In this document: positions 1 through 64,000 of the stretch, piece after piece | How positions within the stretch are numbered: position 1 is the stretch's first letter | How the letters are laid out: every line of letters begins with the position of its first letter | Assembly: GCA_044892525.1 (NCBI GenBank) | Contig: CM097885.1 | Location: 10,108,001-10,172,000, forward strand | Direction of reading: 5' to 3' | Length of the DNA stretch: 64,000 nucleotides | DNA from: Schmidtea polychroa | Lineage: Eukaryota | Program-made: the position numbers and the translations under genes | The notes under the pieces: generated by a model | Database searches by the model: none | What the model was told of the DNA's origin: nothing | The model's input: the letters and a program-made list of their open reading frames with translations, nothing else

Positions 1-750
1 ACGAGACGATGCCACTTGAGTATTCAGATGATGCAGAAGACAAATATGAGGATATTCAGCACCCAAAAGTACATGTTTCGACACGGGAGGCAATGATCGG
101 AGCAATATACTAGGTAATTTTGATATTGATGTAAATATTGGTCATAATAATTTTAATAATGTAAATAATCCTTATATATATATATATATATATAATAATG
201 TAGAACCTTTATGTAATAATATTTGTAATTTTAAAAAGTTTTCTTTAAATAATTTTAAATGTTATAGTTATTTTAATGCTGATCGATCTTTTATAAATAA
301 TAATAATAATCCTAAGAATCAAGAAGAGTATAATGAAATTAAAGAAGCAGAATATAATAATAAAATAGTAAATGAAAAAGTTTATAAATTTATTAAAAAG
401 GCAGAAGATAAATTAGAGAGAAATGAAATTGGGTGGATTAATGAAATATGGAGCAAAATATTTTCACTAAAGATGAATGGAAACGATCGAAATTGAGTTA
501 TGACAAAATGCAAGGTAGACCGAGCAACTCTTGAAATTCAGGGCTATAGAATGGAATGCTTACTAGATACAGGAGCAAGAGTAAATGTAATGGCATAAGC
601 AGTTGTGGACAAATTAGTGAATGTGAAAATCATAAAAACAGATGAGATGTTAAGATGTGCAAATGAAGGGGGTTAGTAAGGAGTTAGTAAATCTCTATAT
701 AAAATTATTATGATTAAATGTAGAAGTGAGATCAGTTAGTAGAAATAATT
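1..750 (+). mobile_element. Decayed Ty3/gypsy gag-protease remnant
   Basis: Manual translation near 535-665 gives IQGYRMECLLDTGARVNVMA*AVVDKLVNVKIIKTDEMLRCANE, a retroviral-type DTG aspartic protease motif with an internal stop; boundaries approximate. Confidence 0.65.
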
Positions 751-2510
751 ATTTCTGTTAAATATTTATATTTAAATTATATATTAAATTATATTAAATT
801 AAATCAATTAAATGTATGACAAGTAATTACATTAATATTAATAATTATCACGCCTCGGTGTTTAAATATACTAGTAAACGGCACAATTTTGAAGTTGTTA
901 TAAAAATAAATGCTTAAAGGAGACTTGAATTTAATTGCGTCTAACAATTCTTATTAAGTTACTCAAACGATTAACTAAATTTTATTTTAATCAAATTCAT
1001 CATGCTAAAACCTTTTGTTTTTTTAAGAAGAAATTTGTTAATGGGAACTTAAAAAATTCATGTGCGCACCTTAGAGGGAACGTTGACAATGATATTATCA
1101 ACGTTTATTCTAATTAACACAAATTTTATTCAATGTCTTTTTCAGTGTTATTTGCAATATATTTAGGTAGGCCATTCGGCACTATACAAATTCATTATTA
1201 AATAATTATATTTTCTTCAATCAGCGAATTATTAAATTGCTACTTCATTTTTCTCTGATAATTTATTCTTTCTGAAAGAGTACCAAAAAAGTTAAACCAT
1301 CTGATAAGGTCTTTCATACAATATTATATCCTCTAACTCTCCGTTCCAAGTTTCACTTGTAAATAAATTAGCAGTTTTTACGAAAATAAATTCCACAATT
1401 AAAAGTTTAGAATAGATTTTCTCAAATTTTAAAACATTCAAAATATAAGAAAGAAATAAGAAAACCAATGCCAAGAAACGAATCAACTTTATTTACAACA
1501 AACATCACTGAGATACATTTCCTATAATATAAGAAAAAAAGCAATAATCCTACATATTAGAAAAATACATACTTAATTTGACTTCACGCTGATGTTCCCA
1601 TCGTAAGAATTTTTGAGTTAAAAATAAGTTAAATATTAGAATTTCTGATATTTGTTTTAGAAATATTTTAGAAAAATATATTTTTGGCGATTGATTTTAT
1701 TATAAAATAAATTTCATAAAATTCCTAAAAGATAATTTATAAAAAATTAATTTATAACACAAATTTACATAAAATTAAACACCTTACCGGAAAGCCATTT
1801 CAAAAATAAAATAAAAGCTAAAATAAATTTCTAGAAAAATTAAATTTATTAAATTGATGAATCACCAATTGTAGACCAATTGATGTCCACACTAACCACC
1901 ACTATACATCTGTTTGCAGTGAACAAACGCATCTATAATATAGATTGGTGTGTACAACCAAATACAGATGAGTCACCATTTCTAATGAAATAGATAATTT
2001 AGAAATGGCTTTCAAGTAATTTTTTTTATTTAAAGTAAACTTTTAAGACTTGGATTTTGGTTCATATAGATATGAGATCATTATTCAAGCTCTAAAATAT
2101 TACTTTTCATCAACATTTTAATTATAAATTATTTATAATTAAATTTTTTGATGTTGCTTTACAAAAATATTTAATTTATTAAAAATTTAAGATAAATCTT
2201 ACGAAATAATGTCTTTGATATCTATGCAACTCAAAGTTGTGTTTTATTTATTTTCGTCAAAAATTCTTTCGGTCACTTTTTCTAAAAAATTTTAAATATT
2301 TCTGTAAATAATTTATTATAAGTGCGTTTATTCATTACAACGATTCTACATATCAATATTTTGCATGTATTTTTACTTTGTCTTGTGTTTGTGTGTATCA
2401 GGTTATTTTTTCTATCACTTTCTTACTTTCTATATTAAATACGTTTGCTCATTGCAACTCTAAAAATCAAAACATTGGTAAATTTGTATGTTTATATAAT
2501 ATACACTTAC

Positions 2511-3058
2511 TTTTCAAAGAAAACAATTCCAATTTGTTTTCCGGAAAAAAATAAAGCCACGAAGCCCATCAGTGAATTAAAAAATTCAATATTTGCTTCA
2601 TAAACATTTTTGGACATTCTGAAGTCAGAGGATTCGAAATGTGAATCAGAATAACCATTTGTCTTCAGTCTAATTTCATAAATTACTATCATAAAAATGG
2701 ACAATTTCCACGGTACGATTTTATCGTAAATTGCTATTTCCAGAATTGACCCGATGAGCTGAATTGTGCAGAAATTAAATGTGGCATTATCCATTAGTTT
2801 TGAATAGTAGGTTAGTAAATTAAAATTTAAGAAAATAAATTATAAAGACAATAATGTCCCTTAAATTCAGTTATCTAACATACAATGAAACTGACATTAT
2901 TAAAACTCAACAAATATTTCACTTTTACTCAATAAAAATGACAATATCAAAACAAGTTATTTCCGATATACTATAATAATAAAAATAATAAAAATAATAA
3001 TAATAATAATAATAATTATTATTATTATTATTATTATAATTATAATAATAATAATAAT

Positions 3059-3102
<44 letters not shown>

Positions 3103-3109
3103 TAATAAA

Positions 3110-3142
<33 letters not shown>

Positions 3143-3181
3143 TATTATTATTATTATTATAATTATAATAATAATAATAAT

Positions 3182-3262
<81 letters not shown>

Positions 3263-5319
3263 TGGTTATTTTATTAAAATCTCGATAGTGAAAATTGCGG
3301 GTATGAATCGGCATGTTCTCTATTAAAGTACCTTGTAATATTCTGGAAAATACATAAATATCAAAATATCATTGAACTATGGCAAAATACGTTGTGAATA
3401 TCCGTACGTTTGAGGGACATGCAAATAGGAAACAACCTTTGCTACTCAGGAAGAAGACAAAATTATAAATGTTCCATGCAGTGCCAAAAATACTGAAATG
3501 CAATTTCTCAATAAACAATTATTCAAAAAAATGCTAATATATTCTAATTGTTTTGTTATAATAACATTTCTGACAATTGTTAATGTATATTTTCGAATAA
3601 AATTTGATTCATTGTTTACAATTTACTTATCTGAATTTGATATGTATTTTAATAGCTACTAGCACAATTTCATTGATTATCGATTTGTTTGTTTTAATTG
3701 ATATGCAAAAATTGTTGATTGTAGATAATAAAATGATTTAGTGACATTTTAACGGTATTGACACAAATAAATATAATACATTTAACTGAAATAATGAAAT
3801 TTTGAAAAAAGTTTCCTTTTACGTGTCAGGATGGTTTTGAGGAATTAGTAATGATCCCATGCACGTTTCAGTCAATTATAAATAAATGAAGGTGGTCGTT
3901 ACCATTTGACCTCTGAACTATTTTAAACCCACCGTTATTCCGTTATCAACCACCAATTGAAAGACACGGTTCAGTTAATTGATCCGGTTCTTGATCACTG
4001 TATAAAAGAAGAATACATTGAAAATATTTTTCACCACTCAAACAAAATATTAAAAAGTTTTGTCTTATATTAAATATTGGTTTTAAAATTACCTTGGAAG
4101 TCATGTTGCAAAATATATTTAAATTATTTTACATGATCTATTGAATATACCGTATTTCCCCTATAATAAGACCTACCTCGAAAATAAGACCTAGCATGAA
4201 TTATTCGCCCACAAAAAATATAAGACCTACCCTGAAAATAAGACCTACCTTGAAAGATCTGTTTACTTATTTACATAACGAAAAAAATAGTAATTTTAAT
4301 TCAAATTAGCCATAAATATATGCTTTAAAGTGTCAAATACTGGCAAATCTGTTAGTTATTCAATCCCCAATCCAATGATCATGACCATAATTTTAAAATC
4401 ACATGTGTCGAAAATAACCCGAAAACATAACCCGAAAATAGGCCCTAGGTAGCTTTTTTTCTGAAAATTTGAAGTAAGACAGTGTCTTATTTTCGGGGAA
4501 ATACGGTAATTATAGTTTCTAGTCACTGTAAACATAAATCTTGTTATTATACGTGCCATAATAAATAAAATCATGTTTGAAATTTATTGCAATATTCGTG
4601 TCCCTAAAAATACGTTTATAGTTAATTGAAAAAAATTTAATATCAGACAAACTTTAAAATTACATATTTTTGTTTTAATGTATGATTTATTAACAATCAA
4701 ATGCTACTTGCCTTAATAAAACTAAGAACGAAGAAAACATTCATGTCTCTGCCATATTCAATGGGAGAATATGAAAGTTTTGTGATTTTCATTGTCAAAA
4801 GTCGAATGAAGCCCATCAAAAATAGACCACCAGAAATTACGAGTATTCGTTTTAGAATTTTTCTTAATAATAAATAAATAATTATTACGAAATATGTTAA
4901 GAATAATATTTCAATGTTACTTTTTGTTGTTATTGTCTCCGGTACTCCATTTTTTACCGTAGCCTTTAATACCCATATGCAGCACAAAAAATCCTACACC
5001 TACATCCATAAATCCAGTTCCAAAATAAGCTGATTTTCCTAATTCGTTTCGAAATTCAGGAAGATCTCTTGCAAATATACAAATACATGTCATTATATAG
5101 ACTATCCCTCTGTGCATGGATAAATCTCGGTGGACTTCAGAAACAATTGGATTTGTTGAAGTGTAACTGATTCTTTTCACGCTCCAAATAATATTTATAA
5201 TCACTAATATTAAACATGGGTAGGTAATATAATTAATATTTTCGATGATATATGTCGAGCACAATAATATGAATGGTATTATTTGTAATGAATGATCTAG
5301 GACGTTCCTCACCGTATCA
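2511..5319 (-). CDS. PIGW: GPI inositol acyltransferase PIG-W/GWT1-like gene, three internal exons (5319-4921, 4862-4712, 2758-2511); first and last exons not located
   Basis: Motifs TCICIFARDLPEFRNELGKSAYFGTGFMDVGVGFFV, EYGRDMNVFFVL and ANIEFFNSLMGFVALFFSGKQIG match PIG-W conserved blocks. Splice phases are compatible (58-nt GT-AG intron 4863-4920; GC-AG intron 2759-4711). Confidence 0.85.
2975..3262. repeat. (AAT)n/(ATT)n microsatellite
   Basis: Directly visible trinucleotide run with short inverted patches. Confidence 0.95.
4150..4506. mobile_element. pogo/Tigger-type MITE in a PIG-W intron
   Basis: TIRs CCGTATTTCCCC..AATAAGAC / GTCTTATTTTCGGGGAAATACGG flanked by TA on both sides; subterminal AATAAGACCTA repeats. 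Confidence 0.85.
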
Positions 5320-5329
5320 CTAAAATAAT

Positions 5330-6060
<731 letters not shown>

Positions 6061-6857
6061 GTTAAAATCCATGAAAGAAACCGTGAAATTTGTAATTAAC
6101 GAAGGTCTATAAACGAAATATCATTAAGATGTAAAAATTGTTATAAAAAATATTTAAATTTGTTCTCTACGAATACCCTAGAAGAGGGGTTTTTTGTGTG
6201 GTTCTTTTTATGTGGCCAACCCCGTAAGGATGTGGTTTATTTCAAAATATATTTTTATTGAAATACAACAAATCATTTATTTAATACTCAAAATTAAAAA
6301 TTATATCTATATTTTTTGTTTTTAGACTCTCAACCAGCCAACTCTTTCATATTTTATACTTTTGGTGGGATTTAAGAGCTAGTTAAAATCAAGTCAAATG
6401 CTGACAGAAAAAATACTTTTTATATATGGAAAAGGGGCTTTCTATCATTTTTGCGATTTGTTACAAAATTGTATATGCAATATTTTAAGTGAGATTTTTT
6501 GTATAATATTTTTGTATAATATTTTTTTGTTGTCGTTTGACAATATACCGAATTTTACTCCTTTAATAAATATATGAAAAGTAATTTTTAAGTTGCTGGC
6601 CAGTATTGTCTATGAACTACATTCCGTATAATATACGTATCTGTATGTGTGTGTGTGTGTTACGGCAAAAACACAAAAAATATTATAATGTATACATTTT
6701 TTCTATGTCCTTGGAAAATATATAGAAATAATTGACAAATGTATATATTTACCCAGAATAGTACATAACATCATAAACAAATTTTAAACATTCAAAAAAA
6801 AATATTAAATTATATTCAATCCTTAAGTTCACATTTAAAAATAACATTAAAAAATTT

Positions 6858-7077
6858 GTTATTAATATTTTAATATGATTTTACAAATTTTCAAAAATTA
6901 AAATTAGGTTTTCAAAACCTAATACGAGGTAATTTTTATTACAAAAACTAATAAGCTGACATGAAATTTGATTTAATAAATTTATTGTATAAATAGTTTA
7001 CTGTTTATTTTATTTTAGTATTGAAAACGTAATTTTAATTTTTGAAAATTTGTAAAATTATATTAAAATATTAATAA
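6858..7077. repeat. Imperfect inverted repeat (foldback/MITE-like), ~60-bp arms
   Basis: taatattttaatatgattttacaaattttcaaaaattaaaatta is the near reverse complement of taattttaatttttgaaaatttgtaaaattatattaaaatatta. Confidence 0.6.
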
Positions 7078-7504
7078 AATTATTATTAGTTTATATGAAA
7101 GATCACAAAATATTAAATATAACCTTAAAAAAATCTCAAGTTTTTTATTGATTTTATTTATTGATTTTATCTACTCCAAGGTTACTTTGGGAATTTCGGA
7201 ATCTAACTTCAAAATTTTCTAATCAGTTGTACTTTTATCATTACCCTAGGTTAAAGTAAATATGGTAACAAAATAATCGGTAAATATAAGTTATATCTAC
7301 ATTTACATAAACTTGTAGTTAAAGTACACATTTACCCGTAAATAAGTACGTTAACCTGGACATGTACATTTACCATAACTTATTCAAGTCAATTAAATGA
7401 TAGTAAGTCAAATTATATTTTAAAAATTCATGTTTTTAAGGAATAATATATTAAATTTCTTATTATGAATTTTTTTATGTTGGAAGTAAAACAAATAAAT
7501 TAAA

Positions 7505-7560
7505 GTTATTATTATTATTGTTATTATTATTATTATTATTTTATTATTATTTTATTATTA

Positions 7561-7641
<81 letters not shown>

Positions 7642-7680
7642 GATTATTATTATTATTTTATTATTATTTTATTATTACTA
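7505..7680. repeat. (ATT)n microsatellite
   Basis: Directly visible. Confidence 0.95.
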
Positions 7681-9299
7681 ACACACTAAATATCTTAATA
7701 TGATGCATTTCTTATTTTTTGAAATTAAAACAAACAATTTAAGTTACACAACAAATACAATAATTATTTTTAAAGAAAGTTTTATAATTTCAAATCTTTT
7801 TATAATTAATTGAAATAAATTTAAAAAATCAAAATTAAAATAACCTGCTAATAGTTCTGTGAAAAATGGTTTACAAAAATTACCACTTTAATTTCACAGT
7901 TTATTAACCAATCAAAATTGAATTATTGAAACTTTATTGTTACAAATATTTGTTTGTTATAAATGAAACTTTACACAATGTAAATTGGTCATTATGAGAT
8001 AAATTAGAATTTATCAAACTGATCTCATAATGACGCCGTAGTATGATTGATAAGCATCATAATTCGGTTTGTTTTAATTAGACACTTTTGATGAGACTTC
8101 TTTAAGTTGTACAAAGCTCTCCATTTATCTTTATTTATTTATCTTTATTTATTTATAAAGCCTGTCGTGATGAGAACATTTACTTGAATTTTTGAAAACA
8201 ATAAAATAAATAAAGGCTTTAAATCTTTATAAATCAACAATAACAAAACCTTAATCGAATAAGGATTACTCTTATTCGTTGTCATATATTCTCATAATAT
8301 CTTTGTGACAAAGAGAATACTTCGATACCATAGATAGAAGTGAGCTATCTAACTCAGACTTAGCCGCCCCTCCAACCATTTTAATATTTTCAGAAATGTG
8401 GCTATGCCCATTGAAAAAAGAACATGAGTGATAGAATGAGTCAAATGTTGTATCATGCATTGGAGAACAAAGGCAATGAATAAACGAGTGAGTCATACTT
8501 TTTGGGAGAACAAAGGCAATGAGTCATAGCATGAGTCATACTTTTATTTAACAAATTTTTCAAAGTAATTTTTAACATAGAATTATTTTTTCAAAAACTT
8601 TTATTTTTAAATTCTAACTCAATCCCCCCTCCCCTCCGGCCATTTTGTATTTTTCGAAAATTCGGCTGTCCTGTTAAAAAAAAGAATTTTTGTAATTTTT
8701 TCGTTTTAATGGATTTTATATTATGACCCTTTTATTTTTTAGTCATAATTTTTACCATATAGATAGAGTCGTGTGTGCTCTACATGTATTACTTCTTTTT
8801 ATAATTAAAATGAATTTTAAAATAAATTATAAAAAAATAAAAAAATTGTAAAAATAAAAAATCTTTATTAAACAAATGATTGGTAATTAAATTAATATGA
8901 TAATATTTTATTAATAAGCTTCTGAAACGTTGAGAGGCTATTTGCGAAAGATGATTTGGTTGCATTTATAAGCGTTAGTAGGCAATCAGGAATGTATCAT
9001 TTTCGTCTTCTTAACTCTTCTGAACTCGATGTTAGAGAATCATTAAGGTCTATGCGCTGTCTATTGGTGAGCGAAGGAGATCCTATGTTGGACTTACATT
9101 TTTATTTATTACATCATGCCTTCATACGATCAATCAACAATCACTCCAGAGCAAGCATAGGTCAGTTACACATAACACGTTAATTTTTAAGGTTTTCTGC
9201 AAAATAATAACTATGATCTATTGTATTAACTCTCGGTTACCCTGTAGTTTTTTACTAATGACGGTTTTTGTTACTAATTAAACCTTATTGAATGAATCT

Positions 9300-9815
9300 G
9301 GCACCAATATTCGGTGTTTGCTGATTTTTCCTCATTCCGCTTGATTTACCCGATAAGTAATGACACTAGTTGCCTCAATGGAAATTCAGGTGTCCTGGTA
9401 GGGTCGGTGCTTAGTAAGTTTCCTTTATTTTTCCGCGGTATATAGTTCTTTGAGATTTTTGCGCAGAGTTCGACTATTATTTTCATTATTCATTTAGCCT
9501 ACCTTAACTATAGATTTCTGAAACGTTGCACTCATGATCTCTGCCCAATCTGCTCTAGTTCTTTCTTTTAATGATGTATTTATATAATCTTTTTTCGTCC
9601 TGAATTGACGTTCTATCCCACCATTAGTATTGGGGTGATACGGACTCGAAAAGCATAGTTCAATTCCCATTGAATTTGTAAAATCTTTCATCATCTTAGA
9701 TTCAAATACCTTTCCACAATCTATGTGAGTCTCCTTTGGTTCTCCAAACCTAACATACCATTTCTGTAGAATTGTTTCCTTCACCATTTCTTCATCTTGT
9801 TTAGCGACAGTCGTC
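9300..9815 (-). mobile_element. Ty3/gypsy integrase core fragment
   Basis: ORF 9494-9787: WYVRFGEPKETHIDCGKVFES...SSPYHPNTNGGIERQFRT (rve integrase motifs). Confidence 0.85.
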
Positions 9816-10312
9816 AGAGAGGATCAGAGGAACCTTGGGAGAAAGTGTATGTTGATATATCTGGCGTGGAACAACAAAAACGCCTCTAGTGGAACAGCAG
9901 ATTCGTGTACTGCCGTGGTTGAGTTAAGCTCAAATCGCAAGAGAGAATGTTCGACTAATTTTAGTCTTGCCTTTGACTACTTTGAGTATATTATCAATTA
10001 AATCAACGACAACTAAATATGGAAATGAATGCAAAATAGTCATTCTTTTCATGATCAGTGCCTTTAACAATGCATTAAAAAACGGAACACTACGATGGCT
10101 TTTTACTTCGTTTACTTATTTAATCTTTTTAGTTGGAATAGGTTTTGGAATTTTTGAAATGAGATTCATTGATGGAAAATTTTCTGTAACAAGTATTTTA
10201 GGAGGTGTATAACTCGTTTTTGGTGAAACTTTGAGTTGAATACTCTTTTATTAATACTTTTTCTATGTTTTCTAAGACTTTTGCCTCTCGCTTTCAAAAA
10301 CAATCATGGTTT

Positions 10313-10907
10313 CAACTTTGTTTATAAACTATTGACCCGTTTTCTTTGAAAATATCTGTCTTCACTCGCAAATTATCACTGTTGTGTGACACTGTTATGT
10401 GAAATCAAGAAATATATCCATGAGGTTGTTTCGTAGCATCTTGAAATGCATTTATCAGAAAACTAAGATTATTTGAATACGCCTGTCTTGCAAGAAAATC
10501 AATAATTGTTGCATCTCTAGGATTTTTAAAAACAACTACGTATTGAACATTTAAGTTACGAGTTTGATGTGGACCTCCTTAATGAAACAAATTTTGAGAT
10601 ATAAATATAACAGTTCCACCAATGTGTCCACTGATTTTGGTTAATAAATTATTGAAATTTATTAAATTAAATTTTATTAAATTAAAACTTGTTATATTAA
10701 AATTTATTGAAACCTTTACTGTTTTCATATTTTTCAATTTACAGAAACTATCGTGAGTTAATCCATGTTCTTCATCAGCACCCCGATGCCAATAAATATG
10801 GTTAAAATTTGATTTGAATAAATGTGATTTTAGTAATTTGCAAACAAAGTTTTTCCACTACCAATTGGTCCAACTGTTTGATATACAGCATCATTTCTTA
10901 GTTCCAT
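10313..10907 (-). pseudogene. A32/FtsK-like DNA-packaging ATPase of Polinton type, frameshifted
   Basis: Manual translation: MELRNDAVYQTVGPIGSGKT (Walker A) ... VIFISQNLFH*GGPHQTRNLNVQYVVVFKNPRDATIIDFLARQAY ... FQDATKQPHGY. Confidence 0.85.
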
Positions 10908-11016
10908 TTTAATATATATTTAAAAATGAATATTGTTTATATCGTAAAGGATAAAGATGTTTTAATTACTCTATTATAATATAAAAATACTCAATTTTAA
11001 TAAGTATTCATTACAT

Positions 11017-11440
11017 ATGTTGAGAAATATTAATTATAGAGGTCGTGTGTCTTTTGGAAACGATCGGAATGATATATTTTTCCAAGTGTAAACCACAACA
11101 ACATGTTAACAAAACTGGAAAATATACTCCCATATTTTTCAAAAATGGTAAATGTCGTATAATTGGTTGTAAAAAGCCTATCGAATTGGATAATTTACAA
11201 TATAATATCAAAGATATTCAAGTTCAAAGTCTTACTGTAACTACTAAGGTTGAACAATCTATTAATTAGAATAATTTAGCAAAGTTATTAGATGGAGATT
11301 GTACATATGAACCTGAATTATCCTCTGATATGTGTTAAGCCAAATATAACCCACTGTGTGTAAATAATTTTTTATGTAGTGAAACAGTTGTACTAGGTAT
11401 TAAAAATTTAGATTTTCATACAATTTTGAAGGAATTATAA
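11017..11440 (+). pseudogene. TATA-binding-protein-like gene, disrupted
   Basis: Two TBP-like half repeats: YTPIFFKNGKCRIIGCK, then IQVQSLTVTTKVEQSIN*NNLAKLLDGDCTYEPEL; contains a frameshift and stops. Confidence 0.65.
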
Positions 11441-12978
11441 ACGATGTAAAGGATTTGATTGAATCTTTAACAATTTCTACGAGTATAAGTAACGAGGATT
11501 TGCTTGAATATTTATTCAATAATTACTGAAATTGATGGTAATTTTGGTTTATTTTAGGTTTTTTATTTTGTTTAGAAACTATACTGCAGGTTTTGATTGA
11601 TAAAATTGAAGATTTCTATCCGAATTTGAACAAATACTTGATAAGTTGTGCTCCAGAAGTTGTGTTTTACAGAATTTATGAAATCACTGGAATAAATGTT
11701 ATAGAATTAGTTCATATTGATCATTTCTACGATTACATGCTACACTGATGATGTTGAAAATTGTGATTTTTGTACAAATAATATACGAGATACTAGTGGG
11801 AATAATAATTGTACCTGTTTTGTTAATCTACAGAAATGAGAAATAATTCATGTGCTACTTGCAAAATTGTAAAAAATCTATTGTTGTAATAAAAAATAAA
11901 ATATACATGTATAAAATTATATTTGTTTTGTGATACAATAAATCATTTCGAAATTTGTTAATTAGCACAAAGTATATTAGTTGATCACGTTTTGATCATG
12001 CCTGTCAATTGAAACCTTGTTTACAGTGGAATTAATATAAATATCTGGTTCAAATCATTACTGATTACACCTACAAATAGATTATCAAATTAAAAGTTTG
12101 TTGTTCATTTCAAATATTCTATTTAATTGTTTTTTAATTTAGGAGTATTGAATAGGAAAAATGTTGATTCCGCTCAAGAATTTGGAAAACGGAAATTTAA
12201 AGAGGTGACATTATCCTTGGAAACATTATTCATTGTTCGAGTAAATACAAAAAAGCCAGTAGAACTTTTACAATACAAACTAGATTATTTGTATTGTCCA
12301 ATTTCTTATATATTTAAGGTAAGTTTGTATAAATTATTTTGGATTTTATTTTTGCGAATCAGTAACTCTGGAAAAGTTTTTTTTCCAAAATCAAGTTCGA
12401 CCATAAGATCATATTGGAACAATTTTTTCAGAGAATGAACGAAAATATGGAATTCAATGAAGAAGAAATGTTTATCAAATGCGATTTGGACGTAATTCCC
12501 AATGGAGAGAAGATGAGTAAAATAACTTTCATGGTTACAGTACTCATTCAAGGATATAATGTAAGCAGAGACCAAATCAAACCAATTTGGAAGATTATAA
12601 AAGCCGAAGAAAAGTTTGACGACGATCGTTGTATAGTTTGAATTTTATTTTAATAAATCTTTATTAGTCTTTTGTGTTTTTTAAATAATAATGACATAAC
12701 TTTTATAAAAACAACTAAATCAAGTTTTAAATTTATTAATTATCACATGTGCAGTTTTGATCTTTACGATTTCCTTTCATAATGTAAGATGTATTTATAT
12801 AAACTATTCATATTTATAGTATTTATATTTTATTGTTTGAATGTTGAGGTATGTTGAAATTGATTGTTGAAATTGTACGAAATATTATTTGGATTTTAAT
12901 TAATTCCCCAGAAATGAATTAAGAAAATACTTTGTTTCAAGTTCTTTTTAAAGGAGGCGAAACTCAGTGATAATAATG

Positions 12979-14440
12979 AACATATGGATTTTTCCGTTGA
13001 GTTCATTCCTCCTTTCTAGCCGGCGACCCCCAGAAGGGATCATAGCGGTCCATATGTTACCACAAGGAGTTGCAGTCATGACGAGACTTATTATCCGAGT
13101 TCAAGTGACTAAGCGTGTTTCCTAGTCACGTGGCCAATTGGAATCTCCATTCCAATTATTGTCGTTATATGCACATAAATGTACATATAACTTGCCTCAA
13201 TCCAACCAGGTCAATGCACAAAAGGATTCTGCTATCTAGTACGACTTGAGGGTAAGATTTACTGAGTTATTAATTCAATTTTATACCATATTTGCATATA
13301 GTGTAATTCACTAAATATCTTCCCTTAATCATTGGTAAAAAGAAACAAAACATTTTCAAAGTGCCAGAAGTCAGCTTCCATACGCAGCTCCAGTATCCCA
13401 ATCGTTACAAAAGAGCCACCAAGCACCGGCAGTCAACCACTATAAATGGCACTAAGTAACCACTTCGTAACAAAAACCCAATGGAGTATGCATATAATAT
13501 ACCGAGTACGAACATAAAGGACTCAGTTTCATATGCATACGTCGTACTTCTTGTCCGGTGGAAAATAGTTTATGCTCACCGGTCAAAACCAGTTTATAAT
13601 GCTTTAAAACTAACTCCACCCTTTCGGGCTCCCTTTCGAGATCCTAGGCAGAGAATGATAGTCGGATTCCCATAAGTAATATCACTTTATTCGATTCAGT
13701 TTGACCAGTATTATACCCACCCAGATATAACTTGGGTTACCCACAATAGTTCCAAGATATTCCTTCCGGTAATAATATGCCAGTGATATTCCATATTTTG
13801 TCAATTTCACAATATGTGCTCCATTTCAACTCCTTGCGGAATTGAACTTCACACAAGGAAATTGCCAATAGACCAAATCTAATGCACCTGTTCTTTAGAC
13901 TTTAGTCTTAGAAAATTGTACCGGATTATGAATTGTACACAACTAGTCTTATTCGAACTTTGCGGTACCAACTTGGTTTATTATCTATCGGACCCCTATT
14001 TCCTAGTAGGATCAAAAGTTCCAACTAGAAATCGTCGGTTAACCTCCTCAAATCCATTTTCATGAACCCAAAGATGTTAGCCTAGGAGCCACTACCCGGG
14101 ATAGTTAGTTAGACACCCTTGAGTAACACTCTCTCACACTTAACGGTTGCGAGTTTGCACAAATAATGTGTTATTCAATTCATCAATTCCCAGTGCCCAA
14201 ATAGAACACCATGAATTGTCAGTATACTCGGGCAAACCCTTAGGATTTTAATAAATCAAACTAATATCCAATCTATATGATTCATTCATTAGGTTAGACC
14301 TTTCGATTCTCATAGAACATGAGTTATCTAGCTGATACCTCAATGAGGTTTGCCCACCAATAACATTTTGACAAACTGTCCCTGTTAAGGGAGTCATGAT
14401 TGCTTTTACTTGTTTATCCGGTGAATTACTTCTATATAGC
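12979..14440 (-). ncRNA. Candidate large structured non-coding RNA (possibly an orphan rDNA 5' ETS or an element-associated RNA)
   Basis: More GC-rich than its flanks, no credible ORF, about ten clear hairpins with GNRA loops and G-U wobbles that favour the minus strand. Confidence 0.6.
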
Positions 14441-14562
14441 ATTCATTAGATATTGAGTAAAATTGATATCAAAGTTATTTATCAGCATATGCATTAACAA
14501 TACTAGTAGTGTAAATATAGATAATATAGATAATGATAATATTTATAAAACAATAACAAAAT

Positions 14563-16105
14563 TACGGTTTATGAAGTAGGGGCACTCGATCTTGTCTGTC
14601 TCCACCAGTTACTCAGGCTTGACACGTAAATCTGGATAGGGGCTTCAAGCGGCTCACAAACACTGTGCGTTTTTCGCCGGATTTATATTGCCTAACCCTA
14701 CGGCGAGGCATCCTAAACAACTACCAGATAAAGGGACTTTTATTCTTTACTACAAGGGACTTGGAATGTAGACCAATCGTCCACCGTAAACACTACTTTA
14801 ACATTGGAACAGTCATGTGTTTCAGACCAGTGTCTTCAACGAATATGGAAATTGGAACTAAAGTCGACACCACGCACTATATAGTCGCGAAGTCCAGCTA
14901 AGCGCCTTTAGGGACAAATCATCACATCATGCTTGGTGAGATTTATTCTCAACAAGCTCTCAAAGGAGCCTCATCCACTTGGTACTTACCTGCCTTCTCA
15001 TAGTTTCTGCTATAAAGATTCTCGTTGTCGTTGATGATCTGGACGTCCAGAACCATCGCTTGGTTGTCTTTAAGAAGAATAAGATCCGGTTTGCGGTAGC
15101 TCTCCTTGTAGGGTATAATCGGTTCAACTAATGCCTCCCACCCTTTGCTCCGTGCCGCAGACACTATATAATTAACTAACTTATTGTGCCTTTCTATTCT
15201 CAGACCATACAAGCCTGGGCACTTTTGAGCAATGTGGTTAAAACTACAAGGGTCATCGCAACCGACTTTACATTTAAGCGGTCTTTCTGCGTGCATCATA
15301 CTGATCCTAGTTGGTGTATATATTAAGCTACTTCTTACTTTTACTGCATTGATGAATGTGCGACCAGTCATCAATTTCTCTCTTGCAGTTAACCATTTGT
15401 GTGCGCACTGCACTTCTTTGGCTTATCTTAGCCCCTTACCTACTAACTTACCATATAGGGCCATAGTAGTGGCTTCGTAAAATTGTTTCTTGGTGGCTAT
15501 TGGCGTCTCTTGTAAGTATAACGGTTTGTTCCACTTTGCCAACTGTGCTTTCACGGCTTCGTTCTCGGCCAGTGAGCTTATCCTCTCATCCCTGCATTCT
15601 TCAATTCTTCTAAGCCTATCACGCTTCGCAAATAGTACCTCTGCCAACAGGGCTGGCACACCCAGCCCCCCATTTTTTACCTTACTATTAATAAAGGATG
15701 AACACGTGTCGGTTGGCAGGTGTAACCATTTGCGAACCGCGCCTCTAGTCATTTTATCCAATACCCCCAATTCTGTGGTATCAGTTTCCCCCAGCACAGC
15801 CTCATGTAAGATACCTGGTATCAAAAAATCTCTTAGCACTTCTAATTTTTGTTGCGGCTTAATAGGTGCCTTCGTAATATTCTCTAGTCGTTTAGTATAA
15901 AGATTGGAAAGCTTTTTAGTTGTACGACCAAGGGCTCCAAATTGGATTTCCAAATACTTATAGTAATCGTCAGCTGACATGGCAGGGAACTCTTCCCCAT
16001 CAGCACTTACCTTTTCATTAGTGACCATCCATTTTTTCTGCTTACCGTCCCCTCGCCCTATAATGGAGGCACTCTTACTTGGATTTATACTAAGGCCATT
16101 ACATT
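14563..16105 (-). mobile_element. 5'-truncated R2-clade non-LTR retrotransposon (RT C-terminus, zinc knuckle, restriction-like endonuclease, ~300-nt 3' UTR)
   Basis: GLSINPSKS..GKQKKW, YKYLEIQFG, ITKAPIKPQQKLEVLRDFLIP, RKWLHLP..GGLG, CKVGC..HIAQKC..RH, RKPDL..VLDVQI. The ORF tail DLSLKALSWTSRLYSAWCRL* ends at ~14858; stops and frameshifts are present. Confidence 0.9.
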
Positions 16106-16109
16106 AAGG

Positions 16110-19100
16110 CTGGGCTCTACAATATTTCTTTTACACAAAGCATTAAAGAAAATAACAATTTACTTAGGATATTATTCTAGTAACAACTGGAAACTACCCA
16201 ACATAACTGGTGTCAAAAGTCCCTCGCATTCGACGATTTTCTTCAATCACTATGTCTTTCAGAATACTTATTATAGAAGTATAAAGGATAGTGATTCTTT
16301 TGGTTGAACACAGTAAGCCATATCCATGAACAAACTCATCTTTTGTTAGCACAGCAAGTAATAAAAAAACCATCAACAAACTAATAATGGCAACTGACCA
16401 AACAAATCCAACAAACATATCACAAACATCCAATAATGATGAAAACACACATGATGGAAAATACGAATTACAACTATAACTCAAACACCAACACGGATAA
16501 TACACACACCATAAACTCATTAATTAACCCGAGAACAAACATCCAAAACTACTTTAACGACGAAAATGGGACACCCCAAAAATGGCTAGAATCCGCCAAA
16601 TTAACCCTAACCTTATCGGAAATAAAGTCGACGAAAATGCTTTGTTCAAACATGATCACCCCACTCCCAAGTAGCAAACTGAACGAAATAGATGACCAAA
16701 TTGAAGAAATTGCAAAGAGAGAAGACCCGTTCAACAAACTTTGAAACGTTCTTACAAATAATAACAAAATCAATAGGAGGAAAATGCTGGAATCATGTCT
16801 CAATAATACACAACTTGACGACAATAAACCAACAGATTTCCTTCGCCAACTAAAACAAAAATTGGAGTACCTCCAAACAAATATAACTAATTCTGGATCA
16901 AATGAATTAGTAAAAGACTTTTTCATGCGAGGAATGCCGCCAGAAATAAGACGTATTCTCGCAGCCAGCAGCAATTCGGACGTAGAAACGTTAGCAGACA
17001 TAACAGATAAAATCAATGAAGAAATTTATCCACCTATATGCAGCACTCAAAACTACAACAGAAACAAAACAAATCACCACAACGAGCCAAGCAACAAAAA
17101 CACTGAACCAAACGAAACAACAAACCAACTAATAAACACTCTGATTAACAAATTCGATGAAATAATTGTCGAAAACAGAATTAGCCGAAATAGAAGAGAA
17201 ATACAACAAGCAAATTTTCAATTCAAACAAAAATAGAGACCTACACAACAGAAACAATTTCAACACAAACCAACCATCAGATAATCATAACGGACAAAAC
17301 TATAACCAATCATTAGACGGAAACAACAGGCAGAACTACAGCCGCAGACAATACCTAAACAATCACTACAGAAACCGGGTTAACTCCCCAAACCGATACA
17401 ACAACTACCGAAACAACAGCCTAGAAAAAGAATCAAAAATCCAGTTTATAAACAAAAACTACTGCTACTTTCACAACAATTTAGGTGACAAAGCATATAA
17501 ATGCACAAAACCCTGTGAATATCACAAAATAGAGCATAGAAAACTAAAACCGTCACTGTTAATAGCACCCACATTCAGTGACAGAAACAATACATTTTTG
17601 GTGCACACAAATAAAATTGACCTTCTAATCGACACAGGCTCCGTCATATCACTACTGCCTCACTACATGTACAAAAACGCAAAAAACACAGAAAAATCAC
17701 AAACAGTCGCAAATGGCTCTGGTATAAAAATATTTGGCCAGCACACACTAACCTTAACAATAAATTCACAAAAATACAACTGGTCATTCACAATCGCAGA
17801 GGTACAACAATCAATAATCGGAGATGATTTCCTAGCACACTACAACTTAATAGTGGACTGCAGAAACAAAAAATTAATTGAAAACCTCACATCAGACAAG
17901 AAAACCAGCAAGATTAAAACGACAAACATTTCAAAAGTTGACATCGGCGTGATACAAACAAGCACACCATATATTAAAACAATCAAAGCAATTGAACACG
18001 TTCCAAAAATAACTGCACTTCTGGCAAAATACGATAAGCTCAAATCACTCCACTGAACACGCCACCGAAATTAATGGAAACCCAATATACGCAAAAGTCA
18101 GACAACTAGACCCACAAAAGACAAACATCACGAAAGAAATTTTCCAGGAACTACTGGAAAACAATATAGTAACACATTCAAATTCAGACTGGTCATCAGT
18201 ACTAATGCTCAAACAAAAGGCAAACGGGAACTGGAGAGCTTGCGGAGACTACAGAATGCTCAACAAAATGACAGAACCAGATAACTACCCACTGCCGATC
18301 ATAAGAGATATAATAAATAGACTCAAAGGAGCAAATTTTTCTCAAAAATTGACCTGCAAAAAGCTAACCACCAAATTCCAATCAGAAAGGAGGACATTAG
18401 AAAAACAGCAATCGTAAGACCAATCGGCATGTTCGAATACAACCGAATGCCATTTGGTTTACGAAATGCAGCAGCAACATTTCAACGTTTCATGGATCGA
18501 ATCCTGAAAAACAACAAAAATACAATCGCATATTTGGACGACATATTAATAGTCAGCCCAAATAAAGAATCTCATCTAATAGACATAGATAAAGTGTTGA
18601 AAACACTAAACACAACAAATATCAAAATAAACTCCCGAAAATGCGAATTTTTGAAAAAAGAAATTAATTTTCTCGGGCACACATTAGAGTCGAATGATTA
18701 GACGAAAAGGGTACAACTCCTATCGAGAAAAAAATCAGTTCAATCCAACAATACCACTCCTATATACCAAATTGCAGCCAACTTTTAGCTACCCTAAACG
18801 ACCTAATAAAAACAAGACAAAACTGGACCGAGAGAGCAATCAAAAACTTCGAGAAAGCACAAACAAGCTTATCTCAAGCCACACTACTTGGATACCCGGA
18901 TCCAAAACGAGATTACAACTTAGCAACAGATTGTTCCAGATTTGCAATTGGAGCAACTCTTTACCAAGACAATGAATTTGGTAAAAAGTCTATTGGTTTT
19001 TTCTCTAAGAAATTAAAAATTTACCAAATAAGATATTCTACATTCGATCGAGAGCTGCTCGCAATTCATGAAGCCATAAAACATTTCCAACATCTACTAG

Positions 19101-21100
19101 AAGCAAGGAACTTCAAGATTTATACAGACCACAAACCTCTTACAAACGCGATAGAAATGAAAAATCCATCGCCTAGACAAATATGAAAATTAAAATTACA
19201 TATAACAATTCAACTGTACAATCAATTATATCGCTGGAGCAGCAAACATAGCAGCAGACATATTGTCAAGAACCGAAATTTTTGAAGTCGAAACAATCAA
19301 AAACAAACAAGTGGAAACACTACCAACAAAACATAGCCTAAAACTCGAACAAATCAACGATTGCTGGTACGACATCAGTAAAAAAAATAAACCAAGAATA
19401 CTCCCACCGAAAGAAAGCAGGAATAAGTGAATCTCAAAGATACACAACATCAATCACCCAGGAAACAAGGCCACATGCGAAATCATCCACAACAAATACA
19501 TATGGCCAAACATGCGAAAAGAAATAAAATATTTCGTCAAGACATGCAAAAGTTGTCAGATGAACAAAACTGCAAAAATAACTAACGGTTGAAAAAGTAA
19601 ATTTCCCAAGCAGCAAGCTTTCGAAACAATACACATAGACATAGTAGGACCATTACCACCAAATAACGAATACAAGTACTTACTAACGATAATAGACAGA
19701 AAGACAAACTGGTTCGAAATATTCCCACTGAAAGAAATATCCGTATAAAACCTCTGTAACAACATCGAACTAAACTGAATAGCCCGATATGGACAACCCA
19801 AAACTTTGATAACAGATCAAGGGAGACAGTTTGAGTCAGAACTATTTAATGCCCTATATAAAAAATATGAAATAAAACGTAACAGAACCACTTCTTACAA
19901 CCCACAAGAAAAAAGGGAAAATCGAAAGATTACATAGGAAACTTAAACAAAGCATTAGAACCAAAGAAAACGACAGAAATTGGCTCACCGAATTACCGAC
20001 AATTCTACTGGGGTTAAGGAACACCCCCAACTCAATCGACAACGACAGCCCTTCCTTTGCAGAGAATCAATCCTCCCATCTCTCGAAAACAAGACAACAG
20101 ATAATACAGAAACAAATAAACAAACAACTAACAAAAATAGCGGAAACATAGAAAAAGACCCAAAAGGAATTTTAGAAAGGAAACAAGACTCTAAATTCGA
20201 CGGAAAAACAGTACTAACAACAGATTGCATCCTAATAAAAAAAACCATTCACAAAAGGTTTTGAATACAAATACGAAGGACCATTCAAATTACTTGAAGT
20301 CAACAAAAACGTAGCCACAATAATCAAAAACAACAACAAGATGAAACTAAACATAAAGCGAATAAAACCCTACCACCAGAACCCAAAATACAAAACATAG
20401 ACTCAAACACAAAAAAAACACAACCAAACCACAAAAACATCACATTCAATTACAAACACTTAATAAAACTATTCGACAAAGACACAATAATCGCACCTCC
20501 ATACAAAAAACAATACACTCATGCCTCGCTATACGGCTGCTCTTTATACGGCTGCTCTTTATACGGCTTTTCGCTATAACGGCCTACTTTAATTACGGCA
20601 CTTTTCGATTTACGGCCTAAAATGTTTCGTTATACGGCCAAAAATCCTATTGAATTTATATGGAATTGTATCAAAATGTATTTGATTCGTTATGCGGCGT
20701 TTCGCTTTGCGGCCAACTTTCCTGGAACGTATCTAGGCCGTAAAGCGAGGTATGAATGTACAGTGAATGCATTAAATAAAAACTCACACAAACAGAACAC
20801 AAGCACAAACAAAAGCAGTTGTACAGTTTTTATTTCGTTGTAATTACGGAACAGTTCGTAATTTTTTTTTGTTTTATCCAGGTTGCATATAAAAAAGATG
20901 AAACAAAATAAATACAAAAACATACAAAAAACATACAAAAAAAATTAATAAAATGCTACCGAATGTTAATCTTCATGTTACTTTTTATATATGCATGTTA
21001 ACCTCCGATTTTAAAGGGGAAAGTTATGTACTATACTGTTATACTATTTTTTTTGTTTCATATGGATTGTAGTTTTAATAGTCGCGTGTTGCTTGTAGAA
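16110..21100 (+). mobile_element. Near full-length decayed Ty3/gypsy LTR retrotransposon
   Basis: LTR end ACATAAC then PBS-like TGGTGTCAAAAGT (~16208), gag with CYFHNNLGDKAYKCTKPC, protease LIDTGS, RT WRACGDYR / MPFGLRNA / YLDD, RNase H, integrase HIDIVGP, polypurine tract AAAGGGGAA and LTR start AGTTATGT at 21022; many frameshifts. Confidence 0.92.
20516..20758. mobile_element. Tc1/mariner-pogo-type MITE inserted in the gypsy 3' region
   Basis: TIRs CACTCATGCCTCGCTATACGGC / GCCGTAAAGCGAGGTATGAATG, TA on both sides, internal TACGGC repeats. Confidence 0.85.
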
Positions 21101-21521
21101 ATATTTAAAAAAATAAAAAACTATATAGCAGATTGACAGAATAAAAAGTCAATAAAAAAATTAATTTTAAAATTTGTATCTCTAAGAAAAGTAGTCTAAG
21201 TACAGTTCTATTTATAAACTGAATTCAGGTCCTAAATCTGTTGTATTTGGTAAATTTTGGTAAATTTTGGTAAATTTTGCTCAGAAATATTATTTGGAAC
21301 GAAATAATTATAATTGTATAAAAAGAACACTAACGAAATTAATAAAGGAGGAAGTAAATCAAATATACGAAAAATAACGAAATCTATTCCTTTTGATAAA
21401 TTTCCCTATAAATATTAGTTGTAACGATATGTTTGAATTTGTATATACCGAAACTTAACGAAACTTAATAAAAGAAGATATTTTCCAGGGGTGTGTGTGG
21501 ATGGGACACTACCATCTAGTT

Positions 21522-21644
21522 CAGTGGCGTACGCGGGGGGGGGGGGTTGTTGGGGGTTTAACCCCCATGATTCCAACAACAATATAAAAAACTATAATTA
21601 GTAAATCTATAAACTTAAAACAATTTAAGAAATATTCCGAATGC

Positions 21645-21699
<55 letters not shown>

Positions 21700-23103
21700 C
21701 CCGACAAGAGGGGGGGGGGGGGTTTGATGGGGAAAATACCCGAGGCCCCGGAGAAAAAATCTATCATGATTTAAATCACTTGATTTTTTTATGAAAAAAA
21801 TCATGATTTCAATTTGTAGGAACTATGTTCCTCTTTTCGTTGTGCGTGTGTGTGGGGTACGTCTGGAGAGTGTCCGTTGCCAAGATTGCTTTCGGAACCC
21901 CCGTTGCGAAAAAGTCTACACGGCACAAACGCATCTTGCAGTAATGGTAAGCACATGTGGCAATCTTTTGTTTGTCAAGAGTCAAGTGCTTGCTATCACT
22001 AGTTTTTGACATTTTGAGCCTGTTTCATTATTTACAAACTCTATTATTATTTAACTAAAAGAAAAATTACAAACATTAATAGTGTAGTAAGTGTAGTTGT
22101 TTGATCAATGTGAAAATCTCCAGGAAGAAGCGGATAAAGTAATCGTGTTTGTGAACTAACCCGAAAGTGAATAAGAAATTAACCTAAGCGTTGGGCTACA
22201 AAGCATTTCTTTACCGGTGCTGGAGTGCTGAAGTCGAATTTTCGATTATTAGTAATTAGCAGTCAATGGGAGACCGCCATCGACTCCGATATTCGTGACG
22301 TGGATGAATTAGAAATGACACCAAGTGACGAATTCAGAACAAATGTTTTCAATGTTTTCTTAGATTGTATTATTGGAAATATTGCAAGAAGATTTAATGC
22401 GGCTAAAGAAATTGATTCGTTATTTAATGTATTATGTTTATTTCATAACCTTAATGATGAAGAAATACAAAAGAAGTCCGAAAAATTACAAAAGGTATAT
22501 GAAAATAATATTGACCATAATCTTGGTGAAGAAATACTCCATTTAAAATCAATTTATGATGCCAATATACAAAACAAATCTCTCTCGCCCATTGAGTTAC
22601 TAAACATCATTAAAAAATGAAACTGGATGTATTGTTTCCCAACATAATAATAGCAATAAGATTATTTTGTACGATACCTGTAACCGTTGATGAAGCAGAA
22701 CGATCCTTTAGTGTTTTAAAAAGAATAAAAGATGTTTTGAGATCCACAATGTCACAACACCGATTTAATGATTTAGGAATGTTGTCGATTGAATCTGAAA
22801 TGGTTAAGAAAATTGATTTTCAAGACGTAATTAATTTGTTTGCTAGGCGCAAGGTTCGGAAAGCAACATTCTAAAAAATAATTTGTTTTTTGTACTTTTT
22901 TTGTAATTTTAGTTGTAAACGTTTTCATTTTTGTAAGAGAATTTTTGATGAATACATTGTTCCAATAACAATTAGGACATTTTTCGGTTTCCCGCTTCAT
23001 TTATAAATAGCCCAAAGTCCGAGGGGAAAATTTTTCTTTCACGCTATTGGCAGGGGCCCCCACAAGAAGTATATCCCCGGCCCCAAAATTCCTCTCGGCG
23101 GTC

Positions 23104-23189
<86 letters not shown>

Positions 23190-23257
23190 CCCCCCCTCTA
23201 TATATATAAAAATAATATATATAAACCCCCCATGGATTCATCCTGCGTACGCGCCTG
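21522..23257. mobile_element. hAT MITE (outer element of a nest)
   Basis: Perfect 8-bp TSD ATCTAGTT (21514-21521, 23258-23265); imperfect TIRs CAGTGGCGTACGC / GCGTACGCGCCTG. Confidence 0.88.
21696..23106 (+). mobile_element. Internally deleted hAT transposon inserted in (TA)n
   Basis: Imperfect TIRs TAGGCCCGACAAGAGG / CCTCTCGGCGGTCCTG. ORFs 22225-22874 encode the hAT C-terminal dimerisation region (LFPNI..TIPVT..AERSFSVLKRIK..LRSTMSQ). Confidence 0.88.
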
Positions 23258-23300
23258 ATCTAGTTTACTCAATGATAATTATATGTTCTAATCAATGATG

Positions 23301-23952
23301 TGTTGGGTTATTATATATTGAAGTCTGATTCTGATTCCTCGTAGTCTTGATCTCAATTGATCAAATATGACCCAACACAGAATAATTTATTGAAACTCAA
23401 TCAAAATCTTTACAATATTGTTAATCACACTCACATTCCGCACCTTTTAATGATAACCTCAGGATGAGAATCCCAATGGGAAACTGTCTTTATTTATCCA
23501 TCAACTTTTCACTTGTTTATTTGTTTGTAAATTTCAGTTAGAGTTTGCTTCGCTCTCTTTGTTTGTTGTTTATTTAGTTCTTCGACCAAATCACAATTAG
23601 TTAATAGTGCTGCTTTATGCGAGTAGACTGTTTTGTAATTTAATTTTGTGGGACTGATTATTTAGGTTTGGGTTTCACAATTAACTACTAAATTATTTAT
23701 TTGTTTTTAATTAGTTTGTATTTTTTGAATATTTTTTGCCTGGGAACGCCCAATTAATGTTATATTATTATATTTGTATTCCTTTCATCATTAGTCATTC
23801 ATACATACCAATTTTCCCGGAATACATAATTTTAAAATTTTTGAAATTTTAATTAATTAATTAAAATTTAATTTAAATTAATTAAGTTTTTTATTTTGTA
23901 TATTTTTTGGCCCATTCAAATTTTTTTTAGTAACTTTATGAGAACCCTAACA
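23301..23952. mobile_element. Solo LTR
   Basis: TGTTGGGTTA...CCCTAACA termini; shares cccaacacagaataa.tttattgaa with the solo LTR at 53328. Confidence 0.6.
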
Positions 23953-24912
23953 ACTGTTCGATTTGCAATCATTTGTAATTTTCTTTCGACACCTTCATAT
24001 ACTATTGCATATACCGACTCCTCGGATGCTTTGTAACTTGACATAAATCAAAATCTGGAGCTAAAACAAGTAGAGAATGGAAAAAGAATCTTTAAAACCT
24101 TTTAATAACGATAAAACAAATATTATAAAAATAAAAAACTCTTTTATTACTTATTTTTATTCCCGAATTCCTAGGACGTCCCAAGTGCCGATGATAGCCA
24201 AGCAAGCTTAAAAAAAGTCTGTCATTAGAAATGGCATTGCATTTAAAACTTTTAATAGTAAAAAATTATTTTATTATTTTATGTATTTTAAACATTAAGA
24301 TAAAAAAAAATCAAAAATTTCAAGCATGTTAACATAAAAGTCTGCAAAAACTACAATAAAGAGATAACAAATGATATGCGAGTTCATTAATTTGAAATTT
24401 GATCAAATGTCAATAAAATATATTATTTTAAAGTACTAAATAATGTTAATAATAAAATTTGTTAGTTCTAACCAATTCATGATCAAATTATAATAAAAAT
24501 GTTCTCTTATATATTTATTGAATAATATTATTGATTTAGTAATATTACACACACTCACACGCAACGCACACACTCACAATAATCCTATTGGCTGGAATAG
24601 GGAAAGGAAATCATCTACGACATTTTTCTTGATGGAATTTATGATTAACATTTTTAATTGATTTTCAGGTAAGTAAATTATTTTCTAGTTTTAATACAAT
24701 AGAAATTTAGATTTTTTTCTCTTTGTTTATTAGAGCAAACAGAAAACAATAATTATGATAATTAATTATCATTAGAAATTTGTAGTTTAGTATGCATACA
24801 TTCAAATGATGTGTGCGTCCAGTCAAATACAGTAGCCTTTTGACGTATACATTATTTCGAGATTGATGTTATTTTATCAATATTCAATTTCGAAAATTTG
24901 TACGAATTATTT

Positions 24913-27900
24913 ATGGAGGATTTAACGAAATCGGTAAGACATTTTCATTTTTCTACAGTGTTATTTTATATTAAATTTGATTTAATTTCTATATAATTAT
25001 AATATTTATAAATTTTTTGAGATGGAAAGTTCATTTAGAAAAATATAAACTGAATGTTATTATGTTACTCAGTGATTTCCAAATGGGTTCCATGAGAAAA
25101 CTCAAGGGTTCCGTGGGATAATGAACTCTAACAGGGAGGTAGCCAAAATTTTAGGATGGGGTGGGGGGGGTATTAATTATTGCAATTCATCGAGCAATGT
25201 TAAAAGTTGACTCGGGAAAATAGAAAAAAATATTCAATAAATAACAAAATAATTAAAAAAATTATTATAAATGTATATTACATAGAATATATTATAATAT
25301 TAATTTATCTTTGTCCCTTTATTAATTCAGAAAGTATTTCATGCGGACTTATTTTAATGTCTTGATGAATATAAAACAAGCCCAAACCGTTTAACCTTCT
25401 TTCATCCTTGGTATTTCTTAAATATGACTTCAGGTATTTAAGTGGTGAAAAAGAACGCTCCGCTGTACAAGTTGATACCGGCAAAGTAAGATATCGTGAG
25501 AAGCAGAGCCGTAGCTAGGGGATGGAGAATGGGGCGACCTCCCGGGGGCTGAGTCGAAGGGCACCAAAACTGTGAAATGATCATTTAATTTTTTTGCTTT
25601 TCTTTTTTTTCATATTAAATTTTTATATTCTGCTTTCCATGTTTACTGTTTTCAAAAGTTAAACTAAAACAAAACGGTTTTGCTGGTCTATCTAAAGGCT
25701 GATCATGAAAACAGTTTTGAGCATAGAAAATGCTACTTAGCCTGGAAAGATCTTGAAAATCGTTTGAAAGAAGGAAGGACAATTGATGATAATGGTTATA
25801 GATATCGATATGCCCGATACAGTAATCTATATATAAAAACGAGAAATCGGAGAATAGCCTATTCAATATTGAGAAGAGTCAGAATTATATTTTCATAGTT
25901 AGGGAAATTTTGTGAAACATGGCAACTCATTTCTTGCAAACTCGGCCACCCGCTGATATGGAAGATGAAGCTATATATGTATAATAAATATTTATAATTA
26001 ATTGGTTTTCGTTATAATATAAGTTTGGTTAAGCATTTTATAGCTTTGCATCTTAATTTCACTCTTCAAGACCAATTCCATTCCTGTAAGTACATAATTA
26101 ATGGGAGTGGTGGATTCTTTTGGAACCAGGGGCGCCAAATTTCAATCTCGCCCCGGGTGCCATTTTCCATAGCTACGGCTCTGGCTAAAAGAATATAAAT
26201 ATTTTTATAAGAAATTGGATCACATATTGCTAATGTATCTACAGCAGTAGTCGGTTTGATTTTAATTTCTTCAAATTTGTTGTACCACAGCTTTAACTCA
26301 TATTTAAGAGTTTTTTGTTACAATATCTCTTTTAGAAATCAATAAAGGTTATTAAAATTTTGATGTTCTTCGTCCGTTTTCTTTAGTTTGACATCCGATG
26401 GAATAAAACAGGAAAATGATTTTAATGACTCCGTTTACATTTTTAATAAATGTTGGTTGCGCGCTTATATTAAAGTCAATATAATGTGCAATTAAGCAGT
26501 AATGTTATTTGTAGAATTATTCCATCAATGATTGGCTATTATTGTGCTAATTATCTTACAGCATTGCATTTTATTGATTTATTCAATGAAATTTATGTAG
26601 TTGGACTTTTATTTACCACTTCAAGATATCCTGTTAGAAATTTGTGTATTATTTAAAAACTTAAGTTAATGAAAACATTCTTTTTAAAAAATGTAAACAC
26701 GACGTAGTTTATGGACGTAGTTACTGGAAATTACATGTTTATTTTAAATGACTTCATTGGTAAAACTGTGTTATAACAGTGCTAGTGAAGCAATTATATT
26801 GTTCACTAAATTCGGCTGGTTACGGTGAATTTCCTGTGTATAGGGTGTGGAGTAGAATTGAAATCCTAAGGTAGAATTATCGCATAGAATAGATTAAGTA
26901 ATAGATAAGATCTCAAATATGTATTCAAACATGAAATGCTGTAATGGATTGTGATAGTTTTGCGATCGATCTAAGTACACTTCAATATCTTATGCATTTG
27001 GGCAATAGATACTGGATTGATTGTTGAGAATATTGGGTTTTGTAGGTGCTTTGGATTGGAGTTAAAAGTCTCAATGATAAAATAACGTCGTAGAATAGAT
27101 TGAGAATTAAATAGAATTTTCAATATGACTTTCACCAGATAATAATATAGCCTTCTGTCGTAATCTTGAGATTGATTTGATTGTGTATCGAGATAATTAA
27201 TCCTGTTAAAGAAAATCCATTAAAGTTTCTAATCGTTCGATTCGTGATAGGCAATTTTAATTTGTGATCGAAATTGTTAGCTTCTGTATTTCTTTTACCA
27301 TGTTTTGAAAAAACCATGTGAAAGAATGGTGAATAATAATATTTAAACAAAGTAATTTTTGTTTATTTCATTAGTAATACTTTTGGAATTCTTAATTAGT
27401 TTTATATAATTTTGAATACGATTAATATAAGAATTAAATCTCGGTGTTTGAGGCACTACATTCAGTAATCTCAGAATAGTGTGTCATTCGTTTTCTGAGT
27501 CAATTGTTTACCTCTAGATGTTTGTATTATTGAACGATTTTCCAGGTGTTGTTTGAAACTTACAACATTTTAAGTGTTATGTAACAAACAATGGGGGGGG
27601 GTTAAAGTAATAATGTAAAACTAATGAAAGAGTCAATGAGTCCTGCCCGAAATATTTGAAAATCTTCCGGGTTAGTTACGGATAAAAAATGAAAAGATAA
27701 AAAAAATCATTAAATTATTTTGTATAATATTTTATCAAATTTCATTTTTTCTCTAAACATTTCTAATTAATTTTATCTTTCAACTAACCAAAAAAAGAAT
27801 TCTAATAAACGAGGACATCGAAATATATGTGGGAAATACTTACCTGAATCTTAGAAATTTTTGAAATGTTTGTATGTATGTGAATGAGTGATTATGGAAT

Positions 27901-30900
27901 AACGTTTAATTAAAATCACCAAATGGAAAATTTTATTATAACTTTTAATTTTTATCGACAACATGGCATTTTTATTTCAATGTTATCTGAAAATCGACTT
28001 TCCTCTATCGAATGATGCATAATTTTTCCAATTTGGACCATTAATTCTTTTTAACTGTTATAATAAATTAAATATGGAAAATTATTTTAATTAAATTTAA
28101 TTGAGTTATTGAATTAAAATAAATATGAATTAAATCACACATTGAATCTTTTTTATGAACAAACAAATCTATGGATAATTATGTATTTTGATTGATAACG
28201 TGATTCCGTCATTTTTGACGGTTTATAGCTAGTTTTTTGATAAAAATCTACTAAAATTCAATAAAATTAATTAATGATATCGATTTAACCAGACATTTTC
28301 GATAGATTTAAATTGAAAAATATGTTTGGATAATTGAATTTAACGAGGGATTCGAATTTTCAATGCCGACTTCTTATGAATATTCAAGTGATCCCAAAAT
28401 GTTGAATTAACCCTGGATTGAATTAATTTCAATTATATATGAAGTTTCGTAGCATCTTCGAGTTAGTATATTGCTGTACAAGATCCAAATATTCGACTAA
28501 GCTCTGGGTTGTACAAATCTTCTGTCAGAATACTATAAAGATTTTTACTGATGTATTTCAAGTGCTAGTCTACTTGTTTAGCATCAAACTGAATCGTTAA
28601 TAATTACTTTGTCCTCTCTGATGGCGCTGCAATCATTTTGGCGTTCCATGTTTGTCTAGATTTGGATGAACACCATGAGTTTTAATGTCGGTGTACCTAT
28701 TTAAGTTTTTTTTTCCCAAACGTTATATCTCGTTTTGCAGTGACTTTTTGAAGAAAACAATTTTGTGAAGAAGCCGCAAACTTAGTTTGTTTTCCAATGT
28801 GACATAGTTCATTTAATTACAGTTTAACAGTATTTATCTCCATTTTATTATCTTTCTATCAATTTTATTCCATAACTATCAATTAAAAATACTTTTTTAG
28901 AATAAGAAAATATTTAAAGATAATATGGAAATATAATTATATTTTAGTGTTAATATCGTGTTATTTCGTTCTTATCCGTTCTGGAATTAATTAAATATTT
29001 TTTAAATATGACATAAACCAGGAAAACTTTAAATTACAGAGACCCTAACCCAATTGCTTTCAATAAGTGGCGTAATTTCAAATTCTGGGCACCCTTGCAA
29101 GATTTTCAAAATGCCCCATGGCAATCTGATAGGCAATAATTTTATATTTTTATATTATAAAAAACTATTTTATTAATTTATTTAAAGAAACTTTTTTAAT
29201 AAATATCAACAACGACGGCAGTCGGAAACTTGGCAATGAAACTAATGACGCCAGCATAGATCAAAGATGGGAAGTGAAACCAATTGAGTGAATTAACTGC
29301 AAATTCCAACGTCACCTGGCGATTATAATATGCCTTCGACTATGAGTCACTGCTCACTAGCTTAAAAGAAAGCCTAAAAAATATGCGCCGACCACACGTA
29401 AATAGTAATATTCTACATCATCTTCCTGCCTGCATTATTTATTGATTTTACAAGGATTATAAGGAGTTCAATAGGAGTTTCGGTTTCCGGCTTTCTGTTG
29501 TGCATTTATTAATTAAAATATTTCATTTTTCAGGCTTGAAAATGGAGCCCTTTTGCCTGGCCCCTCCGTATTTGCGGGCCCATAGTTACGGTATTGCTTT
29601 CAATGCTATGTTTAAAGCCATCCTAGATCCCATTTTATTTTACATTTGATAAAATCACTGTTTAAATGTTTATATAGTAAATTTATTATAAAGTATATCT
29701 TTATATTCAGGAATTACTAAACAAGTTAAACGAAATCCTCGAATGTTCTATACATCACGGAATAATGATAAATCCTAAAATGTTTTCATGTCAGCATGTA
29801 TTTTGTTATAAATGTATAAAAGACTACTTTAAAACCACTCAACCTATTTTAATTTGCCCGATTTGTAGAAGAAAAGAAAATATAGATGGAGTTGAAAATT
29901 TACCTCCGTCGTACACGCACAATAAACTGATGGACATATTAAAATTAAAACCAGAATCAGATGCTGATGATAATGACAGTGAAAACGATTCAAAATGGAA
30001 AATTGAAAATATTCAGAAAAATATGGTTAACAATTCTCATTATCAACAGGTTTATCCAAATGATTTTGAAAAGGTTCGTAACATTTTATCACAGAATAAT
30101 GAGAGTGATTTTTCATTGGTTACTGCAAATAACCTAAATTCCGAATCCAGTCAAATCGTATTCGTTGATTCGTGCACCAATAAAATTACTGTTTATTCCG
30201 CTTCCGGCGAATCGGCTTTCTCCATTTACATTGACAGTGAAATTGTAATTCCTCGCTATATTCGAGTCATTGACAACAGTTTATATCTTACAGGCAGCAT
30301 AAAATATGCCAATCAAACAGTTTCTGTTTTTCTTCAAAGTGATTTCCTTGGTAATGTCATTGAAAAATCAAAATTTAATATAGCCGACTCTTCCCCGTTT
30401 TTGGGATTCGACTTCAACGAATCTAAGAACTTATTCTACGTTTGCATGCCTGAAAATAAAACGATTCAATTATTTGATAGGTTTCTTGAAGAATCTAATT
30501 ATTATATCGATACCCATGAAAACTCACCGGAATTCATTGCGTTCAGTGAAAAGGAAAAACAGCTCTATGTTTCTTGTCCGCTTAATCGACGCATTTTGAT
30601 ATTGAATTCGGAAACTTATAAAACAATTTCAACTGATGAAATCGTGCCAAAAATGATTTTCGTCACCGATGATGAGAAAGTTTTATTTCTCGATCAGAAA
30701 GCGAACAAAATTATTTGGATTAAAAGGATAAATGATCACTTATTACAACACCAGCTTGATTTGACGTATTTTCGAAAAGATTTACAGATTAGAACCTTTT
30801 ATGCTTTGTCTTTATCGATGATTGTTATTGCTACCAATGATCAGATTTTTCTTTACCAATTAGATCAGAATTTATCAAGTTCAAATAGAGCTCCTACATT

Positions 30901-30916
30901 TTGTAATTTGTTATGA
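24913..30916 (+). CDS. RING-finger + beta-propeller (NHL-like) protein, TRIM-like E3 ligase paralog 1; predicted exons 24913-24933 and 29711-30916
   Basis: Main exon ELLNKLNEILECSIHHGIMINPKMFSCQHVFCYKC..CPICR followed by beta-rich repeats; acceptor ttcag at 29710; tentative phase-0 first exon MEDLTKS|gtaaga; AATAAA at ~30949. Confidence 0.85.
25132..26430 (-). mobile_element. hAT remnant carrying a nested hAT MITE (25504-26183)
   Basis: Minus-strand TLPVSTCTAERSFSPLKYLKSYLRNT; nested element with TIRs CAGAGCCGTAGCTA / TAGCTACGGCTCTG. Confidence 0.75.
27801..28232 (+). mobile_element. Non-autonomous Helitron (3' terminus clear, 5' end tentative)
   Basis: Hairpin CCGTCA-tttt-TGACGG (28206-28221) followed by CTAG|T at 28229-28233. 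Confidence 0.55.
29065..29596. mobile_element. hAT MITE
   Basis: Perfect 8-bp TSD CTTTCAAT (29057-29064, 29597-29604); degenerate TIRs AAGTGGCGTAAT / GTTACGGTATTG. Confidence 0.8.
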
Positions 30917-31848
30917 TTTGAGAATTTCTGTCAATTTTTTTATGATTCAATAAAGTATTATTTATGGTGATTTTTATTTATATTTCAATAATGAACAAAG
31001 AAGACCCCCTAAAAATGATGAGATAATAAACATTTTTAATTATTATTGAAAGGGTAGAATTCACGTTTAAGTTACAACTGCATATTGCTAATAAACATTT
31101 AAATTGTATTTGTCAGATTACATAAATTTTTATATAAATATTTAAATTAATAAATTAAAGTAAGTTTAAAATATAAAAATATATTAAATATTAAAATAAA
31201 TTAAACCAGCATTGAAATCAGCATCAAAATTAAAATAATAAAAAAGCCTCGAAAAGATTGTTTGAATATTACAAAAATGAGCAGTTTTTTGAATAAAATA
31301 AATTTAGTAATTTTATTTGGTTAATTTATTAATTATGGAGATTGAAAATGAATTCGACGTTGTTGCGGCTAACAATTATAATTGGTTTAATAATAATAAT
31401 TTAGGATTATTTTCTTTAACAATATTATTTCAATTTTTTACCATCAAATTTTTTTATTTCAAAATTAATTTATTTACCCATCTAATTTAATTTTATTAAA
31501 CCAAAAAAAAACAACAAAATAAGACATTTTCACAAAAAAAATAAAACAACAAAAAATAATTAGTAAGTATTTTATTTTTCAGGTTATATTTACGTTTTGG
31601 TCTACCTTTAGCTCTCATTGCAATAGTAATGATTGTTGCAGTTGGAATTATTAAATGTGTTCAAAAAAAGATTACTTGATTGTGCCCATGGATTTATAAT
31701 ATGTAATAATTAATTAATTATTTGACATCAAGAAATTGCTGTGCTCATGGATCTATTAATTTGGCACATAAATTAATTTAATTAAATCGAAAAAAATTTA
31801 ATAGGGTAGATAAATTAATTATCAAAGAAAATTAAATTTAAAAACAAA

Positions 31849-32960
31849 ATGAATAATGGCAGTGAATTCCAGGAATTGGACCAATACCATTCTGATGAAG
31901 ATATTTCAGACACAGACAATGAACCTGTTGCCAAAAAACCAAATTTTTTAAAAATTGGGATGCAATTCAGTTTTTTCAGAATAGAGATCAAGAAGTTGAT
32001 TGGCTTTCAAAAAACAAACTTTGGTCATTTGATAAAGCATATGAAACTTCAATACAATAGTGACAATCATGGTGTTGTCCACTTTTAAACCACCTGCAAT
32101 CACAATCTTGACGAAATCTTAGAAAACCAAACCAAAGAGGGATTAATCTAGTAACAAAGGAACCCATCAAAATCTGTTACAACTTGGAGTCAAGAAGCCA
32201 AAGCTCATCAGCCAAAATTTGTTTAAAGAGAAGCTTTTACATGCTGAAATTGAAATTCCAAATGATAGAAAACTTTTTAACTTTCTTCAAACTTTAAAAG
32301 TGTCAAATTCAAAATCACTAACTTTTAGTGAGTTAGTCTCTCTTCTCGAGTAAAATGTAACCATTCCAGAAGATTTAGATTCTCCATTCGTTTTTAATTA
32401 ACTGAAAATAGATTATGATGATGTTGCAAACATTTCCAGCCAACAAATTCAACATTCCAATAGAGAGAAGAAAGCAGTTTAAAATCGACAATGGGAACAA
32501 TTGGACTTCAAGTGTCCAAAGCTTAAAAAAATGAGGTGTTTTTTCATTTACTTAAAATTAATTTCCTGCTGACAAAAGATGTTTTTAAGCACACTTTTGT
32601 AAAATTTTGAACACATTTTTAAATTTTTTAAGAACTTGTTTAATTTTTGTTGAACACAGATTCAATAATTCTATTTTGCACAGTTAATAAAAATTTGGGC
32701 ACACTTCTAATTGTTTCATGAGCACAGTTAGTTTATCCTCCCTATTCATAAATTTATGTGCACAGTTAATAACCACTCTTGGAATAGTAGTTGCAACTGC
32801 AGGAATGGCATTAACTTCATTTATTGCCGTTTCATTTGGTTGAAAATCTAATGACGTTGTTGTTAAAGCTGGTCGGCTTCGGCTTCGCTTGAAACCAATG
32901 GTTATATTTGAAGCATTCTGGGGTATCTTACACAGATTGAGACATTTCACTGTTCCAATA
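31849..32960. mobile_element. Possible Mutator-like transposase remnants
   Basis: Acidic N-terminal fragment on plus. On minus, IPQNASNITIGFKRSRSRPALTTTSLDFQP resembles the post-SWIM tail of MULE transposases; no catalytic motif seen. Confidence 0.3.
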
Positions 32961-32963
32961 ACA

Positions 32964-33240
32964 CAGTGTTGTCCAAACTTTTTTGAGCCACGCACACTTG
33001 GCTGAATTAAAAATTTTCGCGGCACACCTAATTTTTTTTTGCTTTATTTGCAAATTTTTATTGCACTTTTACTAATCTTTTAATAAGAATTGAAAAACTT
33101 ATTTACTTGAAATAAATTTAGAAAAATTAGTGAATGAAAAATTCATAAAACATAGTTAATGAGATTTATGTGCTTGATGTTCCGAACAAATAAGTTCCAA
33201 TCGTAGTGGAATTTTTGACAAACAAACTCTTAATAAAACT
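32964..33240 (-). mobile_element. hAT (Buster/Charlie-like) 3' end fragment
   Basis: TIR-like CAGTGTTGTCCAAAC and minus-strand LRVCLSKIPLRLELICSEHQAHKSH*. Confidence 0.6.
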
Positions 33241-33719
33241 CGTTAAAGTTTTCATTACTCTTTTCATAATTATTATTATTATTATATTCGAATCAGTTTG
33301 TGATAGTTGCATATAGAAACCAGTGATCAATACCCAGTGACCTACAGCCAGTGATCAATAGCCAGTGACCTACAGCCAGTGATCAATAGCCAGTGACCAA
33401 TAACAAGTGATTAATAGTCAGTGACCAATTGTCAGAGACCAATATAATAATATTTTCATAAAATGACTCTATTTAAACAAGTTATACAAAATACTTTTAA
33501 CAAGCTCTAAATTGACATTTAGATACATCTACTTTGTTACGACTTATCTCAACTTAATGTAGCATTTTAATTTACTCATATTATATGTGATATATTATAA
33601 TACTTATTATATCATTATACTTATAATATATGTTTGATGATATATGCAATCAAAATTCATAAAAATAACAATAAACATACTACTTACTTTTAAAATTCCA
33701 AGTTTATGAAATAACAAAG

Positions 33720-34311
33720 GAACTATTGACAGAGCGACACAAACACAAAGGGCTAAATTCACAATATCAACTAAATAAATTTAATAAAACACACCAAAAT
33801 TGTTCTCGCGCTAATACAGAAAAATTATGGTAGTCAGCGTATGTGTGGGGAAAAAAATATCAGAAAAAAATGTCAGATTCAAAGAAGCAATTCTCATCAT
33901 AAACAGACAGCCAAAGATCAACACTAAAGAAGAAATCAATGAAATTAGGAATTTGATCTGTTGTCATTGACCTTGAGAATAACTGACAATATATAAAGAA
34001 ATTAAAAAAATAGAATAAATTAAAAAGTAATAATTAGAATAATATAGAAAATTTTAAAAAAAAATAGGGTTTGAAAATCAAAATTGACACATTTATTGAA
34101 ATATTTAAATAGCATATATAAGTGGTTATTGTCATTTTGAAATTTTAAATGTAAAAATTTTAAAAGTTTTTAATAAAAAAATTCATTATATTTACAACCA
34201 ATGAGAATTAAAAGAAAGGAAATAAAAGAAAGATTGAAAGGTATTTTGGGGAAGAACATTGCTAAATTCCAGGAGATTGACAAGAACTATCTTATAGTCG
34301 AAAATTTTTTC
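33720..34311 (+). mobile_element. Penelope-like element 3' remnant
   Basis: RFKEAILIINRQPKINTKEE (GIY-YIG C-terminal E..I..P.IN motif) followed by a minimal hammerhead motif. Confidence 0.6.
34273..34311 (+). ncRNA. Minimal type I hammerhead ribozyme, U3-A8 core variant
   Basis: GAGA-UUGACAA-G(A)ACUAU cuu AUAGUC-GAAA-AUU-U-UUUC: stem I GAGA/UUUC, stem II hairpin, palindromic AAUU stem III. Confidence 0.6.
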
Positions 34312-34457
34312 ATTAAATACATTATTTGCAGCAAAAGGCTTAAATTATCAATTTATTGTTTTAAATAATAAATGCTGCTACCAAGAAATCATCATTTTAT
34401 AATAACAATAATAATAATAATAATAATTAAAAGATAGCGCCAATCAAACATTCTTTT

Positions 34458-34496
34458 CACGATATATTTCGACAGTTGTCCTGTCATCATAAGGTG
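34458..34496 (-). ncRNA. Minimal type I hammerhead ribozyme, degenerate (G5U)
   Basis: CAC-CUUAUGA-U-GACAG gacaa CUGUC-GAAA-UAUAU-C-GUG. Confidence 0.65.
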
Positions 34497-35200
34497 GGAT
34501 ATAACAACTATGTAAATTAAGGATTTTAAACAAATTTATTAATTATATAAAAACTTTTTTATTTAATAAAAATATTTAATTATTTTTAAAAATTATAATT
34601 AAATTAATATATTATTTTAGAAATTTCAGAATTTAACATTCAAAATTTAATTTAATAATTTCAAAAATTTTAATAATTATTTAATTTAACACAACAATCA
34701 ATATATACAATATACAAAAAATTATTTAAAAACGTTTAAAACACAAGTATTCACTGCATTCTGCACATTAATTTTTGGATTCAATGACTTTATTTACAAC
34801 GCTTCACAAATCACACGTTTCCAATAATTATCGAAATTTTTTAATAAAATTTTAAAATCAGACATACCTATTCTAATCTTACAGCCCTTATTGTGCTCAC
34901 TAATATGGGTCAAAGCCTTCGGTCTACAATGTTCTCGAGCTCGAATACAGAAATGACGGGAAGTCTCTCCAATGTATGTGGCATTACACCCATTACATGT
35001 AAACTGATAAACGAGATCGGAACACAATTCGACCGGAGGTTTAGACTTATTAATAAACATATTGCGTACTTTCCATAACTATTTTCTAACTACTTTCTTA
35101 TCTTCACTTTATAATCCTTAAAACTTTCTGAGTACGGCAATACTAACAAAAATTTAGGCTCATCATCCTTGCTCACACTATTTAATTTATTTGACTCATC
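34458..35200 (-). mobile_element. Penelope-like element 3' remnant (GIY-YIG endonuclease)
   Basis: ORF 34794-35060: LVYQFTCNGCNATYIGETSRHFCIRAREH..HISEH..FKIL..ICEAL; hammerhead motif downstream. Confidence 0.88.
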
Positions 35201-36216
35201 AGACTCACACACCTCAACAAAATCACACCCAGATCACAAAAATCAAAAATCACACTCCTAAGGATCCATGTTTGAGAAAATTAATTTTTATATATTAATT
35301 TTTATAAATATTAATATAAATATAATATTTAATTAATAAATTTAAAAGAAACTTTAAAAACGTAAATAAATATAAAATTAAATATAATTATCGATGTTCT
35401 TTATATATCGTTAATACGATTTTATCATTGTATTTTAAATAAGATTTTTGGTTCAATAAAAAATATAAATAATAATCTAAATATAAATAAATGGATTTTG
35501 AAAAAAATAAAATAATATGTACTAAATATATAAAGAAATAAAAAAAGAAATCAAAATAAATAATAATTTAAAACTTAAATTAAAAGACAGTTTTTTTATA
35601 GTTGATCTAAAAGAAAATAAAAATTTTGAAGCATGTAAAAAATCGCTTTTCAAACCAAATCCCGCAGGTCAATTTATTGCTTCACATTGACACCAAATAA
35701 CATCGATATGCACAGATAAAACTTCAAAAAAAATCAAAATTCTTTAAGGGGATCTCACGAAAAGCCAAATATTCATGAGTTTTGAGATTTCATTTAAACA
35801 AAATTATCTAAAATTCACAAACAATAAACAAAACGTAAAGAAATGCAAAATGAAAGTGACAGTAAAATGAATATCACGTAGAAAATTTCCGCTTATAACA
35901 GATCTTATTTGGAAATGGTGTAAAATAAATATTTTGTTATTTCCACATAAATGCTGCCAAAATTGTATTTATTTCGTATTTTGTTAGTAAAAATAAACAA
36001 ATATTTATTAAAAAATTTCAAAGATATTGAAAAAATCTGAAAAGTGAAAAATGCAGTGGCGAAAATTCGTTAATATCAAAAACATCGATATATTTACTGA
36101 TTTAGTCTTCAAGCTCTTTTTAATAAATTCAATGGAAAAGAAAATCAGTGGTGAAATTGCGAAAAATATTAATATAAAAATAAATAGACAATAATACAAC
36201 ATTTTTAACTCTAGAT

Positions 36217-36670
36217 CAATCCATTTTATAGAAAATTAAATTTTATCTCTATAATATATGAATAAATATCCAAGGAAATTAAGTTAACGTATAATAAATA
36301 CAAATTTATCGTAAAAACATGTGTGTATTACACACAAAACAAGATACATAATTTCTAATCAATCCATTTTATAGATAATTAAATTTTATCTATATAATAT
36401 ATGAATAAAATCCTAAGAAAATTATGTTAACTGTATGAAAAATACAAATTTATTGTAAAAACATGTGTGTATTACACACAACATACGAGACATAATTTTT
36501 AATCAAGCTATTTTATAGAAAATTAAATTTTATCTATATAATATATGAATAAAAATCCAAGAAAATTACGTTAACCGCGCGAAAAATACAAATTTATCGT
36601 AAAAACATGTGTGTATTACACACAAAGCGACAAACTAAAATTGTAATTGCGCCATTTTGTAGAGAATTAA
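36217..36670. repeat. ~143-bp tandem repeat, about 3 copies
   Basis: aatacaaatttat.gtaaaaacatgtgtgtattacacaca and attttataga.aattaaattttatct recur at ~143-bp spacing. Confidence 0.9.
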
Positions 36671-36760
36671 ATTCTGCCTATACATGGTTACACTTAACTT
36701 CCAATCGGACAAAGAAAAAAGAGACAAAGGGATGAAAAAGAGATAAAAAACAGTAGAGTA

Positions 36761-37044
36761 GGGTAATGTGTGGACCCGGGTGAAACCTTTGCATAGATCT
36801 CTTCAAGAACTTTCGAATGATACCCTGCTTTGAAAGTTTGACCTTATTTATCCTTTGGAAATTAATGATAATTCATATGTCTCTGTTACGTAAGATATCT
36901 TAGTTACGTAATATGTCTTTGTTACGTAATTTTCAAAAAAATTAAAAATATACCCCCCGGGTAGGGGTGGGGGTATGGCGTAATTTCCTCTGTGATGTCA
37001 TCGATTACGTAATAGTTATTTGTTCCCGGGTCCACACATTACCC
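36761..37044. mobile_element. MITE with perfect 20-bp TIRs
   Basis: GGGTAATGTGTGGACCCGGG / CCCGGGTCCACACATTACCC, TA on both sides. Confidence 0.88.
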
Positions 37045-37371
37045 TAGACAATAGACAAACAAAAAGAAATGTAAAATGAAAGCGTTCAAATATTTGATAA
37101 ACTTAGTGAAAATGAGAGACTTTGTGACTCTACAAAAACGTGTTGATGTTGAAATGTTTAATGTTTCTATGGATATTATTGTTGGGAATGTGATGAAGAT
37201 TTCAAGGAACTCTTAAAGGTGTAAATTTGGTTGCTGCCTTGAACCTAGCCACATTATAATAAATATGGAATTGTAATTATCGATAATGATAATTTGGTTG
37301 GCTTTCAAGGGATTCTATCAAATGCATTTTCATCTTCAATTATAGGAAATGCTCAATTGCAATATTATTAT

Positions 37372-38929
37372 TGTTGGTTACTTAGGGGTGTGTCATTTTA
37401 AATCTTAAATACGTTAGGGGTAATCATAGGTAATCACTCGACTCTTTCCTAAGCACCTCCATGACTGTTGTACTTTAAACCATTTGTGTACCCATGGCGA
37501 CGACCATGTTGGTGCTGTACACAAAGGCGAAAAAACGATGAGCAGGTGAGCTCTATTGCTAAAACTACTCCCCATTGTATTTTCTCTTCGGGTTCTAGAC
37601 GGCCGATAGAAGGTCTTACGTCATCAATCATTTTTCTATTTCTATTTTCTACTTTTCTATCTCATTCAGCTATGGTCCTCATTTCTAGATGTTTTCTATT
37701 GTTTCTTTTCAAAATTTTGTGCAGGGATGCGCCCTTATTTTTCTAATAATAAATGTTGCTAGGTATTTTCCTTGATATTTATGAATATTTAACCTATCTT
37801 CCAAAATATTTGAGCAGGGATCGGCCCTGATTTCCAATTTAATCCACAACTCCCATAATAGTTAAATTATTCTTTAAAAAATTTGAGCAGGGATCTGCCT
37901 GTATTTGTAATTCTAACTTATACTCCAATAGAAATACTTACGGCGACAGACCAGTGGAGAAGCCCCACATTATGGCCCGATCAAGCCGCGTGAATCTGAA
38001 AAGCCAGCTGACCTATTCGCAAAAGGAGTAACAAGTGTCCCTTAAGCTGTGGCCTACTGTTTCCCAGCTTCACTGTAACTATTTTTCATAAATAATAAGC
38101 ATAACAATTGAACCCAATAAAAATTATTATTCAAAACTTAAAAATTAAATGAAAATTAAACAATTAAATAACTAAACTAAATTGAATATAAAATTTATTT
38201 AGCTTAAAACATTACATAAAAATTTCATATTAAAATAAAATTACCCAGTCCAATCCACGATGTCAAAAAATCGAGAAAAAACTGAGAGCAAGTGTTTACC
38301 GTCAATGTAATGGTTACACTATCCGAAATGACCAGTTGTGGTGTTGAAAAACTAGTTTCTTTTTTTTTCAAATGAATTTTTAATCAGTATTTGTACTGAT
38401 TTTAAATGTGCATTCATGCATTCTCTTCTACTCTATCCAATTAGAGTGCGAGAAATTTTGAATTAATTTTGCATACATGCATGAGCATGTGCAATTATTT
38501 ATTTATTTTTAATTTCATTAATTTAATTAATTAATTATTTAATTTTTTATTAATTTTAATAATTTAATTTTATAAATTAAATAATCTGAGTTATTTTAAT
38601 TTTAATTAATTTAAACACTTATTCTTTAAATTTTATAAGTTACATAATTCTTACCATTTTATTCTATAAACTTTACAATTTACATAATGTTAACTAATTT
38701 TATTATTTTGACGATTTAATTTTTATATCGTTTAAATAATTTTCAAATAATTCTATTTTACATTTTATTATTTTTCTATCGAAATTTTTAAGTGTTCAAT
38801 TTTTTTGTTAAATTTATTTATCTCTTTATTCTATTATACAGGGTTTATTGATTCTTAATGTGTTATGTAATTTATTTTATATTAAACCTTGATCATAACT
38901 TTTTTTAACTTTGCGATTCTTTCTAAACA
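37372..38929. mobile_element. Long solo-LTR-like repeat (copy A)
   Basis: TGTTGG start and ..AACA end; homologous along its length to the reverse complement of 41811-43563. Confidence 0.65.
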
Positions 38930-39163
38930 GATCAATAAATGGATCTGTTCAAAGCTCATTAAATGCTGATCCAATTTGATCCAATCAGCATTAGATGCGG
39001 TTACAGCTGATCCACAGCATCAATAATGTTGCAATCGGTTTATAATTGGGCAAATGCATCAATAACTGATCCAGATCAATGGATCCACCAGTACAAGGCA
39101 GATAATAAAACAAATCAAAAACCAAAATAAATCAATTTTTTATTGAAATGTTTTTTTAATTTT

Positions 39164-40627
39164 TCATAATTTTTCAATTCTGCAGCTGAGCAGCAATTTA
39201 TCACTTTTGGCTGCTAATTCATTGATTGAGCGATCAGTATTATTATAAATACAAATTGGATCATTTCTGTCATCTGACGGTTTCATCCATCCGACATCAC
39301 GAGGGCGATCTGAATATTTCACTGACTCGCTCATATAAATGCTGCCATTTGCTGGATCGATCACATCGATTGTCACGGATTGATTGAAAGGCCAATCCAA
39401 TTGCTCATCATTTGCCCCACGCATCAAACAGAAAGCAAACCCAACCCAATTACCCATAATCAGCACCACCAAGCACATTTTGTAACCGATTGGCCCGGAA
39501 TAAAATGCCTCGCTGTAAATATTTTCATTTCTCTTTTGTTGTGAAAAGTTATCGATTTGCCATTCAAAAAATCCGTAATTTATATATTTTTAATTTCTAA
39601 TTTTGTTTCATTCTGCCGAATTTCATTGGTGCATTTCGCCATTTCAAGCTGCAACTGAATCTCAAATTCAAATATTTCAAATAATCAATAAATCACCTTT
39701 TCATTCTCAAGTTGCAGCCGCTGCTCGCATTTCTCTTTCATGTCATCAATTTGCAGTTGACATTTTGATTCAATCACCTCAATTTGCTGTCTGATCTGCT
39801 TTGCATCAATAACAAATCAATAACAAATAAAATAAATAATCAAACTTGATTGATTGATCCAATATTTGTCTCCATCTCCATTCTCAATGAGCGATTCTCA
39901 TTCTTCACTGCCACCATTTCCTCGTTCAATTCTTCTATTTTCCTTCTGTTCTCCGCCTCTTTCCTTTCAATATTGCACAATTTCACCTCCAATCACAAAT
40001 ATCAATAAATTAATTACAAATAATATTTACATCGATATTATCAAATTGTTGTTTGAATTGCGACATTTCTCCTTTCAATCCGATAATTTCGTTACGCAAT
40101 TTCATATTCTCATCTCTCATTGATTGTATCTCATTGCATAAATTACTGATCTGATTAATCAATAATTTGCTATGGCTTTCATTGTTCTCATTAAGATGGA
40201 CTTTCATTTCGTCCTTCTCCACCTCATTCATTTCACATCCAATTTTATTGAACGGACATCTGATTGGCTGCTTGTTGCATGTTTTAGTGTGGTTCTCCAT
40301 CATGCACAACTCGGTTTTGAATTCAAAATTTTGCATTGGGCATTTTACAATAACTTCAGATATTTTTAAATTCACTGAATGATCTACAGAAACATCTTTA
40401 GTGAAAAGAATCGTTTGAACTTGACAATATCTTGCTGCTCCTGGACAGAATTTATCTTTTCCTTCCAAATAATGCTCAATGCAATCAGAACAAAAGCGAC
40501 AACCGAATGCAGCTTGGCAAGCTTTTATCATTAAACATTTGCAAATTGTGTATATCAATTCACTGCTGATTTCATTATCAAATTCAAATTTATTTCTCCT
40601 CATCATTTCCCATACGCTTGCAAACAT
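39164..40627 (-). pseudogene. TRAF-family gene (RING, TRAF zinc finger, coiled coil, MATH domain), probably a pseudogene
   Basis: YTICKCLMIKACQAAFGCRFCSDC (RING with lost Cys), CPFNKIGC..H, coiled coil split by ~40-50-nt introns, MATH FEWQIDNF..YSEAFYSGPIGYKMCL..MRGANDEQLDWPF. Apparent 2-nt frameshift at ~39580. Confidence 0.85.
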
Positions 40628-41810
40628 TTTATCTAAAATTAACAAAATTATCAAAATATTTCAACATTCATCAATCATACTTATTATATTAATTATTTCT
40701 TCTGACTTTTACAATTTCAATATTTATAATTTGTATTTTAATGTAGATAAACTAACAATTTATAAATATTGTATTTTAGCTGAGCGTAATTCGAAATTTT
40801 ATTAATGTTAATTTTCATTTTTTTTATTTATTTTAAATCTTACAAAATTATTTAAATTCAAATTTGATAACAAAAAGTAAAATATTGATGGAAATTTAAA
40901 TAACATTTTTAAACGGAAAATCAAAATTAAAAATAGGTCAAAATATAAAAGTTTATATTTTTCATAAAATATTAAAATTAAAAAATATTAATTTAAAGAA
41001 TTTTATCTGAAATTAGATTTTATTTGAAGAGATTAGAAAAGAATTCAAAATCATCAGAGCAAAAATAGAAATTTAACAAAAAATTAATATTGTTTATTCA
41101 AATAATTTTTAACAAAATAACAAAATATTTTCATTCAATTTTTAAAGAAAAAGTTTGAATAAAATTTTACTGGGTAACACTAAACTGGTTATTAATGTAT
41201 TCAGAAATTGTTGGGTTTTGGCATTTGATCTAATGATCTCGTTATGGTTATAAATATTGGGAATGATCCACAATTGGATAAGGATATTTCACTGATCCAA
41301 ATATTAGAATATAATTCACTCAGAAGATTTAATCTAAATCTTGTATCAAGAATTTTATGAAATAATTAAAATAAGTCAAACGGGAACATGAAAATTTGTA
41401 GTAAAATGAATAAATAAATTAATTAAATATCTGTGTTAATGTTAAAAATTCAAATATTTTGTACGATTTGAATAAGTTTAAATCAATAATTATAAAACAA
41501 TTAAATATTTCATTATGAAATTATTAAAATATTTCAAAGTTTTTCAAAATTCATAAATTATAATTAAAAATAATTATTTCCTCTTACTTTTGAAATTTCA
41601 ATATTGAAAATTTGTTTATTGGTGTAGATAAACAAACATTTTGTAAATATTGGTTTTTAGATTAAATTGAGATTTGAAATTCGACTAATGTAAATTTTTC
41701 AGTTTTTTTTATTTATTTGTAACTTAATTTCCAAAATTTTTGTTAAAACAAAATTAATATTTTTAAATATCTTTCAAAATTATTTAAATCAAATTTTGAA
41801 AACAGAGTAA

Positions 41811-43563
41811 TGTTGGGCTAGAACCGATAATTGAGAGCTTGTTTTAATGAATCAAAAATATATAACATAAAAATCGCACCAAGTTTAATTAAAACACTAA
41901 TCAATACAAATTAAACTACATAACACATTGATGATAAATAAGACCCGGGTAGTAAAATAAAGGAAAGCAAAAAAAGGCCACGATCACTAACACAATTAGG
42001 AGAAACATCGTATTCGGAATAGCTAACAACAAAAAAAATAAAATAAAATAATAATAAATAAAGTAATGGGCAATAAATTAATTAATAATATGAAAAATTC
42101 TAAATAAATAAATTTAAAATAAATTATCTAGTAAACTGGTAAAATGATAAAAAGTAGAATAAAATTATTAAATTAGATAAATTATAAAAATTTATAAAAT
42201 CAAATTGTTTAAATCAATGAAACTAAAATAAAATTAACTAAACTTATTTAAATTATAAAACTTGTAAATCTAAATTAAAATTAGCAAAAACTATTTAAAT
42301 TATAGAATTATAAAAATAAATCTTAAAAATTAATATAAATAGAATTTTGATTAATTAAATTAAAAAAATAAACAATTGCACACAATTATGCATGCATGCA
42401 AAAATTAATCAGAATTGCCTCGCATTCTAATTGGACATAGTAGCAGAGAATGCGTAGGTGTACAATTCTATTAGTATAAATACGGATTGAAATTTCAGTT
42501 TAACAACTGGTTAAACTTGTTCAACTTGTGCAATCAGAAATTCAAAAGACGTTATCAGGAGCTCTCAATTTTTGATGTATGCCATCGCGGTAAGGTAAAT
42601 TTAATTTTTTGTATGTTAGATGTAATTTTGTTAGGTTTAATATTATCTAAAAATTTTTTTAGTAACAATTTTTAAATTGAAGTTGTTTTCCATTTATATT
42701 GATATTTTATTTTTTTATTTTTCTGTTGTTCGTTAAGTGTAATGTTATATAATTTTATGAATTAATAAAATTTTAAATAGAAGTTAATTTTCGGTAATAT
42801 TTTAACAATAAATATCTTATTTATTTTGACCCGGTTATAATTTTAATAATACTTGTAGTTGAATTGATTTATAATAAATTTATGTGCCGATGCTTTAGAT
42901 TCAGCGGAATAGTTGTGAACTGATGACATTCATGTCGTTGGTCAGCAGATGTTTCGTCAGTTTGGTCCATCGGATAGTTTAGGGCCTTGTTTATGTCTAG
43001 ATAGAATAGAGTGGCTCAGTCACTTTTAATTTCATAGATATCACTGAGTTAGGAGACATAATAGGATAGTTATGAACTGTTGTCGGTAGATGAAGTAAAT
43101 TTCTATAGAAACCACGAATAGTTAAGATATCCGATAGTCCAGGATTAGAAATACAGGCGGATCCCTGCTCAAACTTTTATGAGAAGTGTGGGAACATGTT
43201 TATTAACTTGGGAATAAGGGCAGACCCCTAATCAACTTTTCGAAAAATTAAGTTACATTTTTCATAAGAACTGCTGAAAATATGGAACGACATTTATCGA
43301 CTGGGAAATAAATTATCGACAAATATTATAAAAACCCATAATGATTTATGATAGGAAAATAAAAGCACATCACTGCACAAAATTTTGGAAAGGAACAATA
43401 GAAAACATCCAGAAATGAAGACCATAGTTGAATAAAATAGAAAAGTACGCAAATGGTTAAAGTACAATAGTCATGGACGTGCTTAGGAAAGAGTCGAGTG
43501 AATACCTATGATTACTCCTAACGTATTTAAAATTTAAAATGACACACCCCTAAGTAACCAACA
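41811..43563. mobile_element. Long solo-LTR-like repeat (copy B, inverted relative to copy A)
   Basis: TGTTGGG...CCAACA termini; 43452-43563 is nearly the reverse complement of 37372-37495. Confidence 0.65.
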
Positions 43564-45499
43564 TGATTTTTGGGGGCTCAGCCGGTATTTATCAATAAAA
43601 ATCGTCTTTGTCAAAAGCCAATTCTAACTACAAAATTTCGAGATCAAAAATGACTTTCAATCGAAAACCTAACGTTAATAAGAAAACGAAAAATTTTATA
43701 AAAGTGAAAACAATAAATTAAGAGAATTCAAAATTAAATATAGTTTAGTAATTATATTTGAGTAAAATTTATATTGTAGTAAAAAGTATTTTGGCAACCA
43801 TAAAATTAGAAAATTTTAAAACTAAAAATTATTTAGGAAAATGGAATTACCTACAGTTTTACTTTATTTTATTTGTTTTTATTTTTGTATTCTCCACTCT
43901 CCATTGCTGTGAGTGCCCACTGCAACACGTGTGTGTGCGGCATCGTGAAATTAATTATTCAATTGTAGCTAGTTTTAAGGAAAAAATATGCATGATAAAA
44001 CCAAGAATTCCAAAATAAAATAATGCAGATTTCTTTAAATTGCCGCGTAAAAATAACTTTTACTCTTTGTCTAGTCGTAAGAAAAAAAATCAGTTACCCT
44101 TCTTGTGGAATTAATAATCTGGTCAATCTGTTTCGTGGAAGTTGTTAAAAATGTATTGAAGATCTTTTTAACTTGTTGGATAGATGAGAAGGTTCTTGGC
44201 TAAAATATTCAAGAATGTGCGTATCAAAAGGATAATGTATGTGTATATCACTGACTATAGGATCAAAAGAATGGAATGAAAATGATTTCCGTTCGGTTGG
44301 ATTTTTGTCAATTCAAAAATTGGAATTTTAGTTATGATGGAGTAAGTAAGTTAGGTTAATGTTGATAAAAGGAAATATGAAATTCTTTTCAGCTAAATTT
44401 GTTTTAAATGATCGGATGATTGAATGGCGGTTTGGTTCGGGTTTAACTGGGGATTGGTTGTTTGTGCTCTTAGTCATATTTGTGTCAATAATTTGTTGAA
44501 TGTTAATGATGAATATTGCCAATACAGGGAGTTAACAGGTTGCTTCCTAAGGAACTTTTATGGTGTTGTGTTATGTTATGTCATCGAGTTTCAGAATTGG
44601 CGGATCCCAATCATTGGTTTTGACATTGCACAGGATAAACTGAATTCGTCTGATTAATATATCTTATTATATGCATTTTAGATTGAAATTGAATGCGCTT
44701 GTTTTGAGTAAGTATTTAACAAACTAATAATTAATAAATAGGAAGATTAATTAGAATTAATGGTTAATAAAATAAATTAAAATTTGTATTCGAATAATGT
44801 GCTAATAGTTTGGTAATAAATATTTCTGAATTGGTGATAATTAATTTTCAAAAGATTTTTCCGAAGTAATAAATTGGTAGGTTGATAGAGTGACCATTCT
44901 TAAATTACATGTATGTGTCGGCCAGATGATGTTTAAGAAAATGAATATGGGATGCTTGTTTATTGTAACTCGGTGTAAGTTTCGAATGCGCTTTGAAAGC
45001 CAGGTATAGGGTTGTTTGAGTGAAATGATAGCGTTAGAGTTTGAAAGCAAATGATTTTGGTATTGACCACATCACATTACCTTCTTTATCCATCGGTAAA
45101 TCGGGAATAGTATCCAAAGATGTCAAAATACATTATGGTAAAATGGGAAATAGGAACAGCAAAAGATAATTAAATGAACATTCAAATAAAAATATAACAA
45201 AACACAACAAATAATAAAACACCAAATATCAAATAAAACGAATGGTAATCAAGTCCTTAACATAGAGATAATTGAATCACCCATTAAGATATAGCTTCTG
45301 CAAATGCTAATTCAGGATGAGTAATATTGTGAAAAGGATAGTGCCCGCCCATTCTTCTGAATGAACACAGTACTGGAGAAAGAAATATATCTAAAGATAT
45401 GTAGATCGGGCGAAACAGAGCGGGGTAACAAAATCTATGAAAAGAGACTAGGAAGTAAATACAATGAAAGGCATCGAAACATCGCTGGTAAAATGATAG

Positions 45500-48180
45500 C
45501 TACTTGTCATCAACATAGAATAAATAAAAGCCTTAAGTAAATGAATGAAAGTAAGAACTGAACGTGGCTGCAAGACAAATGAAAAGAAAAAACTGGTTGG
45601 GAACTAAACTAGAGACAATCGCGAATAACCCATTAATAACAATCACAGTATAAAAGTGAGCAGAAGTAAATCGAAAAGGCACAAGAACTAAATTAAAATT
45701 GACTGGACAACTTTGCAAAATAGGCGAACATCACAGGCATCAAGGATATGTAGAAAATGAATTTTAAAATTTATGTAGAACGGCTCAAGAAGTTAACAAA
45801 GTAAATAGAGAAATTTATGAAAATAAATACACAAGACACCGGAATAACATGGTATATATCGACAAATGATCCAGCGAAAGAAACCAAGAAGCCCAATGTT
45901 AGCCAAAGAAATATGAAAATACAGCACAGTTATACGCACAATGCTCATATTAATAATCGGAGAAACTATGAAATGAGAGCGAAGGACGAAGTACAAATAG
46001 TTAAACAAATCCAGCATAGTATTCATAGAAAATTGTTATAAGATAAGGAGTAAAATATTCCGAGAGGGAGGTGGAATGAGCAGAAGATCACCGTAGCTGT
46101 ATTTTGCGTTATAGAGAAAACAACGAACTATTATCATGGTCATAACATTGAAAAGAGATGGTAATGGCAGAACTGAGTGCCAAAAAAGAGGACTAATTGC
46201 ATAAAAAATAATCGTATATATCGGTGTATACACCACAATCAAAATAATATATAATAAAGGACCGATCACCATAAACAAAGATAAAATAATGCGAAAAATC
46301 AAAAATATTAAAATGTTCGCTTATTGAAGAGTAAAGAAAATCAATCAGAGAAAATGGACGTTTGGGAAATATTCTAGAGGACACGAGAACAAAACACTGA
46401 GAACCGAGAGAACACAATATAATAAATAAATAAAATAATGAATGTTGCGGACGACATTTTGCGTAGACGCGGAGGATAAAAATGAGAACAAACTAAGATA
46501 ACAACAAACGGGAGACCAGGATGAAAGTCAAAATTGAACAACAATAGACATGAGCAATAATAAGAACAATCGGAAAAAATATACAAAAACATGATTGACA
46601 GAAAATGAAGAGCACACATATAACAAAATAGAATATGAACAAATAAACACAATAAAAATGACAAGGAAAACAGAACGAAATGAACAAACATGAAACAACA
46701 AATAACAAATTCACAGAAGGAAAGCAAGGGCAAAGACATTTGAATGAAAAATCAAAACGGCAAGAAACGACAAATATAAAATGAAACACGATGCAATGAA
46801 ATAGAACAAAAAATTGAAAGCTTAACATCACGACACGGCCAATTAAAATAACAAGAGGCACTAACAAAAATGAGATCAATAAGAAACATCGAACAAAGTT
46901 TTAGTTATGGAAAACGAACATACAGCCTACTTTTACTATGGAACAAAAAGTTACAATAATGAAAAACGAACGGACTGTCTACTTTTATTAAGAAACAAAA
47001 AGTTACAATTGCGGATATTCGAATAATAAATTTGAATAATTTGAATAAATTCAGAAATAATAAAAGCAATAATATCAACCACTCCAGGAACAGCTAGAGA
47101 GAAACGCGTATAGATGTAGGTATACGGATATAGGTGGATATGTATATATGAATACATGAGTATGGATAAGGATATATGTAGACATATATAAACAATTAAA
47201 TGAGTTAATGAAAATAAATGAACAACCAAAGTTACGTGCCAAAAGTAAAATAGCAAATAGGCGCGGAAATAAGTTAAAAACATAAAATATAAGGAGTGGA
47301 ACAAAGAGGCCCATCAACAGAAAAACAATTAACAAATTTTGAAAACGTAAAATATACGAAATGAGGAACATTATGATGGGGGAAATCAGTGAGAGGTAAC
47401 ATAAAGAATCAAAGCTAAGGAAAATATACAAATACGGAAGTGTGATAAATTACAAAATTGAGCAGGGATGTTTAGTAAATAAACCATTAACGAATAGAAG
47501 GGTAACGAATAAAATGGATAAACAAATATTAACGAGTGATGCGAGAGGGATATGCCTGAGGAAATAGTGAGTATATTAACGAGAAATAAGTCAACCGAAA
47601 CAGTGATAGTAAAAGCGACAGCAATAAAACATTAACCAAGTAAGAAAAGTGGATATATTTAGAGTAATAAAAAATGATCAAGTGTAACCAAGACAAGTAA
47701 ATTAAGGGCATGACGTATAAATGAGAATAGAGGTATTGCGAAAATTGAGAGCAAATAAATAGGGCAAAGGTTTTCTGTTTTAAGAAATACACAACCCATG
47801 AGCTACACTTAGCGTAGTACGAATAAGGTCCAGGGAAGTATTGACAACAATAATAAAAAAAGAGGAATATAAAGGGTGACCAATATAGTAAACGTAGGAA
47901 ATTATTAAAATTGGAAACAAACGCGAACAGAATAAACTACATCAATGGAGAAAATTAAGATAAAAACAAGAATGCAATGTAATACAAGTCAATAGACAGA
48001 GATAAGCCCAGGAGAAAAGACAGTTAAAGTAGAGAAAACTATAGAAACGAAGAAAAAGAATGTGAATTAAAATATGAAGGATCGAAAAATTACGTAGGAA
48101 TTTGAGAACCAATGTGTAAACAAAAATAATGACGAAATAAATATTGAGATATGCCAGCACCCAAAGAAACCAAAGTAAAA
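45500..48180 (+). mobile_element. Highly decayed APE-type LINE (RTE-like)
   Basis: Strongly A/G-rich strand. Residual KRW*WQN..NC..N..RC..RTDHH near 46150-46275 resembles an endonuclease C-terminus; faint RT-like motifs further on. Confidence 0.4.
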
Positions 48181-48249
48181 ATATTGCAATTGCACAATAT
48201 TATATATATATATATATAATAAACGATAAGGAGAAGTGATATTTTTCTA

Positions 48250-49960
48250 TTCAGGTAAATCAATCAATCAAGCCAACAGCTAAGTATCAACAATCAACCA
48301 GAAGTTATCGCCAAATAATTAAGCCAAGTTCGGAAATATTGAGCCAATAGCAAAGCATACCAGATCCAAACAGTCAATAATAGAACCAAGTTTATTGAAG
48401 GAAGAAGAATTAAAAGCTGCAAAGAAAGGAAGGCGGACTATTAAACCCACACAAGCACAAGAAATCGAAAAGAAAAATAAAAGAGACATCTCAAAAACCA
48501 AAAGTCGATCCCTAAAAGAAAGTGGTGAAAAGAATTTCGAAAACAATAGGTCAAGAAGCGTAGTACGCGGATCAGAACCTCGGGAAGGAAAAACTTTATC
48601 CAAAAACAGAAATGATAAAAGTGACATAAACCTAATAAAATAAAAGACAAACACTCTTCTGAAAAGAAATGATTTTGAAGGCTATGGATTTAATTTACGT
48701 TCGGAAGTCAATAAACCCGGTCATTTTATCGGTCACATTCAAGCGAATTCTCCAGCATTCCAAGCTGGACTGTTAACAAACGATTCTTTCATTGAAGTAA
48801 ACGGCTTCAATGTTCGTGGCGAAAACCATCAACAAGTTGTTAGAAGAATTAAAGAAGAATCATCGATGCAGATGAATACTATTATCGTAGAGCAAACAAG
48901 ATTAAAATTACGAAAGATGATAATCGAACTAATTCCCACGAACCATTAATGTTGTTAGCTGCAACTGCAGGGATATTCAGTCCTTCCAATGACAAATATT
49001 CCTCGTCAACTAAGAAGGACCAAACCACAACAGGCTATATCTGGCACGACATGTCAAATGAAAATAAGAAAAGAGTGATGGTTCCAGCAGAATACCGAAA
49101 TGACTTCATCAAACCATTCGACAATATAAACTCATGCATACGAATGTGGTATGGCTAAACATGAGGAAATATATCAAAGAATTTGTCAATTTATGCATAC
49201 ACTGTCATAAAAACAAAACAGCAAAAGTCGGTTACCCCACAACAGAACCTTTCGAAACAAAACACATAAACATTGTTGAATCACTGCTACCCAACAACAA
49301 ACACAAATACTTACTCACAATAATTGAGCGAAACACAACTGATTCAAGGCAATCACAATCAAATAAACCTCATTAGCATCAATCTGAAGAAAATTAGAAC
49401 TAAAGTGGTTCGCGAGATAAGAATTCCCAAAAACATTAATCAAAGATCAAGGCAGACCTTTTGAGTCAAACCAATATAGGGGACTGTGTTCAAAATACAA
49501 AATAAAAAGTCAGAACTACTGCATATAACCCACAATCAAACGGGAAAGTAGAAAAATTACACAACACCAATCTACCGAATATAACGAAAACTGTCAAAAA
49601 ACAAAAGATCAAACAGACAAAGCAAACCAAAAAGTAAAAGAATTTATAGAAACAACAAAGAAAACATGCACAAAACAAGCATATACTGTACAAGTTTTAT
49701 ATATTTTTTATTTATTGATGTTGTAAATCACAACAACAATAAACAAAAGGAGAAAACACAAAAAATGTAATTGTACATTTGAATTGTTGATACGCTTTCA
49801 TTTAAATCTTATTATCTTTACTTTTTTGCCATGGTCAACGTTCAGAAATATTGAAAAAATATAAACATGTTAACCTCTTGTTGTAAAGTGGGAAGTTATG
49901 TACCGTGTTTTATTATGTTGTTGTTTAATTATATTTGTTTATTATTTTGTTTTAATTAAT
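48250..49960 (+). mobile_element. Non-autonomous gypsy derivative containing a PDZ domain
   Basis: Integrase remnants (IWHDMSNENKKRVMVP, WLNMRKYIKEFVNLCIHC, TTAYNPQSNGKVEKLH) and CATGTTAACCTC..AAAGTGGGAAGTTATGTAC, matching the PPT/LTR junction of the 16-21 kb element; left boundary uncertain. Confidence 0.75.
48644..48949 (+). pseudogene. NHERF/EBP50-type PDZ domain reading frame (not in the ORF track)
   Basis: LLKRNDFEGYGFNLRSEVNKPGHFIGHIQANSPAFQAGLLTNDSFIEVNGFNVRGENHQQVVRRIKE. Confidence 0.9.
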
Positions 49961-50842
49961 TATGAAATTCTCTATAGTAAACGCTTGGCGATTTATTATA
50001 GAGAAGACAAAAAATATTAATGAAAAATAATTAACTATGGAGATTAAATGTTAAATTAACAACTTGTCAAATTATGAATTATTTGAAAACTTTCGAAGTA
50101 TGAAATGATTGATGAAAGAAAGAAGAAAACATTTGATAAGTAAAGAATTGTTCTATATTTTTGGTTAATCTTTTTTTTTACATACCCGCTCGTACTAACC
50201 CCCACAATTGACAAACAATCACCACAGTTGTCCCGAAACAGATTGTTTTTAAAGTTGACTTTGCTGGGTTAAACAGATTATTTTCAACAAATAACAATTA
50301 TTAATTATAAGTGCCGAAAAATCGTGAATATCAAAAACATCGATATATTTACTGATTCATAGTCAAGCTTTTTAATAAATACAATATCAATTAAAAAGAA
50401 ATCAGTGGTGAAATTTGAAAAAGTTCTTATAATATATATATTGGGGTAATATATGAAGTCACAAAATAAACTGAAGCATAATAAAAATCAATAAAACACC
50501 AAATAACAAAAGTACAAAAATTAATTAAAAATTTATAAAATATGAAAATTAATTTTGATCGGGGAAGTGGGTTTGGTTGAACGCTAAATCATAAGACGTA
50601 TCCAAAAACAATAATAAAAATTTAGTGAGAGATCCCTAGAGAAAGTTACAATAAAATAACAAGCTAATTAAAAATTAATTAATCTCTAAAAAAAGCCCGA
50701 GTCAAAGGAAAACCCGGAGCACACTGAGACCTGATTAATAAGACAATCACAAAGTAAGTTTTGAGGCAAACTCGAACGAGCGCCAGTTAGGAATGGGTAA
50801 GTGAAATTGGTAGAATTCCAAAATTCCAAAAATCATTCAGAA

Positions 50843-51270
50843 CAGGGATTCCAAACTTTGGGTACGAGTACCAGTACCGGTACGCGAATTACTTTACGAT
50901 ATATAAAACAAAAATCTATTAAAAATCTGTTTTGCAAAAAAAACCTTTTCTGCAATGGCTGCGATGAAAACCAAGTATAGAGCTTTGCTGGACATTGAAT
51001 CGGAACTTCTCCTTAAACTGACAAACATTGAACCCGACATTTCTTCTTTAGTTAATAATAACAGGCCCAACCTTCTCACTAACTATTTTTTTAAGTCATA
51101 ATTATATTTTATTTATATGTTTAGCAGTAAATATATATATACCAAGTTACTTGTCTTTATTACAAATCTCCTTTGCATTTTATACCCCATTAAAAATTAG
51201 GTTTACCGGTACGCCATCAAATTGTTTACAACGTACAGGTACGGTCCTATGAAAAGGTTGAGAACCCTTG
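50843..51270 (+). mobile_element. Non-autonomous hAT (Buster-like)
   Basis: TIR-like CAGGGATTCCAAAC / GGTTGAGAACCCTTG, degenerate TSD ATTCAGAA/CTTTAGAA, residual FSAMAAMKTKYRALLD..PDISSLV..SH*. Confidence 0.75.
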
Positions 51271-51626
51271 CTTTAGAAGATAGAAAATAAGGTTTACCCA
51301 ATATTAAATAAACGCCTTTCAGAAAAATATAAAAGTAAAATAAGAAAATAGACGAGCCGCCAGTTGGTCGAAGAAAACAATATCACATCAGAACGTGTTG
51401 GGTTTTAGTTATTTGTTTGGAAAAAGACACGAGAAGTCAGAGATAACCGACTTTAATAAAATATTAACCAAACATATACAACGAACAATAAACATTTGCA
51501 AAGGACAATTCACTGTTAAATTTTTTTGTAAAAAGCCTTGTTCTGGATTCGCCACTTCTTCATATAATTGATAACAAGGAACATATTTAAAATCATTAGT
51601 AATAAATTTCAATTACTTTTATAAAA

Positions 51627-52366
51627 ATGTATTTTTAGTCGTATAAACCGCAGCGCGTATTAGCTGCACCATTTGCGTTGAAAACACATGATTTTAAAAT
51701 CAGCAACCTATCATTAAAAAACAAATTTCACCGTGACAATAACCATTTTGTTTTAATCGTTTACATTGTTTATTGCACTGTTTTGAATCCTTGATTAAAA
51801 TGGATAACGATTCTGAACAAAAACAAAAGAAACAACGAAGATCTTTTAGTTCAACAAAGAAAAAAGAAGTTATTAAATTAGCTCGTCAGTTAGGAAACAT
51901 ACGAGAGGTTGCAAGACGATATGATATTAATGAAACTGTTATTCGACGATGGATCACCCAAGAGTCTGTTATCAAAGCAATGAATCCAAATCGAAGATCT
52001 TTGCGTGGTGGTAACGCTAGATATCCGGAATTGGAAACGAAATTACACGAATGGATCCTAATTCAACGTGAACGAGAACTTCAAGTGTCGGTTGTTCGAA
52101 TTCGTTTACAGGCACAAAGAGATGAAAATTGAAGGATTTGAAACGAAATGAATGTGAACGAGTCTGATCCAAACATTGTAGAATTACTAGAAAATTTCAC
52201 TTTTATTGACAATGAAAAGTGTGATGGTTTTGAGGAGTGTGATGTTGAAAATTGAAATAAATAATCTTATCTTCGATTTGAATTGTTTTTTAGTTGTATA
52301 AGCTGCAATTCAGAAATGTTGCCTTAATGTACGTATTAGCTGCAGCTTATACTCGGGATTTTACAG
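51627..52366 (+). mobile_element. Internally deleted pogo element (Brinker-like and CENP-B HTH domains only)
   Basis: ORF 51773-52132: RRSFSSTKKKEVIK..VARRYDINETVIRRW..YPELETKLHEWI; right TIR GCAGCTTATACTCGGGATTTTACAG|TA. Confidence 0.8.
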
Positions 52367-52988
52367 TAATTATTAATAAATTAAAATGAAAAATGTTGCA
52401 CTTGTCTGTTAATAAAATAGCATAATGAAAGGAAGTTTGTAATATAAAACTTTAATTTTTCACATAGATATTTTTAGAACTTTATTTAAATTGCAAAGAT
52501 TTGATGACGCTTGAACCTGAAAAGTATGAAGTATGATACAACTAATCTAGCTTTTAAACGGTAAATTTTAATGTTTTATTAACTCTAAATTAAAACAATG
52601 ATTAAATTGGTGCTTGTAAAAATCTAAAATAGATTACAGCTGGATGCAACAAAATCTCGCAATTTCATTGGCTGATAGGACAGAAATTGATTTGTGTTGC
52701 TATTTTTAGAATAATCTCTATCAATCTCTATCTATTGATTGAGATGTAAAACAATTTTCAGACATTATGTTTCTTATGCGAATAACATTTTTGGATTAAT
52801 TTTTATCGATAATAATATTCATTTAATTGCAACCACTGTAGACATTTTGCAATCGATTTGACCATTGCACGTCTGTCTATTTTTCAGTGCTCGTTAAATA
52901 GAAAAAACAAATCAATTTCTAATTAACTGTTGAAAGATATCGAATTACCGATAATTCGTCCATTGTTTTTGGATTTATAAACTATGCA

Positions 52989-55900
52989 ATGACTTCGGAA
53001 AATGAGAACTCAATTCAGAGAAATGTCCAAAGATCAGTATCGGAAAGTGTTCACACTGAACAAAGTGATAACGAAGTTAGTAATTTTGTTTGAGATAATT
53101 ATTAGGTTTAGAAAGTAATCTTCATTTAAAAACATTTTTATAAGTTTATTTCAAATAATCTAAATAAAAGTTTCTATATAATTAATGAATGTCTCTGATG
53201 TTATATAAAATAGTATAAAAATCATTAAATATGTTAAAAAAAAAGATCCGGATCAAAATGAATGTCTGTAACGTTATTTAAAATAGTATCTAAATTATTA
53301 AGAATGTTTAGAAATAAATCTAAAACTTGCTGGGTTATTATTTTTCTGACTTCTCGTGTTCTTATTTAAACAAATGAATTGAAACCCAACACAGAATAAA
53401 TTTATTGAACTTCAATCAAAATAACAATTCGTCACTAGATTTGCACTTTTCTCTCTAAATAAATATCGCTCGCTAAGGTATACAACTAAAGGGGCAATCA
53501 CCTTTTCTGGTATGAGAATTAAACTTTACTTTCAATTACTGGATTTCGTCCTCCGATCGCTGATTGCCTTATTCGCCAAACTTCTCTCTTGTTTCTTGTC
53601 TGTTTTTGAGCTCCCTTTTTATACTTTTTCTGAATTAGGATTATTGCAAACAATTATCTCTCGGGAATCTTTGGTAAATATTTGTTGGATTTCAAATTAT
53701 TTTAATTTGTTTGTCCCAGATTGGCTCTTATCTACTCGATCGGGCTTTTTAATTAATTTGTTATTTCGTTAAAATTTTCCCTGTTGAATTTGGCGTTCAC
53801 CCATAATCGTTTTCCCGTTTGATATTGATTTTTAATTTTTGGTAAATTTTAATTAATTTTTTACTTTTAACCATATTTGTTATACCTTCCTTTGGTATAT
53901 ATTTTTTGGATTTTGTACTAACCGCAACAAACTGAAATATGTTTAGATTCTGATTTAGTGTATAAGTTTGCATACACCAAACACCAATGAGAACCGTTTC
54001 CTATAATATAACAAAAAAATCAATAATCTTACATTATAGAAACATACATACTTACTTTGATTTCACGTTGATGTTCTCATTTATGGCTCAGTGAGATACA
54101 TCTTATACTATAAAAATCTGAAAAGTGGAAGAAAAATTAAAAACTGCACACAAACGCAACACATATTAAAAAACACATACAAACTTTTGATTCGTAGAAA
54201 TGTAACGATGAGATACGTTTCTATAATAAACTTTATTTTAGACAATTTTTAGAAAAAAAAGATCGTTGAAAATTTTTTAAAATTATATTTTTAATGATAA
54301 TATCAAGAGCAGATGAATTTGGTTCAATATCTTTTTACTCCAGATTTGATTTCCTTAAAGAATCCCCTCATTGAGCTCAGAAAAAAAAATTACAAAAATT
54401 AAAAAAATTATTTTAATCTACGATTTTTCCCAAAATGTTTTAAAAAATTAAAATTAATTCATAATTATACTGTTGATTAAAAGTAATATTTAAGAACTTG
54501 AATGATGATCTCAGATCTCATATGGATCAGAATTCAAGTCTTAAAATTTACGTTAAATAAAAAAAATTACTTGAAAGCCATTTCCAAAATGGCTAAAATA
54601 AATTTCCAAATAAATTTCAATTTCATGATAAATGAATAAATGTGATGATGAGTAAATCGGTGAGAAATTGTTTTACACGCCAACCACCACTATAGAGAAC
54701 GTATCTCAGTGGTGTTTGGTGTACAATGAGCGCATTGCCACATAGATTGGAGGGGTTTGACGTCATCTCTGCACACGGGTTCTAGGGCATATCTGATTGA
54801 AAGGCATGAGTCATATTATTGAGCATATTAAAATGTGAAAAGGGCAACTGATATAGATTTAAAAAAAATGTTATATAAAATTTTTAAAAATAAGGGAAAG
54901 AATTTTATGGTAGGCATTGGTTATTAAATCACAATTCTTCACAATTAACATTCAATCAGCAATAAATTTATTGAGATTTTTAATTAACTCATTAAATCAT
55001 AACTATTATGTCATTATTGACATAGATTATGATGGCAGATTGAAATATATTTTTTATTTTAGCATTTGAGTGTTTTTATTTAAAATGGCCCATCATTCAA
55101 TATTTAGATATAAATTATTTTTTAAATGAAAATTTCCACATGTTTTATGTAACAATTTTGAATATAAAAACAGCTTTTTAGACGCGATTTGTGTTTTTTT
55201 ATACACTGTTAGGAAATTAAAATAACTAATAACTTTCTTTTTGTGAATTGACTTATGGAAAAAATTTTAATTATGAATATATTTTAATAAAAGTTATTTT
55301 AAATAGTAATTATGATATTAATTTTGAAAAATGTCTGGTTTAAATATCCAGCTGAACATTTTAACCAGACATTTTTCAAAATCAATATATATTTTTATAT
55401 AAATTTATAAATGTATGTAATTATATGTATCAACACCAGTGGTTCTTAATCTGGGGTCCATGGACCCCCAAGGGGTCCGCGAACGGGTTCCAAGTGGTCC
55501 GAGAGACTATTTACAAAAAACCTTTATTATTTTTGTTTGAAGCTGAATAAAAAAATTTATAAATAATTATTAAAAAATGTATGTGTTTTACTATCAATTT
55601 ATTAATTTTTTAACATTTCAGGGGTCCGTCGGTACCAATTATATATTTATGGGGTCCATAAGTTTGAAAAGGTTAAGAACCCCTGATCTACACAATCTTT
55701 TTTACTTTAGCATACAACTTACAGATGAAATAAAGTGAAAGATTTGGATATCAACAAAATACTCTATTTTAAAGTTATATTAAACAAATTATTTTCCTTA
55801 TTTAATTTTTGAAAAATATTTTTATTGTTTTGAAATTATTGTTTTGTGCTTTAATATTATTAAAATTATAGGTAGAAAATTTTTCATTAAAGTATTTCTA

Positions 55901-58900
55901 TTATTATCTGATTTTTATTCTTTATTATTATTGTTGGGTTTTATGATACCAAATATTAACCGTTGGTTACTCTGACTCCACGTGTTCCAAAAATTAATAA
56001 ACATAACTCCCAACGTATATTTATTTTACAGAAAATTTACAATTCTCACTAAATAACGACACTTAATTAACCACACTTTTCTTACAATTCTCGACCTTGA
56101 ACAATTTAAAAATAAGTTTCACCTTTTGTTTGATTCCGCTCTCTGATCCGAACTCTTTTAATAATCCTTTCTGACTCCTCAATTCCTCTTATTATTCTTT
56201 TTCTTCTTTTATTTTATTCCTCGAACTCCTATCGTCTGTTTCTTCTTCCTTACCTAAGGCTACCGCCGATTATGTGAATTTTGAATTTCCTTATATACTC
56301 TCATAATCGTTGTAATTGCCCTATTTTCGACCTAATTGGTTTTGACTTCTTTAGTTATCATTTCCTAATTAGTTATTTCTGTTAACCCTCTTTGTAATTC
56401 CCCTTCTTTTGTTTACCCTCCTTTATCCGGCTGTTTGGATAATTGCCCTCTGAATTCCTCGTTTGTTTATCCTTCCAAATTGCCATGCTCGGGTTTTCTT
56501 CATCGCTCGGGTTCTTCATTGGCTCGGGCTTCCCATTAGCTCGGGTTACCCATTAGCCAATTAATTAATTAATTAATATTTTGTGTTTTTCCATATTTTC
56601 CTGTTTAACGACCCTTTCTAAACATTTTCTAACAATTTCTTGCTCGCTGTCTTCTTCACCATCCCATAATCAACCCCTCTCCCGTTTTCCAACTTCAATT
56701 TCGATAACTTTTCACTTTATTCCACTTCCTCAGGTTTGCGCATTTTCCCATTTCGTGTCTGATTGTACCCTTTTATAGTTCTGTTTTTATCATATCTGGT
56801 TAACTATCGGTTCACGCGTCTGTGTGCGCTTGTTACTTTTTTTGGATGGATTTGTGTGCGCACACAGACGCGGAAAATTGTGGAATTATAATTTCGGTTT
56901 TTATCTTTTATTATTAATATTAAAATTATTTTTAAATTTTAAGTTATTTTTGAAATTATTTCTGGAATTATTTTTGGAATTATTTTTAAGATTATCATTA
57001 CCATTAAAATTACAATTATAATTATTTTCAAAGAATGATTTCAAGTTTTTATTGTGTTCATTTTCATAATCATCTTTTATTTTAAAATCATTTTTAATTA
57101 AAAAATATAAATCATTCTTTGAAAAAATATCATAAAAATAATTCTGATAATTAAAATCCTGTTGCAAAGATCTTCTCATCACATTGGACAAGGTAACTAG
57201 AGACTTTGCATGTTTATCCTCTTCGAACTCCTTCTCGTCCTCATGGTCCAGGATCATCCTATCATATATTGGTATGCACTGGAACTCAAGCTCCTGATAG
57301 TGCTGCAAGCTCGGTTTTGTAGTCTATCTTTTTGCCTGAAAACAAGTCAAAAAGATATCCAAATATGTAAAACTTATTCATTTCGGCCCCAGTACTGTGA
57401 ATGTTGTATTGCAGTAATTCAAATAAGCTCTCGGGACTTTTACTTGTTTATCCAAAATTTTCTTCACGTTCATTAGATCTATAAAATACTTTAGTTTTTA
57501 ATTGACACTTGCATAATTAAGTAATAATAAATTTCAATGTAAAGAATACGCTTGTTTTAATGAAGAATTTTTTTGAATATCGGGTTTGAAATTTGTCGTT
57601 CGATTTTATAATAATAAAATTCCCAATTGTGGATCGGTTATCTGCGTTCAAGTTTTTGATTTGACAGCTTTCATTCTAGAAAAAGTCTGAGTTTACTCTT
57701 TTTGCATATTTACTTCAATATTATTTATAGGTTTAAATAAATAGGATTTTGAAAAATTAAAAAATTTTAATTTTCTCCTACAATATCTTTAATAAAATTT
57801 TAGAAAAAATTTTGGTTCATGTATACTTATTCCCAGGGGGTGCTGGTAAATTCGTAACAACCGGCTCGCATTTTTTTTATTGCCAACAAACGGCTCGCGC
57901 GAGCCGGCTCCAGCACACCACTGCTGTTTCATAATATCCTGAATTTTCAAGTGTGCGTTAGATAAGGAATGTTCTTTAATTTTTTTGCGAAGAGAAGCCT
58001 GTCTACTATCTTTTTCAGTTCCATTTGGAGTTATGGAACACAAAATCCATTGCTTAGAAACATGTACTTTTTTTTCTGTCTCAGTTGCTAAACATTTAAT
58101 TTGCGAACAATCTTTACATCCTAATTTGCCATCTTTTATTATCAGCCATTTTTATTGTTCTGTAAATAAACTTACTTGCTTTTCATTCCAACAATCAGGC
58201 AATTGGGTATTAATATTGGTATTTGAAAATAAATCTTCCTCGATTTCTACAGGTACAACAGATGTTTCTTCAATATGTTCGTTAAAATCAGGTGTTATGA
58301 GATTTGAGTTTATTTGTGTAACTGCAGAATTGTTTAATCTGTTGCCAATTGTTTTTTCAGTCATTGTCGGCTGCGGAGCAAAAAACGACAATAAATTTCC
58401 CTGTTTTCTCTTCATTTTGGGTAAACAATTACTATAATTTACATAAAATTAATATTCCTACCTGCAGTTATACGACAGGTTTCAAATTGAAGGTAATTGA
58501 AGCAGCCGAACGTATCGGAAATAGAGGAGCATCTAGAGAATATGGACTCAGTGAAGCTAATGTAAGGCATTGGAGAAATAATAAAAATACTTTAAAAGAG
58601 TGCAGATCCTCTACAAAGGCCCCTGGCAGAGGGAGGAAATTATTTTTTCCTGACGTGGAGAAAAAATTGGTTGAATATGTTCATGAAAGGCGATTTTCAG
58701 GTTCCTCAATATCCACTGTAGAAGTTAGATTGAAGGCTTTAGAGTTAGTCAAGGAGATGTATCCTGGTTCAATATTTAAAGCCTCGGCGCGCTGGTGCCA
58801 GGTCTTCATGAAAAGGAATGATATTTCTATAAGAAGAAGGACTTCGATTGCACAGCGACTGCCGGATGATGTAGAAAATAAGCTGCTCGACTATCAGAAA

Positions 58901-61900
58901 TATATAATAAATTTAAGGAAAAGGCATGAATATCCAATTAGTTGCATAGCAAATGGGGATCAGACTCCACTAAGTTTTGATATACCTTCATTTCAGACAT
59001 TGGATTTCAAAGGAGTCAAGTCCGTACCTATTAAAACTACAGGCAACGAAAAGAATCGGTTTACAGTTATGTTGGGAGCTTATGGTGACGGCAAGAAGAT
59101 GCCGCCTTATGTAATTTTTAAAAGAAAATCTTTACCAAAGAACATTCATTGGCCAGCTGGTATGATTGTTAAAGCACAAGAAAATGGATGGATGAATGAG
59201 GAGTTGACTAAGGATTGGATTAAGACTATTTGGTGTAATGATAGAAAAGATGAATTTCGAAATTCAAGGAGGTTACTGGTATTAGACGCATTTAGATGCC
59301 ACCGTATGCCATGCGTAAAGGAAATTTTGGCAAAAAACAAAACAGATCTTGTGATTATTCCTGGAGGGATGACCGGGCAACTCCAAGTTATGGATGTAGT
59401 TTGCAATAGGCCATTTAAACAAGAGATGCGAAAGAGATGGAATGAGTGGTTTTTTTCTGGAGCTCCATCATTTACTGCTTCTGGAAACAGACGAAAGGTT
59501 GATTTAGAAACTATTTGCAAATGGATTCAATTATCATGGGATGCAGTTAGTGAGGCAATTATTATCAAAGGATTCAAGAAATGTTGTTTGAGTAATGCTA
59601 TGGATGGATCAGAAGACGATGTTATTTGGCAGGACGATATATCTGATGTAAGGAATGAGGATGATGATATGGAAAATGAATTAATCTTTGAAGAAGTGGA
59701 CGAGTCCATTGAGATTGAGAATTTGATAAAAAGTGAAGATGAAAATAATGATCTCTGTAATGAAAAAAACATTCTGTAACTAATAAAGAAATATTTTGTA
59801 TTAATTTATGCTTTATTTCCCTTGCCCATACCGGGTTTTCAGAAAATTTTCTGAGTAGGAAAAAATATTTCCTGTTATACCCATGTATAAGACGCACCAC
59901 GATTATCATCCCCAAAAGTGATGAAAAAAAAGCGTCTTATATTCGGATAATTACGGTAATTTGTTTTAATATATTTTAATAATAATTATTACTTACCTAT
60001 TAGGAATTGTAAATTTAGTTTTAATATTTTTATATTAAACTAGCTAGCTATTAATTTTATTTTATTAAACTAAAACGTGTACACATTAATACATTCCAGC
60101 CTAATATGAAAGACTATGTAAATTGTTATAGCAATACAAAACTATATATAACATAAATTCAAATATCAAAGCTTACTACCATCAAAATAAGTAATTAACG
60201 GTTAGTTTTAAATTTTTGTTTGGCAATTCAATTAATTTAACAACCAGCTCGGCGATTTTTTTTATTGCCAACAAACGGCTCGCGAGAGCCGGAGTGAGCC
60301 AGCTCCAGCACACCACTGCTTATTCCCCCTAGCGCAGTGTTTCTCAACCCAAAAAGCAGTACGGACCGTAAATAATCTCAATTTTTTTTCACGACCCGTA
60401 AATTCAGTTTGACTTTACAATCTAATAAAATTAATAATTTTAAAAAAAGTTAACAGATGAACAAAATATTTATTATAAAAGGATCAACAATAACGAAATC
60501 AAAACAATTAGAAAAATAATTTTATAAATTAATGTGATTGTTGTTGCTCTTTCTCTCGTACCAGTTTGTCTATTCTTGGTTTTAAAGAAGTGATAGCAAG
60601 TCGCAAAGCAGGGCCAGTAAATAACCTGTTTCTTTGCTTCGTTTTAATAATTGACATTGCTGAAAATGCTGATTCACACAAGTAAGTTGTAGAAAAGGGT
60701 AATAAAATGTGAATGGCAATTTTTCTGAGGGCTGGATATTCCTCCTTGACTTTTATCCAAAACTGTGTAATGCTCATTGAGTTAAACATTGATTTCAATC
60801 CCATATCTGATGATAACTCAATCAATTTTTCTGCTTCTGTGTTTGAAAGGTTGTTTTGTTGGTGATCAAGAAATGGATTGGATATCCACATGTTTCCAAA
60901 TCGAACATCGTCATTAGGTGGATAGTAGCTAGGGCCTAGCGGGAATAAGTATAAATGTGTAAATTAATATTATTAATAATATTAGAAATAATATTAATAA
61001 TTATATACAATTTTGTTACAGATGTCTAACATTAAAATAATATAAAATAATATAAACATTACAAGCTTGTAATGTTTATATTATTATATACAAATAACTA
61101 ATAAATCTATAGTAATTAATAAAACCAATGACAGCAAACGAAAGTTATATAATAAATTTATTTTCGAGGGATACTTCAGAAATAATTTCATTTTTTCAAA
61201 GTAAAGGAATTTTACGAAGTAGAATGAAATGTGAAGACTGCTCTACACAAATGATGATATGTATATGTAGAAAAGTAAGTGACGGTAAAGTTTGGAAATG
61301 CATGAATAAAAATTGTTTGAAATATAAATCTAGTTGCTCCACTAGATTTGGAAGTTTCTTTTTTGACTCGCGTCTATCATCGAGAACATTATTAGAACTT
61401 AGTTATAGATTATCTAATGAAGAAAGAATACAAGGAGTATGCAGAGAATTGTCAATTAGTAGAAAAAGTGTTGCATTTTCCCCCACGTTTATTTCCTTTA
61501 TTTCAGCGCTTGAAACTGCGTTGTGATCTCCAATCCCATGGCAACGCCCAACTTAACAATTTTATCAACAACATGCTGATCTTGAAAACCATCTTTCCAT
61601 ACATTTTTCCATGCAGAATTCATTTTTCGGGTGGTGACTTCGTTCCATGCCTTATCAATTAGCCTTAAACAATGGAGGATATAAAGTGATTTTTCAAAAA
61701 ATCACGCAATATAAGCTTGGTCTCTAACGTGACCTCAAAATATCTTGGAAACTGTGCTTCTGTAAACAGTTTCTTTAAGTTATAAATTACTTGTTGATCC
61801 ATGGGTTGAATCAGTGGAGTTGTATTTGAGGGTAGATATGTAATGCGAATATAATCGTAATCACCAGTTAAAGCGTCTTCTAAGCCAGGGGGATGAGTAG

Positions 61901-64000
61901 GAGCATTGTCCAAAGTTAATAAAACTTTCACAGGTAAATAAATACTTTCTAGATAAGCTTTAGTACTTGGGGCAACGACTTCATGAATCCACTCTAAAAA
62001 GAATTACCTAGTCATTCAAGCCTTACTATTTGATCGCCATATGACATTCAATTTACTTTTTATTATAGTTTGCTTTAAGACTCTCGGATTTTCAGAATTG
62101 TAAATGAGCAATGGCTTTATTTTGCTATCAACACTAGCATTGTCACAGAGCATAATGGTTAACATTTCTTTCATTTGCTTATAGGCCAGCAGTGAACTAT
62201 CCTCTTTTATAATGTAGGTGCGTCTTGGCATCTTTTTCCAAAATAACCCTGTTTCGTCATAATTGAAAACTAGCTGAGAGACATATTCCTCGGCATCTAC
62301 GAAGTTTTTAAAATCTATCACAAACTGTTTAGCTCCTTCTGCATTCGAACTAGCAGCCTCGCCATGTCTAACTACACTATGAATGCCTGTGCGCAATTTA
62401 AAATTGTGGAGGCTGCCACTATTTGCCTTGAAATCAGCATGATCAGCGCTAGTTGATGGTCTAGCCCTATCTTTGTGTAAATCTTGATAGAGTGACTTTG
62501 CTTTCTCGAAAATTATAGCTTCTGAAATACTTTCACCAGCCATTTGTTTTTATAATATAATATTATAATATTTTTATATATATATAAGACACAAACTTTT
62601 CCAATTTCACCACTGACTATTTCTTTCATTGAATTTATTAAAAAAAAGAGCTTGAAGACTAATAATCAGTAATATATCGATGTTTTTGATACTCACGAAT
62701 TTTCGGCACTGCCTTTTTTGGATACTATATCTTTCTTGCATTTTTTTACTCGAGTTTTCGAAGAACGTATCTATCGTATAAAAACAGAATTATATATTAT
62801 TTTATTAACCATTTTTGTTTTCAGAATTCCTGTTTGGAAAGAATTACAAGACGATCTGAAACACATGACCATAATCGTGAATTGGAAGAAATTGTCACAT
62901 GTTGTATACACCTAGGAATAATGGATGACCCAAGAAAGTTGCTTTGCCAGCACGCATTTTGCTATAATTGCTTGAAAGAATATTCAAAGATTTGTGAAGA
63001 TTTAATCTGTCCGATTTGTCGGGTCAAGGAAAAAATAAATGACATTGATAAACTGCCATCCGCACTAACAGAGAAACAACTGATCAGTGTCGTAATGAAA
63101 CACAGACTCACAAAATGTATTGAAGATCCTCAAATACACGGAGCATTGTCCGATGAGAGAAAAGAAGAGCTCGTTCAACATTTATTTAAAGAAATTAATT
63201 CAAACAATGGAGTATATAAAGTGAGTAAAAGTGACGAAGCAATCGTATCATCATCATCTCATAATACAAATCAAATAACAGCTTATTTGGAATCCAATCC
63301 AAACGCAAGTGTCGACGATTTGGCATACGACATGATGGATATTGAAACTATTCGGGAGAATATGTTGAAATATTCCCAGTATGAAATTGTCAAGCGTGAC
63401 CGGGTGCAAAAAATGTGCAAAAATATACATCAACTTCAAAGGGAAAGTTCTCAGTTCGAGTTTTCAATTTTCGACATACATATTTCAGAGACTCATCCGA
63501 AATCGAGTCATTTAGTTTTGGTAGACTCAAAAAGTCAGCAATTGTTAGTTTATTCTGACTCGAATATTCAAAAGTTTCAGATTGTGTTGAAAAATGATAT
63601 TATTAAGCCCGAATATATTCGCATTTTTCAAGGAAACTTGATTTTGACTGGAAAGTTGGGCATAAATGAAGAGATAGGATCTATATTTTTGCAATGTAGC
63701 ATGTGTGGGAAAATACTTCGACAGTCGGAACTTTACATTTGGCCAAATATCTCAGATCTCCCAATGATGATGGGTTTTGATATCAACGAAAAGGAAGAGA
63801 AATATTATTTATGCATGCCGAATGTTGGGAGCGTTCGAATTTACAGCACAAACTTTATTGAGTCTCACCAATATTATGAATTCGATGATAACCGACCCGA
63901 ATATATCGCTTTCAGTTCTTCTCAAAACCAACTGTGGATTTCGTGTCCACGCAATAGGCGAATTCTGATTTTGGATCTTGATACGGGGATTTTCCGGCTG
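52989..64000 (+). CDS. RING-finger + beta-propeller (NHL-like) paralog 2; tentative exon 52989-53075 and main exon 62825 to beyond the window end
   Basis: Frame open from 62825 to 64000: [36 protein letters not shown] ... [27 protein letters not shown], closely matching paralog 1 (PEFIAFSEKEKQLYVSCPLNRRILILN). The first exon MTSENE..DNE|gttagt is phase-compatible but less certain. Confidence 0.85.
53328..53929. mobile_element. Solo LTR with 4-bp TSD
   Basis: TGCTGGGTTA...TAACCGCAACA flanked by AACT on both sides. Confidence 0.75.
55437..55685. mobile_element. hAT/Charlie-like MITE
   Basis: TIRs CAGTGGTTCTTAA / TTAAGAACCCCTG, TSD ATCAACAC/ATCTACAC, internal GGGGTCC repeats. Confidence 0.85.
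55932..57480 (-). mobile_element. LTR retrotransposon remnant (gag-like fragment plus LTR)
   Basis: TGTTGGG terminus shared with other LTRs in the window, Asn-rich ORF 56901-57308, short ACCCGAGC repeats; no pol motifs. Confidence 0.4.
57834..60318 (-). mobile_element. Composite hAT element with three termini, an N-terminal transposase fragment and a nested pogo
   Basis: Perfect 8-bp TSD CTTATTCC (57826-57833, 60319-60326). The end GCTCCAGCACACCACTG occurs at both 57923 and 60318; minus [19 protein letters not shown]. Confidence 0.8.
58349..59779 (+). CDS. pogo-family DD35D transposase, uninterrupted from the Brinker-like domain onward (the first ~38 codons are flanking hAT sequence)
   Basis: [26 protein letters not shown] / LVLDAF / QVMD triad with 35 residues between the last two Asp; right TIR GCGTCTTATATTCGGATAATTACGG|TA ending at 59956. 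Confidence 0.92.
   Translation: MFFQSLSAAEQKTTINFPVFSSFWVNNYYNLHKINIPTCSYTTGFKLKVIEAAERIGNRGASREYGLSEANVRHWRNNKNTLKECRSSTKAPGRGRKLFFPDVEKKLVEYVHERRFSGSSISTVEVRLKALELVKEMYPGSIFKASARWCQVFMKRNDISIRRRTSIAQRLPDDVENKLLDYQKYIINLRKRHEYPISCIANGDQTPLSFDIPSFQTLDFKGVKSVPIKTTGNEKNRFTVMLGAYGDGKKMPPYVIFKRKSLPKNIHWPAGMIVKAQENGWMNEELTKDWIKTIWCNDRKDEFRNSRRLLVLDAFRCHRMPCVKEILAKNKTDLVIIPGGMTGQLQVMDVVCNRPFKQEMRKRWNEWFFSGAPSFTASGNRRKVDLETICKWIQLSWDAVSEAIIIKGFKKCCLSNAMDGSEDDVIWQDDISDVRNEDDDMENELIFEEVDESIEIENLIKSEDENNDLCNEKNIL
60335..60928 (-). mobile_element. hAT Buster/Charlie 3' fragment
   Basis: TIR CAGTGTTTCTCAACC; ORF 60529-60891 [41 protein letters not shown]. Confidence 0.88.
60933..61470 (+). mobile_element. 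Merlin/IS1595(ISXO2)-like transposase 5' fragment
   Basis: ORF from 61128: [36 protein letters not shown] (N-terminal zinc ribbon typical of Merlin); truncated by Tigger sequence. Confidence 0.7.
61470..62550 (-). mobile_element. Tigger (TIGD1-like) transposase remnant
   Basis: [66 protein letters not shown]; stops and frameshifts present. Confidence 0.9.

Follow-up and report, generated by a model that had tools for sequence, protein, structure and literature searches.

A TBP-like gene carried by Polintons of Schmidtea polychroa and a candidate promoter box upstream of their virion genes

The stretch of DNA analysed here, a window of 64,000 nucleotides from contig CM097885.1 of Schmidtea polychroa, contains a dead fragment of a high-copy Polinton, and the interest lies in the family and not in the window copy (Table 1). 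The remnant is about 82–83% identical in nucleotide sequence to other copies by blastn, and according to blastn and tblastn of the window it retains no ends and no polymerase, integrase or capsid gene. With tblastn neither pPolB nor an integrase, protease or capsid gene belonging to this element turned up beside it, nor were terminal inverted repeats found in the remnant. What survives includes two divergently oriented pseudogenes, one for a packaging ATPase and one for a TBP-like protein. The first-pass annotation had placed their start codons about 110 bp apart, and with a minus-strand ATG at 10907 and a plus-strand ATG at 11017 there are indeed 109 bases between them; the two half-repeat motifs it had read in the TBP-like frame, FFKNGKCRIIGCK and YEPEL, do stand in one plus frame. 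Its end point of 11440 has to be moved, the TBP-like gene reaching instead to about 11529. In the window this gene is broken by frameshifts near 11051 and 11425 and by stops at 11267-11269 and near 11338, and its longest open piece (81 aa) scores 78 bits against the family profile and matches no Pfam family. The ATPase pseudogene contains an AT-rich scrambled stretch near 10660-10715. In open copies of orf179 the product has a C-terminal hydrophobic segment of the GGFIGALIP type and is possibly a pX-like virion protein, and a search of the Atlas with orf146 gave no usable match.

Table 1. Features of the Polinton remnant and other decayed or open frames in the 64,000-nt window
Feature	Position	Strand	Basis or remark
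Degraded Polinton remnant, ~2.7 kb	9954..12689	.	blastn to loci L002, L018 and L019, plus tblastn
Broken remnant of 'orf179', a conserved ~170-aa basic ORF 3' of the ATPase	9955..10307	-	blastn; tblastn 60% over 10002-10217
TATAAACA box within the final codons of the ATPase (Y-K-Q), upstream of orf179	10319..10326	-	sequence; position conserved in relatives
A32/FtsK-type packaging ATPase pseudogene	10312..10907	-	several frameshifts and stops; open copy matches PF04665
AT-rich divergent intergenic region, 109 bp	10908..11016	.	sequence
TATAAACA box, candidate late core promoter	10934..10941	-	ATAAAC begins 33 nt upstream of the ATPase ATG
TBP-like gene, pseudogenised in the window	11017..11529	+	170 aa and open in other copies
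Broken Cys-rich ORF, 3' of the TBP-like gene	11489..11875	+	tblastn; no Pfam match
Piece of the 'orf99/orf146' gene	12381..12632	+	near the TBP-like gene in 21/80 metagenome loci
Possibly another scrap: Polinton major capsid C-terminus	23949-24118	-	weak tblastn match, E 5e-4; only capsid-like match in the window
Decayed Gypsy-type integrase piece	9494-9823	-	by eye
Decayed non-LTR (R2-like) piece	14949-16103	-	by eye
Decayed Gypsy gag-pol	16745-20150	+	by eye
Decayed hAT-like transposase end	22183-22874	+	by eye
411-aa single-exon open frame, RING and beta-propeller, TRIM/NHL-like	29681-30916	+	by eye

A DNA search of the genome returned 3258 first-look candidates; the 40 that were scored proved, the window itself aside, 82–84% identical. 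In each of 11 further copies retrieved the TBP-like frame was open, and one natural open copy of 170 aa matched PF00352 above the cut-off in two stretches (E 9e-15), so the frame is not a product of chance. The ATPase of the open copy matched PF04665 (Pox_A32, E 1.1e-7), an rve integrase (PF00665, E 7e-9) is encoded two genes from the ATPase in locus L002, and sibling copies have an adenain-type protease (PF00770, E 7e-7). A structural model of the major capsid protein (pLDDT 79) matched the capsids of iridovirus, PBCV-1, mavirus and Sputnik (E 6e-15 to 6e-10), identifying it, at the level of the model, as a double jelly-roll major capsid; the putative minor capsid gene, which has no Pfam match, was assigned by position only. 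Inverted repeats of 0.18–1.1 kb, 93–98% alike, bracket the genes in four of five loci inspected, and the target-site duplication of Polintons/Mavericks measures 6 bp. Matches to PF03175 (PolB) occurred in the same stretches as the TBP-like gene in five of five loci inspected. These five loci of the genome, chosen by PolB alone, thus offered no controls devoid of it. A genome search with PF00352 gave 2998 candidates, 150 of them scored. At least six divergent Polinton families of the genome have the gene, three plus another three at 51–65% identity. The Polinton association proposed in the first-pass annotation is therefore borne out by sibling copies, in which pPolB, integrase, ATPase, protease, double jelly-roll capsid and terminal inverted repeats accompany the TBP-like gene.

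These elements show a number of other features. The integrase frame has an insertion between its QTDLG and KEFYN motifs (L002:~486-560, L004:~420-520), in most copies an ATT repeat of varying length, that resembles a short intron or an in-frame microsatellite, and no matching splice joint was found among those listed. Contigs from presumed-RNA runs cover the TBP-like gene in one run, in which RNA is indistinguishable from DNA. The putative minor capsid gene is tandemly duplicated in two families (L172:6455-8495, L072:5610-7684). Accessory genes include a RING-finger (PF13920) and, by eye, a ubiquitin-conjugating-like ORF (L021:3719-4393, L172:4329-5474 region of L179, L072:225-722). PolB genes also occur as inverted pairs with no other genes nearby (L166:2676-6283, L167:963-4573, L025/L026 region).

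Outside this genome, the TBP-like gene is widespread and is a conserved part of one branch of Polintons. A single-protein search gave 102 relatives and a profile search 512 matches, the best 120 of which were listed, and a metagenome scan confirmed 171 stretches, 80 of which were kept as loci. An ATPase, integrase, capsid, protease or PolB gene was also present in 38 of the 80, the remainder being mostly short contigs; the integrase was found in 19 and PolB in eight. No phage record matched the TBP-like protein or the ATPase. One Polinton contig with the gene (locus L144, JANOGQ010000345.1) is filed in a bacterial metagenome bin and is probably misbinned. The 'Archaea' labels on the nearest Atlas clusters were rejected as a sign of transfer, those clusters having only 1–9 members each. 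The head-to-head arrangement of the TBP-like gene and the ATPase, to which attention had first been drawn, is real in the window and is not conserved: of the 27 metagenome loci that have an ATPase, just 2 have it on the strand opposite to the TBP-like gene, and in one Polinton family of the genome the TBP-like gene is placed elsewhere. The layout was accordingly rejected as a functional link and is regarded as incidental or local.

The AlphaFold model of the TBP-like protein has a pLDDT of 93.9 and gave 44 Foldseek matches in the PDB at E≤1e-3; among the matches listed, all were TBPs. Residues 1–152 of the model superpose on residues 66–240 of yeast TBP with a Z of 13.0 and an rmsd of 2.7 over 150 residues, at 21–26% identity to solved TBPs. 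The resemblance to TBP suspected from the sequence of the window thus holds for both Pfam and structure prediction, and the protein has the two-lobed, two-repeat saddle fold of TBP. Residues were counted in 181 non-redundant members (213 before near-duplicates were removed) against 124 canonical TBPs, with yeast numbering taken from a 240-aa yeast-like reference. F116 (99%), F190 (98%), F207 (99%) and P191 (91%) are kept, as are, at the sequence level, the glutamates of the TFIIB stirrup, E186 (96%) and E188 (99%). By contrast with canonical TBPs, the family has fixed changes at V122R (97%), T124M (98%), N159S (94%), V161T (85%), I194R (93%), V203C (90%) and L205N (99%), and its DNA face has acquired fixed polar residues. 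The F99 loop has no Phe in 177 of the 181 members, which leaves three of the four intercalating Phe. N69 is kept and V71 has become Asn, both read from the structural and tree-alignment register since the first ten residues are misaligned in the 181-member count. Judged from these alignments, the family lacks several traits of canonical TBPs: four Phe, the paired Asn, a hydrophobic concave face and, in the short subclade, a full N-lobe H2. In yeast TBP, changes at I194, V203 and L205 allow binding of TGTA, an altered specificity, and it is the 3' half of the box that the N-lobe touches (PMC1636458). The second Phe pair intercalates at box positions 7/8 (PMC1935006), the C-terminal stirrup glutamates contact TFIIB, and TRF2, having lost its intercalating Phe, does not bind TATA (PMC10005294).

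The family divides into two subclades. In the short one (168 rows, including the window family) the H2 region has a median of 14 residues against 27 in TBP, and the model shows no helix after the strand at 45–51. The long one (13 rows) has a median of 23 residues in this region and the same DNA face: V122R, T124M and L205N occur in 13 of 13 of its members and in 161–167 of the 168 short ones. Estimates of dN/dS were 0.09–0.35 in eight between-family pairs, rough values given that dS is saturated, and 0.18 and 0.73 in two near-identical pairs. On these estimates the gene is under purifying selection.

In a quick IQ-TREE analysis of 74 rows, which also took in 6 host paralogues and 21 eukaryotic, 7 viral and 4 haloarchaeal TBPs, the 36 Polinton rows formed a single clade (SH-aLRT 100) on a stem of 1.48. 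This clade, drawn from many samples, stands apart from the six host paralogues. A recent retrocopy of host TBP, one of the outcomes that would have refuted the first-pass interpretation, is ruled out by this separate long-stemmed clade together with the 21–26% identity to solved TBPs; set against host TBP/TRF and viral TBPs, the protein shows no retrocopy-like nesting within host TBP. In AU tests on a 39-row subset, grouping with host TBP (p 0.48) and grouping with the divergent TRF-like paralogues of the host (p 0.18) were both not rejected. We claim neither a root nor a donor, since the trees were quick, the archaea were halophiles only and the viral TBPs were few. The host itself has at least six TBP-family loci (L033-L042): one canonical and intron-containing, two related paralogues, and three that are divergent and largely single-exon.

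Because the residue pattern of the TBP-like protein predicted a DNA word, one was searched for. ATAAAC was the top 6-mer upstream of the ATPase, in 26 of 29 genes that are only 35–75% identical against 2.2 expected, all at −31 to −49 and none antisense. In sense orientation and within 130 nt it preceded 98 of the 112 non-redundant starts collected for seven genes of the virion module, compared with a mean of 11.9 and a maximum of 23 in shuffled controls, a significance that is overstated in that orthologous upstreams are not independent. It was found within this distance of all 31 ATPase and all 13 major capsid starts, and of the putative minor capsid gene (15/17), orf179 (14/17), the integrase (12/17), orf122 (9/10) and the protease (4/7); exonuclease-like genes had it in 10 of 13. 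Fourteen of the 112 virion-module starts are without the box, and antisense copies numbered 3 against 7.7 expected. Many boxes lie 70–130 nt upstream, inside the previous coding region, and the start codons themselves were assigned by homology, as a guess. The base 5' of ATAAAC is T in 72, C in 31, G in 4 and A in 2 cases, and the flanks give YATAAACR, in which the C at position 7 is near-invariant with no leak to A or T. Members of the long subclade (L118, L122, L124, L128, L130, L136 and others) also carry a YATAAACR-type box. As this subclade keeps most N-lobe helices and yet has the same DNA face and the box, a change of specificity probably preceded the shortening.

The box is distributed unequally among the genes of the element. 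Starts of the TBP-like gene, PolB and orf146 had ATAAAC in only 10 of 87 cases, and in the 70 nt upstream of the TBP-like gene canonical TATA-type words were present in 28 of 64 against 3 of 64 for ATAAAC. Two styles can be seen upstream of the TBP-like gene in metagenome loci: canonical TATA words followed by TCAT(T/A) 8–27 nt before the ATG, and a TTGTTTTA word about 45–65 nt upstream; TTGTTT occurs in 20 of 64. Eight Polinton contigs without a TBP match served as controls, being eight of nine loci from an integrase scan (L203, which is not a Polinton, was left out). ATAAAC preceded none of their 28 corresponding starts, and upstream of the ATPase all eight had a canonical TATAWAWR, at −34 to −46. 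These contigs form one clade and are incomplete, so that a TBP gene could lie beyond the sequence and the comparison amounts to about one independent contrast. Three distant virophage-like contigs from ATPase and capsid scans of viral contigs, a weak control, had no fixed box.

We consider it reasonably probable, at roughly 60%, that the protein is an altered-specificity TBP for YATAAACR late promoters that recruits host TFIIB and Pol II. Host-type promoters would drive early expression of the TBP-like gene, and of pPolB, 'early' and 'late' being assigned here from the type of gene. The protein would then sit on YATAAACR about 30–50 nt upstream of virion-module starts, among them those of the ATPase, capsid, protease and integrase genes, with a predicted preference for this box (TATAAACA, CATAAACA) over TATAAAAG/TATAAATA. 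Through its polar concave face it would accept a C at position 1 and require one at position 7, and TFIIB would bind to its acidic stirrup, whereupon host Pol II would transcribe the virion module. In cellular TBP the H1/H2 surface is gripped by TFIIA, Brf1 and Mot1/NC2, and the loss of most of this N-lobe surface may free the Polinton protein from them. The outcome would be an early-to-late switch made by one protein. Against this reading count the loss of F99 and N159, the 14 of 112 virion-module starts without the box, the many boxes inside the previous coding region, the box at 10 of 87 'early' starts, the weak use of such variants by cellular TBP and the thinness of the eight-contig control.

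The box could instead be a deliberately weak core promoter for host TBP/TFIID, and the viral protein a decoy or repressor that sequesters TFIIB or other partners of TBP, or that obstructs promoters. Host TBP does tolerate C7 and C1 variants at a reduced level: in plant protoplasts TATAAACG retains 27% activity, and in vitro CATATATA reaches at most about a third to a half (PMC10005294), and cellular TBP can thus use such box variants weakly. The TFIIB stirrup, the best-kept surface of the protein, would be needed by a TFIIB sponge as well, and the loss of F99 and N159 also suits a decoy. A decoy would not, however, need invariant new residues on its DNA face across two deep subclades, and the near-invariant C7 and the canonical TATA found instead in elements without the TBP gene fit a dedicated reader, which leaves the decoy unlikely, if still the main rival. 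The first-pass annotation had offered both a basal transcription factor of the element's own and a TBP mimic; the matching promoter box favours the former over a mimic or decoy, with binding at the level of prediction.

Binding to the box might also serve ends other than activation, the protein acting as a DNA-bending architectural factor while the element is replicated, packaged or integrated, or as a repressor that silences integrated virion genes. Sequence cannot separate binding from activation, and the box stands before the integrase and exonuclease-like genes too. Against this, its strict sense orientation and its peak at −30 to −50 from the start codons are the geometry of a core promoter, and the TFIIB-contacting glutamates are kept, so that we find such a role decidedly improbable. 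The forkhead consensus is RYAAAYA. ATAAACA fits it, and the box might accordingly be the site of a host factor such as a forkhead protein, or of another protein of the element, and have nothing to do with the TBP-like gene; no function is known for orf146 and other small ORFs. Yet GTAAAC, the other forkhead word, is not enriched upstream of virion-module starts (7 against 5.6 expected), antisense copies are not enriched, and orf146 was found only beside the short subclade whereas the box is found in both, which makes a different reader very doubtful. It is hardly credible that the motif is a poly(A) signal belonging to the gene upstream, or a side effect of codon choice, and that the TBP-like gene was captured from a host and is neutral: many boxes do coincide with the 3' end of the gene before (Y-K-Q, H-K-Q, I-N-K codons), but the preceding base is as a rule T or C, AATAAA is not enriched upstream of virion-module starts (25 against 28.7 expected), the box precedes the ATPase even in the head-to-head layout, in which no gene on that strand ends there, and the TBP-like gene is under purifying selection.

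If the protein is indeed an altered-specificity TBP for late promoters, it bears on the timing of Polinton capsid-gene expression and on whether particles form at all; according to one abstract, Polinton particles have not been observed (PMC8097293). A TBP devoted to this task, paired with its box in front of every virion gene, would provide direct evidence of a viral gene programme. The protein would in addition be an altered-specificity TBP of natural origin, changed at the positions of yeast TBPm3 and of the herpesvirus mimics, and would bear on how TBP reads DNA. The reading names one protein and one 8-mer for testing. We would give an even chance to the broader proposal that this branch of Polintons has the smallest known viral late-transcription system, consisting of one TBP of ~150 aa with a remodelled DNA face and YATAAACR, acting through host TFIIB and Pol II with no other viral factor, convergent with that of herpesviruses, a true early-to-late programme and an orthogonal TBP-promoter pair.

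With the Polintons/Mavericks (adintoviruses) described so far, the sibling copies share pPolB, rve integrase, A32 ATPase, adenain protease, double jelly-roll capsid and TIRs. Word searches of nematode, coral and PLV-framework Polinton surveys found neither TBP nor TATA, and one of a vertebrate survey found no TATA; the transcription factor named in those surveys is VLTF3. A 'TBP' gene does appear as a map label among MELD viruses with adintovirus-like PolB (Fig. 5 of Starrett et al. 2021, PMC8502044; preprint 10.1101/697771). The label leaves element and family unspecified, the portions of text consulted hold no structure, distribution or promoter analysis, and one supplement has 0 matches for TBP or TATA. 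This label aside, the openly accessible text searched on Polintons, Mavericks and adintoviruses contained no analysis of the gene or the box.

With cellular TBPs and TRFs (PF00352; yeast 1ytb/7o4i, human 1cdw, archaeal 2z8u/1mp9) the Polinton protein has in common the two-lobed saddle over 150 residues, the YEPELFP stirrup with both TFIIB-contacting Glu, and F116/F190/F207, P191 and G125/G216. It differs in having lost F99 and N159, in polar or charged residues at V71, V122, V161, I194 and L205, and in being encoded by a mobile element. Nucleocytoviricota and other large DNA viruses also have divergent TBP folds (Heterosigma akashiwo virus, Terrestrivirus and ASFV B263R-like; BFVD, E 2e-7 to 1e-4), at 10–21% identity, and the viral TBPs sampled fall outside the Polinton clade in the tree. 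Large DNA viruses with a TBP mostly encode their own RNA polymerase. A further parallel is KSHV ORF24, one of the TBP mimics of beta- and gamma-herpesviruses, which is likewise a viral TBP fold with polar residues at V122, T124, V161 and L205, and the TATTWAA late promoters of herpesviruses are likewise non-canonical TATA-like boxes before structural genes, the Polinton case being a correlation (PMC12529657). ORF24 has several domains, binds Pol II directly, needs five viral partners and keeps all four Phe without the acidic TFIIB residues (PMC12529657), whereas the Polinton protein is a bare core of 145–170 aa that keeps the TFIIB stirrup, has no partners identified and is devoid of the additional Pol II-binding and C-terminal DNA-binding domains. 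On the best reading of these likenesses and differences, the Polinton protein would work like a late-promoter TBP of the herpesvirus type, yet it stands outside that family.

Follow-up and report, generated by a model that had tools for sequence, protein, structure and literature searches.

The window studied here, the whole 64-kb stretch from Schmidtea polychroa, contains on its minus strand a block of densely structured sequence without an open reading frame, which raises the question of what kind of RNA the block represents. A preliminary description placed it at 12979..14440 and considered an orphan pre-rRNA 5' ETS, a leader or passenger RNA of the adjacent R2-like element, and an undescribed large non-coding RNA. 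The structured, ORF-less character is borne out, no stop-free frame exceeding 71 aa (plus strand) or 63 aa (minus strand), but the true limits are 12,957-14,383 (minus strand, 1.43 kb; referred to as block X). It is nearly certain that block X is the distal part of the 3' UTR of a 5'-truncated, ectopic copy of an R2 retrotransposon, related to a family denoted R2-A. The features of this copy are as follows.

12957..14383, minus strand: block X, distal R2 3' UTR, structured RNA; 79-83% identity to the 3' UTR of intact rDNA-inserted R2-A; stand-alone homologues in L060, L071, L073 and a 671-nt insert
12957..13070, minus strand: terminal double pseudoknot, with helices 13064-13069/13009-13014, 13049-13057/12980-12988 and 12999-13004/12960-12965
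13071..13345, minus strand: 3' multibranch domain, which houses most of the hairpins named in the preliminary description (13105-13129, 13136-13157, 13164-13191); RNAalifold covariation
13657..13670, minus strand: 14-nt motif that matches, at 13 of 14 positions, a 28S stretch ~150 nt upstream of the R2 site; junction of the 671-nt insert with 28S
13884..14269, minus strand: 5' multibranch domain with long-range helices and a degraded HDV-like fit at 14066-14131; covariation in 8 copies
14384..14492, minus strand: decayed copy of 28S, approximately -139 to -3 upstream of the R2 site; local alignment and BLAST
14493..14556, minus strand: AT-rich linker, read from the sequence; an AT-rich linker occupies the equivalent place in R2-B and B2
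14557..14856, minus strand: proximal 3' UTR, approximately 300 nt; 94% identity between the window and R2-A; families A and B share 76% identity over 134 nt
14857..16101, minus strand: broken R2 ORF (RT end, CCHC knuckle, restriction-like endonuclease); 91% identity to the intact R2-A ORF

The genomic position of X bears directly on the question. A genome search with the block gave at least 60 matches, and the best 40 of 232 candidates were scored. In contigs spanning whole rDNA units, the matches are confined to the R2 site of the 28S gene, and none lies upstream of 18S; uninserted units lack X, at least 40 units being intact at the R2 site. The 3' junction of X is the exact R2 site of 28S in all ten family-A rDNA copies read, intact or truncated. 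In contig C714, an X homologue directly follows the stop of a 925-aa reverse transcriptase (RT) frame and terminates at the 28S R2 site. Every X copy whose 3' end was read has one common terminus, located either at the R2 site or where an ectopic copy is inserted, and the dispersed copies (window, L002, L060, L063, L071 and L073) stop at this terminus or a few bases off.

The dense structure and the association with rDNA contigs would be expected of an orphan 5' ETS or of an independent host non-coding RNA gene. The ETS reading fails, however, because X sits only inside 28S at the R2 site, never upstream of 18S across whole units, and because the units intact at that site carry none; nor is X a free-standing gene, because all the 3' ends read share the R2 terminus. 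Considering also the lack of an Rfam match, these two readings may practically be dismissed, and X is no new class of host RNA. A group I intron at the LSU site was likewise rejected, since 28S bases are lost at the 5' junctions and since no Rfam match was found at E values up to 10. In the window, no Rfam family reached the gathering score, and a search of X, of its homologue in R2-A and of L060 at E values up to 10 gave nothing beyond chance-level matches. The earlier statement that mature rRNA motifs are absent is wrong at the edge, where 14,384-14,492 is a decayed 28S fragment. A passenger of the adjacent R2-like element had been proposed correctly in kind, except that X is a trailer (distal 3' UTR) and not a leader.

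Family R2-A is represented at full length by three copies with an upstream 28S junction. In C220, the element is 7,626 nt long, with a 5' UTR of 2,728 nt, an ORF of 1,001 aa and a 3' UTR of 1,894 nt. The ORF contains an RVT_1 domain, and the element has the organisation of an R2, namely a single ORF with an N-terminal zinc finger, an RT and a C-terminal restriction-like endonuclease. Its translation contains what we take to be one CCHH motif and a CCHC/KPD region. The protein relatives include one named R2, and no relative above 37% identity was found in the protein search. In the 5' to 3' direction, the 3' UTR consists of approximately 300 nt of proximal sequence, an AT-rich linker, decayed 28S sequence (-139 to -3) and block X. 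The linker is possibly the old tail of the R2 RNA. The 3' UTRs of families B and B2 are 1,452 and 1,275 nt long, respectively, with the same terminal fold, and internal duplications are present in B (122 nt) and A (90 nt). In the 5' UTR of R2-A (L078, C220:70296-73022, minus strand), several 300-nt segments have folding z-scores of -3 to -5. Upstream of R2-B (L034/L055, C654) lie tandem repeats of ~700 bp and a partial 18S in place of the 28S junction.

The R2 copy in the window (12,957-16,101, minus strand) is truncated at its 5' end, broken and ectopic. Its ORF has an internal stop and deletions near the C-terminus, and neither an rDNA flank nor a target-site duplication was found around it. 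The 5' break adjoins a decayed LTR-retrotransposon remnant with protease-like and RNase H domains (16400-20500, plus strand). Elsewhere in the window are a 411-aa frame with a RING finger at its N-terminus (29681-30916, plus strand) and a Tc5/pogo-type DDE transposase frame (58322-59779, plus strand). In C1:0.35-1.3 Mb (L049, L050, L065, L067 and L068), many broken R2-A-like copies without X are interleaved with another retroelement; the break in L065 is 5 nt into X.

The structure of X was assessed first from single sequences. All eight hairpins named in the preliminary description are present and able to fold on the minus strand. The assignment of the minus strand as the RNA strand holds: seven of the eight are more stable there, the CCGGUG stem alone being slightly better on the plus strand; the tandem GAAA hairpins (13619-13640) are both present, but the first refolds otherwise in the lowest-energy structure. 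When compared with shuffles in overlapping 150-nt segments, the minus strand of X has negative z-scores in 17 of 20, five of them at -2 or lower, but segments outside X also attain -3.3 and -3.6. Four long segments of X give -5.0, -1.6, -2.9 and -2.2 on the minus strand, and the controls -0.1 (proximal UTR), -1.6 (ORF) and +1.4 (flank). The single-sequence folding of X is thus only moderately unusual.

The decisive support for RNA structure comes from the covariation among paralogous copies and the strand asymmetry of the consensus fold, which uphold the proposed selection on RNA structure. The consensus fold energies are -53.0 kcal/mol on the minus strand versus -19.7 on the opposite strand, and -34.9 versus -4.7 kcal/mol. 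The sample consists of paralogues of one genome, several of them dead, and the pair-change counts lean to the favourable side, because the alignments that supplied the counts also served to predict the structures, and because the shuffles take no account of relatedness: in the last 390 nt (12957-13345; RNAalifold, eight paralogues), both sides are changed in 20 of 88 pairs, with 92.5% of the cells paired, whereas re-pairing columns of the same pair type yielded at most 15 double-changed pairs in 2000 trials. Similarly, both sides are changed in 19 of the 72 pairs of the 5' domain, with 93.4% paired (eight copies, 57-89% identity). The middle of X aligns poorly because its modules differ between lineages; a single helix of 18 pairs is predicted there, four of them double-changed. 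In primary sequence, X of the window and of R2-A are 85% identical, as compared with 84% at fourfold sites, so that X diverges as fast as fourfold sites do. Therefore, it is the pairing, rather than the primary sequence, that is conserved in X.

The last 110 nt contain two helices and a third that crosses both. In this structure, which was chosen by eye, both sides are changed in 11 of the 16 pairs counted and 95% of the cells are paired across nine sequences that include families A, B and B2; none of 500 shuffles gave as high a count. The crossing helix has 7-11 bp in eight of the nine copies, the exception being L060, in which the 5' strand is deleted. The double pseudoknot is thus common to three R2 lineages (A, B and B2). 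R2 proteins bind the 3' UTR and prime on nicked 28S DNA, and those that have been studied recognise a terminal pseudoknot or stems; in the avian R2, the last ~65 nt, consisting of a pseudoknot and a stem, are described as sufficient (PMC12222951, PMC11601368). By analogy with the avian element, and in agreement with the dispersed copies that end at this terminus, the terminal fold of ~110 nt is likely the handle for protein binding and for the priming of reverse transcription.

The sequence immediately upstream of X carries a record of a different kind. When aligned with the second of the two rDNA types in the genome, which are ~90% identical in 28S (C425 and C654 versus C220, C21 and C322), the 28S remnant scores 61 in the window, 60 in R2-A and 78 in L002, as compared with shuffle maxima of 35-38; the scores against the first type are lower (34-53). 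BLAST gave 25 of 27 identical positions and 74% identity over 69 nt. The presence of two rDNA types fits the pattern described for geoplanoid planarians (PMC10991399). In both types, the usual TTAA that immediately precedes the R2 site has C for its second A, while the UTR remnant retains TTAA. Between the window and R2-A, the remnant is 84% identical, which equals the fourfold sites, and it therefore behaves as a fossil seam. X starts immediately after it, at the position expected for an R2 5' junction. The remnant is not clear in family B (score 40 versus a shuffle maximum of 33), and none was found in the B2 3' UTR by local alignment.

X also occurs without the R2-A gene. A 671-nt piece occupies the R2 site by itself in 21 rDNA copies, joined to 28S at the 14-nt motif with a loss of 146 nt of 28S, an arrangement that may have arisen by microhomology priming at the motif. 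The 5' junction is identical in all nine copies read of the 21, dinucleotide count aside; this uniformity fits passive amplification, which probably explains the 671-nt copies. Dead R2 copies in a stick insect are described as amplifying by unequal recombination (PMC4370867). The insert resembles the elements known as SIDEs in having no ORF, an R2-type 3' end and a location at the R2 site, but it lacks their varied 5' junctions; the older X lineages do differ in their junctions. In L073, a 28S junction is followed by a 100-nt leader and an internally deleted X. In L071, which likewise retains a 28S 5' junction, a 28S leader is followed by 72 nt of the 5' UTR of an R2 of another family, termed the poly(A) family, and then by X with a B-like end. 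L060/L077, outside rDNA, consists, in this order, of a 70-nt 28S leader, a complete R2 of the poly(A) family, a short remnant of downstream 28S, a shared leader and a full X that ends on non-rDNA. The 5' end of an R2-A-like copy matches the shared leader of L060 at 92% identity over 89 nt. The poly(A) family has ~44% protein identity to R2-A and forms a separate clade in the protein tree. No full-length stand-alone X was found in the rDNA array, all eight candidates for the 5' part of L060 being dispersed.

Several observations on these leaders and inserts may be added. The same 70-nt second-type 28S leader precedes the poly(A) family at two sites outside intact rDNA flanks (L046:7510-7580 and L077:1623-1693). 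A leader of ~100 nt (L060:7640-7760, L075:4000-4125 and L076:3320-3420) occurs with a stand-alone X, at the 5' end of an R2-A-like copy and in a tandem pair next to a 28S junction, and it folds as a three-way junction or a long hairpin; a hammerhead, considered by eye in this leader, was dropped since its core does not fit the consensus. In L051:8854-9505 (C348), a 652-bp poly(A)-ended insert lies in the opposite orientation ~88 bp upstream of the R2 site, and is probably another 28S-targeting element. In C714 (L021:2000-3060), a first-type unit contains a second-type patch of 210-300 bp with the 671-nt X piece, ahead of a truncated R2-A, a layout that represents exchange between the two rDNA types. 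The same unit has a 92-bp downstream 28S duplication.

Taken as a whole, the probable explanation is that X, the distal 1.43 kb of a 1.9-kb R2 3' UTR, likely ends in a handle of ~110 nt and was likely captured together with its 28S leader from an older protein-less insert. X likely began as a non-autonomous, SIDE-like insert. The ancestral X would have occupied the R2 site in a 28S gene of the second type, being co-transcribed with the upstream rRNA. The R2 reverse transcriptase would have primed on X, copied ~140 nt of the 28S leader, and then passed onto R2 RNA, either by jumping between templates or by reading on into an R2 located farther upstream on the one transcript; the resulting chimera would have taken X as its 3' end. 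Anything upstream in the co-transcript might be copied along, as is suggested by L060/L077 and C714, which, together with L071, are present-day analogues of the capture steps. Template jumps of R2 in vivo have been reported (PMC3414825), and upstream 28S is described as often carried on R2 RNAs (PMC3774820). In the present-day element, the upstream domains of X, if held folded, may allow the terminal handle to fold correctly and keep the long RNA compact and stable. The copy in the window would be a dead, off-target, 5'-truncated product of the same reaction.

The direction of descent of X is not fixed by its tree, because the tree has no outgroup. In it, the X attached to R2-A forms one clade (77-87% identity), to which unattached X is 57-73% identical; the greater diversity of the unattached copies speaks for capture. 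The long UTR may predate the capture, because long UTRs with this end also occur in B and B2, in neither of which a 28S remnant is clear, and R2-A may, for the same reason, have re-captured a truncated relative of its own end. A rather unlikely alternative is that the long UTR arose by duplication and insertion within the R2 A/B lineage. The X copies without an ORF would then be R2s that were truncated or had lost internal parts and that rDNA recombination multiplied passively, and the 28S remnant would stem from a single event in which the element re-captured its own shortened 3' end. Besides the shared end of the B and B2 UTRs, it draws on the internal duplications of 122 nt in B and 90 nt in A, on the uniform junction of the 671-nt insert and on the behaviour of the dead stick-insect copies. 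It does not easily accommodate the X lineages off R2-A, which are deeper than the attached clade and yet have kept their pairing, or the joining of X with three distinct leaders as well as with a second R2 family.

The capture reading may also be carried further than the data strictly require. X might be an old independent parasitic RNA of the rDNA locus, 1.4-1.7 kb long, with its own folded domains and a buried ribozyme, which borrowed R2 proteins, hitch-hiked with two distant R2 families and was lastly adopted by one of them as its 3' end. This is regarded as a tentative proposition, more doubtful than not. If it were true, an autonomous retrotransposon would have exchanged its recognition RNA by swallowing its own parasite, and the 28S-like pieces in other R2 3' UTRs, such as those of fish, would be scars of the same event.

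According to a related proposal, the 5' domain of X acts, or once acted, as a self-cleaving module of the HDV type, which would cut X out of the transcript of the rRNA or the R2 and let it move as an RNA of its own. With a widened descriptor, a complete fit is found in L060 (one of 14 regions, and none of 200 shuffles), and the loop, the GG and the C at the catalytic position are retained in most of the eight copies. However, the descriptor was widened after the candidate had been seen, its first form having given no match in 12 regions in a run with no positive control. The fit is intact in L060 only and broken in the window copy (14066-14131); over the eight copies it shows no covariation, with 79% paired and 139 of 500 shuffles scoring as high, and the covarying helices compete for the same bases. 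No copy begins at the predicted cut. Even the loosest descriptor leaves X of the window and of R2-A unmatched, while it matches the 5' ends of two of the three R2 lineages tested (R2-A 5' UTR, L075 and L077 matched; L046 and L041 missed). This loose post hoc descriptor gives a candidate core ~126 nt into the R2-A 5' UTR, with P3 compensated in L075, but also matches four of 40 shuffles of 1.5 kb, and Rfam found no HDV-like ribozyme at the R2-A 5' end. A self-cleaving module in X is therefore considered improbable.

Comparison with known systems shows both likenesses and differences. The R2 3' UTRs of Bombyx, finches and turtle, like X, follow a single RT-endonuclease ORF, end at the 28S site and are structured, and a pseudoknot near the 3' end is described for the avian and turtle elements as it is found in R2-A. 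In contrast, their lengths are 248, 292 and 210 nt, respectively, as compared with 1,894 nt in R2-A; the covarying structure of R2-A extends over 1.43 kb, whereas about the last 65 nt suffices in the R2s studied; and the pseudoknot topology of R2-A, a one-zinc-finger element, differs from that of the avian and turtle elements (PMC11601368, PMC12222951). The R2 SIDEs of Drosophila are likewise ORF-less at the R2 site with an R2-type 3' end, and the R2/R1 hybrid SIDEs combine pieces from two elements, as is also the case in L071 and L060 (PMC3414825). R2Dwi_SIDE, as described there, measures 529 bp, has an active ribozyme at its 5' end and varies in its junctions. X, in contrast, reaches up to 1.7 kb, the ribozyme in it is only a candidate, and an autonomous R2 also relies on X as its functional 3' end.

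Fish R2s, like R2-A, contain decayed 28S sequence within the 3' UTR, and more than 100 bp of upstream 28S is lost at some of their 5' junctions, as compared with 146 bp at the 671-nt insert; the fish piece has been proposed to pair with the target (PMC5035012). Unlike it, the remnant in R2-A is separated from the 3' end by 1.43 kb, changes at the neutral rate and marks a seam, while the 5' junction of full-length R2-A is canonical. The planarian elements R2-1_SM, R2-2_SMed and R2NS-1_SMed are likely from the same host group (PMC5035012). Copies of R2NS-1_SMed are shown as spanning 5.7-5.9 kb (PMC5035012, S1 Fig), which hints at long UTRs in that clade. In the literature searched, neither a planarian R2 with a long 3' UTR nor a SIDE from a planarian was found described, although Repbase and the supplement of PMC12247875 may contain such sequences; the available text of the surveys and reviews PMC12247875, PMC13580325 and PMC12203849 has no account of a long UTR of the R2-A type.

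R2 3' UTRs, SIDEs and 28S-like pieces in fish R2 3' UTRs are thus already known. R2 proteins are under development for gene insertion, and their specificity depends on a short 3' RNA fold. In this context, R2-A is a naturally occurring R2 whose 3' UTR is six to nine times as long as those studied and ends in a new covariation-supported terminal fold that has been kept across three lineages. The analysis extends SIDE-like elements to a flatworm and offers a testable account of the 28S-like sequence in R2 3' UTRs. The visible seam suggests that the recognition RNA of an R2 may be exchanged wholesale.

Follow-up and report, generated by a model that had tools for sequence, protein, structure and literature searches.

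Coding 5' ends of host mRNAs, including an NHERF-type PDZ, inside the LTRs of gypsy elements of Schmidtea polychroa

Capture of host messages by LTR retrotransposons has been described as LTR-mediated retroposition, a template-switch capture between the LTRs for which the available part of Tan et al. 2016 (PMC5131818) also cites maize Bs1 and Ty-captured mRNAs. The retrocopies described there replace part of the internal ORFs between the LTRs and disable the element. Host RNA sequence within the LTR itself is found in the TRIM elements Cassandra, Helenus and Ajax, apparently for the element's own expression; according to the available section of PMC10886601, it consists of 5S or tRNA sequence that serves these miniature, non-coding elements as their polymerase III promoter. 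The planarian giant gypsy Burro/GYPSM1 has a gag polyprotein to which host domains are fused, one of them ubiquitin/SUMO-like; these lie in a 4,873-aa internal ORF, and the available extract of PMC6431247 reports none in LTRs. Leader fragments occur at flatworm LTR loci (PMC12582326, available in part), and the Gag motif CX2HX9CX3C is given for the CsRn1 clade in the available portion of PMC2582038. Coding mRNA cargo inside LTRs was absent from the literature reports we found and goes unmentioned in the available parts of PMC4558846, PMC11410931, PMC8532177, PMC10899757 and PMC2770079; the families may be catalogued in Repbase or in the 2018 planarian genome supplements.

The window, the whole 64,000-nt stretch of S. 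polychroa DNA that was analysed (contig CM097885.1, positions 10,108,001 to 10,172,000), lies in a 781-Mb AT-rich animal genome. It holds a PDZ domain that is cargo inside the LTR of a gypsy family other than that of the neighbouring gag or integrase. Judged by homology, host mRNAs (NHERF, Nit2, KIAA0319-like, isochorismatase) have their 5' ends stacked just ahead of the LTR end, both in this old family and in a young sister family. The cargo resembles the retrocopies in the available part of Tan et al. 2016 in being spliced sense-strand mRNA pieces, often in frame, with multi-gene chimeras and further rounds of spread, and perhaps in short similarity at joins. Unlike those retrocopies, it lies between LTR head and tail, at both ends of the element and in solo LTRs; mRNA 5' ends are favoured, cargo is swapped serially, and gag-pol is left open in the young family. 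In contrast to Cassandra, Helenus and Ajax, the cargo is protein-coding mRNA in gag-pol elements, and no meaningful Rfam match to a small-RNA gene was obtained in four LTR loci. The Ty3/gypsy features are present: TG..CA repeats with target site duplications (TSDs), a PBS, a PPT and the pol order RT-RNase H-integrase. The CHCC Gag motif CX2HX9CX3C was found in seven of nine old and young loci scanned, and at window position 17463. PwRn1 and AgCR of the CsRn1 clade share this motif, doubled in the old and young families here, and the RT-RNase H-integrase order. As the available portion of PMC2582038 gives a tRNA-Trp PBS and a 4-bp TSD for that clade, with 381-bp LTRs in PwRn1, and the families here have 5-bp TSDs and coding LTRs of 0.7-1.3 kb, they were filed as CsRn1-like only.

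An earlier note, made from the letters alone, had read 48.3-49.9 kb as one non-autonomous gypsy element with the PDZ fused behind gag and replacing protease, RT and RNase H. Most of the parts it listed were recovered. The PDZ is near-complete, intronless and NHERF-type (48665..48868, + strand; Pfam PF00595, E 6.7e-9), gypsy integrase remnants follow it at 49125-49568 (Pfam, tblastn), and a PPT with the start of a 3' LTR lies at 49859..49903 (+), 82% identical over 45 nt to 20987-21031 in the 16-21 kb element. Protease, RT and RNase H gave no match within 48.3-49.9 kb by domain search or tblastn. The parts do not form one element: comparison with sister copies showed one family giving way abruptly to the next at 48651-52 and again at 49032. 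What lies here is a dead mosaic of three broken elements side by side, belonging to family A, the PDZ-bearing old family and family C, and because three families meet here at sharp borders, the gag-PDZ-integrase order is read as a nested insertion plus a deletion.

On the left, family A contributes the 3' part of its 5' LTR followed by a PBS-like motif (42973..43566, +; matching both LTRs of a family-A copy), a long non-coding leader (45386..48322, +; 70-92% identity to other copies) and the first 110 codons of its Gag frame (48323..48652, +). The last of these is the "basic ORF" of the earlier note; it does share a frame with the PDZ across one stop, as stated there, and extends over 48323-48643 rather than beginning at 48395. 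The reference family-A copy has LTRs of 1076 bp that are 99.4% alike. An 877-aa Gag frame is present in four copies (Retrotrans_gag, E 6e-5), and no pol frame of at least 300 aa was found after it. Family A amounts to hundreds of candidate copies with ~1.08-kb LTRs, a several-kb leader and a conserved Gag-only frame (window 42973-48652; L082, L358, L359, L361), for which a helper would supply Pol. Identity with Burro, marked by a giant gag-to-pol ORF1 and a length above 30 kb, was ruled out by the 877-aa frame, the lack of a pol frame after it and the 1076-bp LTRs; three CCHC knuckles are alike in family A and Burro1, whereas the 877-aa frame and the 1.08-kb LTRs differ from what the available extract of PMC6431247 describes.

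The join between Gag and PDZ (48651..48652, +) is a deletion join with 2-nt microhomology. With 48250-49250 as the query, the best 40 of 598 candidates were scored; all matches except the locus itself stopped by query base 404, and no other scored match crossed the join. It was missing from all 19 other fetched family-A copies, each of which runs on into CCHC Gag, and the 21 other PDZ loci listed all have flanks that differ on both sides from those of the window copy. The stop at 48641-43, private to this copy, sits in family-A Gag, 8 nt ahead of the join. The check proposed in the earlier note, whether this TAA is a sense codon in the consensus, gave a stop in 0 of 18 readable copies of family A. 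The frame common to the basic ORF and the PDZ is a one-off deletion join, a 1-in-3 coincidence. A family in which the PDZ is fused behind gag would account for parts lying in that order at a single locus and for the frame shared by Gag start and PDZ; against the 19 family-A copies without a PDZ, the 21 PDZ loci with other flanks, and LTRs of different families to left and right, such a family is highly improbable. With an LTR of family A on its left and an LTR stub of family C on its right, the stretch does not make up a unit able to transpose.

To the right, a decayed integrase region of family C (49033..49568, +; Integrase_H2C2, tblastn; 68% DNA identity to 19501-19934) was likely the target into which the PDZ-LTR element had inserted. 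A family-C-type gypsy element with PBS, CHCC Gag, decayed pol and PPT lies at 16207..21031 (+). The PDZ-LTR element would have inserted into a family-C pol gene and been reduced to a single LTR; a later deletion likely removed the front of this LTR and also truncated a family-A element. Immediately ahead of the 16-21 kb element, for which no 5' LTR was found, window 14949-16103 (-) holds what we take to be non-LTR retrotransposon remains (RT tail and endonuclease-like motifs). Elsewhere in the window, an intronless 411-aa frame (29681-30916, +) and a 216-aa frame (40010-40660, -) are presumably a RING-finger and a TRAF-like RING/zinc-finger protein, by motif. Frames of Pogo/Tc5-type transposases occur at 51743-52132 (+; by domain search) and at 58322-59779 (+) and 62016-62549 (-; both by motif), and tandem arrays of 14-nt and 144-nt units at 33306-33459 and 36146-36720.

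The closest named relatives of the PDZ are NHERF1/2 (homologue search; NHERF1 structures). The copy in the window is part of the last third of a ~1.2-kb gypsy LTR of the Nit2+Y+NHERF subfamily (48651..49032, +; 86% to positions 814-1214 of the solo LTR L060). This piece stops at the exact LTR end shared with sister copies, with no PBS behind it, and finishes in a conserved LTR tail (48997..49032, +) common to LTR variants with other cargo. It has no start codon of its own, and a 22-nt deletion after 48857 throws it out of frame with its own LTR end; the window's own PDZ copy is dead and ordinary.

Genome searches gave 59 protein matches to the PDZ family, a few of which are two pieces of one copy. 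Complete old-family copies are ~1.2 kb long with TG..CA ends, and the PDZ is present in 18 of 28 such LTRs, in a collection enriched by the searches used. TSDs agreeing in at least 4 of 5 positions flank 22 of the 25 complete old-family repeats without a PBS (15 perfectly; shuffled mean 1.7, maximum 9); for PDZ-bearing LTRs without a PBS, 5-bp duplications at this threshold were seen in 14 of 17. The sister copies thus show the PDZ to be a separate insertion with its own TSD, the case that had been named as counting against the earlier reading, although the copies are many and not a single one. Capture of a host NHERF message, presumably spliced, by a gypsy element, followed by spread, holds; its place and mode change: inside another family's LTR, not between gag and integrase. 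In L073 and L151 a PDZ-bearing LTR is followed by a PBS and then by decayed gag and pol. None of the 59 matches revealed an element with two PDZ-bearing LTRs, and a PPT was observed in young copies and in L159, with none seen before a PDZ-bearing 3' LTR. Old-family RT/RNase H remains are 50-76% identical and keep the RT-RNase H-integrase order. No continuous frame from PDZ to Gag was seen in the old family, whose PBS copies are open only shortly beyond the PBS, or frameshifted. A bacterial promoter scan stayed at chance level and is irrelevant here.

The 1.2-kb unit, which has TSDs, short inverted termini and pieces of several genes fused together, might also be a DNA "pack" transposon of Pack-MULE, Ginger or Helitron type carrying gene fragments. 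The same ends, however, have PBS, PPT and gag-pol beside them, the pieces have lost introns, and the two-LTR elements of the young sister family ruled the idea out, leaving it a negligible probability. Rearranged copies with inverted LTR pieces were seen as well (L086, L087, L096, L073); their PBSs include more of a tRNA-like 3' end, which would fit copying of the primer beyond its normal stop. Five LTR-PBS joins of the clade lie within 17 kb at G000:C309:12626-29919, three of them at 1727-bp spacing; this is either a tandem array or an assembly artefact.

The window PDZ had been described as better preserved than the integrase beside it, which was taken to hint at recent capture or selection. 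Its preservation is not unusual. In a DNA tree of 40 PDZ copies, which sorts roughly by cargo layout (2 of 37 branches well supported, no true root) and groups the window copy, with weak support, with Nit2-bearing copies, its end branch was 0.049 against a median of 0.041, an ordinary age. Nothing pointed to recent capture or to strong selection. The pN/pS value was 0.68 (all pairs, 31 copies), compared with 0.77 for the Nit2 piece, and the PDZ copies appear to drift almost neutrally. A working PDZ, selected because it would, for example, anchor particles to membrane proteins, could be argued from the binding-loop motif, intact in many copies, from a pN/pS slightly below 1 and from the frequency of the domain in the search-enriched set of complete LTRs. 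We consider it very unlikely, as the value is near that of the truncated Nit2 cargo, sister variants lack the PDZ, and the domain would lie upstream of the likely cleavage site.

The cargo variants of the old family keep the LTR head and tail and differ between them (Y+NHERF, Z+NHERF, Nit2+Y+NHERF and PDZ-free forms); a macro-like+Nit2+NHERF variant includes a 292-aa open Nit2-PDZ chimera in L168. The macro/GDAP2 name for one cargo is weak (E 0.13-0.17), and four further cargos remained without a name after searches. The NHERF cargo is a fragment, not a gene: it consists of the first PDZ and a short linker, with no further domains or C-terminus. Where it has its own leader, the ATG is retained in 3 of 7 copies, one of them shifted. 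The parental NHERF gene proposed in the earlier note was not found with the cargo protein (72/72 candidates scored), the PDZ family (150/183 scored; 50 loci checked by tblastn) or an outside NHERF query (78/78 scored), searches in which small exons could hide one. Upstream of the PDZ, many copies have a Nit2 piece (nitrilase PF00795, best structure Nit2) whose start corresponds to residue 1 of the resident protein. The 43-nt first intron of the resident gene is missing from this piece, and its similarity fades within ~12 nt of an exon end. Cargo has thus lost the introns of both intron-bearing parents (KIAA0319-like, Nit2); the parent of a lipin cargo is intronless at that place. For the isochorismatase and W cargos, no parent was seen among the best 40 of 160 candidates, where it would be crowded out. 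Joins between cargo and LTR tail fall at many different positions. Of 10 LTRs, 3 have an A-run where the cargo begins and 7 have none, and one poly(A) contig ends ~80 nt into a cargo.

The young sister family is better preserved. A pattern of LTR end plus PBS gave 41 genome matches (control 0). The PBS sequence reads as a tRNA 3' end, which we take to be of tRNA-Leu type in these families; ARAGORN reported no tRNA in the loci examined. LTR pairs are 100% (L157) and 99.6-99.8% (L155) alike, with TSDs, and a TSD flanks 24 of 24 young-family solo LTRs. Both LTRs of a young element carry the same cargo. A 915-aa frame begins within this cargo, reads across the LTR end and the PBS, and continues through a ubiquitin-like domain (PF00240) and the core of Gag; the young Pol, of 1129 aa, has RT, RNase H and integrase. 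Five main cargo types were found among 54 complete young LTRs: KIAA0319-like, isochorismatase, ENGase-like and two unnamed. The isochorismatase cargo matches from residue 7 of PDB 2b34 (E 7e-8). The ENGase-like label is our assumption from a motif, and searches of Pfam, PDB, NCBIfam and homologues gave it no support. The KIAA0319-like cargo (PF23597) has its parent at L299; it starts ~70 nt before the ATG, lacks a 47-nt GT-AG intron and stops at the end (donor) of parent exon 2 (0 to +1 nt), with 1-3 nt of microsimilarity at the 3' join. At this cargo end, contigs from three runs in two studies, whose RNA nature is guessed, continue into other sequence, presumably the host's next exon; among the contigs listed, with the same guess as to their nature, none ran upstream in the parent. 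In one young variant the 5'-end cargo is immediately preceded by the 3' end of host lipin (98%), whose join falls within an exon and shows 8 nt of microhomology. Host lipin itself is one unbroken frame of ~700 aa over the fetched stretch (L331, C1:164578090-164581883). Inside the long Gag N-terminus of one element (L157:7393-7723), contigs match short blocks flanked on both sides by unrelated sequence, which suggests further host captures between the PBS and the ubiquitin-like domain. LTR positions 9-50 of L157/L084 resemble, as we judge them, a planarian spliced leader, a likeness for which Rfam gave no match; this stretch follows 8 nt common to the old family, where a splice-acceptor-like motif is found instead.

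The cargo shares its reading frame with Gag. Over the 120 nt before the tail, the Gag frame is open in every one of the 12 cargo types, and none of the 24 other sense frames is; the types were hand-picked as well-preserved, and as two pairs share a piece, ~10 are independent. This test replaced a longest-open-frame count (38/53, 14/16) that was inflated by tail stops and related copies. For NHERF, Nit2, KIAA0319-like and isochorismatase, homology fixes the frame of the cargo, and in all four it is that of Gag. The ubiquitin-like domain ends in Gly-Gly just ahead of the Gag core in the young copies and in old-family L149 and L199, and in Cys-Gly in L147. Ubiquitin insertions in cytopathic pestiviruses and ubiquitin-ribosomal protein fusions contain a host-cleaved linker that frees the downstream protein, and a comparable role for the Gly-Gly unit here is only an analogy to these. 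Cleavage behind Gly-Gly by deubiquitinases of the host would release Gag, and for that reason the cargo need not work as a protein.

The cargo likely donates a start to Gag, judging from its N-terminal pieces and the frame. It might instead be a passenger, with a separate initiation codon for Gag close to the PBS or downstream of it, and with stops or shifts in the cargo lost since they would trigger decay or block read-through. An in-frame ATG lies at the old-family PBS, which may make a start within the cargo dispensable in that family; the cargo also drifts almost neutrally and is freely swapped. In the young family, however, TTG stands in place of this ATG and the long frame begins inside the cargo, and every verified cargo supplies its own N-terminus. 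We regard a passenger as somewhat unlikely; it would leave the anatomy intact and alter only why the frame is kept.

The anatomy, the mRNA origin, the nesting, the shared frame and the copying of cargo as part of the LTR are shown by the sequences. We consider it probable that this gypsy LTR family carries intronless host mRNA 5' ends, stacked in one frame before the LTR end, which were likely captured by template switching in reverse transcription and likely kept as the start of Gag. Minus-strand synthesis would begin at the PBS, copy the short tail and slip onto a co-packaged host mRNA; reverse transcriptase would then run to the 5' end of that mRNA and jump to the 3' end of the element RNA. 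New cargo would replace the front of older cargo, building the stack, and a slip at the jump itself would capture host 3' ends such as that of lipin. Only in-frame captures would spread, because Gag must presumably be translated from or through the cargo.

The stop of the KIAA0319-like cargo at the parent exon-2 donor counts against random slipping and is better explained by splicing. If an element sat in a host intron, or if trans-splicing went wrong, 5' exons of a host gene might be spliced to an acceptor close to the end of the LTR, and this chimera would then be copied. The Nit2 similarity also fades close to an exon end, and planarians trans-splice (PMC12582326, available in part). The tail joins, however, fall at many positions rather than at one acceptor, the KIAA0319-like case is the one clear one, the KIAA0319-like join lacks a preceding AG in the ENGase-like variant, and the lipin 3' end was joined mid-exon at microhomology. 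Capture by splicing is therefore unlikely, and template switching remains our preferred account.

The Nit2 cargo is 49-50% identical to the resident protein (L184, C3:21550066-21550459), about as distant as a monogenean ortholog (52.5%). Its dN against the resident gene was 0.32-0.39, with dS saturated in 12 of 13 comparisons, a pattern unlike that expected of a neutrally decaying copy of the resident gene. No closer donor was present among 56 of 56 genome candidates, and a public search with the Nit2 cargo returned one flatworm protein at 42%. The cargo may derive from a paralog that has since been lost, it may have been captured very long ago, or it may have come from another species; given this distance and the NHERF parent not found, horizontal arrival of the old family is possible. 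In a separate locus (L198:70-1545), a long frame opens with a ubiquitin-like unit whose last residues are Gly-Gly; the frames downstream of this long frame look to us like BEL/Pao pol.

A wider 'borrowed leader' life cycle is a tentative proposal, doubtful as a whole. In it, LTR elements would routinely swap their RNA ends for host mRNA 5' or 3' ends, use the host start codon for Gag, and shed the borrowed peptide by a host cut at the ubiquitin-like linker; the habit would have arisen in both gypsy and BEL/Pao, solo LTRs would seed shuffled-domain ORFs open at the 3' end, and the PDZ-family cargo would record a former host species (the Nit2 and NHERF donors being absent here), that is, horizontal transfer.

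Gene capture by LTR elements is usually rare and crippling; here it is repeated, LTR-confined, ordered and frame-keeping, in elements that remained capable of spreading. Dozens of 'NHERF' and 'nitrilase' hits in the genome are LTRs, which makes them an annotation trap. The cargo LTRs are also an engine for domain shuffling, as in the open Nit2-PDZ chimera. If the mechanism holds, the retroelement outsources its translation start, and its LTRs would be a countable record of the host mRNAs that enter particles and of the points at which reverse transcriptase jumps.
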